Made by a program: the position numbers and the translations under genes. Below the pieces are notes generated by a model. The model had not been told where the DNA came from and searched no databases. It saw only the letters and a list, made by a program, of their open reading frames with translations. Positions 1 to 64,000 of a DNA stretch of 64,000 nt are shown one piece after another. Position 1 is the stretch's first letter, and every line of letters begins with the position of its first letter. This DNA is from Tubiluchus corallicola. Taxonomy: Eukaryota > Animalia > Priapulida. The DNA lies in NCBI GenBank assembly GCA_030141605.1, contig JAQGDQ010000012.1:496001-560000 (forward strand), given 5' to 3'.

Positions 1-380
1 CTGGCTGTCGTTTTGAGAAACGAATACAAAATTTATGACAGTGATTACTTTGTTACACATTGAGTAACATGAAGGCAGCCTCAAATACATTAATTATGTG
101 AACGGGCTGGAAGTATTAAGCAAGACCAAACGCGATCAAACACGGTACTTTCATTGGATTGAAGTTTCCAAATAAGTCACAACTGAAGTTAAATTATGTT
201 TTGGTCTTAGGAAAATTGCAACACTATACAACATAGTTGCAGCTGCTGAGCCAGTAACACCATCTCTGCAAAGGAGGAACTATAATATAGTTTCTATAGT
301 TCACAGCGAAGAGGACACCAGAACATAACTTAGTTTAGTCTAACTTGGTTCAGGCAAAGAAAGGAACAGACATCTCCTCT

Positions 381-394
381 GGGGGGGGGGGGGG
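381..394. repeat. poly-G homopolymer (14 nt), probably within the FoxK 3' UTR (poly-C on the mRNA)
   Basis: G14 run read directly, downstream of the FoxK stop. The UTR assignment is inferred. Confidence 0.85.
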
Positions 395-1873
395 CAAAGA
401 AAGCAATTACAAGTGCACAGTGTAAATTCCACAGGGCATATATTTTTCAACCAAGCTTAAGAATTACAGTGTAACACAACAGTATTGTCATATGCAGGAA
501 AGTCTTTCCACAAATCACAATTAAACTTGCAACTAATGACATTGCTTGAATTCATGAACACTAACAAATTTAATCTGAACAAGAAACACAACCAATACCA
601 AAGGTAAAACACGTTATTGTAGTTATATCAAACAATTACCTCTTTCAGTCACAATCAAAAGCAGCTGGACAAAATTCACAAATTTAAGTGCCACCAAACA
701 GTATCTACAAACACCATGTTTCTGTGTACATGTAGTTAAAAATCGTTTTTGAAACATTGTAAACAAGTGCATCACAGCTACTGCAGCACAAAATAGCTAC
801 ACAGGTAATATACAAAAGCATACTCATCATTCTAGCTATGTGCCAAATGACAAAGTCACAAACTCTTCAGGTTTGCAATCCTGAAACTATCACGCATTCT
901 GCATTCTGCAGCAGAGACAACTTTGGATAGTAAACTTCTGCAGTTTTCCCAAACTTCTCCCAAATTCAGTCAGAAGCACACTTAAGGGTGTTTGTGAGAA
1001 ACTGCGACAATCTATTGTCAGTAATTTGCAAATAACAATTACAACTGCAATTCAAAAACATGGTGAAGCATTGGGTTTAATTTACATATTGTATTTAATA
1101 TGGATTACTTTGCAGTACTTAAAATACAAAGAATACCAGGTAACCTCAATCAATATAACTAATATCATGTACATAGTGTATAAATTACCTTCACTCACTC
1201 AAATGCAAGCATTAAAATAAAAGAGAAATAGTTTTTGAAAATGACGATTAAAAAGTTCAAAAGGTCAATTCATGCAAAGCAAATTAGTTTTTTTGCTCAT
1301 CAAAAGAAATAACATCATAAACATGAATGGCAAATGTATGAAAAATATCAATTTGTTAAAAGTGAATATTTTATCATACTGCACTTCCTCCAATAACACA
1401 GCCAGCAAACTTTGGCTATGAAAGCCTTCAGTACATACACCTTCTAATAAAATCGAAATGCTAAGCAAAAAAGAATTTTTTCCAATCCATTTTTGCACCT
1501 AAAATTATTAGGTAAATAAGATGCTCTCACATTAATCATTGCATGCACAATCATGGTTAACATGGAAAGCATTTTGTGAGTGTAATTCTGACACTGCTGC
1601 CCAATATTATATTGACACCACCCATTTTTCTTGCAAATTAACGTGAAAATAACATCATCCTGATAATTATAAATATGTCAGAAACTTATCATTGGCTTAA
1701 TTGCAGCAAAACTCGCTTTTAAAGTTTATCAACCGAGAAAACATAAACTCAGCAATTTCTGCTATATTTCAAGATTAACAATGTCGCAGGCTAAGAAATT
1801 GTCGCCAAGTGAACTACAATATGGGTTTACAATGACAACAACTACAACAAAAATGAACAATTTTACAATAAAT

Positions 1874-9359
<7,486 letters not shown>

Positions 9360-9823
9360 TTACTGAAATTAATAATTATTTTCTAATAAAGTTAATTACA
9401 AATCAGCCGTACTTAGTGATAAAGTAAAGCGAAAAGACTAATATGCTGACTAATTTTTTATGAAAATTGTCCTGAACAAGGCAGTGGTAATTACATTACA
9501 AGTAGCTACAGCAGTAAAATGAAATTTTAATACGTGCAGATCGAATCAGAAACCTTATAACAATTTGATAGTGATTAGAAGTGTATTAACGTTCTTCTAG
9601 AAGCAGTTGGCTGGGTTTGTAGTTAACAAGGTAACAATTTCCACAGGTAAGAGGCCTGACAGAAGATTGGGTTAACTGAGTTGGCGACTCTTATTCTGCA
9701 CATAAAATGTCCAGGGTAAACTTATACGAGAAGCTCCAGGGATGTAAATAATTTTTTGTAGAAACTTCATTAAAATAGTCATTTACGAAACAAAAATTAA
9801 ATCTATACGTAAGTGTACTATAA

Positions 9824-9843
9824 TATATATATATATATATATA
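9824..9843. repeat. (TA)n microsatellite
   Basis: About 10 TA/AT units read directly. Confidence 0.85.
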
Positions 9844-10474
9844 AGCAGAAGACACATTAATTTATAATTGTGCAACCTATGCAATTAAACTACAATTATT
9901 AATGACAGAGCTTTAATTTTATTCTTGGAGATGAATCTCATGTTACTATAGCACCAAAGTATTATTCTAATGGACATTATAGAACCACAACAGCTACATA
10001 CTAACAATAAATTAATATGGCTACAAATCTATAGGTAAATGAGCAATCAGCATGTGGAATGACCTACTCATTGAAACAAAATAAGCAACTAGTAGTTCTA
10101 CTATTAAAACTTTTCTAAAAATAGTTACATGTATAACAGACCTGTCCGCGGAGGAGACAAAGTAAATAGCAATGCAGACTTCATTATGCCATCTAGCCTA
10201 TATAAAGACATTAAAAGTTTTTAACCACAATATGTTTTAATTGGTTTTAAAAAGTTGTGTAATATGTACATTGCATCATAATGGCTGTGATGCATGTGTG
10301 TGTTGTAGGTTTTAATTGATTTTAGTTTGTGATGTTATTATGCGTATTAGATTTGTGTTGAAATGTATATTTTTGATGTCAATGTATCATTTGAATTTGT
10401 ATTACATTATTGCATGTAACATTTGTTTGATGTTTGTAAAAGGTGTATTAAAATGTTTGGATTTAATGTCACTC

Positions 10475-10667
10475 CTCGGGTTATTAAATCGTTTCTCCGA
10501 GTTACTAAGTTGTTCCCAGAAGTTACTAACTCGTTCCTATGAGCTATCAATACGTTCTCCAGAGATACTAAGTCGTTCCCCCGGGTTACTAACTCGCTTC
10601 CCTCCCCAAGTTATTAAGTCATTCCTCCGAGTTACTAACTCGTACCCCTGAGTTATTAAATCGTTAC
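10475..10667. repeat. Degenerate 21-bp minisatellite, about 9 units (consensus close to CCGAGTTACTAAGTCGTTCCC)
   Basis: Successive units such as tccgagttactaagttgttcc, cagaagttactaactcgttcc and ccagagatactaagtcgttcc. Explains the 7-aa periodicity of the spurious ORFs here. Confidence 0.85.
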
Positions 10668-11359
10668 AGAGCCAAAAATTCAGACAATTTTTCATTGCAT
10701 TAATAAACAATGGAAATTGACCTAATTCACCTCTTACAGCATTTCTAACTGTTTTAGAACCAACACTCACACGACACACGATTTTTAAATTAACACTCAC
10801 ATTTCAAAATATCAATCATAACATGATCTCAAGAATATGGTAACCATGTATCTGAAGGATACATATAATTATGTACGTTTGACAACAGCATCGCAAATTT
10901 TGTTTGATGCCCCTGGTTTAAAGGAAGTGTAATTTTCGTATTATTTTCGTTGCCAGATGGCAGCACCGTGCAGAATTCGGCTTAAAGAGCTCAATACGTG
11001 TACAACAGTTGGGCATATTTATAACCTATACTCCACATTAATAATAAAGATCCCGCAAAAGCTTTTCCATGCGGTAAAAGTTTAGATATTGTAAACGCTG
11101 AAAAACGCTTATCGAGGTAAATGTTGTGGGGATCGCTGACGTCAAGCAGAATTGTATAGAACATCGTAGAATGTTCCGTCGGAATGACCGCCTTACTGTC
11201 TGGATTGTTCTCGAACATTTGTTCCAGAAGTTTCTGCAGTGCGCTATATAAGGCGAAGCAGGCTGCTGACACGGGATCGCACATCGCACACAGATCTAAC
11301 ACGGACTTATACTTGTATACTTACCTTTTCAGATATACTTAAACGTTTTCCAGATTTTC

Positions 11360-12537
11360 ACAGAGCAGATGGGCGAACATCAAGCTCCTCTGCCAGCAGA
11401 TGGATCAGCAGGCGCAGCAACCCAAAGAAGATATGGAGCGGCAGGCACAGCAACACAGAGAGATGGACGCTATGAGGAAACTGCTTCAGACTAGAACTCT
11501 TGAAGAGAATTCAGCTCAAGCGCCCACCTTCCACCTGCATCAACACTTACAGCTGCCATTCCACCATTTGCTGCTTTTGATCCACTTTCTGAACTGTGGC
11601 CTGACTACTAGTCAAGATTTTGTATCTTCATGGCAGCCAACGCAGTGCCTGACCAACGCCAGGCTCAAGTTTTCCAAACAAATCAGACTGCATGTGTTTA
11701 CAAACAACTGGCAAATCTAGGGACACAACAGTCTCCACCCAAGGATCTCAAAGAACTGACAATTGATGAAATTGTCGACTTTATGAAGGAACAGTTTGAC
11801 CCGAATCGTTTCATACTGCGTGAACGTTTTAAGTTCTGGAGTAACATGCAAAGGAAGCCAGGCGAAACTCCCCATGAGTTAGCAGCCCGCATTCGCCAAG
11901 ACGCTGCTACATGTGACTTTCCTTCAATCCGAAACCCACTAGATGAAGCTCTGAGACAGAGGTTCATATGCTCCATCAATAACGAAGCTGTTTTGAAGGC
12001 TATCTTCAAAATCAAGGATGAAGAGCTGACTTTTGCCCATGCTATCCAAATTGCTGCCAAGACTGAAGACGCGGCAACGGCAGTCAAGGAAACTGTTTAC
12101 GGTCCCAAGCCCAGGCCCGTCAACAAAGTCAAGACGAACCAAAACAAGGGTCAACGTAAGAACCAGCAACAGTCACATTCCACAGACACGGATACAAGTG
12201 CTACTGTTGTGGAAAGGCCCACAAAGTGACTGACTGTCCATACAAAGATGCCAAGTGCCATTTCTGCAACAAGAAAGAACATTTGGAGGCTGTCTGCATG
12301 AAGAAGCAACGACAGCAACAGGACCAAAAATCTGGGAAATCCGTGGGGAGAATCGGGAAAGATGAGCTTGTCAAGGCGATCCTTGTAGAAGTTCCCGACG
12401 ACTCTCCTAGATTGGATGTCAAAGTCAACATCCAAGACCAACAGTTCGCAATGGAACTTGACACTGCAACATCCGGAAATTTTATTTCAGTGCCGGTCTG
12501 GAAGCAACTGGGCAAGCCAAAGCCCAACTCCAACTAA
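11360..12537 (+). mobile_element. Decayed Ty3/gypsy (Mag-like) LTR retrotransposon gag and partial aspartic protease
   Basis: Gag motifs PFAAFDPLSELWPDY*SRF, RERFKFWSNMQRKPGET..ELAARIRQDAATCDF and LRQRFICSINNE. Tandem zinc knuckles CYCCGKAHKVTDC and CHFCNKKEHLEAVC. Protease-like MELDTATSGNFIS. In-frame TAG at 11609-11611, frameshifts near 11520 and 12190, and truncation at 12537. No RT or integrase seen. Confidence 0.88.
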
Positions 12538-13084
12538 TGATTTTGATGTGTCTATAAATGCTACATGGACAAGACTATGTATTTTTCTGAAAAGGGTGAT
12601 CGTTTCTTTAATTAGTGTAGCAGGTTTACGTCCACTCTCATTTTTGAAGCCAAATTTCGGCTTCCCACTTTCAAGACTCTGTCAAAATTTGAGCAAGAAT
12701 GTTCTACAAAGTGTGATATCTGCTACGTTTTCGATTATCTGCTACGTACGCTCACTGTTCGAATGAGCACTGTTGTTCTGATCACGAAAAGCCAATATCT
12801 ATCTGATGATCGATTATTTGCTTCTTCAAAACCAGTGACAAAACAGTACTAGCATTTTCTGCCAAAATCGGAAACTACTTAATTGTAAGTTTTGGAACAT
12901 CCCTAGGAGTGAGAGTGGTAACTAGTCACTCAGTCACGTGAACCTTCAAGGTCTCGTTCCATCTATCTATGCACTGAATCATTAACATTTGTTAGAGTGT
13001 TTCACACACTCCCAGCTTTCTGCAAATAGTAGCATAAGTTATTTTACTCCAAAAGCCAGATTTGGTTAAAATTTTGAACATCTT

Positions 13085-13400
13085 TATTTATCTTAGCTAT
13101 CCAAGTTGTTTTTGGTTTGCCAGGTGGTTTTTTTCCAAAGTTTTAAGGCTTCCTTTAAGGCATTTCTTACTAGTATTTCACTTCGTGTTCTAGCCATCCT
13201 GATCCTCGGAACTTGAATTTTAAACTCCAAGGAACTTCTTTCGTTCTAGTATATAAAACTTCATTTTTATTATGCACGGCTATATTATTAACGAAACGTG
13301 TCAATCTGCGCTCAAGCTGCTTCAGAAGACGGAAAATCGATGGTCTGTGATTGTTGATCAAGGAAGAACGTGGTATTTCAAAGATTTCTGATATTTCCAT
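13085..13400 (-). mobile_element. Degenerate RTE-like LINE 3' fragment
   Basis: The minus strand gives fragments of an RT C-terminus (NKNEVLYTRTK..., GKKPPGKPKTTW), similar to the fragment at about 38.0-38.3 kb. Contains stops and frameshifts. Confidence 0.55.
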
Positions 13401-14239
13401 TCACGTTTACGCTTTTACGGCTCATAATCTCATTAACCGTCATTTGCAACAACAAAAGCGAACTAAGTAAAGGCTCTTGAAACGACATAAAAAGCTGAGA
13501 GGGGGCCAGCTATTGACGTATGTAGATAGACTTATTGCAAAAAGTTTTAGCAAATACAACTTTAGATTTGAGGGATGCTGCGTCATGTGCGGTAGCGGTG
13601 GAGAGCAGTGCCTGACATTAACAGGTGCAGCGTGCCATGTTTTAGAACATATAAGCATGTAAGTGACGAAGATGCAGCCACACATTTGAGAAATTTCAAT
13701 CTGAAGATAAACGGCACCAAAACAGAAGAATACACAATACCCGTGTGGTACTGGTAGTAATGTTTGGAAAAATGCAAATGTTTGAGATATTCGCTACTAG
13801 TACTACTAGTACTAGGAATTGAAGCTGACATAGCACAAACACTCAAGAAAATATTAGCCTTGGATGCATATTCTAAGTTTGCAAACATCTTTGAAAGGCC
13901 GAGCGCACGAAAAGTTTGTCGTCACCTGTAGAACTTGTATTTTTGTATAATTTTGAGATTTGGTTAGTTAAAGTTGCCTGGAGCGTGTAGCCAGGTTCTA
14001 AAGTTTAGGGGAGCAACCACATAAAAAAGACACTGTGACACATACCAAATAATTTTTAGTGCGCTGATTATACGATTTAAAGTCAAGATACATTTTTAAA
14101 GTAAGTACATAAATAAAGTAATGACTACTGAAAATACTTTTAAAACCATGCGATTAAAAAAATAAAAAAGTACTCGACCTTTATCGTACCAATGAACTAA
14201 AGAATTAAACACATTTTGAAAAGGCTCCAGCTCGGTGGA

Positions 14240-14305
14240 GGTCACACAGAAGCATCAGCTTAGATGGATTGGACATGTCATAAGATTACCACACGATTCT
14301 CCTTG
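14240..14305 (+). mobile_element. Short RTE-like LINE fragment
   Basis: Translates as QLRWIGHVIRLPHDSP from 14256, matching the RLRWxGHV motif at the C-terminus of RTE-type reverse transcriptases. Confidence 0.55.
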
Positions 14306-17300
14306 TATTTCTATTGGGTTGCCAGGTACTGAGTAACTGCCCGCATTGTTTGTTATCCATACCTAATATTTCCAGAGCAGTTGCAGAGCAGCAGCTATGT
14401 TTACATGAAATTAACACTACAAGTAGCCAGAAAACGACTTTTCATTTTAAACAGAATATAGAGAGCGAAGTTTCAAAGCACTACAAAATACGGAGACATA
14501 AGTATAATAAAGAAACCAAGCTAGTTAGACTTGCTTTAAAATAAATGAGCAATAAAAAATATCAAGTCTCTTCTGCCTATAAACATTCGAACATCATGCC
14601 TGCAGTGTATTTTTTCTATATTTAACTGATCATATTCTCATCTGCGAGATTTATCCAGTTTTGGTATTTTTCCTTTTTATTAGGCTACGGAAATGGAATA
14701 AATTTGATTGTTCCATTCCATAGACAACCCTTATATCGACTGCCCAAGTTACATAAGTCCCAAACGACATCTTTTAACCATGATTATAACCAGAAAAATA
14801 GTGCAAAATTAACTAATATTACATTGATGTATAATATAAGTTTTGACCACATTTAAATTAATTTTGACTGTGATGATCTCATTGAGGATTATAAAAACTG
14901 GCCAGAAAAGAATACATTTTATCTGAAAAATTGTGAAAAGATTTTGCCTAAATAAGGCGTTTCTATGAGTGTGCTGGCTTACTCATAATCATGACAGTTG
15001 TCACGGATTCTCTCATGAGTTCAGCTCTGCGGCTCGGCCTCAACTATTGCTGACCAAGGCCGACTAGCTTATTTGCTACAACCTGCGCATACCTACTTAA
15101 GAGGTGTGCAGGCTAGAACTTTTACATGCAGGTTAATCTTTAAACATTTATACTTTCCAACTTGGGCTTCAATGATCTGAAGTTATAAATTTCTTCTCAA
15201 CTTTGTTCAGGTAGTCCATTTGGCATTTGCGAACATTTAACCAGCGTCATATGATCAGCCTAACCTCGTTAGGTTAATTTGTCTTTTTTGAAGTAAATCA
15301 AATAGTTATTTTTATCTAACTTGCAAAGCCATAGACTAAACTAAACTTTACTCATCAGCAACTCATAAACGTCAACATTGTGCATTTCTTCCTATAAATG
15401 AAACTAGACTATATATTTCCACTAATTCACTTGCAATTTCAATTGACAATAATAAACCAAGCCAATATTTCTCCCTGCTAGCTAATGAAAAGTCGAGCAG
15501 TTTTCATAACAGTATTAGACTCAGCTGTAGCTAAATGTCCTGAACGTACCTGCATTAAGTAAGCTCTGTAGGGGTGTAAAATATCTTACACACTGATTGG
15601 GCAGTCAACGAAAATGACTGACATTATGCTAGACATTAATTTCACACAGATTTGCACCAAAAGCTTAAAAGACATGTGACAAAAGAGTCTCGAGTTTGTC
15701 GTTAAGTAGAATGGAGACAGTGCAAGACACTATGTGGGAAGTGCATGCACCATTAATTGTTGGATATGTACATTATTCATTAATAGCCCGGCGATCAACT
15801 GACCTATGTCTTGGGTGCTAGAAATCACTGTATGGGTTCTGTTAGATCCGTAATGATCGCGCATAAAAATTATACCAAGTTCCTGTTTTTTCCATTACTC
15901 CACAAGAAACTTTGTTTTGGCGCTGCTTAAGCCCATGTAGTGCATTACAGCGCTACTTAGTATCCATTTTAGAAGACGATCACTAGATGTCTATTATAGC
16001 AATTGCTAATTAAATGAACTTGCAGGCAACACGATTTGAAACTTATAATGGAGATCCCAAAGATAGTTAATCTTACCTTTAATTTATAATATATCTACAT
16101 TAAGATTATGGCAGGATCTGTCAGTCATTTAGACTTAATCACAGTTGTACGAAATTTTATTTAGAACTCACAAAGTGCATGCACATGCTCACGATGGGAA
16201 TAGTGGCATCTATTATAAATTACTTATGTGTGTAAGAGATAGTTAATAATCAGTTATGTTTGTTTGAGTTGATGCTATAGAAAAGGAGCTTTAGTTTGAA
16301 ATAAGGGTCTTTTGTACATGTAATTAGTATCGAAATGTGATGCTTTCAGGGTGATTAAAGCTTGTGTCCTGCTTTTTAATCATAATCTATAATCATTTGT
16401 AGTAATTTACAATTATGTTAAAATATATTGTATGCACACACCTTTTCTTTGGTGCTTTGTTTGATGCTCATTCCAGAGCTTCAACTAAAGTTGCATATTA
16501 CAAATCTTGAAAGTACAGCAAACAACATTGATTCTTATTCCCTAGTATGATACTTATAAAGTAAGATTCAATATTAGATAAGCGGCTCCAGTAGGTGTGT
16601 ATCCACAACTACCCAGCTCACCAATGATGATGCCTTGGGGCAAAAAGTAACACTAGCCAAATTTTAATATGTACAGCATTCTAGGCCTACCTCGGCCTAT
16701 TATAGCCCTTCCTAGGTCCACTGCAATATGTAAAAACCCATCCTGTAACTTGATAATAAATTTATCGGTTTGACCATGTCTATCTTTCTCGCTTTGCATG
16801 TTACAAAAGCAAAGTATGATAACTAGTTCATTCTTTATACAGAAACATAACTTGAAAGAGCAAGATAATGGATGATTTTCTACAAATTCAGCACAATTTG
16901 ATGGTGATGAGGAAAAGGGTTACATGCTTGTCTGTTGAACTCTCATTGATCTTGCGGCATCTACGGTAAGTTTTCCTAACTGGAAAATTGTTAGGGAGCA
17001 TTTATTAAGGGCATAAGTAATCAGCCATACAGATGTTTGAAGCTAGTGTTCAAGCAATTTGACATTTTAAATGGTTTACACTTTACATTGTAATAATAGT
17101 CCCATTGTATTTCACCTGATTCATATTTACTCATTTAGTAATACTTCTATAATAACTGTGACACTGTCTTGCTGCTATATTTAATCTGCACTGAAAGCTC
17201 CCCCTGTGGGGTTCAAGGGTTACATTAGGGCAAAGACCATTAGGACAATCACATCAGTTGATTACAGCTAATAGTGCCCCTAACTTTATATTACTATGTG

Positions 17301-17584
17301 GTAAAATGAATTAACTCATTATTCTTGTGTACAATTTCTCAAGAAACGTTTTTCTTTTTTCTTGAAAAGTTTCAAGAATAACAAAGGGGTAGCAGCAGCT
17401 CAGTACAATAAACTACTTCTGCCCATTGTTATTGTCTGCATTTCAGTTTTGCTGACTGAAACACAGAAATTGCGCTACTAACATGTGTTACTGATAGGCT
17501 TATAGCTAATTAAAATATGAGAAAACTAAATGTGCAAATGGTGAGACATTGTTGTTTCTTTAGGTGCAGAGTCTGTAATTTTAG

Positions 17585-17616
17585 GTGCCGGGTCTGCAAC
17601 CTAACAGACCCGGCAC
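17585..17616. repeat. Perfect 12-bp GC-rich hairpin, probably the subterminal palindrome of a decayed DNA element
   Basis: GTGCCGGGTCTG-caacctaa-CAGACCCGGCAC read directly. The transposon origin is inferred. Confidence 0.6.
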
Positions 17617-18235
17617 ACTTTAATAAGCACTGCCTATCACATATAGTCACTTTACATACCTTGTAACCTTTACTTGGTTCTTGAATAGCTGTGTTAGCTC
17701 TATTCAACGAAAAAATAAATTGCAGATGAAAAGTAAAGTATGCTTATATTTGCATTATTTTAATAGATTAGATTATTTTACTTCCTGATGCACAATAAAT
17801 ATAAATAAATATGATGCTTATACATCAACAGAAAATATTATTGCTGTTTGGAGAAACGGTACCCATAAACGCAAATAGGTTACTGAATCAGCTACCCTTC
17901 TTAAAACTAACAGTCTCTAGCTGCAGTTACATGTACATTTAAAAAAAGAAAATTTAAGATTAGTTTAGTGTATACTATAATAATAAATAGTTGGAGAAGT
18001 TACATTATCATTATATTTTCAATTTTCTCTTTGCATAATGAAACTATAGTTCCAGAGGTAATTAATGTTAATCATCTTTAATTAATTTTACTCATTTGAT
18101 GGTCATATTTTGTCGTTACAACATCACAGTCACATCAGCAATTTTCTAAGTACTGAAGAAATACTCTAATTGACAAAATTTTGAAATTTTAGTTAGCAGT
18201 TTTCTTGCAACTACTGGACTTGTGGCTATCTGCTG

Positions 18236-21200
18236 TCATTTTCTTATAATCTCCTGGCTGTCAAATGCTGCATTCACATTGCTCTGTTTTTTGTCATCTT
18301 GTTTAACAGGGGTTTGTACATTTTCCACTTTCTTGTCCTCTAGCTCTAGTGGTTCTTCGACAATGTATTTTTTGCCAAAGAATTTATGCATCACAAACCA
18401 GTATATATGCCATATTCCTGTAAGTGCTGTCAGCTGTACTATTTGCAGAATTCCTGCAGTAAGTGGATAGGCAATTATGGTCCATTGGGTGTCCAGTGGA
18501 AACGTTTGAATAATTAACGTCAAACACAGTCCTACATGTTGCGTTCCAGTTTCTATGGCAATTGTACGGCAAGTTTTATGAGTCTGACGAAGGATCATGG
18601 CAAATACGTAACCGAGTACCCAACCAACTGGATTCTGGAGCGCCGCTGCAATGTAAAGGCCAACTGGTGATTCCCAAATCCATGATGGCCTCATCCGCCA
18701 TCTCATTCCTACTAAGCAGTAGATAATAAGTATGCTAAGCACACTTGATATCTGTTAAAAAGAAAAGTTAATGTGAAATTAACTATTTCGTAACTTTTTC
18801 AGATTCGGAAGTAGCAAGTTAATTTAAAGGATTAACAAAAAAATGGACCATCATGGCTTCTGTTTTTAAACTGTAATTCAGTAAAACACAAGTAAAGTAA
18901 AACACTGGAAATGTTTATGTGAATGTAGCAGACAGGACAGGTTAATTACGTATCTTTATTGAGATCCGAAATTGGAACAAAGATACAGAACTATGGTGCA
19001 CTGTAGGTTTCAGTAACAGAGGACCACCCACATCTGATCATGATGAGCAATTTTTTTTCATTTTTTGTGTCAAATTTTTAAACATTTATGTGATTACAGA
19101 GTCTTAAGTTTAATTAACACTCCGACATTGTAGACTTGTAGTCTCCATTTGAAATATTATATGAAATGTGTGGCTGTGTCTATCAGTCTGAGTAATATTG
19201 TGCTGTAATTTTTTGTAATCTATTTCAAAACAACAATAAAAACAATAAAGTATGTAACACCTGGACTGCTTATAATGTAATCCAATACACTAGATACTAT
19301 CAATTACATAATACAGGGAATAATGACTTTATTGCATTACATAATGTTAACATAGTATTTTAATAGCTAGTTTCAAAGATCGGATTAACATGTTTACAAG
19401 TCGGTTTGAGTTAAAAGAAATTTTGGAGTAATTTTACTACATTGCATTCATAAGTTAGGTGCTCAAAGTACATTGTTAAGTGCGAGCTAAATAGTAAAAT
19501 TTATAACTCTGCTTGACAACAGCTCATCAACTACCACAAAGACTTGCATTCAGATTTTTCGTTCTTTAAAATGCACGTGTACAATTAATAACTAAGATTA
19601 TATGATGTGATTGTTACTAGCAGGATTTATCTCAGCACATTAGAAAACATCTTCAGAAATTTTATTTTTATTTTATGAAGTATTTTGTGTTTCTATTTGG
19701 CAAAGGCAGAGAGTTAAGTGTCACATATTTGTCGTCAAGCATTTTCCTGATGTTTATATACTAAATATGTACTTCATAAAGTATGATGCAGACAATCTTT
19801 GTTTAACTTTTTTATTATAAAAGACAAATTACCATACTTACATTAGTTATCATTTTGGCATTTTGGGGTCGCTTCCATCGAACTATCATACCCAGTCCAA
19901 GAGGAACGAGAGTCATTGCTAAACCAATGATGATTTGTATATAAGGCACAGCTATTGTCAGCGTAGTCCAGCTGCGGCTGTAGATATACAAGTTCAGAGG
20001 CATCATGCCCAGTGCTGCTACTGTAGACACAATTGTCATCACTATGCTAAAAGCAATTGACATTACTCATTACTTAAGTGCAAGAACATTTTTCGTATCA
20101 ACTGCAGTTACGAGGACCAACACAAACTTGCATAAATGTGTGAAATTCACGGGCTTTACTAGTAAGAGAGTGCTTTGTGTAACATCACACTACATCAAGC
20201 TGGGCTGTGGATTCGGTCTCAAAAGCCTACTGACTCTGACTTCCGGAGTTCTTAAAATTATGACTCCGACACCAGCTTCTAACTTTAAGTATAGCATTTT
20301 ACTAACCATACCCAACCAATTCTGGTTGCTTTTAAATTAGGAACTTTAGGTAAAGGTAATATGGTATTTATGTTTATTATTTGTTTAAGGCAGAAGTATT
20401 TTAATTAACTATATTAAAAAAACTGAAAGTAAAGTATAAAAACTTCAAAACGGTCAACTGCAATAGCTGGTAATCATTAGTGGATGTTTTTTGTTATAAG
20501 CAATGAAGATTTTTATAGGCCAAACTGCCTATAGTAAGTGTATGTATGATTAGAAGACATATGGTGCTCAAGGTGTATATAAGTAGATAGCAGGTGTTTC
20601 GACAAAAAAGGTACATTTTTGAAAACAATAACAAGGGGATTAAGCTACTCTGCACATTGAGGGAGGATTTATTATTGTGCATTGATAGGCTTTCTTTAAT
20701 TAAGAGATCACAGTATCATTGCAAGCTTTAGTAACAATACTGAAATTAGCAGTATATCCAGAGGGAGAAATATGGTCATAAATGCTAGAAAGAGGCAGAT
20801 TTTTAATTTCTGATAAAACACCTAAATGTTCTTATATCCTTATTTTGAAATGTCTGGTACAGTTTGCTAAGCAGCATTGCAGCTGGAATGTAATAAAACT
20901 GTAATAAGGTATAGGTATGTTATCTTTAAATGAAAAGAAAGAACTTTTGAAAAGGGATTTATGTTGTGACATAGTATTGTCGTTGGGTTTGGTAAGGAAT
21001 GGTGTAATACAACATGTTATATACGCAGCACTGCAATACAATTATTGTTGTACTTTTGTAACTTTTAAGTTACCTGAGTGTAACATCTCCATTTGTCCAG
21101 TATGTGAATATGTTAGAAATAGCACCACCTGGACACGTTGCGAGCAAAAGTACTCCTAGAGCATATGTTGACTCGATGTGCAGCAAGTGCGCCACTCCAA

Positions 21201-23641
21201 ATGCGCCTGCTGGTAGCAGAACAAACTGAGACACCATACCAATAATAACACCTAAAATAGGGAAAAACAACATGATCACAGTTTTGTGAACCAAACGTTT
21301 GAGATCCTCATACAGATATACAGTACTGCTTGATTATTTGGCATATTTGCTAACTCTGTTGTATACATGTCTATCACTGCTACTAGCTAAAATATGATAT
21401 CGTTTGCTGTAAGCATAATTAAACATTTGAAGTTACTTCAAGAAAAGTTCAGAGCTTATTTCAAGTTGTGCAGCACAGAGTGACTAAAACGTGTATATGT
21501 AAGTATACGTGTAGTAGTAACCCAAGAAAAATTAAAGTATCAGTATTAATGAGTATAAGCCCAGATTTAACTTCTGGATTTACGGAGATAGGAAATTGTT
21601 TACTGTAACTTATAGAAATGTTGTATAATTGCATTTATTTCTCAGGACTTGGTTATTGAAAAAGGGCGAAGGCAACAAAAACCTAGAGAGGAATGTTTAT
21701 GTGAATTCTGTCAACCAAATAACTTTATAGAGGACGAGGAACATTTTATTCTTAGGTGTAAAAAAACTGGACTGACACACGTAAATTACATAAGTTGAAA
21801 ACTGTAGCTTTTCTGATCTAGTGCACAATTTTGATAGAATACATAAAATTCTCAGAATGTCTACTTTGTATACAAATATGCTTTAAAATTCACTTCTTTT
21901 TGATTCTTTTGTGAATGTGATAAAATAGTTTCTACGGTCATTGTAATATGCATTCTGACACTACAAAGTACACACATCATTGTAGTACGCTTTCCGTAAA
22001 TTTTTGTTAATTGTAAAAATTGATCTGCTGTAGTGAAATCTACTACATTTTATGGACTATGGATTTGTAGATTATGGAGAATAAATCTACTACTGCTGCT
22101 GGTGGTGGTACTACTACTGCTGCTGTTGCTGCTGCTGCTACTACTACTACTTCAACACAAACTTCTTATCTACATGCCTAAATTTTTTCAATGAAATTTT
22201 AACATCAGTGATTATTAAATATTATCGCTAATGCACATTAATTTACACCCTAAATACATGTACTTTCAGCTTCCTTGCAACTTTTGTCTGACTTGTACAG
22301 CAGTGACCCGCAATACGTTAGAATGTTCAAAGTTTCGGTTTGGTTGTTCATTTTGCTTCTGTATTTTCATCTGTTTCCAAACAGTTAAAAATCTGCAATA
22401 TTTGAAATGTATACTGTTCAAGCACATGCATTCATTTCTGACAGAAAATAAAAAAATATTTTTGGTTATCTAATTTGATTGCATTGTAGATCAGGCGTCA
22501 ATTTTTTTTACTTTAAAAATGTCCATGTTTATAATTATTACTATATTAATACTGCAATTAGTAGATTTTTGCTAACATATAACCCATGCTAGTGGTAGTC
22601 CATGCATGAGATCACGCGTTTTGTCATAGCTGTCTGTGTGTTGTGTCTGTCCGCGTAATAAAATGAAAACGGTTTAAGCTGTAGTCACCAAATTTGGCAG
22701 AGGGATAGGTCTGGGTAACACCTGGGAACACGTTGCTTTTCATCTCAAATGGTGAAACGCCATGAACATGAGGTTCAAAAAAGGTTTGAATTAACTTTTG
22801 CAGGCCTGTAGTCATATTGCTTTAAAACTCTTATTGCTATGTCAACCAGCATGTAATAACAGATCAGTCGAAGTAATTTTTTGCCATAGTGACTTCATGT
22901 GAGGGCATGTTTTGCATCTGCATTCACTGTCCTCTAGTTGTTCTTTTTAGAGTTTTATTTCTGCATTTGTAATTAGTATCTTATTATATAGCATTATAAT
23001 ATTATTTGATCTCATCAAGTGATGTGGTGCATGAGACGGCAAGTAAGTAGCGTTGCACATCTACATATTGAGTGTCAAGCTTTGTTATTGTAATCTGAAA
23101 TTTGCCCTGTGCTGTCTGTTCATAGATGGAATTATGCTTAGTTGTGACCTTAACTTGACCTTGACTGCTAATTGGTCGTTGATCATGCAATCACTGGCAT
23201 GTTTCAACTCATCTTTCCTCTTTTCTAAAGCTTTACGTTTAGTATATAACTATACAGTAAATTAACCCTCTTTCAATAACCTCTTTCAGTAGACATTATT
23301 TGTAAATACAATAACATATATACATACAGAAACATAGAAGACAAATATTTTTGCCTATACACACTATCATTCAGTTACTAAAGTGTAACAGGTTTTAACT
23401 ATGTAGTGATGCACTTAAATTTACCTGTTGGTGGCTTCACGTGTTTCCATACCTCAACGAGCGTCATTGTGCAGCCCATGCCAAACGTAGCTATGACGAC
23501 AGTCAAAATGGAAAGAACATCTGTCGTCTGCTTGAGCCTGTACAGCAGCAGTGCCTCATCATCCTCTTCTAAAACGTTTTCAGTTGCATTTGAATTGTTG
23601 AAATGTTCTACTGTTGTAGTAAATTCACCCAGCTCGTCCAT
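18236..23641 (-). CDS. SLC10A-family sodium/bile acid cotransporter-like protein, paralog A (4 exons, about 371 aa)
   Basis: Exons 23641-23425, 21251-21074, 20046-19842, 18751-18236 (1116 nt, GT-AG, phases 1/2/0). SBF-family motifs FGMGCT, GMVSQF, TCPGGAISNIFTYWTNGDVTLSIVMT, ALGMMPLNLYIYSRSW and RTIAIETGTQ. Confidence 0.94.
22088..22150. repeat. Compound trinucleotide microsatellite (CTA/CTG/GTG) in SLC10 paralog A intron 1
   Basis: tactactgctgctggtggtggtactactactgctgctgttgctgctgctgctactactactac read directly. Confidence 0.85.
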
Positions 23642-25543
23642 GTTGTCTAGTGAACTTACTGCATCAACTGAGACGTGCTGGCACTAACTGGATAAACGAG
23701 GGTCGGCTGGTCTACTAGCGTCCCTGTAGCCCAATAAGCCATTTGATGGGCTGGATTAAACTAGTTGTGGTTGTGCGCCCTTTGTTTACCTGTAATGCCC
23801 AGAACAATGCTTCGCGCCGTAAAACTGTCGTTACTACAAGAAGATTCTTCGATTGCAAACTTGTATCTTTAATAACTCACTAAACAAGTTAGCTAGCTAG
23901 TAATTAAAGTTATATATCACGTATTTTTTATTATATACAGCTGCTCCAAGAACTATCGTGTCTTGTCAAACAATACAAGTAGGTCTACATTGCTGAACGC
24001 CTGCGTGGACTAGTTAAAGACGAATGGAGCTAAATTATTTGTCCCTGACTGAATGAATGCATACTTCAGCGCTTGAATGGAAGGTTCTAGCGTTGACTTT
24101 GAACTAGACAACAGACAATGAAATTGTCTTATAATTCATTGGTGGCCTTTACCTATTTGCTGCTTTACAAAAAATGCCTCTTATTAGAATATATACTTTT
24201 CGACTATCTTAAACTACAAAAGCACTGAAACAGTATGTTGGTGACGTACAGTCTTTGGCTGAAAAAAATCTTGTTGAAGAATATGTTTGAGTGTTCTGAA
24301 GTCTTCTATATAATTCACGACTCTGCAAGTTGAGATGGAATGCAACAACATAGCGCACCCAATGCAGATAAGTTGTGGCAGGACCAGAACTTATTTACTT
24401 ATCAATAATGATTTTCTTGTATATGAGGCATTGAACCAACACAGGTTGACTCAGCCATGTTTGAATGTGTATGCATTTCTCGAACATAGTAAATACCTAT
24501 TGACACTGCAACAGATGAAACTGCTGAGAATAATTAATGAACACAGAGGTCACTCATCTATTCAGTAACTGAGCTAGACGTTGCTTAACTTCATTTGCTA
24601 AGCACACAATAACAACTCGGTATTTGTTTCACTATTAGTTCAGTCCTGGAGATGCGTAATGCCATTTTTCGTTATTGTCTTCATCATCGTCATCACCATC
24701 ATCAGTATAATAAATTTATGTCACTGAGATGTTGTAAGTTGATTCAGAATTATCATTATTATAAAGACCATGATTATCCTCTATAATTAAACTGAAAAAA
24801 AAACTGCAAGGAGATTTGAAATCAAACTACTACATACTTGTGTGAATAAGCCGACAGTTATAATCTAGCTTTTTTGGTCACTTTAATAGCTGGCTAAAGG
24901 TCTAATATTGTGAAAACATTAGGAAGGTAGGAAGCCAAATTTATGTATTATTAGCCTGAATTATATAGCTATGTCAACATTGTAGTATATGCTCTTGATC
25001 TGAGTTTACCACAGTTCTAACCTATTATGTAACCTTTGACATTTCATGTTCTGCTATGTTATGTCAGACAGAGACAACCTTAGAAATAGTGCTACCTAAG
25101 CATCTGCCCTTTCCGAAAGATTTTTAGGGTGCGACAGACAGACAGACAAACAAAGCAAAACAGTTATTCTGACAATTGCCTTTTGATATTCGTATCATTT
25201 AGAACTTTGAAGTGACTCAGTGATGAATGGCCTAGCCATGTTTGTTACTATTCGTGTCAGCTATTTTCTTTCTGTACATGAGTGCCAACAACTTTTTATT
25301 GCTCCAGATGAGGGACAGGAGAGATTTTTCGTATTCAGGCTCAGGGAGAGAAAATTTTAAAAAGCCTGATGTTGGTGATAATGATGACGATGATGATGAT
25401 TACAGTGATAATAAGATATGCATGTAGGTATTACGATGAAAGTAAGACTTGTTTCATGGAATTGTATATTGTCAGTCAGTTGTTACAAAAGTTTTTTCAT
25501 TACAAGACCTTAATTATTTTAGTGGCTTGTTCAAGTACCAAAA

Positions 25544-28500
25544 ATGAAACTTTGTATAAAAAGAGCTATAAACTATTGTTGTGAATTGCTAAGGTTAATG
25601 TCTCTTCTCAAAACATTGTTATATAACTGTGTGTGATTGGCTTCTTAAAAGTAATCTAAGTTGATTTTCTTGCAGTAGGTGGAAAGCTGCAGCTGTTGAG
25701 AATGAAAGTGATGTAATTGAAAATGAGGCAAACGAAACTTTAGATACGAAGCTGAAACTGAATGGTGAGAATACAAAATTTACAGAAAATTTCAATTTGT
25801 TGTTTCTGAACTTCATGTGTCATGAAATGTTATTATTCTTGTAAAAACTATAGTAAAATTTATTTTCATACTTTACATTAAAAAAATGTTACTGGCATTT
25901 TTTACAAGTGATGGTGTCTAGGAAGTAGGAAGATAATCATTTGAAAAACACTTGTCGTTATTTTTGCCTAATTTTAAGGCATCTTAAGCATGTTGATAGC
26001 AGATGTTTGGTCAGCATGATTTGTAAATCTGCTTATACATTTTCTTCACTTATCTGTTTTTAGATTTACCATACATGTAATACATTGAACCGAAAAGTTA
26101 AGTAATTTTTAGCTTGAGATATTCTGAAATTTGGTGTTATAGTCAGAAATTATGTACCATCCACGCATTTAGGTATCAGAAGTTATATTTCACTTTTTTG
26201 TGTGCTAGTACTCAATAGTAAAACATTATATCAAGTTTTCAATCTAATTGAAATGTATATTTGCTAGAAAAAGAAGTTGCAGAATTGGAAGAGCTAAGTT
26301 TAGTAGACAGTATTCTACAAAAAGCTCATATAACAAGGACCAACTTTCCTAAACAGGTATGTTACATTTTTTACTTTTTCACATTTATTTGATGATACAA
26401 AAGTATTATCAATACATACATAAGTATCAAAAAGTATAACATATTAATGTAACTTATAGCACTGTAAACCAAAACAACATTGCAAAAGTAAAAAAGACAA
26501 AAATGTAGCTAATATTAACACAAGCTAACGTACAAAGTCGAATAGTAGAAAAAATAGTTAAACCAGTTGTTTTTACACATGCTTAAGAAAGTCTTAGTGA
26601 ACATGCTTTTCCAATACATTTTTTCCAGAGTAGTGGAGGAACACTGGTATATGAGCTTTTAGAAGACACCACTATGGATCAGTGTGGAAGGACACCATTT
26701 GTAACTGACATGAATCATTGTGCAAAGGTGCCTGGGCTAACCACTGGTACAACTGAAGACATGTTGAGTGTAACTCATTTACCAAACCTAAGTGTGAAAA
26801 CAGCGGGCGCTCATTTAGATGAAGATGTTGTAGTTATTGCAAAATCCCAGTTGACTGATTTAGTGGCAGCTTTGCATTTAAACTCAAAGGAGTCTAAGTA
26901 TCTTACGACTTCGGAGACTGAAATCTTATGTAATGAACGCAAGAGAAGTCGACACTGGTCTACTAAGGTACACAAATCGCTTTCAGGTAACTATTTGAGC
27001 AGCGCTTCAAAGAGAAATGGTAAAGTGCCACCTGTTACACAAAAGCAGAAAATCTATGGACAGGGATTAGCGACAGGGTTATCAATGTCTAGTGAGGTGA
27101 AGCACTTAGAAAACAAACAAGCACCTAGCTCTGACCGTCATCATTTATCAAAGTCAGCTAGTCGTAGTAGACCGACTTACATGGATAGTGTTATACGATC
27201 CACTGATTATACACGTGTACATACAAAATCAAGAAATAAACTAAAGACATCAGCACCTATTATCAAAACCAAAAAGTCTACCACTTCAGCAGGTAGATGT
27301 TTTACGGATCATACAAGCATTGGTCAATCTAAGAAAGTTGAGTGTTCTGTGGAAACTGTTATTTCTTCTATGGGAGACACTACTCCAATCAAAAGCAAAG
27401 CGTAAGTTGAAATTTAAAGGAAATGAGTATGGTTTAGCTCCGTTATATCAATAAATGTGTTGCTGCAGTTCAGAAGTTATAAACATTACTTTTACAGGAG
27501 CAAAGTATGTTTAGTGTTAGAAAAAAAATATATATAAAATGTATTTGCTCATGCTAAATAAATCAACTATTATAGCTTTTATAAGATACTAACTAAACTC
27601 TGCAAAAGAATTTTACCCATAATCACACAGTGACAACCAACCAGTGCCTCATCCACATACACTACATTACATCAACTGCGCCATACCACCCATCACCTGC
27701 ACAACACATCACCCACACTACAATATGTGCAATATTACCCCACACAGCAATACACCACACCATCAAAATATGCCCACCACATCACACCATATGCACAGCA
27801 CCATATCCACTTCACCACACCACTCCATTCCACCCCACCCCATTCCACTGCCGGTGCCACCACATTGACAACAATGGCAAAAACGATGTTAAAGACAACA
27901 ACAACATCACCAGCAACAGCGAAAACAGCAGTCTCATGAAACCTTGCAAAAACATTTTATGAACAATCAAAACTGGGTGAATTTACAAATGATCTTAGAT
28001 CCATCTATTGATGATCATTAATGTGTGAACATCCTACATAGTGTTCGTGTACTATCCTTGCACTGTAATAGACTGTTAGACATCACTGTATTTTCCTAAT
28101 GCGAAGTCACCAGCTTTCACTGAAGCAGAGGTTACAGGCGGAATATATTGGAATGACATCAGAACAATGTAATGCGTTGCTATAGTTTAAAAGTGAGACT
28201 CTTCCAAAATTGAACCTCCAATTCACACAGCCATTCCTGCTGGTGCACGCATTCTAAAAAGTGACCTATATCATCATGTAGCTCAGTTTCTCCTTTCAAA
28301 GAACTGCAAAACCATCCACACCATGCTATGCCACATCATCCATGCCAGACAGTGCCTCTGCCACTGTCGCCACCACGGTGATGTCTATAGTGACAATGAT
28401 GATGACAAGAAAAGCAGCAACAGTAACAAAAACAACAACCTATTGAAACCATGCAACCCCTTAACAGGTACAAGTGTAACTGCTGGTAGTTTGATGCTGA

Positions 28501-31304
28501 AGCATAGTCTGTAGGCAGAATATAATAATTATGATGTCACTATATGGTTTGCGCCTATACTTTTACCAGCGATAAATCTCAAGAATATTATCTTGTTCTT
28601 TTAGGCCATGATGAAAGTTGCCGAAAAAGAGACCCAATCGTCGTGTAGCCCAGTTCTTTATCTTTTCATAGAACTGTATATGTTTCCCTTGAAGGCCCCC
28701 CACTGGGCACCTTGACAACGTTTTTCTACATGGCGCTCCCTCAAAATCCAGAAAATCTGGAGGTTGGGTCAGCAAAAATGCCTGTTGTTGGAAGCCGTCG
28801 GTTTCCTGCGACACCTAAATAGCCGTACTACACCGACAGTTGAACAGGCTGTCCAACATTGCACGCACCGTCTCTGCACATTCCCAGTCTTTCAAATAAG
28901 GATATGTTTTGTAAAAAATGGGTGAAAATGGTCATGTTTGGAGGTTTTTCACTCCCTGTTCCTCCTGGCAGCCACGGCTCAAAAAATAAACAATCCATGA
29001 GACAACACTAGATTTAGACTTTTCGTTTGATATTTAGATCACCGAAAATGGTGCAATCGTTGAAGCTGCAGCCTTGAATGTTACACATAAATCCAGATAC
29101 CAGCAGAATTCATATATAGTTGGATTTACTTACGTTTTTGTTTATATGCAGAGATAATCAGTTTGATTACAAGTTGTTTGAGGAACTTAAACATCACTTG
29201 TCTATGTATGCAAAACTGAGAAAAAAGCTGTCAACAACCTTTACGTCAGATCCTTGTTCAGAAGCACTGACATTCTGGCACAATTTAGAACAGGAGGTAA
29301 ATATCTAAATATTTATAAACTGAAATAACGTTATGGAAAACCCACAACTTACTATGTTACCATTTTGCTAGTTTTATATGTTTCCTGTATGGAATAGTCT
29401 TACATTCGTGGTTTCATAGTTTCTCTATTCTGTGATTTTTGCTAAAAATTTAGCTCGTGTCAAATTTTGTTATTTTATGAAACACAAAGTCTTAGTTACA
29501 TTATGAGCTATGGGGCCATCCACATATAATAATATCAAGCTTAGGGTAAGCAGGTGGCTGGAGAAGTGATAATGCCATTGTAATGCAAGGTAGGTAGGTG
29601 ATTTAGTCATGATATCGTTATCTGACTTGATGTTTTTTCACAGGTGTGTTGTGCTGAAAGCTTGATATCGTTATATGATATGTGGATGGCCCCTATGGAA
29701 CAGTCCATGCAACCAGTTAAGAGCCTTCCAGTGGGGATCCAACTGGCAATGCATTTCCTACATTTAGTATCTCTTGCGTCAAAAACCTGTTCAGATTTTA
29801 TTCATAATAGGTTGTGTTTTACAGATAATTTCCCCAAGTAATGTCATATTATTGCAAAACTTGAAAAGAAGTATTGAAGCTCCATTACTCCATGCATAAA
29901 TTCATAGCTGCTATGAACTGCAGTCTATTAAACTATTAAACTATTACATTCTTTGATAATATTTGGTGGTTATCACTTATTACTCCCGATTAATTAGTAC
30001 ATGTGTTTTACCTCTTACTAAAGATATCGTAACAGATTAACAGCACATATTAAGAAGTTGGTATAGTTTTTCAAGTACAGATTTTGTTCAATTGTGGTAA
30101 GAACTTATTTTTAGAAATATATTGAATATATAATGGAAATTATCAAACATTAACTTACATGAATAACAATTCAGATTATTGTAAAGGTTCATATCTGTGA
30201 TTTGAATATGTTAATGTTGTGCTTGATCTTTACAGGATTTACACATCAAGAATTTTTCAGTATTATCTCGAGAGCCTGAACAAATTTTGGTTGATATGAA
30301 AGGTATGCCATAGCTTTTCTCTCAAAATGCCTAATTCTTTACAGGTGGCCTCAGTGTTTACCTGCCTGAGAGGATTAATAATGACTTACCCACAGAATCG
30401 ATAAAAGATGCCTAAAAAAGGCAAATTTGGCAAACTGCTATGAATGACAGCAGGCCTAAGCAAAATAATAGCGAAAATTATCACGTTATAATCAACTGTG
30501 ACAAAAATAAATAATTATACATGAACAACTGTTATGTGGTAATGAAACAAGCCAACTTTCTTATTTATATTAGTCGACTAATATGTTTTTCTTTTATTAC
30601 TGAACTACATTTATTACAGGTTTTGCAATGCAGAAGCAATTAATATATAGCAACTTGACTGACCTTAATAATTTTGTCGATGTCATGTTTGAACTTGAGC
30701 ATATCTACATTCAGCACAAAGCCATATGCCATCTTGCAAAATTGCTGGCAGTATCAGATAAGACCAGGTAATTTGAAATGTGTCTAGTTTGAAATTAAAA
30801 ATATAAATGATGCATGTATTGATGTAATTGATTTTTATTGATGCAGTTAATCAATAAGTGAAGATTTTTATGAAGTGTTTGCATTGTATGCTTGCTGGCA
30901 CTGTATTATGTATAAAGAAATTACCTCATCTTTGTTTTATTCTGACTAAATATGCAACTTTTCTGAGGTTAAAGTGGGTTTTACCTAATTTAAAAAGTAT
31001 ATTCAGAGTTGTTCAGAGTTAAAAGAAAAAATAGCATAAAGTAAGGTAAATTTTTTTATTAAACTAAAGCATTATCGTTACATCAAGAATCAACAGCAAG
31101 GTAACATAGTGCTCTTAAATATAGCATGTTAAACAGGGTTTTACTTTCTGTAGTAATAGCTGCTGTGTCTCAAAAACTGTGTATGTCATTTTCATTTAGT
31201 CATTTAATTTCCTGTTTTTTAGCTTGGACCATGAATGGTTAAGAGTATTGTTTGGAGTAGCTACATATAAAGGTCGATTCTTGCCTTCATCATTGCTGGA
31301 ATAA
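25544..31304 (+). CDS. TEDC2: Tubulin epsilon and delta complex protein 2-like (C16orf59 family); 5' end uncertain
   Basis: Exons about 25523/25544-25593, 25676(or 25679)-25764, 26268-26356, 26629-27401, 29152-29296, 29644-29810, a small exon at 30081-30096 or 30024-30060, 30236-30302, 30620-30767, 31223-31304 (TAA). Four motifs match recalled human TEDC2 in order: CCELLSRW ~ CRRLLHAW; ELEELSLVDSILQKAHITR ~ ELEFLTQALEKAVRVR; LIYSNLTDL ~ LLYSSTQEL; WLRVLFGVATYKGRFLPS ~ WLALCRAVHSLLCEGGARVLT. AATAAA near 31542. Confidence 0.72.
27635..27950. repeat. Degenerate CACCA/CACAC-rich microsatellite followed by a CAA/CAG-rich tract; a related copy lies at about 28310-28455
   Basis: Low-complexity C/A sequence that produces His/Thr/Pro ORFs in three frames. 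Both copies end in tgaaacc(t/a)tgcaa. Confidence 0.7.
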
Positions 31305-32294
31305 TCTGCAACATCTTCACTCTAGCGATACATAATGTAAATATGCAGATACGTGTATTACAAATTGTTTTTTTTTACTATAAGTTACATGATAAAATCT
31401 CTACAAAGGCACAGCGTTTACATTGTTTATGTATTTCGTATGTTATAAAAGGTTTATATATATTCTGCAATATACTATCTTTGATAAAGTATTATATAGA
31501 ATTACATATATAGAATTTTATATAGAAATATTTTGTGAAATAATAAAAATAAATAAAAAATATTTAAAATGTAGATAGCACATTTTACACAGTTTTGAAA
31601 ACCAGGTTGAGTTGAAAGATTTGTTATTTATATTGTGTCAGAATTTCAAATTTTCCATGCGGGTGTCACACCTCTTAATTTACACGACAAAATCTCTATA
31701 GACAGGTTTAAATGTTCATGCTGAATTTACAGGGTTTTATATAGTCTACTATTTACTATCTTTGATAAACTTACATAAATATGTTTTTATTATTAAAAAC
31801 AACAATAATAATATTAAAATCATTATTTTTTAACTTATTGTCTGGAAAAATAGAAGGGAATGGTTTTGAAATTTTTGGTGTTTATACATAAGTGTTTGTA
31901 ACACGAGTGTGTTGATTTTCAGCTGATTTTGTTATTTTCTTATAGTATCGTGATCAAAACTTGCGCCACTTGACATAAAATGTAGCCAGCATATTTTGCA
32001 TTATTTGGAAGTCCATCTTAAGATGCGTTAATCTGTCGCCTGCTAAAAGCATGCAATCAGTTCAAATTTACAGTTACTGCCGACTGGTATTTTTCTGTAC
32101 TCCGTTTCTTCCTCTCTTTGGGAGGTATTCAATTTACTGTTACTGCCGACTATGTTTTTGCAGTTCTTCAGTTGCTCTGTTGAGGTAAAGCAGTGTGACT
32201 TAGACATCTGTACATTCGCTCGGTTATTCCACTTTTTGATGAGCTAATTGTAGACAATGAAATGGTGAGCCAGCCACCTGTAGACAAAATAAGT

Positions 32295-35200
32295 TCAGTC
32301 ATTTATCATTGCTGGATTTATTTCTCCTTGTTTTTCTCTCTTCGTTTTTTTATCAATTTCCTGCAGCTTCTTTTTGTCTAATGCCTTTTCATTCTTTTCA
32401 TGTTCTGATTCAGTTGTTAATGCTGGATTAATTTGTCCGGATTTTTCCTTCTCTGTTTTACCCAGTTCCTGCACATTTTCGTTGTTTGCTATGTCTTCAT
32501 TTTCCTTATCCCCTAATTCTTTGCTGAAGAACTTATGCTTAATCAGCTGATATATTCTCCATACTGCAGTCAACATTGTCAACTCCACCATCTGTAGAAT
32601 TCCAGCCGTCATGGGATACGCCATTATTGTCCACGAAGTCTCTTCAGGAAATGAATAAATGATGACCGTCAGACAGATAGCGACATTTTGCGTACCAGTT
32701 TCTATTGCAATTGTTCTACTGACCTTTGAAGACTGTCGACATATGGTGGCAAATATGTAACCCAAAATCCACCCAACTGGATTCTGTAAAGATGCTGCAA
32801 CATAGAGCCCTGGTGGTGATTCCCATATCCACGAGGGTCTTATGCGCCACCTCATTCCGATTATACAGTATATCATAACAACTGTAAATGCGCTCCCTAC
32901 CTGTAACAAATTGAATCAGAAAATTAACATTTCTGCTATTTTCTAAGTGCAGCGCATGTGGAAACCATTCGTTGTCAATCAAACTGTTTATGCTACATCA
33001 AAACTATTAATTGCTGTTTATGCTTTGGCTATTTTCAAATTATTTATTCACAGTCAAAACTCCAAGTAGGTCCCAGAACTCTCCAAAGTTTTGTAGAAAA
33101 ACCTGTTCCTGTCATTTCGTGCATTTGTTGCTCATAATATGTAATTTCGAAAAGGGAATCTTAGAATATCCCAAAAACCAAAAAGAACTTTCCGTGCTAA
33201 CTTAGCATTATGCTTACTTATTTGAAAGACATATAATTGGAAAAGAAAATTCTTAATAATTTGAAATGTTCACACCACTGGTAAACCAGCACTGCGTCGC
33301 TAAAATACATTATTGATTGTACTGATAATATAAAGTAACTTAAACTTTTGCGTAGTTAGCGAAAAGTGTGCTACATATGCTCTGGTTATCTTTTCAAACT
33401 TTACGCAATGTTATCTAGACTTGTTTCAGATGACTTATGGTTAAAATGACTGCGCCTAATGGTCATTGCATGAGTTTAAATTTACAAATTTTATACAGTC
33501 TTACTGCTAACACGAGCTCTGTGTGCAGTAAAACAGCATATGGTGATATGTATTTCAAGACAACTTTTTAAGATTTATTTATGAAGAATGTTTTCTTGTC
33601 CTTTCGCTCTGATATTCTGCACTGAGTGGAGAAATAAATTGCCAGAACTAGTCATGCTGTAAATTGGGGTGATTACTAATTAGCGTCCTACAAAAGTTTG
33701 TCAGTTTATTAGCCTACCTTTGTGATTATTTTTACTTTCTGTTTCCATTTCCAACGTACTGCCATGCCAATGCTAAGTGGAATCAACATGAGAAACAGTC
33801 CCAGAATGATGTTCTTGTAAGGAACTGCTATTTTGAGTGTTGTCCAGCTGCGACTATATATGAACAGGTTTAGAGGCATCATGCCCAGAGCCACCAATGT
33901 GGATACTGTTGTCATCACAATACTAATGAAACATACATTTAATTATTTAATGTTGTGTATAATTTTGTGATGAATTCTAGTAAGGTTTCTTATAATTTAC
34001 AGTCACTACATATTAAATTTAATATAGTTTTAGTAATAGTGGCAATAGCAGCTACTTATAACACAAAAACATTATTAATGTCTTATGCTTGTTAAAGGTG
34101 GGACTGTGCTTTTGAATACATTCACCTAAGAGTGACATCACCATTCATCCAGTAGGTAAACACATTAGAAACGGCTCCTCCAGGACATGTGCCTAGAAGC
34201 AATACTCCGAGAGCATATGTGGATTCTATCCTCAGTGCATGAGCCAATCCAAATGCTCCTGCTGGTAGTAGAACAAATTGTGATATCATTCCAATTATGA
34301 CACCTGTAAAAAGTAATAAAAAAAATCAGGTGACTTAGTCACATTGAATAAAATGACACTAAAGAATGGCATACCATTGTAAAAGAACCAGGCTTTTTAC
34401 AGTATGATGTACACCAATGCAGAGAATTAGTAAGAAAAATTGGTATTGGCTATAGTGAGTGTGACTCTTATTACCATGCTTTCTTTACAGTTTGGTCTGA
34501 CATAATTTGGAATCATTTGTGTAACCTCTAGGATGAAAAAAAGCACATAACAGTTTCAGTTTATTTGAGATGTCCTGCTAGTCTAACATTGAAGAGATAA
34601 TAATTATTAAATGTAGGAAGCAGATTTCAGGGACTATCTTAAGTACTATCTTCATTTACATACATTGAATTACATTTACTTGCTATTATAGGATTGCACT
34701 ACTCATCCAAAGATCCCAAGTTTTCAATTCTGAGCTCAGTTGTGATTTTTTACAATTTTTTTTCATTCAATCAAAGTCTGTTTTAAAAAAAAATTAATAC
34801 TTGTGAGTTTCTTTCATTGTTACATTTTTTCTAATTGTGATTATCTGTGTGTTGGGAGCGCAGTAGGACACTAGACGAAGTAGGACAATTGGCGTACATG
34901 GGCTAGCCAAAGTAGGACGCATCATCCAAGGGTGGACCAAGTAGGACAGTAGAGAGGGAGTATACCCAAGTGGTCTCTATGCGCATTTAGTAACCAAAGT
35001 TAAGCAACAACGAAGCTAGTTAGTAAGCGGATAGATCGAACATCACCGTATTCAGTACTCACTCAACATGTTGCCACAATCTAACGGCTAACGTTTATAT
35101 GCTTTTGTAGCATTGTATATTTCAGGATTTTTCAGGCCAGATTATCAAATTTGTTAAGATTAAAAACAAATTATAACCTTTTGTTGCATGTAATCAGACA

Positions 35201-35727
35201 ACTTTAAGTACGTTTCAAAACATAGGCTAAAAAGCATGAGGACGATAATGTATTTGAGAATGCCAAAATTAAGCCATGTAATGAGTGACTGAGTGAGAAA
35301 ATATTTATTAGTGACATGTGTACATCCATCATGCATTACATTTGCAATCATTTTACCGTTCAATGTACGTCAAGAATTTAGACATAAACCCACCCAGTAG
35401 TTTAGGCTTACAAGTCACTGCCTACTAAGGCAAAAGCCAAAAGGGCAACTGTAACATATATAAAGTTATTCAGGTTGGCACTTATTTTACATTCGTGCAC
35501 TTGCCTATTGGTGGTTTTAAATGCTTCCAGATTTCCAAAAGCGTCATGGTGCAACCCATAGAAAACATCACTATCGTAACTACAAAAAAAGCCAGCACGT
35601 CTGTGGTTTTCTTCAATCTATACATTAGCAATGCATCTGCATCGTCTGTTGTGCTAATATTCATCATTCCTGTGGAATTTGCACTTGTTGTTATTTCGTT
35701 GGATGAGGTTGCTGTAAATTCCTCCAT
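32295..35727 (-). CDS. SLC10A-family sodium/bile acid cotransporter-like protein, paralog B (4 exons, about 403 aa; intron 1 is GC-AG)
   Basis: Exons 35727-35505, 34303-34126, 33922-33718, 32900-32295 (1212 nt). Internal exon lengths (178 and 205 nt) are identical to paralog A. Motifs FSMGCT, GMISQF, TCPGGAVSNVFTYWMNGDVTLS and RTIAIETGTQNV. Confidence 0.94.
34862..34950. repeat. Four copies of AGTAGGAC in a short GC-richer patch (probable element fragment) in paralog B intron 1
   Basis: agtaggacac, agtaggacaa, agtaggacgc and agtaggacag read directly. Confidence 0.55.
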
Positions 35728-37989
35728 TTTGTCAAAAATTCGAAATTACGCGCCCCTACACATCAGTTCATTCAAGAATAATTAGTGAATAAGAATTTCC
35801 ACAAGTATCGAGTTTTCAGGTGCAGATATTGTTTAATACAGTAGAACACCAGCACGGACTGAACGTTTTTACACTGCTGTGTTTAACCCAGTTTTTCTTT
35901 CTTAAGCCGCAATGCAGTAACATAGCAAGCTGAGACCTTGACTAGCTAGCTAGGTAAATGTCACACTGCCTGCTTTTTGAGTGCTGCAGTCAACCAACTT
36001 AAATTTTTCTACTATAATTATGTTCTATTGGTTATTTTGCAGTCGACACCCTGTTATCTCGTTATTTTGAGCCTGTCTCAGCAAAATTAAACCCAGGTTT
36101 GTTCTTTTGTAGTCAGTTTTAACTGTGAAAATGATTATTTTGTTGTACCGATGTCAATGCTAACAAGTCGCAAGGGATGCTCTTCGGGCTGGATCACCGA
36201 TGACTGAGTCAGCCCTTACACTTGCTACGCATAAAGTTATTCAACGAGTGTCCTTCGTTTACGATCTTCACTGGGCAACAGCGATTTGCAAGTCCATCTG
36301 ACTTGACCTTAAATACACGTGTAAAAACGATGTATCGTTGCAGAACAATCGTAAACACGTTCAAAATAAGTGCCATGTATGTAGTGAATCCCCCTCTCCT
36401 TGTTTAAGATGTGTACTATCAAGGACATGATTTGAGTATGATTTCATGTGCCAGGCTTTGCCTTAAGCTTTGTTTGGACTCTCTGTCTGCCGAGTAGTAA
36501 GGCTTAAAAATTGCCATTCTTGAAGGTCACATATCTCCGATGATTTCTGTGTCTAGACTATCGGGCTTTCGCGATGGAAAATAAAACTGCGCAACATAAG
36601 TGCAAAAAATCGGGCTTCTGATTGGGCATATCTCATCGGGGAAGCGTGCCACTTTATGTAAATTCCGTTTAGACTATTGGACATACCTGATGAGCTTCCC
36701 TGATAGTCTAAGTACCCACAAATGACAGCTTTTCGTGATGTAGATAAAATTCAGCTTGTATAAATTTTGAGTGCATCACCACTTTTTATGGTGAGACTTA
36801 CCCAGATTCTAGAATTGCAGAACTTTGTTTTCCATTTGGGGAAGACAAAGATAGTTAGTCTAAGCATACTATAGGGTGTCGCTCACTTTTATGATAAGTC
36901 ATCGGTATACCTATTTTAATAATTACTTTACGCTTAATCCGCTTGCTGCGAATAATTTGCTTATGAGAAGCCTGGAAAATATAAAATACCTGTAATTACC
37001 GAAGTAATAGAGACGCTACCAATGCGACAGTTTTACCGAAGTTCTTTATTCAAGAACTTCATGAAGGTGTTGCAGCCAACAAATTTCGAGTTTGGTGATC
37101 GGTATTCTCATGTGGGGGAATGCATATTTGTCTATGCAAATGATGAAAACGTTTTGTTCCACGGACTAAATGGGCTACATGTGATTGCGTTTCTCATGGG
37201 CAAGGGTAGTGGAACGCGTAAATTTTCTCCAGAAACGCGAAATGTATTCTATTAATAGCATATTTATTATTAGTATCTAAAATATAATATAGTCTTAATA
37301 TAAGTTTCTAATAATTTATTACAAAATTATGCACAAGTAAATCTTGTTAGCTGTTGCTACTATGTGCTGATTGCATGATTTTTCAAAAATTTTAATGAGA
37401 AAACGGATGTAATTTAAGTATTTAATTATTCAAGTCCGTAATTTTAGAATCAAATTAGAAAACCTCGTTCGAATCGAATTTGAACATTCAATGCTCAGCC
37501 ATAATCACAAACCACGTATGCTTGCTTCTCATCCATAGGCGTAGGTTTGGTTCCTGGTCAAGCGATGCCAAAATCTTAAAAATGATATTGCTAGTTCTGC
37601 GACCAACTATTCGTAGTGGTGTATCTCCAGGCATCAGTCGCGAAAAAGGCTTAATATTATTAATTGCTGTAATCAATATGGCACGAGAATTGACTTTGCT
37701 TTTAGTGCTTTAAAATCAAGGTAAAATTTGTCCTCTTAATCAGCAGCGTTCAAAATGCCATGCGTTTACAATTACAATTTAAACATAATTTTTATAATTT
37801 TATTGACTTTCAGGAAAGCCCGCGCTGTGAAGTGCACTTACCCGGTCGGGAGAAGTTTTTCTTTTTTCTTCTGTTGCTTTAAATAGCTATTGTAAATATT
37901 GAGCCTCTATCCACTATTTCCTCTCTGCAGCTAAAATTTTCAACTCCTATGATGCTATTGTTAAGCTTGGTCTCAGCTGTTGTAAATAT

Positions 37990-38700
37990 TTATTAATCCT
38001 TGTCATCCAATAAGTTTTTGGTTTGCCTGGAAGTCGTTATAAGCAGGTTTCAGTGCCTCGTTTAATGGATATCTTACTAGTATTGTTTCTTGCAATTTCA
38101 TTAAATGTCCTGCCCATCTCAATCTTGTGATTCTAATTTTAGGGCTCTGATGTTCTTCTTTGGTTCTGTTATACAGCTGCTCATTTGAAATGATATAATT
38201 ATGGCCATCTTATTTTTAAGATTTTTCTTAGTGTACCTCTGTGAAACGCATCTATTTCTCCTCCTGTGTTGCAATCATGCCCCACATTTCACTATTGTTC
38301 ATGAAGATGCTATAGTTACATAATGCTGTCGCGAACGCGAGGCAGGTAACACCAAGAAAGGTTTTGATTGGCCATGAGCATTTGGCAAGTAGAAAATTTT
38401 TTCTTCTAATTTACAGACGAGATGATGGAGTGTGTTCGTGTTTTCTGTCTTTGCTGTATTTTTGTCAATTAGATGTTATAATAAACAGTTGTTGCCTTTT
38501 TAAATCATCTATTGAGAAGGAAATTATGTCCGTGTTCGTTATTTCACTCTTATGGATTGTTGAAATCGGATTGTTTACGATATATGCATTGAAGACTCGC
38601 AGCCTTGTTTTGGGGGATAGCTTTTTGATGGTTAGATCGATTTATTTTGGATAAAACTACACATTGCCCAATTTTCATGTCATTTTCTCTACTAATAAGT
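37990..38700 (-). mobile_element. Degenerate RTE-like LINE fragments
   Basis: The minus strand gives RLRWAGHLMKL near 38130 and KTRLRVFNAYIV near 38600, with many stops and frameshifts. Confidence 0.6.
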
Positions 38701-39849
38701 GGTCCTATGTGTCTGCAATGTTTCCAGGATTGGACTCCATCCCGTGATATGTATGTTATATTCTTCTGTTACCATGTTGTTCACTTTGAGATTTCTTTTT
38801 TCTAGTAATTTTGAACATCCTTTTTTAACAGTATCTGTGCAGAATTTTGAAATGCTAATCCATTCACTATTGTTTGCATATTGTTGGTTTATTAGGAATG
38901 GTTTATAGGAATCTGGTGCAGGATAATAGTGTGATCACCACATAGAAAGGGGGATTTTCTATGGAGGTGGCTTCGTAGTCATGATCTGCAGATGAAACAT
39001 CTTCATTCTGGAGTGCATTGGCTAGGTACAACGGGAAAAGTACTTGACTGGACAGTCACCTGGAGGAATTCTGATGTTAGTTTTCGAAGTTCTTCCTACA
39101 GTGTTGCCTGGTTTTACATGAAGCCTGCATGACATCTTTAAGTAGAATTGTTATCCTGTTGATCTGGTTTTAAAATAGATTTTAAATCATCAAATAGTAT
39201 TCCTCTATCAACAAGAACAAATGCCTTGCTCATATCAGGCAAGCAGTAATACTAACAGAGTAACTGACAGTTATAGCTTTTTTGGTTAAGCAGACATGAT
39301 TAATTCTGTATTGTTCGTTTCTTCACTATATGCGATTTGGGTAACTAGTATACTGTTGGTCAGTCTGTCGTGTATGCGTCTGACCATACAAATTGCCAAA
39401 ATTTTCCGTAGTAGACTTATAGAATAGTTATTTTCCTCAATAGTGTTCCGGTCGGGGGAAGTAATCATGAAAATTCAGTAAACGCAAAGTCATATCTCAC
39501 CTGCGGCCTAAAAGGTATCCCATATTGTTGGTTTGGTCCACCTTCAGAAATGGTGCTGACAAGCCACTAGCGTAGCACTGGCTAGTTTTTTTGCTGGATT
39601 ACTGATGCGTTTACGTGTCTGAAGGCAGATTTCTTTTATTTAGTACCCCACGGGTCATTTGCGGCTTGGCCTCTTGTGCACATAATAATAAATACTTTTA
39701 TGTACAATGCTGTAATGATCATTGTGGATATATTTAATAAATAAAAAAAATATTTGTTGTCAGTATTTTAGAATTCTGCCTGCCCAATGTCTACAATAGA
39801 CGTGACGGGCGTATGATGATGATGAATTGAAATTAGGATCTATGTATTT

Positions 39850-41530
39850 TTCTGGATTGCTTTTCCAGTGTCTATCGAGACGAATCTTAAACTGGACAGG
39901 ATTGGAGGCTTGAACTACAGTGGCAGGCAGCATGTTCCATTCATTGATTACTCGACTTGCAAATGTAAACCTTCTTCTACTCCTCCTTTGTGGAGCTGTT
40001 CTTTTCTTTATTTTGTAGGAGTGACCTCTGGTACCATGATATGTCTGTCGATATTTCGCTGTTGATGGTTTCTGTACTTTTAAGGATACGAAATGTTTGA
40101 ATCAAGTCTTGCATTTTGCATCTATACTTCAGAGTTGTAAGGTCCAGACTTTTTGGTCGTGCAGCATATGGTAAATGAGAAACAACAGGTACGATTCTAG
40201 TAGCTCGACATTGTATACTTTCAATTTTCCTTATCATGTCTTGACGACTTGGGCTCCATATCACAACACCATAATCTAATGTAGGGTGAACCATCGACTT
40301 CTGTAGCTTGGTCATCATAGATCCATCAAGATAAGAAAAGCTACGAATTAATGGAAGGCTGATTAAGGTCAGTCTTCCACGTGCTTTATTAAAAACATTA
40401 TTAATATGTGTTTGAAATTTAAGCATACCATCGATGGTGATACCCAGATCTTTTTCTTCTGTGATGCTTATAATTTCTCTAGAATTCTGTCCATGTGTCA
40501 TTTTGTATGTGTGACCTGCAATATAATGCCTTCCAATAGTCAGGATCTTACACTTTTCAGTGTTAAATTCCATTTGCGATTGGCATACACCATTGGTCAG
40601 CATTGTTAATATTATTCTGCATGAGCTCAAAATCAATCAAGCTTTTCCATATATTTTAGTGTCGTCTGCAAACAGGCTATTACCGCAGTTGAAAACTTCA
40701 GGAAGGTCATATATGTAAATAGTAAATAAAATACTTCGGTCCAAGCATACTTTCTTAGGGTGTACCACTGGTCACATTTGCCCATTCTGATTCATACCCA
40801 TTGACTACTACACATTGCTTTCTCCTACAGAGAAAACTATTAATCCATGTTAGCAGGTGACCACAAATTCCGTATGTCTCAAGTTTTTGCAGCAGTCTCG
40901 CATGGGGAACTCAATCAAACTCTTAAAAAAATTGTAATAGATAACATCAACTTCAATGTTGTTATCAAGTAAATCCACCCATTCTTCAAGTGAAACTAAT
41001 AGGTTTGTAATACAAGATCTACCAGTTCTGAAGCCATGTTGGCTGTCACTAATAAGGTTATGTTCAGTATTGAAGTTGTAGATTTTATCCCTTAGTATTC
41101 CTTATAGCAGTTTACAAACAACTGTTGTCATACTGATAGGTCTGTAATTTTTTGCTAAGTCTCTTTCACTTTTCTTGTGGATAGCAGAAACAGTGGCAAT
41201 TTTCCAGCTCGGTGGTAATATACCACAGGCCAAACTTTGGTTCATTATTTGTAGCATGGGACTGATAAGGATATCTTCATTATTCTTAATTATGCTTGCA
41301 TGGATTCCATCAAGGCCCATAGATTTATTAGCCTTCATTATTTAACTTGTGTACTAAGCTCTAATTTAGTGATGGTACATACATCAAGTTTATGCTCAGT
41401 TACTGGTAGTAATTGAAGAGTTTGACTTGTATCTTCATTTGTGTAAATAGATGTGAAAAAAAATCTATAGTTCATTAGCCTTATTTTGATCAGTAGTGGC
41501 AATACTACCATCTTCTCTTCTTAAAGGTCT
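39850..41530 (-). mobile_element. CR1-clade LINE remnant (reverse transcriptase and C-terminus), 5'-truncated and pseudogenised
   Basis: GLDGIHA...WKIATVSAIHKKSERDLAKNYRPISMTTVVCKLL; QHGFRTGRSCITNL; catalytic SLFADDTKIY near 40660; FNTEKCKIL; EEKDLGITID; RVINEWNMLP...FKIRLDRHW. Stops and frameshifts present. Confidence 0.9.
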
Positions 41531-42314
41531 CACTCCTTCTTTTTCCATTAAGTATATGTATAACAAATATATATAACAAAAACAATTGGTAACGCATAAT
41601 TATTTTAATATAAATCTGCACAATATGACTATCGTGTCGATGCATCAAACTTTATATACACAACCTGTGTTGTACTTTATGTGATGGTAGTCGGGTTTTT
41701 TCACAGGTTTAACATAATTTTAAGTGAAAATACAATTTGTGTCAATGTGGGTCTCCACGTATGTCAATATTATCGGGGCTCTTTAGTTTATGGGTATAGT
41801 ACAATAGTTGCTGCTTACAAAAAACCATCACGGCTCCAGCAATAATTGGTCTCAATAAACAGCATCTTTGTTATATAGCAGTCTTTTGCACCATTGCAAG
41901 GTCAAAAATATTGGGCAAAATACAGTACGTAAGTTTTACTCTTCACCCTGATTAATACAATTGGCATATGTGCCACACACATGTGCATGCTATTCACTTA
42001 CATCACCTTTATTTTTAATTATGTTCTGTAAAAATGTATTTATTAATTTTTCTGTCAATTTTACCTACATGTACTCATTTATTATTATTACTGTTCGTTT
42101 TTATAGCCAAGGCAAACTTTTACGAGATACCCCTAAAGCCTTAACTGCTTCCCACTAGCTGCAAGGTTGCAACCTTTAAATTTATCTAATAACTCAGATT
42201 TTTCCTGTGCATCTAAGTCCATGCACTTCAGTTTGCCTGACATAATTTGACGTATTACATACAAAAATTTCCATTTTTTTCATTTTTTTTTCAATTTCAA
42301 TTTATTTATTTCAC

Positions 42315-42637
42315 GTGGATAGTATATCATAGTAACATACATTTTACATACATATATGTACATCATTGCATAATTTTAGTTCAAGTTAACAGGTATGATG
42401 ATAACAGTTTATATCTACGTTTCATGATTTTACTACTGCAGCAATTCAAGAAGCTCAATATGAGCTTTTGCTTACTGTGGATAGTATATCATAGTAACAT
42501 ACATTTTACATACATATATGTACATCATTGCATAATTTTAGTTCAAGTTAACAGGTATGATGATAACAGTTTGTATCTACGTTTCATGATTTTACTACTG
42601 CAGCAATTCAAGAAGCTCAATATGAGCTTTTGCTTAC
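42315..42637. repeat. Near-perfect 162-bp tandem duplication (2 copies)
   Basis: Copy 1 at 42315-42476 and copy 2 at 42477-42637. One visible internal substitution (agtttatatc vs agtttgtatc). Confidence 0.92.
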
Positions 42638-44109
42638 AGGTTCATGCAGATAATTAAATATGGAGCCTTCACATGTACAACAGTGATTTAACTTCATTCA
42701 TCAGACTAGGTTAATGTGTAGTTGCTGTACGCACAGCTGAGTGCAAAGAGGCAGACCAACTGTGTATCATACAGATAGATATTTTTATTACATTTTATTT
42801 TTTTATTTTGTTATTGTTTTTGTTACATGTTACTCAAAATATTATGTTATTAAACGGCGTACTGATTTTATTAACTGAATTTTCTTAACAATTCTTTCTA
42901 TAAGGATAATTTTGGGCCGTGCCTAAATTGTTCCTAAAAATGGTTGATTTTATTAAGCAGCAATTACTGTACAAGTGTAATAGGGAAAAAGCGACAAGAG
43001 GCTGACTGGGGAAAGGTTTTAGGTCGACCACACTGATCTCAACTCTTTTATTCTCAAAACCTACCTTATAAATTCACTCACTGTGGAAAATCTTGGAGAC
43101 AAATTTGTTTAAATTGATTAAATCTAGTTTCTGTGTGATAAGTTTTTCTTTAGTCTGTTTAATTAATTCAGTGTAAGAATGAATGCATGTATGTATTGAC
43201 AAGAAAAGGAACTACTCGTGATGTGCTCAAAAATTTTGAAGTTTGTAGTTATTTACTGTGCCAAATTGTAAAATTATTTGCGAAATTGTGAAAATGTTTG
43301 CGAATTTTGCAAGAATGCCTTGATGCATAAATTTTCGGGCACATAAATTATACTAGCAATAATGGCGTAGGTTTCTTGTATATGCTGTTAAATACAAACA
43401 ATATTATTAACAAGGTACATTACGTGGTAATGTCCACTGAACAGCAACTCATACCAATGATTATGAAAATTGAAGCCATAAATTTCTGTCACAATTTAAC
43501 CTGCTTGTAGGGTGTGTCACAAAAATATCTCTTCGCAAACAAAGGTTTGGAGCTAAATTCAAAAAATATAGTTTGCAACTTTTTTCCAGTTTACACTACA
43601 TTGTAAAAATTATTTTAGGTTCTTTCAGTCCATGAATTTGTATTATAGATATCTGTGTAGGTCTGTTAATTTTAAACACTTTGATATCTTGGTTGAGGTC
43701 AGCCTTTCTGGGTCACACTAGATCAATTTGATCTAAAAGCTCTACTGGGCTTGTGTCACCAGTTCGAATTTTTCTGGTGGCCTTATGTCGATCGCTTTGG
43801 GCAGCAAGGTTTGCTAAAACAATGGATTATCGTAAACTGTCAAAAAAGACCAGTGTTCCGCTATGTTTGCAACCTGTTTCAAGAGAATTCTTGATTTTAA
43901 AAAATTTAAGGCTTTTGTTTTTTTTTCGTAGTGCTCTACTTGGGTATATCTTTTTCTTTGAATGGAAGTGCATCAAACAAGATATTTTCTGACATAGTTT
44001 CAACGTATCAAGTTCAGTGTGAGAGTGTAGATATTGTGCTACAGTGCTACCCACCTGGACGGAGTCATTATCTTGTATCATTTAATTTGATAAATACTGA
44101 AATAGCAAG

Positions 44110-44709
44110 ATGCTGCTAATACTTGAAGAAGAACACAAAAAACATTTAACATTTCTTGACAATCTGGAGTTAGAAACATTACGGGAGTTTTTGCGTATAT
44201 CTATAGAGTTTATTGAGAAAGGAGCAAATGCACGCATGTATCAGGCAGCATCAAATAAACTAGGTGTTGATGCAGAGACTATTCAACATGGTGTTGAAGG
44301 ACTAATGCATCTTTTCATTGAAAGTTGTCGACAGAATATCAGTGAACTGGATTTTCAGGATTCCATGCAAATGCTTGGTTTTAATGAGGTCACTTGCAGT
44401 GAGCTTCTACGTGCATATCTAGAAAATTGCAAAGTAGTTCGAAGCTTAATCGCTGACACTCGATTCAGTTTGCCACATTACCAAGATCTTCAGTGGCGGC
44501 TGGATGTGCAAGTATCGTCTCGCTCATTACGACGGCAGGCTAAGCCAGTTATTTTAATGAAGCTTCATACTGAAGCTCGTGGAAAAAAGGAAGTGAAACT
44601 GTTAGAAACTGACCCCGTTAATCTGATTCACATGACACAAAATCTAGAGGCTGCCTTAGATGAGCTGAAATCTGGACATTGTAGGCGAATAATGCGGAAT
44701 ATTAAGTGA
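44110..44709 (+). CDS. COMMD2: COMM domain-containing protein 2 (Commander/CCC complex), single coding exon, 199 aa
   Basis: Colinear with recalled human COMMD2: MLLxLxEEHK.HL.FL, QHGVEGL, ISELDFQDS, COMM domain LPHYQDLQWRLDVQVSSRSLRRQ, TDPVNL and C-terminal HCRRIMRNIK. AATAAA at 44938-44943. Confidence 0.96.
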   Translation: MLLILEEEHKKHLTFLDNLELETLREFLRISIEFIEKGANARMYQAASNKLGVDAETIQHGVEGLMHLFIESCRQNISELDFQDSMQMLGFNEVTCSELLRAYLENCKVVRSLIADTRFSLPHYQDLQWRLDVQVSSRSLRRQAKPVILMKLHTEARGKKEVKLLETDPVNLIHMTQNLEAALDELKSGHCRRIMRNIK

Positions 44710-47700
44710 CGTCGTCTAAGCTCTTGATAAACACTTAATTTTTTAAGATAGTAATTGAACATTAGAAAAAATTTTAAAAGGAACTCAAGTGTCCTATAAT
44801 TAAGAAACTGTATGATGTTCACGTTGTTCGCTTTCCAAAACTTTATTTAGACTCAACGTATTTTATTGATTATGATAAAAATAACAATTAGCAACTTAAT
44901 TATACGTAATCTTAATTCCACGGTTAATTAGTGACAGAATAAACAAACTTAAATGTTTTTATGAAATGTTATGCCGTGTAATTGTTTATTAAACATAGCT
45001 GGAGTAAGAAAGCATAAAAGCTGAACTAAGTCTGAATTTGAACTAGCGATCTTTAAATATTTGTAACAGTCCTTCGTGATTAGGTCAGTACTAATTTATT
45101 TCTAGTAAATTTTCATTTTTACCAGTTTTATGTAATTACCAGAGTAATTACTACCTGATCTCGTTAATTTTTTATTTAATGTTGTTATCTTTGAACAGCT
45201 TGTCAGTAAATAATTCCATGATTAATTGAAATTGCTTATTGATGGAATGAATAATAATTAGCGACAATTATTCAGTGATTGACCCACAGTTATTCTATGC
45301 TCCAAATTCATTAAAATTAAAAAATAAGCTAATCAGTTCCCTAGTGTGAGTACTGTAACCAATCATTATTGACAGCACTTTCTAGATTCTTAAGGGAGAG
45401 ACTGGCTCAAGACTTTCGCTTTGGTTCGCAAACTGAGACTGATACAGCTACTACTTTCTAATATAGATAATACATTTGATATAAATAAGATCTGTCACAA
45501 AACACAAAAACTTTTGCAGTTACGCAAAGAACCATTCAGTGTCTTCTATGCGATCCATTGTAATTTGCTGTTGTGTCAGAATATTTTTTGTGAAAATTTA
45601 ATGTATTAGCAATGCATGACCAATGCAGTGTATAAATTGTTTATAGTAATTATAAATTAAAATCTAATGATCAGGTTCATGTAGTAAGATATGTTGCATG
45701 TTTTATAAACACTTATCTCGTTTCTTCCAAAAGATACGACTAAACATGTGGCAAATTGGTCGAAATATTGACACTTCCTCCTTGAAAACTCGTCAAATTT
45801 CTTTTGTCCAGTTTATAAATAATTATTCACAGCTTTGCTTAACCTGTTTCTGCAGGAGATCAACCGTGTATGTAGACATTTAAAGCAAGGAAACTAACAC
45901 GAACTATGATGTCAAAAAAGTAATATTGAAACTTTATCAAAGTCATTTTGTACAAATGGTAGAGAAATCCTTTAAAGATTTTTACACCAAATTATTCTCA
46001 CAGTATTGGTGCATATATAAAAGAAGGTATTCATTTAATACAGATTTTTACTATTCTACAGTAGATCACAATAACAGTTTCTTAAACAAATTTCGTTTCA
46101 TTGACCTGTATACAAACATAAATAAAAAAATATTTCTACACTAAAATGGCTGTGTAAATTAAAATTTTGAAAATCGGACGTGAACTTAGCTAACTATATG
46201 TGACAGATTACTTATCTAACACAAACAGGCCTACATCCTCTGTTGAACAACCTGTACTAGCATGATAAAATTTTAGCCATGAATCTTCAGTTTTAAGAGC
46301 GCTATTATTGCTCATAATTCTAGACCTTCTTAAATAATTACAGTCATGCTCATTTATATACAAAACACAAAATTATGTACATAATAAATTATGGCTAGCT
46401 ACCTTGGATTTCACACAAATTTCAAAGCATTATGTTTTACAATAAAGGCATAGTTTCAGTTGTTCCTCTCACAACCTCCAAGTTGGTCTATCAAAAAAAA
46501 TGTCAACACGAGTCTCACAACATCAATTTGCACCTACAATGATCTTGTAATATTTATTGCGCATAAGTATAAAAGGCCACTAACACGTCTTTGAAACAAT
46601 GTGTGCTTGTAAAACCAAAACCGTCCACAAGTCTGCATAGTTAAAACTGTATAATTTTTTTGTTTCTTACAAAAACAAGCACTAAATACATTGGACATTT
46701 TTTGTTCTGGTACCAAAATACCAGCAATTGTTTAGAAAATACCAAGAATTTAATTTTACTACTTCTTACCAACTTCTCTGCTTCAAAAACTAGTAAGGCA
46801 TTTGTCAAATTTGTCAAACTCCGATAGTAGCTCGTGGAAACTGTCATTTTGCTTGCGGTTTTATATGTTGCCAAACCCAGATTGATGTTTGGAAGAGCCA
46901 TGTACAGGACTTGAACGTAACTTCAATTCACTCTTGCAAAGTCTATGACAACCGTCAGTTTACAGTTGTAGAAGCGTGACAAAAATAATTGCAAACTGTA
47001 ACAGCCATTTTCTCAAGATTATGTTTTCCGTGTGCTACCTTGCACCATCGTGGATTATCTCAGTTTAGAAATAACATAGAGTAATGAACTTGGTGTCAAA
47101 ATGATCCTCATGAAATAGAGACTCAGGATATGTGAATAACTAAAAAAGCTTATATGCCAACTTCCGGACGTTTTTGTTGTACAAGGACACAATTATTATT
47201 ATGGAGGCACACAAAATGTAACACAAGGAGAGCACAACAATAAATGTCAAAAGCACCTGGAGAAGAAATGAAATGTATTTACAAGTTGTGTAATAAACGC
47301 AACAGTATTTACAATAAAACCATTAAAATACATTTACTGCATATATTACAATTGATTTCTCTCAAAATGTTCACTATTAAATAGTACACTATTCACAGAA
47401 ATCAAGCTCGCATTTAGAAAAGACTGAATGACTAGGACAACGAGCTAAATGTTCACATTCGGACACTGCTGTCAATGCGACTATACACAAGATTAGTTTT
47501 ATTGAATACACCAGCATGTGCTGTACCCATTCCACAATGCACTGTAGCAGCCTCATGCAAAACTATAAATCACGGATCTTGTGCACATATGCTAATAGGC
47601 CCATTCACATAAAGTTACCACAAACTTGGATCAAAATAGTAATGACTTATTTGGCTTACAAACCATGAAATACATGCAAAAAATCACTTTACATTGAAAT

Positions 47701-47724
47701 ACTGATTAGACATGTCACAACGTG

Positions 47725-50700
47725 CTATACTTGTGTATGCACTGCACCATTTTTAATGCGCAAAGCAAGAACATGCAGCTCAGCATCATCATCAGTAAGA
47801 TTACAGTCACTCTCTGTGTACGATGCATTCGTAGACGTATAGCCACCCACTGAAACTGACATGTCGTCAAGTCCTGATATAGCACTAGCTGCTTCTGAAT
47901 TATATTCACTATCCATCTGTAGGCTGTTTCTAGCATTAGGTTCATTACATGGAACACAGTCATCTTCGGGTGGTGGAGAACGTGGTGGCGGCGGCGGCGG
48001 TGCCTCACCAGCAACAATGTTATTTTGATTACTATTTTGTTCTAGCAAGTCATCGCCAACATCATAATTATGGTCGGGTAAATACTGATTAGGATGTCTA
48101 TCATAATTACGCTGTTCAACTGTGCCATCATCCTCATCAGCGTAATTAAGTCCAGCAATTAGTGCACCAATATCTGGCTGCGGTAAGTTATTTTGATAAT
48201 CTAGCAGATTATCATCATCGAATTCAAATTCATTGTCAGCGAATTCCGAGTCACCCACATATTCACTTTCATCATCTATCATATCAGGATAACTAACTTC
48301 ATCTTCCTGTAAAAGGATGATAAACATTACAAGGTGCCTACGGCAATAACAGCTAAACCTGTACATGCAAGTAAGAATCTTAAGAATTTCATTTTTTCAG
48401 TTAACTGCATTAAAATCAATGGATCAAAACGATTTTCATTCATTAGATAATTTTTCAGAGCAATTAAAAAATCAAGGAACACATTTTCCAAACAAATGAG
48501 TTAGTGTTAAAGAATAAGAAAATTACTTAATTTACTACATATTAATCTGAGAAACAGTATCTCAACTACAAGAGCCAAATAACTTGTATTGATTTTATAA
48601 TAACCGCAGATTTTACAATACATTACAGAATTGCACCTTTTAGCTAGCAATGGCTTTAAAGTACAGCTAGTTCATTAGCTGGTTCATTCACAAACCTGTT
48701 CACTCAAAAATGGTTGCATTTCCTTCGGCTGTTCTTCTACGCAAGCATGTGTGTTTGATTCATTGCTGTGCAAGCTAGAAGTGTTACAGTCTGGTAACTC
48801 TTTCATCGATACTTCAGAGAGCTTGCCGAGGTTACTCCCATAAGCCCAATCTGAAGCATCCCAGTAATAACCTATAAAAATACTCAAACGTTATAATTCG
48901 CATACTAAAATAAGCAGCAAAGGATTAATGGCTTTGTTTAAATCATGTCTAAAGAAATAATTATATCATGAACAGGTAAGGCAAAATATTTTTTCACCTT
49001 TGCACTTCACTTCACGACTAACTGTAGTTGCATGAAACACCAAATCGCTGATTAAACCACTATTTTATTGACCACCATTAAACAATAATGGACAGTTTTC
49101 ACATATAATGTGTACATATGCTATCATGCTACCAGCTAACACTCGGACAATAAGCAAAGATTTTAAAGACACAGTAAGTACAGCGTATATCTTTTACAAC
49201 ACAAGATATAAAAAATATGCATAGCTCTTTTCGATGACATTCGAAACTTTCAGGGTGTTTGAAAGAAGTTTGTAATTGCCTGAAATCTTTTAACTTAAAC
49301 TAAAATGCTGAATTACAGAGAACTGGAAATGTCTCTGCATATTTTTTACTTATTTGGCACAAGTAAATACTTAATATAAGCCACACACATACTTCCAACG
49401 TCTTGTCCATGCAAGAATGCAAACAAAAGAAAAAACCATAATCTTAACCGCATACACATTTCAGTTATTTTATCGAATGCAAAATACAGTGTAACAACAT
49501 ACTACAAGCATTACAAATGATAACAAGTGTTTAACGCAGTCAAATCATGCAACATATATGATTAAAAATGCTTCCCACTCCCTAAGCTAACATTGTACTA
49601 ATTCACTATTATTTGAATTTGGATCATAAAATGTGTACAAATTAAAATGCACTGTTGCAAACTACATATAAACAATTATTAGCTTATAACATTGTGGTTG
49701 TGACTGGCAGCGATGCACTAAAGTAGCATAAAACCAAGGGCACGGGATAGAAAACATACATTCATCATGTAAAGAACACTAACAAGAATATGTCGTTATG
49801 CTTTTCACAATAAAAAGACACGCTACATTTCTATAAAGGAAAGAAACATGAATTTGTTCCATTCACACTGTTGCTTTGGCACTCTATGCACCAAATCGCA
49901 ATTTAGACATTAGAAAAATCATTCATTACCTAACTGCCATTAAAAAGGTACTGTACATAAAATGAAAAGCACCTGAGGTACAGGTAAAAGGTCTTTACGT
50001 GACTACATTTTTCTTTTGAACTGCAACAGTGTGAACTTTAGGAAAAACAAAATGTGTTCTAGTGTCCCAGGTAAGTGACAGACATTTTTCCATAGTACGC
50101 AGCACATTTTCAACACGAGGCTTTCAACATCTTTTACATTGGGATTACTGTACTAACATTACAACAACAAACATACCTGCACTTCTACCACAACGACGAG
50201 CATTGCTTAGTGGAACATCTTGTACATGGAAATAGAGAAGGCATTATGACTTAAAAAATCACAGTATCAGTAAGAAGGAAAGAATAACAAAAGTGTGTCA
50301 CAAATTCACTGCATTCTGAGAAACAACACTGCATTTGTAAACAACAAAAGTGTGTGAAAAATGAAGTGCTACATCAAATATAACTTTTTAACATACTTTA
50401 AAAGTATTAATAATAACTGTTACATATTATATTCACATGTTAGCTACTAATTTCATACACGTTTTTAGGGCTGCAGTTTCCATGCTACAATGCACTAACA
50501 GTTACAAAAAGATTTATTGTATAGTCATGCTTAAAGATCATGCTACTTTTTATGCAGTATGCATAATAAAGAAAATGTACATGCCAGCCATGAATTCTGT
50601 AACATCACAGACCTCAAATGTCGTTTAAACAGTCAGGTGTCAAAAAGGGCTATATTGCTACAGCTACTAAATATTGTCCAATAATTGTCTCAGAACAGGC

Positions 50701-53700
50701 AAATAAGGGTATTCATTTTTTAAATTCTACCAATTTCTAAATAAGTGAGACAAGGACAAGTTTTGGGAGAGACAATTTTCTTAGAACATATTTCATTCGT
50801 TAAGAGCAAGCCATTCAGTCCATACAAATGCAAGCAGAGCACATAGCTTAATATATACTCAATAAAATGGGTTATTGTAAAAAACATTTCACAATCAGAT
50901 CACGATGCATACAGACCATGGAAATGCCTTCAGTTACGACTATGGTATCCTAAAGTCTTATTCAGTATAATTGCTGAAAAGTACACTTTGAAACAGATGA
51001 AGGGAGAACATGCAATGAAGCTGTTCTATTTCATATGCACATGCTTGAATATGCTGCCTTGGCTAATAAAGCTAACATTACGAAAGTAACTGTAGTCAGT
51101 CCAAGTTCATAACAGGTTAACTTTACAAATAAGAAAACTGAAACATGCACTAACAACAAACAGTGCAGTAGTGCACAATTTTTACTACCTTCCTTTTCGA
51201 AATTGTTCAGCGGATATAAAATGTTTTTTCTACAATAGGGAATGCCACCTGGTCCACGCAGCTGCACGACTACAAGGTACCGCAAGAAAGCAACAAATAC
51301 AAAATAGCATCAGAATAACAAACTTATCAAGCTTAGTACCAATCCGATTTTGTAAATATGCAATTATATGAATATTCAAGTATTACAGCATTATAACACA
51401 ATTATACTCAAATATGCATAAGACAAAATTTGGTCATCAGTGTGGTTTTATAATGGTGTATTCCATCCTATATATAAAATGTGACATTTTTAACTGCCAT
51501 TTAAACTCAACTTTGGTAATATTTTATAATTGGTTTTTGTAACACTAATACGAGCAGAATTTTCTATATGCTAAGACAAATTACAACAAAAAAGCTATTA
51601 TTTTCCAATTTCGCTGCCTTTTCAGGTTTCTACATCACAGGTGTTGCTGGTAAAAGTTGAATATACTGCAATGAAATTTCATATGCAAGATTTCTAGTCA
51701 AATAATACTTGGATGAAGTGAAAAAAGATTCTACAAGCGGTATTCCACTAAAATCAAATTTGAATTTTACTCCATACAAAACTCGAAACGTTTTTCTGCA
51801 AATGAATTTTACAATGTATTACTTCAAATGAAAGTACAAGGCTGGGTCATTCTCTGGTACTTGCGACACAGCTTCTTCAATGCAAGTTAATTGATAATTA
51901 TTTATGGTAACATATTTATATTAACTTGCAAACCAGCACAATTGCAGTGTATGATAAAATTGTGCTACTAAATTAAGAATTAAAATGCTGGGCTATTGTA
52001 TGATATTGTGAATTATCAATCAAAATTTTTGCTATGGCAAACTAAAAATGAAATGTATCCCCAATTAATACATCAAAGGTCCAAACCTTTTGTCCAATCA
52101 CCAACAGTGATTTGCAACCGTGCACGTTTTCACTTAATATGATCTTAATTGTAGAATTACCTTAACTGTAAAATGAATATAAATTTGTTATTTGGAAATA
52201 CTGGCCTAAATCATTTACAAATAAAAAAACAAATACAGCAGAATAGAGGAAATTCAACTAACCAGGCAAGTCTTCTTCTGATACAGCAGGGAGTCCAGAT
52301 GCTGGAACTGGTGTGCCAATTTGTGAACGTGACCTTGGTGGCGTTGCAATGGCTAAAGCAATTGACGTCGGTTCTGATAAGACAAAAACACATTTAAATT
52401 AGGCAAGAAAAGTAGCACAATCAGCAAACAAATAATATGTATAATTATTCTTACTAAAATCAAAAATGGAGCAAATCAGGTACAAGAACCCTTGAAATTC
52501 ACAAAAAAGCACCGTCTGCAATAGCAAACTGATAATATTAATAAAATGAATCACATGCTTACGATTTCGACGCTTTCCTGCATCCCAGCATTTGCCAGGA
52601 TCAACGGGAATATTTGGAGTTTGCCCCAACAAGGGTTGTCGCAAGGACTCTGGCTCACGTGCACAATAAACCTAAAGAAACGTGCAGCAGAAATGTGGTG
52701 AATGAATATGAAAGCACAGAAAAACAATGACATGTCATGTCAAAAAGTACAACATGTCCTCCTTTATTTTACTTTCAATCAACCAGAAGTCCATATACAA
52801 TAAACCTATTTCAGTATTTATAAAGACACATTTTATAGTCAGTGAATTAACACTGAATTAGAGCATAGCAAGATGATTTAATATTATTATATACATCTAC
52901 TCGTATCATGATTAACATTTCGTGTATATATTGTCATTATAGATTATAGTTACTGAGTGAATTTTGAGTACTTTTGCAGTGATAAATTGTTTTAATATTA
53001 CTATTGTATTATCAAAAACATTTCAGACTCATACGCAATTTACAATTTCTCCAGCACATTTTATTAGGACTTGTACAGTTCATGAAGTTTGTGTAAATGA
53101 ATAAAATTGTTGAAACAAATGTAATTTTAGAGGTTATCCATCTCTACTACTCAACCATAAAGCCAATGGAATAGCAATAGGTTTCAGTTTTCTTTTCCTG
53201 TCAAACCAGATTCTGATATGCCTTAAGCTCAAAAACATTGTCGAGAAAGTCAGAAATTTTTGTATCTGCACTACACTTAAAGAAACTGTCATGCTGCCTG
53301 GTTGTCCAGTTCTTTTGTCCTCAATCACACCTAATAAACGACTATTTTTTACAATTTTATATTTTGGAAATTGTAAAAATGATCATTCTTTGGGAGAAGC
53401 ATTACTTGAGCAGCACAAGGCAACCTGGCACTCTGGCAGTGAGACTTAAAAAACAAGAGTGATCAAAAAACTGAAAATTCAACCACGCAGCAAAGTAAGC
53501 AGCACAGCATTAAGATACCAGGGACGTCACCCTACAACTTTCGCACACTTTACCTCATTACTAATATTTTTTCATCTCTCGTATACAAAGTAGATGTGGA
53601 CAAAGCTATGATTTGAGTTTAACATTAAAAATGCATATAGATGTCTAAAGAGAAATCAGTCAATCAATCAGACAACCACTAGTAATAAACAATAACTACA

Positions 53701-56700
53701 AAGCCAGCTACTCACATTTTTGTTTTGCACAAAGTTTCGGTCAAGTCGCCTGTTTTCTTCCTTAGTTGCATATCCTTGGTTAATGTTGTTTAAAGTTGGC
53801 TGTTGTTTAACATAAGAAAGTGGTCGAGGCGGCACATTTGGCTTTGATGGAACACGTTCATTATCAAAAACATTCATCGCTAAACCCTCCGAGTTATTAA
53901 TATCTTGAGACTTTCGTCTGTGGCGACATACCCGATATATTACAAACACCAAAGCCAGGATAACGATGACGGCAACAGCAATTATGGGACCTGGAAAGAA
54001 AACATGCTGAAATCAGTTTGCTGTCTTAATAAATGAACGAGCATTGAATGCACAATATATTCAAAAGCTGTAGTTTCACAACTTACAAACAAACTAAGTG
54101 GAAATGCTGTTTACGAACCTGGTTTACTACAAGTAAAATACGTCCAAAATGAAAGCGTTTATTTATTTAGTCGTTTATATGCACTGTGCATCTGAAAGCA
54201 AAAGTGGGAGACTTACCTACATATGTCCAATGGTTGACACCAGCTGCCGTTATTTTTGGAATGCTAGTGAAGTTTTCACAGTTAATACCTGTCATATAGT
54301 GATCACAGTGACATCTGTAAAAGGTACAAGAATCAAATATCTTTCATACTATGTATATAATGCAATATATAATGCAGTACAGGCCTTACAGTTATGTAGG
54401 TATGGGTATGAAAACAACCCAAAATTTGTCACACACTCTAGAGAAAGTTCGAGGAAAGGAAAGCGAAAGCGCAGCAAGTTCGATTTGCACGAAAATAAAC
54501 AATTTGCCAGATCAGACAATATACGAATAGCAGAAAATGTGTAATAATAACAAAATAAAAAAAGTATCTAAATTCTGCATTTAATAAGAAGCTGCAAAAC
54601 TCACTTGTAAGAACCATGTGTGTTCTCGCATGTGCCACCATTCAGGCATGGATTGCGTACACACTCGTCAATATCATACTGGCACACTGGTCCTTCAAAA
54701 CCCGTACAAACACATTTTGGTCCTACTGGCCCCTCTGTACAAGGCATGCTGTTGTGACATGGATTTGGCTGGCAGTAAAATCCGTAATCACATTGTTTCC
54801 CTGTCATCCGTCTGGGACACTCGCATGTATAATCATTGCCTGAAGAAACAAACTGTGATGCAAAGGAACAAGCTCATAAAAATGTGGGGCTATATGTATT
54901 TCTGATTATATTTATATTCACATCTAACATGGGGATCTTAATTGTACTCCTTAAAAAAATTAAAATTCACCAGGAATGTACATTCAGGGCATTGCAAAAA
55001 ACAATGCACAAACAAAAGCTATGAACACATTAAAATTACACCATAAATGTCCAGTAAGAGTGCCTTTATATTGGAATGTACACAAACGAAGTTACTGTAG
55101 TTAATCTCTTCTTATGTGATCTCAAGTTCAACCGCATTTTTTTGTGATTTGATCAGCAAATTTCAGGACATCAATATACTTCTACTGCACTGTTTTTTGG
55201 AACATCCTGTATATTGCCGCTTGCCAGTAAACCCATTAATTTTTATTCTGTTTGGATATTATCGCTCATTCTTATCGATTATAGCTGGATGAGTGTCACG
55301 AAAAACATAGTAAGCCGAAACCGAAGTGACAAAACATTCTCCTAAAATGACCATTAAGTCCAAGTCTATAACTGAAACATTATCACAAAAACTAACAACT
55401 TGTCAGAGGTAGCAAATAGACAACTTCGGTTAAGTTTCATAAAATTTTTAACATTCCATGAAAATAAATTTCCCTTCCCTGGTTCAGCAATGTCAAATGA
55501 TTTTCAGAAAAAAATTAGCAAATAACTCTTGGAAACAATGTCATTTCATAAATAAACAATAGGAACAAAAACGCTCACTTGTTATGTTATTCTTAAATAC
55601 ATACTTAAATTGTGGCACGTTCCACCATTGTGACACGGATAAGAGGCACAAGGATCAGTGTCTAGCTCGCAATATTCCCCTTTGAAACGAGGTTCGATGC
55701 ACTCACAATGGAAATGATTAGGACCAGTTTCCACGCAAGTGCCACCATTTAAGCATGGCCGTTGTCCGCAAACTCCTAACACCAGAGTACGCTGACATTG
55801 AAATGATATGTTCACTAACCTGCCAAAAAATAGTTAGCCAATAAAGCATTAGCTGCAATAATGATATAAACTGCTACTACTTTAAGCTATTTTCTGCAGA
55901 ATTCATTCATTTAACATGATCTCAGTAACATAAAGCTATTTTAGGGTATAATTTATAACTATAATTATACATATTACTATAAAACTTCATTACAATTTTT
56001 TATCTTAACATTTGGAACATGCGGAGTGACTTTTAGAGAAAAAATTAAATACAATATAACAGGTATTCAATGTTTAACAGTTAATATTTTACTAATAGGC
56101 CCAGGCCAATACATTTGATGCAATTTTAGTTTTGTTTGTCATTTTTTTCTTTTGAGTTTTGTATCACGAATGTATGTTATGTACATTGCCTCCCATTGCT
56201 AATTCTGTTTAATTTTGTTATTTAGCTTTGATTTTTATTGCTAAATTTATTTTTGCTCTTATTTTGTTTTATTACGTTACAACAATAATTTATATTTCGT
56301 TTTGCTACTCATTTTGAGTTCTGCTACATAAATGCAAGTGCATGTTGGTCATATAATTGCAATAAGTTGCCATTACTCGCATTTTTATTTCTGGTTGAGT
56401 TTTATCGCTAAATTTCTATTTTTGCACTTATTTTGCATTATTACAATTGGATTATAAGATTTATTTGCTGCTATAATTATTAGTTTTACAAGTACTTTGT
56501 TTTTATTTGCCAACATTTTGTTCAAATAAAATGCCTTCTTTGCTAGCTGTTAGTTAATATACTAACAATTTTTTCTAATTATAACATTATTTTTGATATA
56601 AACCTTTGTTATAATTAATTAATTTATTGTTATGCCATAAGTTGCATGTATAATGCTATAAGCAGCCACTAGTACACGCCATTTTTTGCAAAATTTACTC

Positions 56701-59700
56701 ACGTACCTTCGAACCTCTCCCACTTTATTAGCACCAGCTCTTGGCAAATTGATCTTGTCTATTTTTAGGTCAGCAAGACATCCCTTAAAACCTTTAGTCA
56801 CAGACGTGCGTCCACCACTAAGTTCAGCTACCTCTGCGCCAAAGAACACGTCATGGCTATTCAGATTTAAGACATCGTTTGTTCCTGGCACGCTGCCAAG
56901 TGCAGAAAACTTGCCATCGACAATTAGCTCTGCCTGCTTCTGGTTGCGATCAACAGTAATCTCATGCCACTGACCATCATTCACGTATATGTGATTCACA
57001 CGAACAAGGCCTTCACCACTCCCACAATCAAAGCGATACTGAACAAGGCCATTTACGATCTGTAACCATTAGTAACTCATTAAGTTCTGCAATAATTTGA
57101 CCAGTGTGCTAAATGATACATAAAAGCAAAATACAAACTCTTAACATCATGTAAAGTTAAAGATTGGTATTGTTGTCAAACAAGAGACACAACACATTCA
57201 GGTAAGTAGCAAAATATACTGCACCTAGTTGCAATAACACCAAACAGGCTATCAGAAAATTAAATTGTAGAAATCTATTTAACTAAGTTCAAAGTATGAT
57301 TAAGTTTACTAAAATTTAGAAAACTCAGGTAACAAGGTGCCTCTATTTGTGCTTCATTATTTTGTGTTTTAAACAAAAAACAGTGTCCTTGTTATATAGA
57401 TATATCAAGATTAGCAAAGATTATAATTACAAATATACACATGAAAAGAATCCTACCTCCAAAATGCTGTAGTCAACTCTGCCTGAAGTGTACATGAGAT
57501 TTCCACTATCAGCAATAGTTCGCACACTCAGAGACAGGCTAAGTCTTCGATCTATCAGATTAACCAGAGTATATCTTAAATAACTCGTACCATTGAGGCT
57601 CATTGGCTTCTTCTCTGAAATAACAAGTGACACAGTTAGCATTATCACTAACAGCTTCAACATGATGTCAAGAGAATGCATGAACATTATGTAGACAGCT
57701 ACGAGTTATTTGAACTGCCATTTTCAAATTTTTATCTGAATTTTTATCGGCACTGTAATTGTACAATGTGGTCTGATAAAGTGTGTACTGGAAATCAGCA
57801 CACACCTGGACCTGATTCTGAAAACTTTATTATCTGCCTTCACCTGGCAATGTATGTTTGCTTAAACCAAACGTAACACTCACATAATCACAAGCTGGGT
57901 ACATATGATGTTCAAAATTATAGCATGTTAACCACAGTATGTTATCAAATGACATACTATGCCAACATGACAAACATATTAGCTACAAGCGTAAAACGTG
58001 TCTTATCTGAATGAGGTCAATTTCAAGTGTAAACTACAGCAGTAAAAGCTCAAAAAAGGACTGAAGACAAAATAAGGCTAGACGTGAAAATGTAATTTAG
58101 AAAGTGCTGATAACCAAAAACTGTTGAAAAGCATTGTACATGCACAAATGAGCAATTAGGCGTATTAGTTTTGGTGTGACATCACTGTCATCTCTAGCAC
58201 CTTTAACAACGCAAGTGTATAAGAAGTAAAACATAAAATAAAATACGTATTACGAATACATCAGAAATACACCAAATTATACACATCACAGATGGCCAAA
58301 AATAATTTTTTAACACACGTAGATCTAGTAAGAAGGCAAGCAAATTCACTTATTAAACTGTAGCTGTATGTAATTATGAGACCTGGCATGGTGTTTCACT
58401 AGGCTGTATGACTAATATTGTGCCAAGTAGGGCTTACTCTCGCGATCAAATCTGTGATCTACAAGTGAGCTGCTAGCCATAACTTTATGAGTTAATACAT
58501 GCATTAAAGCTAATAATTAACTGTTTTGGCCAAACTTTTTTCTTGTGAATTACTTTTAGTCTAGGTTATGCCTATGCCTTTTAGTCTAGGTAATAATAGT
58601 TAGCCTATTATTATTATTATTGTTGTTGTTGTTGTTGTTATTATTATTATTATTATTATCATCATATATTATATTATTATTATTATCATAGATACTGGTA
58701 CAGAGCAATGCTGCTATGATAATAACTGCTTTAGTATTACTACAGTAACTCACAAAAATATTCCAGATAAGGCCATACTAACTCATTTGAACCTACAATT
58801 TCTTAAGTGCGCTTTCATTAGGCTTACACAACTTATGGCTTTTGTGCAAATGAGTGAAATGCTTGTAATTTCAGGGTTTATCCATGTCTACTACTCAATC
58901 AGATAGCCAAAAGAACAGCAGTAAGTTTCATTTTTCTTTTTTCCTGAACTACCAGTATCCCTAGTCTGAATACGCTCAAAACACTTGTCAGTAAAGAGCA
59001 AAATACAAATTCTCATGCCTTTTCGGCTTCCAGTTGTTTTGTGTCAATTACACCTAAGAATCCACCATCCTTTTACAATTTCACCATTTAGAAAACATAA
59101 ATATGGGCAATCTTTGTCAGATGCACTAACTGAGCAGCACAAGACAAACTGGCGCTCTGGCAGTAAAATGTTTAAAAAGCAGGAATGGACAGAAAAAAAT
59201 TTAACCACGCTGCAATAATAACCCAGCGTGATACCAGTGATGTTATGCTAAGGCTTTCACACGCTGTACCTCATTTCTAATTTTTTTTCATTTATTGCAT
59301 GTAGTGCATTGAAGTATTGCATGGACAAAGCTATGATTTGAGGTTAACATTAAAAATGCCTTCAGCATTACTTCAATAATTCTATTCTATTCTTCCGCAA
59401 TTCAGAGAAATACTGTACAACAAACAGCTTTTGTTTTGCATTTGTACAAACTCATAGACACTGTAATATCTAAACAGCTTGTAATTCACAAAATTATCTC
59501 CAGACAGTTGACTGCAAAACGTTGAGCGCAAGTTAAGAGCTACAATTTTAGATAGTTTCACAAAACTACAGTAGGTAGCGCTTAAAAGACTCACAGTTAT
59601 AGACTCAGTCGCTTAACTTACTCAAAAACGCTTGGTACCAAGCACTTATATTCAAATGTACATAAAAACTGTCAGTAATTGACTCAAATAACTCTGCATA

Positions 59701-62700
59701 ATTGACTCAATATTTTTGCTTCACATGCTTCAATAAGACACTTTCCTGTGACTAATAAGCTTTTATGACTTTTATGTCATCTTAGTTCGCTTTTGTCCTA
59801 TACTATACATAGAAACAATCATGTTAAGTACCATTTTGTTTAGAAACAGGAACGTTTATTATGCCCTAATATGCTAGCCTAATGTTTGCTCTAACCCGCC
59901 GGTCTAATGCAATTAACCTCAATACCCAAGAATTCCTGGAAGCTAAACATTTAATCACTTGTTAAGCAGTTTGCTTTTGAAGCTCTGCCTGTCTTTGCCA
60001 GAGTTTAATCAGTTAGGTCTTGCTGTTATGCCAAGGATGCAGGTACGGTACAGTAAGCACCTCACAATAGCAAGCTGGAGCTTAGGCGAAACTACAGACG
60101 AAGCTACTTGCGGGGAAACACGGGCACCACCAACAGTTTAAGCAAGCCAAGCACTAAGTATTTTACGAGAATCTGTGCATCATACAACAACAGATTTTCA
60201 ACGTCTTTCTCATTATGAGAATTTTGTGAGCCAAGTTTTTCACAATAAGATGAAGCAGCCGACTTTGAAGGAATTTTTGTAATTTTTGCAAATAAATAAA
60301 CTTGCGTGATTTAGGAAAGTGTACTCTTTAATTTATTGCTAATTCACTTATGTAAGTTAATATTTTAAAATACTTTTCTAATTTTTAACTGCACAAAGGA
60401 ATTTAGGCATTACTTCGTTCCTAAAATTCATTAAAAAGCTTTGCAGTGTATAGTATGCTGGTGACTCATACTTCTGTACCAGTAATACTACACCCGTCAG
60501 TTAACTGGGCAAAACACTTCGCTCCCAAGATGAGTCTATTGAGCGGCGCCTACTGTATATCAAACTGGCAAGTAAAAAAACTGTATTAAGTTGGAGCTAC
60601 AGAACTGATTCTTCAAAATACTTCAAGAATGAAATGTTGATTGTTATACAATATAATTAAAAACTTACTCTCTAAGCAGTGATCATCTATGCAGTTTTTA
60701 TCTACGTCTTGTTCACAGGTGGGACCTGTCTTTCCATCCTGACAGACACACATGTAACCCACAGCAGACATGACAGGCACACAGATCTTATAAGATGGGC
60801 AAGGTTGCCTAGAGCATTCGTTAATCTCAAGCTCGCATTTCTCTCCTGTTAAAAATGTTTATACAAATTTGTCACAACAAAGAAAATAATGCTTTGTAAA
60901 CAGAAAGAAGATTATACTTAGCATGAAAAGGTACATATTCTCAGTTTCTTTTTGAATTTTGAATTACTTTTTATTAAGTTCTGCATGTTTACAGTATGAT
61001 TTATTGTACGCAATCATAGTGGTATGTTATAAAAAAATGCATTCTTTTACTCCTTTTTTTAATGTTAATCAGTTATAAAGAATATTAACTGAAGTCCACG
61101 ATATCCAAAGCTGTATCATTAAATAAATGTATTAACTGAACAAAGCAGGTGGTTTAAGGTACAAAGCATATACATATGACTAGATTAGCAGTAATTACCT
61201 CCATAGCCTTCAAGGCAGTAACAGTCGTGATCACGCTTGTGGACTGGAGAAACAAAACTAGTACTTGGTGTCACAACACTCACAACTTCCAGTTCATCCA
61301 GCATTAGTTTTTCACGACACATCCCTTGATGGCAAGTGTCAGCATTGCAGATCTCTGGCACTAAACCGATGATGTCTATGCCCATGGATTCTTCCATGGT
61401 ACGTAATGCATCAGCATTCAATTTCCGCCGCAAGACAATTGGTTTGTAGAAGCTATTTTCCTTCCTTCGAACAGCAAAGAGTACATCCAGGTCAGATGTT
61501 TTACGTTTAAATCGACCACTGCTTAGTGCTGTCTGTTGAATGCTGACTATGTATACATCTCTAGAGCGCACCATTAGCTCGTTCCGAACAGCACGGATAA
61601 AATGTTGTTTGTGAGCCAAAAGAAACTGCTCTGGAGTGACATCGGCAATTTGAATGCTAACACTATGTTGCAACATGTCTTCCGAGATCAAGATGACGGT
61701 AATATACACCTCTCCATAAGAAACGTATTTACCATCTGATACGCTGACGTTGACTTTATATTCACCCACATCTAAACCTTTGTGAGCTTTTATATAGCCT
61801 GCATTGTCAATATCAAAAACATGCCCATAAGGTGGCAACACCTGATATGATAATGTATCATATACATCTGCATCAGTTGCCTTCACCTTTCCAACAATTC
61901 CACCCGGAAATTCATCAAGGTAAGAATTGACACTAGCACGTAAACCACTAACGACGGGTGGATACTGACTTTCTTCAATCACATTTACTTTTACCCAAGT
62001 GTCAGAAAAGAGTGGTGGTACACCGTTATCAAAAACTCGAACTTGCAATGTGTATTGGCTTCGTATTTTGTAATCAAACTTCATAGCTGTTCTTAATGTG
62101 CCCTCTGGCACCATACGAAATTCGTGAGCATCGTTACCAGAAATGATATCGAAAGTAAATGGATCAGCATTTGGGGTGACATCATCATCGGTGACAGTGA
62201 ATCGCATTAGGCTCAAACCTATTGGTCGGTCCTCCTAAAAAATGTAATGTAACTGCTTGCAAACAAAACAAGATTAACACAGACTCAGAATTTCATTTTA
62301 AAGCCTTTGCATGTACAATTACATTTGCCTTTACCATTTCATTCACACTGGTAAAAGAATAATCCAAAGATATACTAACATATGCATCCATGTCAGCAAG
62401 TACACTAATCCCCTTCCCTGTGCATCTTCTTTACAAGCATATAACATATGTTGACAAAAATGTACCTGTACAATTACACTGTAGTTTGTTTCGCTGAATT
62501 TTGGTGGATTGTCGTTAGCATCCAGTAGCTCAATGTTCACATGTACAAAACTAGACAAAGGCGGTTTGCCACTGTCTGTTGCATGAACTTGAAGTGTGTA
62601 GCTGTCTCTCTGTAAATTTAACAGTGGAGATCAAAAGTTTGCAAAATACATTACATAATGATTGCTATTTTATGCAATGACTTATGAAACAAAAAATTAT

Positions 62701-64000
62701 ACATATTTTTGGTCAAGGAACTCGAGCCAAATATCGCTACACTTGGATGTTGTTCTTGGGGGATGACCTTTTTGAAGAAAGGCCCCTTGAATTTGCAATG
62801 GATTATCACCAAACTTCACAAGAGCATACTAAAACAAACAGGGGACGAAGTCAGCTTTTCGATCCATCATTTTAACCAAATACGTGGCAATAAAATAATT
62901 TAAAACTAAGGACCAATGAATCGTCGTAAAACTTTGCAGTAATATACTAGAAGGAGTTTAGCATCGATTGACAGAGCTGGACTTTCCATCTGCAATTTCA
63001 ACTTAAGATACTAGTTATATCGTCATTTTCAAAAAAGCCTAAGCCTCTGCCAATTTATATCATGGATCATCATAAAACTTTACAGTAAAATGTACTGAAA
63101 GGAGTTTTGTCTCAATGACGGAGCTAGGTTTTCGATCTGCCATTCTTAATTCAAGAAGGCAGAAAACATTATTTGAAAAAAAATAAGGCTTTATCAATTC
63201 CTAATCAGTCACCATGAAACTTTATATGAATGTGCTCGAACGAATTCCCCGTTGAGTGATGGAGTCGGATTTTTGATCTGCCATTTTGTATTCTAGACGG
63301 CAATAAAAGCAATAAAGATCACAATAAAGGTAGATAGCCCACAATAAAATGTGATTCCAGAGAAAAGCCTAAGGTTCCACCAATTTGCAAAAGATCGTTA
63401 TGAAACCCCAAAGAAATAAACAAGAATGAATTTTACAACGAGTGACAGAATTGGCTATCTTAAATTCAAGAGTTCATGAATTTAGCGAGTCACTCGAAAT
63501 ACAGTTCAAGTCAAGCTTGTTACTTACAGTTTCACGGTCCAAATGTTTGGCTACTGTTATAACACCAGTGCTGCCATCAATATCAAACATCCCAATTGCA
63601 TCACCCGACATAATGGAGTATGCTATGAGACCATTAAGAGAACTGTCCTCGTCTGTTGCCAGTAACTAAAACACAATCCAAAAATGTGTTACCCATTTTA
63701 TAGACATATGGGTATATTTGCATCTCCTAATTACAATAATGAAGCCTTCAAGTAAAGAAATAACCGGTTATTAAACACAAAAATATCAATTACAGCAGTG
63801 CATACCTGTATTACAGAGGTGCCCAGATCAGCATTTTCCTTTATTTGTGCACTGTAGGATGGCTGACTAAAACTGGGTGCATTGTCATTGTAATCAGTAA
63901 TATTTATATTCACTGTGGCAATGTTGCTAAGTGATGGAGTACCGCCATCGTTTGCTTGGATAGTCAAAAAATAGTCCTTTGATACTTCATAATCGAGGGG
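47725..64000 (-). CDS. FAT1/FAT3-type (Fat-like/kugelei) protocadherin, 3' portion: last cadherin repeats, EGF, laminin G, EGFs, TM helix and cytoplasmic tail
   Basis: Core exons (GT-AG, phase-consistent): >64000-63806, 63665-63528, 62609-62466, 62234-61199, 60845-60669, 57614-57457, 57059-56707, 55819-55605, 54839-54605, 54314-54217, 53990-53716 (TM PIIAVAVIVILALVFVIY), 52671-52563, 52373-52263, 48871-48696 (GYYWDASDW), 48306-47725 (ends HTQV*). Cadherin motifs DYNDNAPSF, LDRE and DANDNPPKF. A single LamG domain (YRFDCGSGEG...VNDGQWHEI), as in FAT1-3 rather than FAT4. Confidence 0.95.
48998..51269 (-). other. Array of candidate alternative cassette exons/microexons in the Fat-like cytoplasmic tail (51269-51189, 50218-50177, 50020-49973, 49401-49393, 49021-48998)
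   Basis: Each has an AG acceptor with an upstream pyrimidine tract, a GT donor, a length divisible by 3 and phase-1 ends matching the flanking exons. No transcript evidence. Confidence 0.5.
53120..53633. mobile_element. About 500-bp interspersed repeat, copy 1 (probable non-autonomous element) in a Fat-like intron
   Basis: Colinear with 58864-59359 (shared tatccat.tctactactcaa...ggacaaagctatgatttgag.ttaacattaaaaatgc). Imperfect subterminal inverted repeats aggttatccatctctac and gtagatgtggacaaagct. Confidence 0.65.
58607..58687. repeat. (TAT)n/(TGT)n compound microsatellite
   Basis: tattattattat-tgttgttgtt-tattattat read directly. Confidence 0.9.
58864..59359. mobile_element. About 500-bp interspersed repeat, copy 2, same orientation as 53120-53633
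   Basis: Diverged but colinear similarity over the full length to 53120-53633. Confidence 0.65.
62790..63480. repeat. Degenerate tandem array of about 140-150-bp units (about 5 copies) in a Fat-like intron
   Basis: Recurring blocks (g)atcatcatgaaactt..., tgac(g)gagct.ggttttcgatctgccatt(t)t and aaaagcctaagg. Confidence 0.6.

What the first reader, a model, noticed from the sequence alone, without database searches (positions are those of the whole stretch)
48872..52262. Array of five phase-compatible cassette exons/microexons in one intron of the Fat-like cytoplasmic tail
Seen: the phase-1 intron between exon 52373-52263 and the conserved GYYWDASDW exon (48871) contains five AG...GT-bounded segments, all multiples of 3. 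They are 81 nt (51269-51189, VVQLRGPGGIPYCRKNILYPLNNFEKE), 42 nt (50218-50177, DVPLSNARRCGRSA), 48 nt (50020-49973, contains a stop), 9 nt (49401-49393, DVG) and 24 nt (49021-48998, VSREVKCK). Known: vertebrate FAT1 has alternative cytoplasmic inserts (+12, +32, +8TR), and from recall the +12 insert sits directly before GYHWDTSDW; FAT3 is also alternatively spliced in its tail. Inference: this intron may be an ancient bilaterian splicing hotspot that has been expanded here into a combinatorial tail-switching module (up to 16 in-frame combinations plus truncated forms). The peptides do not resemble the vertebrate inserts, so the position may be homologous while the sequences arose independently.
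Basis: partly seen in the sequence, partly recalled or inferred. Interest (0 to 1): 0.85.

Follow-up and report, generated by a model that had tools for sequence, protein, structure and literature searches.

The report
Ancient splice switch in Fat tail
An invertebrate's giant Fat cell-adhesion gene has small exons at the same spot of its inner tail where vertebrate FAT1 and FAT3 are alternatively spliced: two are joined exon-to-exon in a close relative's assembled sequence (likely RNA), a third likely matches a short basic mini-exon predicted in molluscs, ribbon worms and acorn worms, two remain unproven, and including them would likely change the protein's partners and position in the cell.

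Summary
The five AG..GT segments exist as described, but their splice signals alone do not beat chance except for the 42-nt one. Outside evidence sorts them. A spliced contig from a ~92%-identical relative joins upstream exon -> 81-nt -> 12 extra nt -> 42-nt, and the three readable changes in the 81-nt exon are synonymous. The 24-nt segment (VSREVKCK) ranks first of 103 candidates against a profile of basic mini-exons found at this site in other animals. The 9-nt and the stop-bearing 48-nt segments have no direct support. The gene is a Fat1/3-type cadherin. In 12 of 16 animal groups examined (molluscs, nemertean, hemichordate, crinoid, tick, catfish), predicted isoforms with and without inserts differ at exactly this point before G-YHWD, with a phase-1 signature. 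So the 'ancient hotspot' idea is supported; 'expanded here' and '16 combinations' are not shown, since Lineus has about four pieces and five forms. Likely function: splitting the acidic-GYxWD motif, as shown for vertebrate Fat1/Fat3. A known vertebrate event, with a depth across bilaterians that I did not find in print.

The parts
53716..53990 (-). Transmembrane/juxtamembrane exon of the Fat1/3-like gene
   Evidence: Splice sites and open frame; the loose end of an X2 contig reads into the next exon, i.e. spliced (table 7, compared by eye)
52563..52671 (-). Tail exon, phase 0 to 1
52263..52373 (-). Upstream constitutive exon ending in the acidic ...SEEDLP + G (phase 1)
   Evidence: joined to the 81-nt exon in an X2 contig
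51189..51269 (-). 81-nt exon (27 aa, VVQLRG...FEKE): shown spliced in a relative; alternative status inferred
   Evidence: X2 contig; 3 of 3 readable differences synonymous (4 further differences were not listed by the tool)
51009..51149 (-). Two TGCATG (RBFOX-type) elements downstream of the 81-nt exon (5' ends at 51149 and 51014)
   Evidence: function inferred
50219..50231 (-). 13 nt just 5' of the 42-nt exon; best positional match to the 12 extra nt (VPRS) in the relative's contig, likely an upstream alternative acceptor used there; the window has no AG in front of it
   Evidence: one of 2 matches with up to 4 mismatches in 3,391 nt
50177..50218 (-). 42-nt exon (DVPLSNARRCGRSA): shown spliced in a relative; strongest donor; weak AAG acceptor
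   Evidence: 1 difference in 43 nt; rank 1 of 139 open segments by splice score
49973..50020 (-). 48-nt candidate with a stop after 8 residues (stop at 49997-49995): possible truncating/poison exon, unconfirmed
   Evidence: decoys as good at 2.6 per 3.3 kb; truncating forms at this site in 4 of 12 groups
49393..49401 (-). 9-nt candidate microexon (DVG): unconfirmed; weak acceptor with 2 UGC, 39-nt AG-free zone, good donor; acceptor resembles that of the 42-nt exon
48998..49021 (-). 24-nt microexon candidate (VSREVKCK), likely orthologue of the basic K/R-rich microexon before GYHWD
   Evidence: first of 36 in this intron, above all 67 in other introns; 2 of 1,123 window-wide reach its score, itself included
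48696..48871 (-). Downstream exon starting G-YYWDASDW
   Evidence: 58% identity over 48 aa to scallop Fat1-like; joined to the last exon in X2
47725..48306 (-). Last coding exon, ending HTQV* (PDZ-ligand-like; motif class recalled)
   Evidence: covered by X2 contigs at about 92% identity

Best explanation
This intron is the invertebrate counterpart of the alternatively spliced site in the FAT1/FAT3 tail; it holds two exons joined in a close relative's spliced contig (81 and 42 nt) and likely a third, ancient basic microexon (24 nt), and their inclusion would likely push the acidic SEEDLP stretch away from the GYxWD motif and add positive charge, changing the tail's partners and the protein's place in the cell. 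Shown: the gene is Fat1/3-type; the site is where predicted isoforms differ across bilaterians; the 81-nt and 42-nt pieces are exons in a close relative. Inferred: that they are skipped in some cells; that the 24-nt piece is used; that tissue-specific factors control them (RBFOX-type TGCATG elements, UGC-rich weak acceptors of the eMIC/SRRM234 kind); that the effect on binding and localisation parallels vertebrate Fat1(+12) and Fat3(+32). The longer exons turn over by lineage while the last, short basic exon persists. The 9-nt (about 40%) and 48-nt (about 25%) segments may be further microexon and truncating exon, or decoys.
For: Spliced X2 contig: upstream exon -> 81-nt -> 12 nt -> 42-nt, frame kept. 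3 of 3 readable changes in the 81-nt exon are third-position synonymous. 42-nt exon has 1 difference in 43 nt against 19 in 257 nt for the last exon. Insert and skip isoforms at this residue in 12 of 16 groups, 32 of 32 inserts GNN-started against a 0.32 background (Venturia dropped; inserts within a group are not independent). A short cassette ending in K sits last before the motif in 10 of those 12 groups. The 24-nt peptide ranks first of 103 intronic candidates. TGC within -20..-3 of the acceptor: 4 of 5 segments, 1 of 14 constitutive exons, 85 of 337 decoys. GCATG 10 in 3,391 nt against 9 in 8,896 nt of other introns. Vertebrate precedent: Fat3 exons 24.1/24.2 break DNXYH and abolish Kif5B binding (PMC5082931, passages); FAT1(+12) moves from leading edge to cell contacts (PMC10297709; PMC12721327); isoform switch in maturing retinal neurons (PMC8865054).
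Against: Only one small run (X2, RNA status guessed by the tool, about 8% diverged, contigs only) shows junctions, and it shows the inclusion path alone; skipping in this lineage is not observed. The 12 extra nt have no AG-flanked match in the window, so the 42-nt exon's acceptor here is a weak AAG and its use is inferred. The 24-nt peptide is less basic than its presumed orthologues (3 of 8 K/R; 7.3 bits, below 11 of 12 leave-one-out training scores), the profile was designed after seeing it, and a final K is partly favoured by the AAG/gt donor. The vertebrate DNxYH and Kif5-ID patterns are absent from the window and from all 15 invertebrate groups, so the partner switched cannot simply be assumed to be Kif5B. 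Homologue isoforms are automatic RefSeq/GenBank models. Four arthropod/annelid groups (Owenia, Drosophila, Venturia, Anopheles) show no insert.
Confidence: 0.72

Rival explanations
1. The 81-nt and 42-nt pieces are ordinary constitutive exons of this lineage's divergent tail, and the other three segments are chance pseudo-exons; nothing is switched.
For: Only the inclusion path was seen; splice scores of the 48-, 9- and 24-nt segments are matched by several decoys; this organism's tail is divergent from all homologues.
Against: Splice scores of the 81-nt exon (4.2/3.1 bits) are low against constitutive sites; the site is alternative in 12 of 16 groups; the 24-nt peptide fits the basic microexon profile.
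Confidence: 0.13
2. All five are real and freely combined into 16 in-frame tails plus truncated forms, a combinatorial code.
For: All keep phase 1 and 16 of 32 combinations are open; 4 of 5 have UGC near the acceptor; truncating forms exist at this site in Mytilus, Glandiceps, Ixodes, Antedon and vertebrate FAT1(+8TR) (PMC10297709); 4-5 aa cassettes occur in Lineus, Mytilus and Dreissena.
Against: No support for the 9-nt and 48-nt segments beyond signals; the one contig has 81 and 42 together; Lineus, with about four pieces, shows 5 forms among 12 isoform sequences; in mouse Fat3 the two exons go in together (PMC5082931).
Confidence: 0.08
3. The intron is a site of repeated, independent exon birth: position is shared, but every cassette, including the 24-nt one, arose separately, and the basic character is convergent or an effect of AT-rich, AAG-ending exons.
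For: Longer inserts share no visible sequence between phyla; the 81-nt peptide found no homologue (weak); hotspots of new exons are a described pattern (PMC8797185, section 16); the 9-nt and 42-nt acceptors look like local duplicates (only pair of 13,695 with 3 or fewer mismatches in 18 nt).
Against: Decoys from the same AT-rich DNA almost never reach the 24-nt score; length 6-9 aa, R near position 3, final K and last position in the intron recur over bivalves, gastropods, chiton, nemertean and hemichordate.
Confidence: 0.3

Closest known systems
Vertebrate FAT1(+12), (+32), (+8TR) (Braun et al. 2007, seen only through PMC10297709, PMC12721327, PMC5082931)
   Same: Same position, directly before G-YHWD (catfish Fat1a isoforms); several stackable small exons; a truncating form; 36-nt exon activated by RBFOX2, MBNL, QK and RBPMS (PMC12721327).
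   Different: No sequence likeness of the inserts; the window lacks DNxYH; 3-5 candidate exons here against two in-frame blocks (20 + 12 aa) in catfish.
Mouse Fat3 exons 24.1/24.2 and the Kif5 interaction domain (PMC5082931, PMC8865054)
   Same: Insert between an acidic stretch and the YHWD motif; developmental switch.
   Different: Fat3's exons are 56 and 40 nt and go in together; the Kif5-ID pattern is not met in the window or in 15 invertebrate groups.
Automatic isoform sets of 'protocadherin Fat 1-like' in molluscs, Lineus, Glandiceps, Antedon, Ixodes (e.g. XP_064636193-205, XP_077983800-805, XP_071951310-315)
   Same: Insert/skip forms at the same residue, a short basic last cassette, extra lineage-specific exons before it, truncated forms.
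   Different: Their basic cassettes are richer in K/R and in 6 of 12 groups match K[KR]x[KR]; the window's does not. They are unstudied gene models.
eMIC/SRRM234-dependent neural microexons (PMC8797185)
   Same: Short in-frame exons with weak 3' sites and UGC close to the acceptor (9-nt and 24-nt best).
   Different: Neural specificity and eMIC dependence untested; only 1 CTAAC in the intron; that paper's main text has no Fat/kug passage.

Membership tests
Fat1/2/3 (Fat-like/Kugelei) cadherins | Cadherin repeats followed by EGF, one laminin-G, EGFs, TM | tested here: met
   Pfam Cadherin, Laminin_G_2, EGF in that order; tblastn exon order. Only the C-terminal 1,333 aa lie in the window.
Fat1/2/3 (Fat-like/Kugelei) cadherins | Groups with Fat1/3 orthologues, not with more distant Fat-family proteins | tested here: met
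   Inside the 100/100 clade of 32 rows and the 97/99 protostome-type clade; the four outgroup rows are unnamed; 3 short-aligning rows were left out
Fat1/2/3 (Fat-like/Kugelei) cadherins | Tail motif YxWDxSDW and C-terminal HTxV | tested here: met
   GYYWDASDW and HTQV*; homologues
FAT1/FAT3 tail splice site | Phase-1 intron immediately before G-YHWD | tested here: met
   Window exon phases; homologue position and phase inferred from proteins only, no genomic alignment
FAT1/FAT3 tail splice site | Both inclusion and skipping occur in the organism | tested here: inconclusive
   Inclusion of 81+42 seen in a relative; no contig over the skip junction
Kif5 interaction domain / DNXYH motif | Q[ST]xxSxQxxxxD[DG]xxY or DNxYH across the junction | tested here: not met
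   Regex absent from the window's skip form; present only in catfish among 16 groups
eMIC/SRRM234 microexons | UGC near a weak 3' site, long AG-free zone | tested here: inconclusive
   UGC in 4 of 5 against 85 of 337 decoys; AG-free zones 51, 29, 13, 39, 24 nt, within the constitutive range 9-85
eMIC/SRRM234 microexons | Neuron-specific inclusion that depends on eMIC | not testable with these tools
   No tissue RNA available
Basic Fat tail microexon (molluscs, nemerteans, hemichordate) | 6-9 aa, GNN start, K/R-rich, ends in K, last before the motif | tested here: met
   24-nt segment: 8 aa, 3 K/R, final K, 126 nt before the acceptor; top profile score. Weak member; expression untested

The most novel reading that the evidence does not exclude
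The last common ancestor of protostomes and deuterostomes already regulated Fat-like cadherin by a splice switch at this one tail position, with a short basic microexon as its core. That microexon survives in molluscs, nemerteans, hemichordates, crinoids and this deep-branching protostome, the vertebrate +12 exon is its positional heir, and lineages have repeatedly added exons in front of it. It would be one of the few alternative-splicing events kept at the same position across bilaterians, working as an acidic-to-basic charge switch (in molluscs possibly also a nuclear-import signal for the cleaved tail).
Probability: 0.45. Interest if true: 0.68.

Novelty: new member of a known kind. Interest (0 to 1): 0.5.

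Why it matters
Alternative exons rarely stay at the same position between protostomes and vertebrates; a fly-mouse comparison found only four eMIC exons in equivalent positions (PMC8797185). The FAT1/FAT3 tail switch controls migration versus contact localisation and kinesin transport in mammals and has been treated as a vertebrate event in the papers I saw. If the site is bilaterian-wide, tractable invertebrates (snails, bivalves, nemerteans, echinoderms) can be used to ask what the switch did ancestrally, and the lack of the DNxYH/Kif5 pattern outside vertebrates predicts a different, older partner for the acidic-YxWD motif.

Tried and rejected
No whole genome is held, so no intron alignment or paralogue search. 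No RNA holder listed for the stretch. X1 covers introns and exons alike and showed no exon joints among the rows shown (28 joints not shown), so I treated it as DNA; it may be the window's source and is not independent. X2 has no cover over 48791-50169, so nothing on the 48-, 9- and 24-nt segments or the skip junction. Contig depths (28.8 for the 81+42 contig, 56.5 TM exon, 108.7 last exon) and the contig's start exactly 30 nt before the upstream exon's end would fit partial inclusion, but the tool says contig depth cannot rank parts and X2 contigs also break inside exons, so I do not count them. A 42-nt X2 match at 50848-50889 (8 differences, loose ends on both sides) was rejected as chance. 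No AG-12nt-GT segment matching the relative's extra 12 nt. Protein searches with the last exon and the 81-nt peptide found nothing (weak). Local alignments of the five segments with flanks show no duplication above random intron pieces. No in-frame internal donor rescues the 48-nt segment (read by eye). Venturia was counted by the script as insert-bearing but is a 7-aa deletion downstream and was dropped. Literature searches without a hit: Fat1+microexon+conserved+invertebrate, hotspot+amphioxus+Fat1, Fat-like+cadherin+microexon; searches listed nothing on invertebrate tail splicing by title or abstract start. Braun 2007 is not held. No structure prediction: the region is a short-motif, likely disordered tail.
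Full report
Observation. The 15 exons of the gene in the window join to an open frame of 4,002 nt ending HTQV*. The 3,391-nt intron is the longest of the gene's 14 in the window. The pattern alone proves little: it holds 370 AG..GT segments of 3n length (9-99 nt), 139 open. With a matrix from the gene's own splice sites, only the 42-nt segment stands out (rank 1 of 139; 0.4 equal decoys per 3.3 kb of other introns); the others are matched by 2.6 to 6.5 decoys per 3.3 kb.

The gene. Pfam finds cadherin, laminin-G and EGF domains in the order of a Fat1/3-type protein. A 36-row tree on 724 extracellular residues puts it among protostome Fat-like proteins, outside the annelid+nemertean+mollusc clade and outside insects/crustaceans, with no supported sister. 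No close relative is in the protein collections (best 47% over this region), and no genome is held.

RNA-type evidence. Two runs were listed. X1 covers introns and behaves as DNA. X2 carries the same species label, differs at about 8% of coding bases, and is spliced: it joins the last two exons at a GT..AG intron, and its TM-exon contig runs into the next exon. One 164-nt X2 contig reads upstream exon -> 81-nt exon -> 12 extra nt -> 42-nt exon, in frame. Of 7 differences in the 81-nt exon, 3 can be read and all 3 are synonymous third positions; the 42-nt exon has 1 difference in 43 nt. The 12 extra nt (VPRS) have no AG/GT-flanked match in the window; one of only two matches with up to 4 mismatches is the 13 nt directly in front of the 42-nt exon, so the relative likely uses an acceptor 12 nt further up that the window lacks. 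X2 gives nothing on the other three segments or on skipping.

The site in other animals. Fat-like proteins and their cluster members were fetched. In 16 groups with several sequences the script found insert and skip forms in 13; Venturia is a downstream deletion and was dropped, leaving 12: Lineus, Mytilus, Liolophura, scallops, oysters, Haliotis, Dreissena, Babylonia, Glandiceps, Antedon, Ixodes and catfish. Owenia, Drosophila, Venturia and Anopheles show none. All 32 distinct inserts begin with G, A, V, D or E, the residues of GNN codons (background 0.32), as expected of one shared phase-1 intron after a G; inserts within a group are not independent. In 10 of the 12 groups the last cassette is short and ends in K (e.g. 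VKRGKKK, ASRKKRNK, APQQKK, VIRGSQVIKIK). Longer lineage-specific pieces come before it (Lineus 17, 5 and 12 aa; Glandiceps 241 aa; Antedon 527 aa), and 4 groups have truncated forms. These are automatic models, not curated isoforms.

The 24-nt segment. A 7-column profile from 12 such cassettes of 6-9 aa gives VSREVKCK 7.3 bits: first of 36 open 18-27-nt candidates in this intron (next 0.5), above all 67 in the other introns (best 3.6), and reached by 2 of 1,123 window-wide, itself included. It is also the last candidate before the motif exon. Against this: it scores below 11 of 12 training peptides left out in turn, the test was built after seeing it, and a final K is partly favoured by the donor consensus. 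I put it at about 70% real.

The 9-nt and 48-nt segments. The 9-nt one has a good donor, a weak acceptor with two UGC and a 39-nt AG-free zone, features listed for eMIC exons (PMC8797185, passage). Its acceptor context matches that of the 42-nt exon at 15 of 18 nt, the only such pair among 13,695 AG pairs in the intron, though wider flanks do not align. The 48-nt one would stop after 8 residues, like vertebrate FAT1(+8TR) in length, and as a cassette would likely trigger decay (established knowledge). Neither has direct support (about 40% and 25%).

Mechanism. In mouse Fat3 the inserted exons split DNXYH and abolish Kif5B binding, with a switch as retinal neurons mature (PMC5082931 and PMC8865054, passages). 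FAT1(+12) leaves the leading edge for cell contacts, and its 36-nt exon is activated by RBPMS, RBFOX2, MBNL and QK (PMC10297709, PMC12721327, passages; also regulated in reprogramming, PMC4403257). By analogy, inclusion here would separate the acidic stretch from the YxWD motif and add basic residues. The exact DNxYH and Kif5-ID patterns are absent from the window and from the 15 invertebrate groups, so this works like the vertebrate switch but is not a Kif5-ID by the published definition. Two TGCATG lie downstream of the 81-nt exon, and GCATG is 10 in 3,391 nt against 9 in 8,896 nt of other introns; UGC near the acceptor is in 4 of 5 segments, 1 of 14 constitutive exons and 85 of 337 decoys. 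Both are hints only.

Novelty. The vertebrate event is known, and recurrent exon birth in orthologous genes is a described pattern (PMC8797185 section 16). I found no paper on this site outside vertebrates (empty; seen as listings); the library lacks most subscription papers and I saw no supplements. The window is a new member of a known kind, not a unique expansion. The notable part is the apparent bilaterian depth of the site and the recurring basic microexon.

Verdict. Real site; 2 of 5 exons shown in a relative, 1 likely, 2 open; hotspot supported; 16-way code not shown. Interest 0.5.

Noticed in passing
window 50219-50231 (-): The relative's contig has 12 in-frame nt (VPRS) in front of the 42-nt exon; the window's matching stretch is 13 nt with no upstream AG, suggesting acceptor turnover between very close taxa.
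   Followed up: partly
window 50231-50214 and 49414-49397 (-): Acceptor contexts of the 42-nt and 9-nt segments match at 15 of 18 nt, the only such pair among 13,695; possible local duplication.
   Followed up: partly
   Followed up: no
proteins P0332/P0212 (Venturia), P0345/P0340 (Anopheles): A separate extracellular 8-9 aa insert (APD..NGPC) differs between insect Fat-like isoforms; it matches earlier finding e1-9136319 and lies outside this window.
   Followed up: no
mollusc proteins, e.g. P0186, P0245, P0278, P0290: The basic cassette matches the monopartite NLS-like pattern K[KR]x[KR] (pattern recalled) in 6 of 12 groups; could steer a cleaved tail to the nucleus.
   Followed up: partly
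window 44101-44709 (+); 4388-9359 (-); 18236-18754, 23399-23683, 32295-32915 (-): Neighbours: a single-ORF COMM-domain gene, an FHA/forkhead (FoxK-like) gene, and two similar membrane-transporter genes in tandem (bile-acid-transporter-like by recall).
   Followed up: no
window 11343-12537 (+), 39760-40636 (-), 46900-47500, 59600-60800: Retroelement fragments (gag-like, LINE RT-like by eye) and high-copy repeats (X1 depth in the thousands).
   Followed up: no
whole gene: The organism's Fat falls outside annelids, nemerteans, molluscs and pancrustaceans with no close relative in the collections; an under-sampled protostome lineage.
   Followed up: partly

What the first reader, a model, noticed from the sequence alone, without database searches (positions are those of the whole stretch)
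49391..49436. 9-nt microexon with a neural (SRRM4/Srrm234 eMIC-type) acceptor
Seen on the minus strand: GGTTTTTTCTTTTGTTTGCATTCTTGCATGGACAAG|ACGTTGGAA|GTATGT. This is a long polypyrimidine tract, two TGC motifs close to a weak AAG acceptor, a 9-nt exon and a strong donor. Known: UGC shortly upstream of the 3' splice site together with a strong 5' site characterises microexons controlled by SRRM3/4 (Srrm234 in invertebrates). Inference: a neuron-specific 3-aa insert (DVG, which also changes the following G to S) next to the conserved YWD motif.
Basis: partly seen in the sequence, partly recalled or inferred. Interest (0 to 1): 0.75.

Follow-up and report, generated by a model that had tools for sequence, protein, structure and literature searches.

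The report
Microexon hot spot in Fat cadherin
The 9-base candidate exon has the right splice signals but no RNA or cross-species support, so it is only possibly used; it sits in a Fat cadherin intron that holds other small exons, one of which (24 bases) is likely an old optional exon shared with molluscs and annelid-like worms, at the spot where mouse Fat1 has a neuron-regulated microexon.

Summary
The sequence is as described: minus strand 49401-49393, in frame, in the intron just before the YYWDASDW exon of a Fat1/2/3-type (kugelei-like) cadherin of a bilaterian invertebrate. It looks eMIC-like (43-nt AG-free zone, 71% pyrimidine tract, TGC at -20 and -12), but the donor is average, the acceptor is AAG, and 0.3-19% of shuffled introns give a comparable site depending on thresholds. 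No RNA covered it and no 3-residue insert occurs in 102 homologous protein records. I put it at about 50% real, about 30% real and Srrm234-dependent. The better-supported result is its neighbourhood: 81- and 42-nt exons are spliced in a relative's RNA-like contig, and a 24-nt basic exon (49021-48998) matches optional inserts in 12 of 12 mollusc genera compared and a conserved 24-nt island in two annelid-like loci. Mouse Fat1 has eMIC-dependent and neural exons in the intron before the same motif. Likely function: cassette inserts separate the acidic stretch from the tyrosine/WD motif and change cargo-adaptor binding and localisation, as shown for vertebrate Fat1/Fat3. Known kind of system, new member.

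The parts
49393..49401 (-). candidate 9-nt phase-1 microexon (adds D-V-G and turns the next G into S); use unproven
   Evidence: sequence; site statistics; no RNA cover; no homologous insert
49402..49436 (-). its acceptor region: pyrimidine tract, TGC at -20 and -12 (the latter starts TGCATG at 49413), AAG; nearest branch-point-like word at -66
49387..49392 (-). its donor GTATGT, average strength for this gene; same hexamer as the constitutive donor after 55605
48998..49021 (-). 24-nt phase-1 basic microexon (VSREVKCK), likely counterpart of the optional basic insert of mollusc Fat1-like proteins and of the 24-nt island in L008/L009; TGC at -11
50177..50218 (-). 42-nt phase-1 exon (DVPLSNARRCGRSA)
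   Evidence: spliced in contig of run X2; its acceptor in this genome is uncertain because X2 has 12 extra nt in front of it
51189..51269 (-). 81-nt phase-1 exon
   Evidence: joined to the upstream exon and onward to the 42-nt exon in X2; TGC at -23 and -15
52263..52373 (-). upstream constitutive exon ending in the acidic SEEDLP stretch
   Evidence: open 14-exon frame; X2 joint; matches mollusc SESEDD(L)P/GSEEDLP
48696..48871 (-). downstream constitutive exon starting G-YYWDASDW
47725..48306 (-). last coding exon of the Fat tail, ends HTQV-stop
   Evidence: GT-AG joint 48695/48305 seen in X2
48872..52262 (-). the hot-spot intron (3391 nt), enriched on the sense strand for TGCAT and GCATG
   Evidence: TGCAT 20 against shuffle mean 9.6 (0 of 500 reach it), 8 on the antisense strand, 6.5 per equal length in other Fat introns; GCATG 10 against 4.5 (6 of 500)
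47725..64000 (-). 3' part of a Fat1/2/3-type (kugelei/Fat-like) cadherin gene: last cadherin repeats, EGF, laminin G, transmembrane segment, cytoplasmic tail

Best explanation
The site lies in the intron just before the tyrosine/WD motif of a Fat1/2/3-type cadherin tail; that intron holds a cluster of small frame-preserving exons, of which the 81- and 42-nt exons are spliced in a relative's contig, the 24-nt exon is likely an old optional microexon, and the 9-nt exon is possibly a young, lineage-restricted extra cassette. Mechanism (inferred from vertebrate Fat1/Fat3): skipping all cassettes joins the acidic SEEDLP stretch directly to G-YYWD; including any cassette pushes the tyrosine away from the acidic residues (the 24-nt exon also puts a basic patch there), which would switch off binding of a trafficking or adaptor partner and relocalise the receptor in the cells that include it. 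Inclusion would be set by tissue-restricted splicing factors acting on weak acceptors: Srrm234-eMIC through UGC near the AG, RBFOX-type proteins through (U)GCAUG, or both. Shown: gene identity, frame, splicing of 81/42-nt exons in a relative, optional basic inserts at the same site in molluscs, same intron position in 8 genomic loci. Inferred: use of the 9- and 24-nt exons in this species, tissue, regulator, binding partner.
For: 14-exon model without cassettes is one open frame of 1268 codons. All four cassettes are phase 1 and multiples of 3. X2 contig joins 52265 to 51264 and 51189 to 50220. Isoform pairs with and without a 7-9 residue basic insert at this exact point occur in 12 of 12 mollusc genera compared; none in Owenia (2 isoforms) or Lasioglossum (3). 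8 of 9 fetched loci have an AG acceptor right before G-YHWD in the same phase; the ninth is a spliced transcript without insert. Between L008 and L009 the only aligned island in this intron is a 24-nt AG..GT exon reading GGAKCKRK / GGAKCKHK. A rule taken from the mollusc inserts (18-27 nt, YAG, at least 3 K/R, ending in K) hits only the window's 24-nt exon in 128 kb of both strands and 9 of 1000 shuffles. Mouse Fat1: 36-nt eMICdep, 60-nt and 53-nt Neural exons in one intron; Fat3 +32 insert disrupts DNXYH (Y4346, WD at 4348) and abolishes Kif5B co-purification (PMC5082931 sections 5-6). For the 9-nt exon itself: long AG-free zone, tract and UGC match the eMIC code described in 10.1101/2021.02.24.432780 section 9, and it is the only 27-nt-or-shorter site in the intron that passes moderate thresholds.
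Against: No RNA shows the 9- or 24-nt exon. No 3-residue insert among 102 anchored protein records, 64 with inserts (records are redundant isoforms, molluscs plus Owenia). No 9-nt island in L008/L009. 25 of 68 intronic AGs with a 20-nt AG-free zone have a TGC within -25..-5, so UGC alone discriminates little. The 24-nt counterparts lack the eMIC signature: L009 has no TGC near the acceptor, L008 only the one inside TGCAG; a DNA alignment of the three 24-nt exons does not put them in register, so homology rests on position, length, phase and peptide type. The vertebrate Kif5 consensus ending D(D/G)XXY is not met by EDLPGY. Whether the 81- and 42-nt exons are optional in this species is not shown.
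Confidence: 0.6

Rival explanations
1. The 9-nt site is a pseudo-exon: a chance AG..GT pair beside a pyrimidine run in an AT-rich intron whose TGCAT words serve the neighbouring real cassettes. The rest of the cluster stands.
For: AAG acceptor against 14 of 14 YAG; branch-point-like word no closer than -66; comparable sites in 4-19% of shuffles at moderate to loose thresholds; a same-quality decoy at minus 1197; 9-nt AG..GT sites with TGC also turn up twice in the 1228-nt partial intron of L001 under loose rules; no homologous insert; run X1 shows 4 differences in 266 nt around the site, two of them in the tract, no sign of constraint (one contig of depth 2, may be errors).
Against: It is the best-scoring short site of the intron at every threshold but the loosest, in frame, in the right phase, in an intron known to breed microexons (Mytilus and Mercenaria carry extra 4-7 residue inserts besides the basic one).
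Confidence: 0.45
2. One reading: the 9-nt exon is real, neuron-specific and depends on Srrm234-eMIC.
For: Architecture fits the eMIC code; Fat1 and kug are eMIC targets in mouse and fly; TGC within -25..-5 in 3 of 3 supported cassettes against 2 of 14 constitutive acceptors, Fisher p 0.015.
Against: No expression data; Srrm234/eMIC could not be looked for because no genome is held; UGC is neither strictly needed nor sufficient (79% and 74% of two microexon classes have it, 10.1101/2024.09.17.613571); background TGC rate 37% at intronic AGs.
Confidence: 0.3
3. The 9-nt exon is real but governed by RBFOX/MBNL/QK-type factors (muscle or mixed pattern) rather than by eMIC.
For: TGCATG at 49413 overlaps the acceptor region and GCATG is enriched on the sense strand of this intron; the rat Fat1 36-nt exon is activated by RBPMS, RBFOX2, MBNL and QK in differentiated smooth muscle cells (PMC12721327).
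Against: TGCATG itself is not enriched (4 against 2.4; 109 of 500 shuffles reach it); six motifs were tried after the fact.
Confidence: 0.2

Closest known systems
Vertebrate Fat1(+12/+32) and Fat3(+32) cytoplasmic splice inserts
   Same: Small exons in the intron immediately before the Y-H-W-D motif of a Fat1/3 tail; several cassettes in one intron (mouse Fat1 53, 60, 36 nt); insertion separates acidic residues from the tyrosine (PMC5082931).
   Different: Lengths (81, 42, 9, 24 nt); DNXYH and the proposed Kif5 consensus are not present (EDLPGYY); vertebrate insert sequences were not fetched or compared; the mouse intron's phase was not checked by a call.
SRRM3/4 and Srrm234 eMIC-dependent neural microexons
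   Same: 3-27 nt, frame-preserving, long AG exclusion zone, tract set back from a weak AG, UGC near the AG.
   Different: Neural bias and eMIC dependence untested; no CU-alternating tract or close CUAAY branch point as in fly targets; donor only average.
Drosophila kugelei (Fat2) 30-nt eMIC-dependent exon DmeEX0008375
   Same: eMIC target in the same gene family.
   Different: kug is not among the four fly exons reported at the same position as a mouse exon; its position relative to the YHWD motif was not determined here.
Annotated mollusc 'protocadherin Fat 1-like' isoforms with a basic 7-9 residue insert
   Same: Same position, phase, size class and basic make-up ending in K as the window's 24-nt exon.
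   Different: No mollusc record has a 3-residue DVG-like insert; tissue pattern unknown; these are automatic annotations, and I found no paper on them.

Membership tests
eMIC-dependent neural microexon | 3-27 nt, frame-preserving, flanked by AG and GT | tested here: met
   9 nt, phase 1, no stop
eMIC-dependent neural microexon | weak 3' splice site with long AG exclusion zone, set-back pyrimidine tract and UGC near the AG | tested here: met
   AAG, 43 nt, 0.71, TGC at -20 and -12; but TGC background is 25 of 68
eMIC-dependent neural microexon | strong branch point; strong 5' site (mammals) or weak 5' site (fly) | tested here: inconclusive
   branch-point-like word only at -66; donor at the median of the gene's 14 donors
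eMIC-dependent neural microexon | actually spliced into mRNA | tested here: inconclusive
   the one RNA-like run (a relative, contigs only) does not cover it
eMIC-dependent neural microexon | neural-biased inclusion and dependence on Srrm234-eMIC | not testable with these tools
   no tissue-labelled reads; no genome to look for Srrm234
eMIC-dependent neural microexon | conservation in relatives (common, not obligatory) | tested here: not met
   no 3-residue insert in 102 records, no 9-nt island in L008/L009; all these are distant relatives, no congener genome was available
Fat1/2/3 (Fat-like, kugelei) cadherin | cadherin repeats, EGF, single laminin G, transmembrane segment, tail with Y[HY]WDxSDW and terminal HT[EQ]V | tested here: met
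Fat1/Fat3 Kif5-interaction-domain splice switch | insert falls right before the Y-H-W-D motif | tested here: met
Fat1/Fat3 Kif5-interaction-domain splice switch | DNXYH motif or consensus ending D(D/G)XXY | tested here: not met
   window reads EDLPGYY against the consensus in PMC5082931; it may work like the switch but is not filed as one

The most novel reading that the evidence does not exclude
The intron before the Fat1/3 YHWD motif has carried a regulated microexon since the last common bilaterian ancestor: the 24-nt basic exon of this animal, molluscs and annelid-like worms and the eMIC-dependent 36-nt exon of mouse Fat1 descend from one ancestral neural cassette that flies lost or moved, making it a fifth deep eMIC site missed by fly-mouse comparison, with the 9-nt exon a newly born eMIC target in the same hot spot.
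Probability: 0.25. Interest if true: 0.6.

Novelty: new member of a known kind. Interest (0 to 1): 0.36.

Why it matters
Microexon programmes are thought to be almost wholly rewired between phyla (only four fly exons at the same position as mouse ones). A microexon site kept at one position in vertebrates, molluscs, annelid-like worms and this further lineage would be a rare test case for ancestry against repeated birth at a hot spot, and it has a known biochemical read-out in vertebrates (loss of kinesin-1 association, changed localisation). The 9-nt exon alone, even if real, would be one more example of a well-described class.

Tried and rejected
No whole genome is held, so no paralogue or Srrm234 search. 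The run search listed no RNA holder on record; X1 behaves as DNA (covers introns, no GT-AG joints) and X2 is a guessed RNA run about 93% identical in coding sequence (19 differences in 257 nt). X2's contig stops at the end of the 42-nt exon and another stops inside the YWD exon at an adapter, so neither skipping nor inclusion of the 9- and 24-nt exons is seen; this hole is not evidence. A homologue search with the last exon found nothing. Two look-ups of mollusc genomic loci were not on record, so mollusc acceptor architecture is unseen. L001, L002, L003 and L005 hold only 464-1228 nt of the intron and showed no basic exon; L007 has an 18-nt basic candidate. Trees (quick method, unrooted, the careful search unfinished, no deuterostome rows) place the gene outside the sampled annelid+mollusc group and outside the sampled arthropods; the phylum stays open. 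The mollusc microexon site in the last cadherin repeats (between ...VQ and ED...) corresponds to intron 62465-62235; reading it by eye I saw no frame-preserving candidate. Three look-ups of earlier scan findings gave nothing. No structure or complex prediction was run: the tail is low-complexity and no partner is known.

Full report
Observation. The 46 bases are present as quoted on the minus strand. The candidate exon is 49401-49393, with AAG before and GTATGT after.

Gene. The minus strand from 64000 to 47725 encodes the 3' part of a Fat1/2/3-type cadherin: the large exon at 62234-61199 hits 107 Fat-like proteins, the YWD exon finds scallop and ark-shell Fat1-like proteins, a laminin G exon is confirmed by Pfam, and a 14-exon model from 63665 to the stop gives one open frame of 1268 codons. 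Unrooted quick trees put it outside the sampled annelid+mollusc group and outside the sampled arthropods; the animal is a bilaterian invertebrate of open placement. The finding lies in the 3391-nt phase-1 intron between the exon ending SEEDLP (52263) and the exon starting G-YYWDASDW (48871).

What else is in the intron. Four frame-preserving phase-1 candidates lie there: 81 nt (51269-51189), 42 nt (50218-50177), 9 nt and 24 nt (49021-48998); any combination tried stays open. A contig of run X2, a guessed RNA run of a relative, joins the upstream exon to the 81-nt exon and that, through 12 further bases, to the 42-nt exon, then ends. So two cassettes are spliced in a relative; nothing covers the 9- or 24-nt exons.

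Is the 9-nt site more than chance? Its tract (0.71 pyrimidine), AG-free zone (43 nt) and two TGCs fit the eMIC code described for fly and mammals (10.1101/2021.02.24.432780, section 9 read; 10.1101/2024.09.17.613571, passages). Its donor is at the median of the gene's 14 constitutive donors and its AAG differs from 14 of 14 YAG acceptors. In 300 shuffles of the intron a comparable site arose in 0.3% at thresholds fitted to it, 4% at moderate and 11-19% at loose thresholds; block shuffles agreed. One look-alike of equal quality sits at minus 1197, past the apparent FoxK-like stop codon. TGC near the AG occurs in 3 of 3 supported cassettes and 2 of 14 constitutive acceptors (p 0.015) but also at 25 of 68 intronic AGs, because the intron is rich in TGCAT on its sense strand (20 against 9.6; 0 of 500 shuffles) and GCATG (10 against 4.5; 6 of 500), words recalled as RBFOX-type; six motifs were tried. 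Run X1 shows 4 differences in 266 nt around the site, none in the 9 nt or the AG and GT, from one contig of depth 2: uninformative.

Conservation. Among 102 fetched protein records with the acidic anchor and YHWD motif, 38 have no insert and 64 have one; none is 3 residues long. Isoform pairs with and without a basic 7-9 residue insert ending in K occur in 12 of 12 mollusc genera compared (bivalves, gastropods, a chiton, octopus); Owenia and Lasioglossum isoforms show none. Mytilus, Mercenaria and Octopus carry further small inserts at the same site. Of 9 metagenome loci, 8 have an acceptor right before G-YHWD in the same phase as the window. In L008 and L009, closest to Owenia among 12 named queries, the only aligned island in the intron is a 24-nt exon (L008 7135-7158, L009 7233-7256) reading GGAKCKRK and GGAKCKHK. 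A rule drawn from the mollusc inserts finds only the window's 24-nt exon (VSREVKCK) in 128 kb and in 9 of 1000 shuffles. Against a simple eMIC story, L009 has no TGC near that acceptor and L008 only the one in TGCAG, and the three exons do not align in register as DNA. Thus the 24-nt exon is the likely conserved microexon; the 9-nt one has no counterpart, though only distant relatives could be examined.

What is known. In table S2 of PMC8797185 (supplement rows seen) mouse Fat1 has a 36-nt eMIC-dependent exon and 60- and 53-nt neural exons in one intron, and fly kug a 30-nt eMIC-dependent, pan-neuronal exon; the paper counts only four fly exons at the same position as in mouse, kug not among them (passages). 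PMC5082931 (sections 5 and 6 and passages) places the Fat1 and Fat3 inserts in the DNXYH motif, with WD two residues after the tyrosine, and shows that Fat3(+32) loses Kif5B. PMC12721327 (passages) shows the Fat1 36-nt exon included in differentiated smooth muscle cells under RBPMS, RBFOX2, MBNL and QK, so the reference exon is not purely neural. Braun et al. 2007 was seen only as cited in these papers.

Mechanism. Skipping joins acidic SEEDLP to G-YYWD; inclusion spaces them apart, by 3 residues for the 9-nt exon (with G to S next to the tyrosine) or by a basic octapeptide for the 24-nt exon. By analogy with Fat1/Fat3 this likely switches a trafficking or adaptor contact and relocalises the receptor. 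The vertebrate Kif5 consensus is not met, so the partner is open.

Verdict. Observation partly confirmed; 9-nt exon about 50% real and about 30% real and eMIC-dependent; cluster of cassettes and deep conservation of a basic microexon at this site well supported by homology but not by RNA of this species. New member of a known kind; interest 0.36. Searches found no paper on the invertebrate exon; closed preprint supplements may list it.

Noticed in passing
window 50219-50231 (minus) and run X2: X2's contig has 12 extra bases (reading VPRS) before the 42-nt exon. No AG..GT exon of that sequence lies in 50221-51188; the 13 bases just upstream of the 42-nt exon resemble them but follow AT, not AG. 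Possibly an acceptor shift between the two lineages, or a microexon lost here.
   Followed up: partly
window 1189-1197 (minus): 9-nt AG..GT site with two TGC and a pyrimidine tract (GAG acceptor), about 680 nt past the apparent stop of a FoxK-like gene; probably a decoy.
   Followed up: partly
window about 1875-9359 (minus): FoxK-like gene: FHA and Forkhead domains.
   Followed up: partly
window 44110-44709 (plus): Single-ORF COMM-domain gene (COMMD2-7/10 type), convergent with the Fat gene.
   Followed up: partly
window 18236-18754 and 32295-32915 (minus): Two similar membrane-protein exons, resembling SLC10-type transporters by recall; tandem paralogues; no Pfam hit on these pieces.
   Followed up: no
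window 11612-12537 (plus) and about 39760-41520 (minus): Gag/protease-like and reverse-transcriptase-like broken frames, likely decayed retroelements (judged by eye; no Pfam hit for the two pieces scanned).
   Followed up: no
mollusc proteins P0109-P0280: Two further recurrent microexon sites in mollusc Fat1-like isoforms: a 5-6 residue insert in the last cadherin repeats (at window intron 62465-62235) and a 7-residue insert ending GPC near residue 2260, the latter also in the bee Lasioglossum; another candidate for a deeply shared microexon.
   Followed up: no
window 53000-53650 and 59000-59400 (minus); 47000-47150: Copies of dispersed repeats in Fat introns and 3' region, with many X1 contigs piling on them.
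   Followed up: no
L007 (intron part, position about 141-158): 18-nt basic candidate exon reading AAGKKQ upstream of the YHWD exon.
   Followed up: partly
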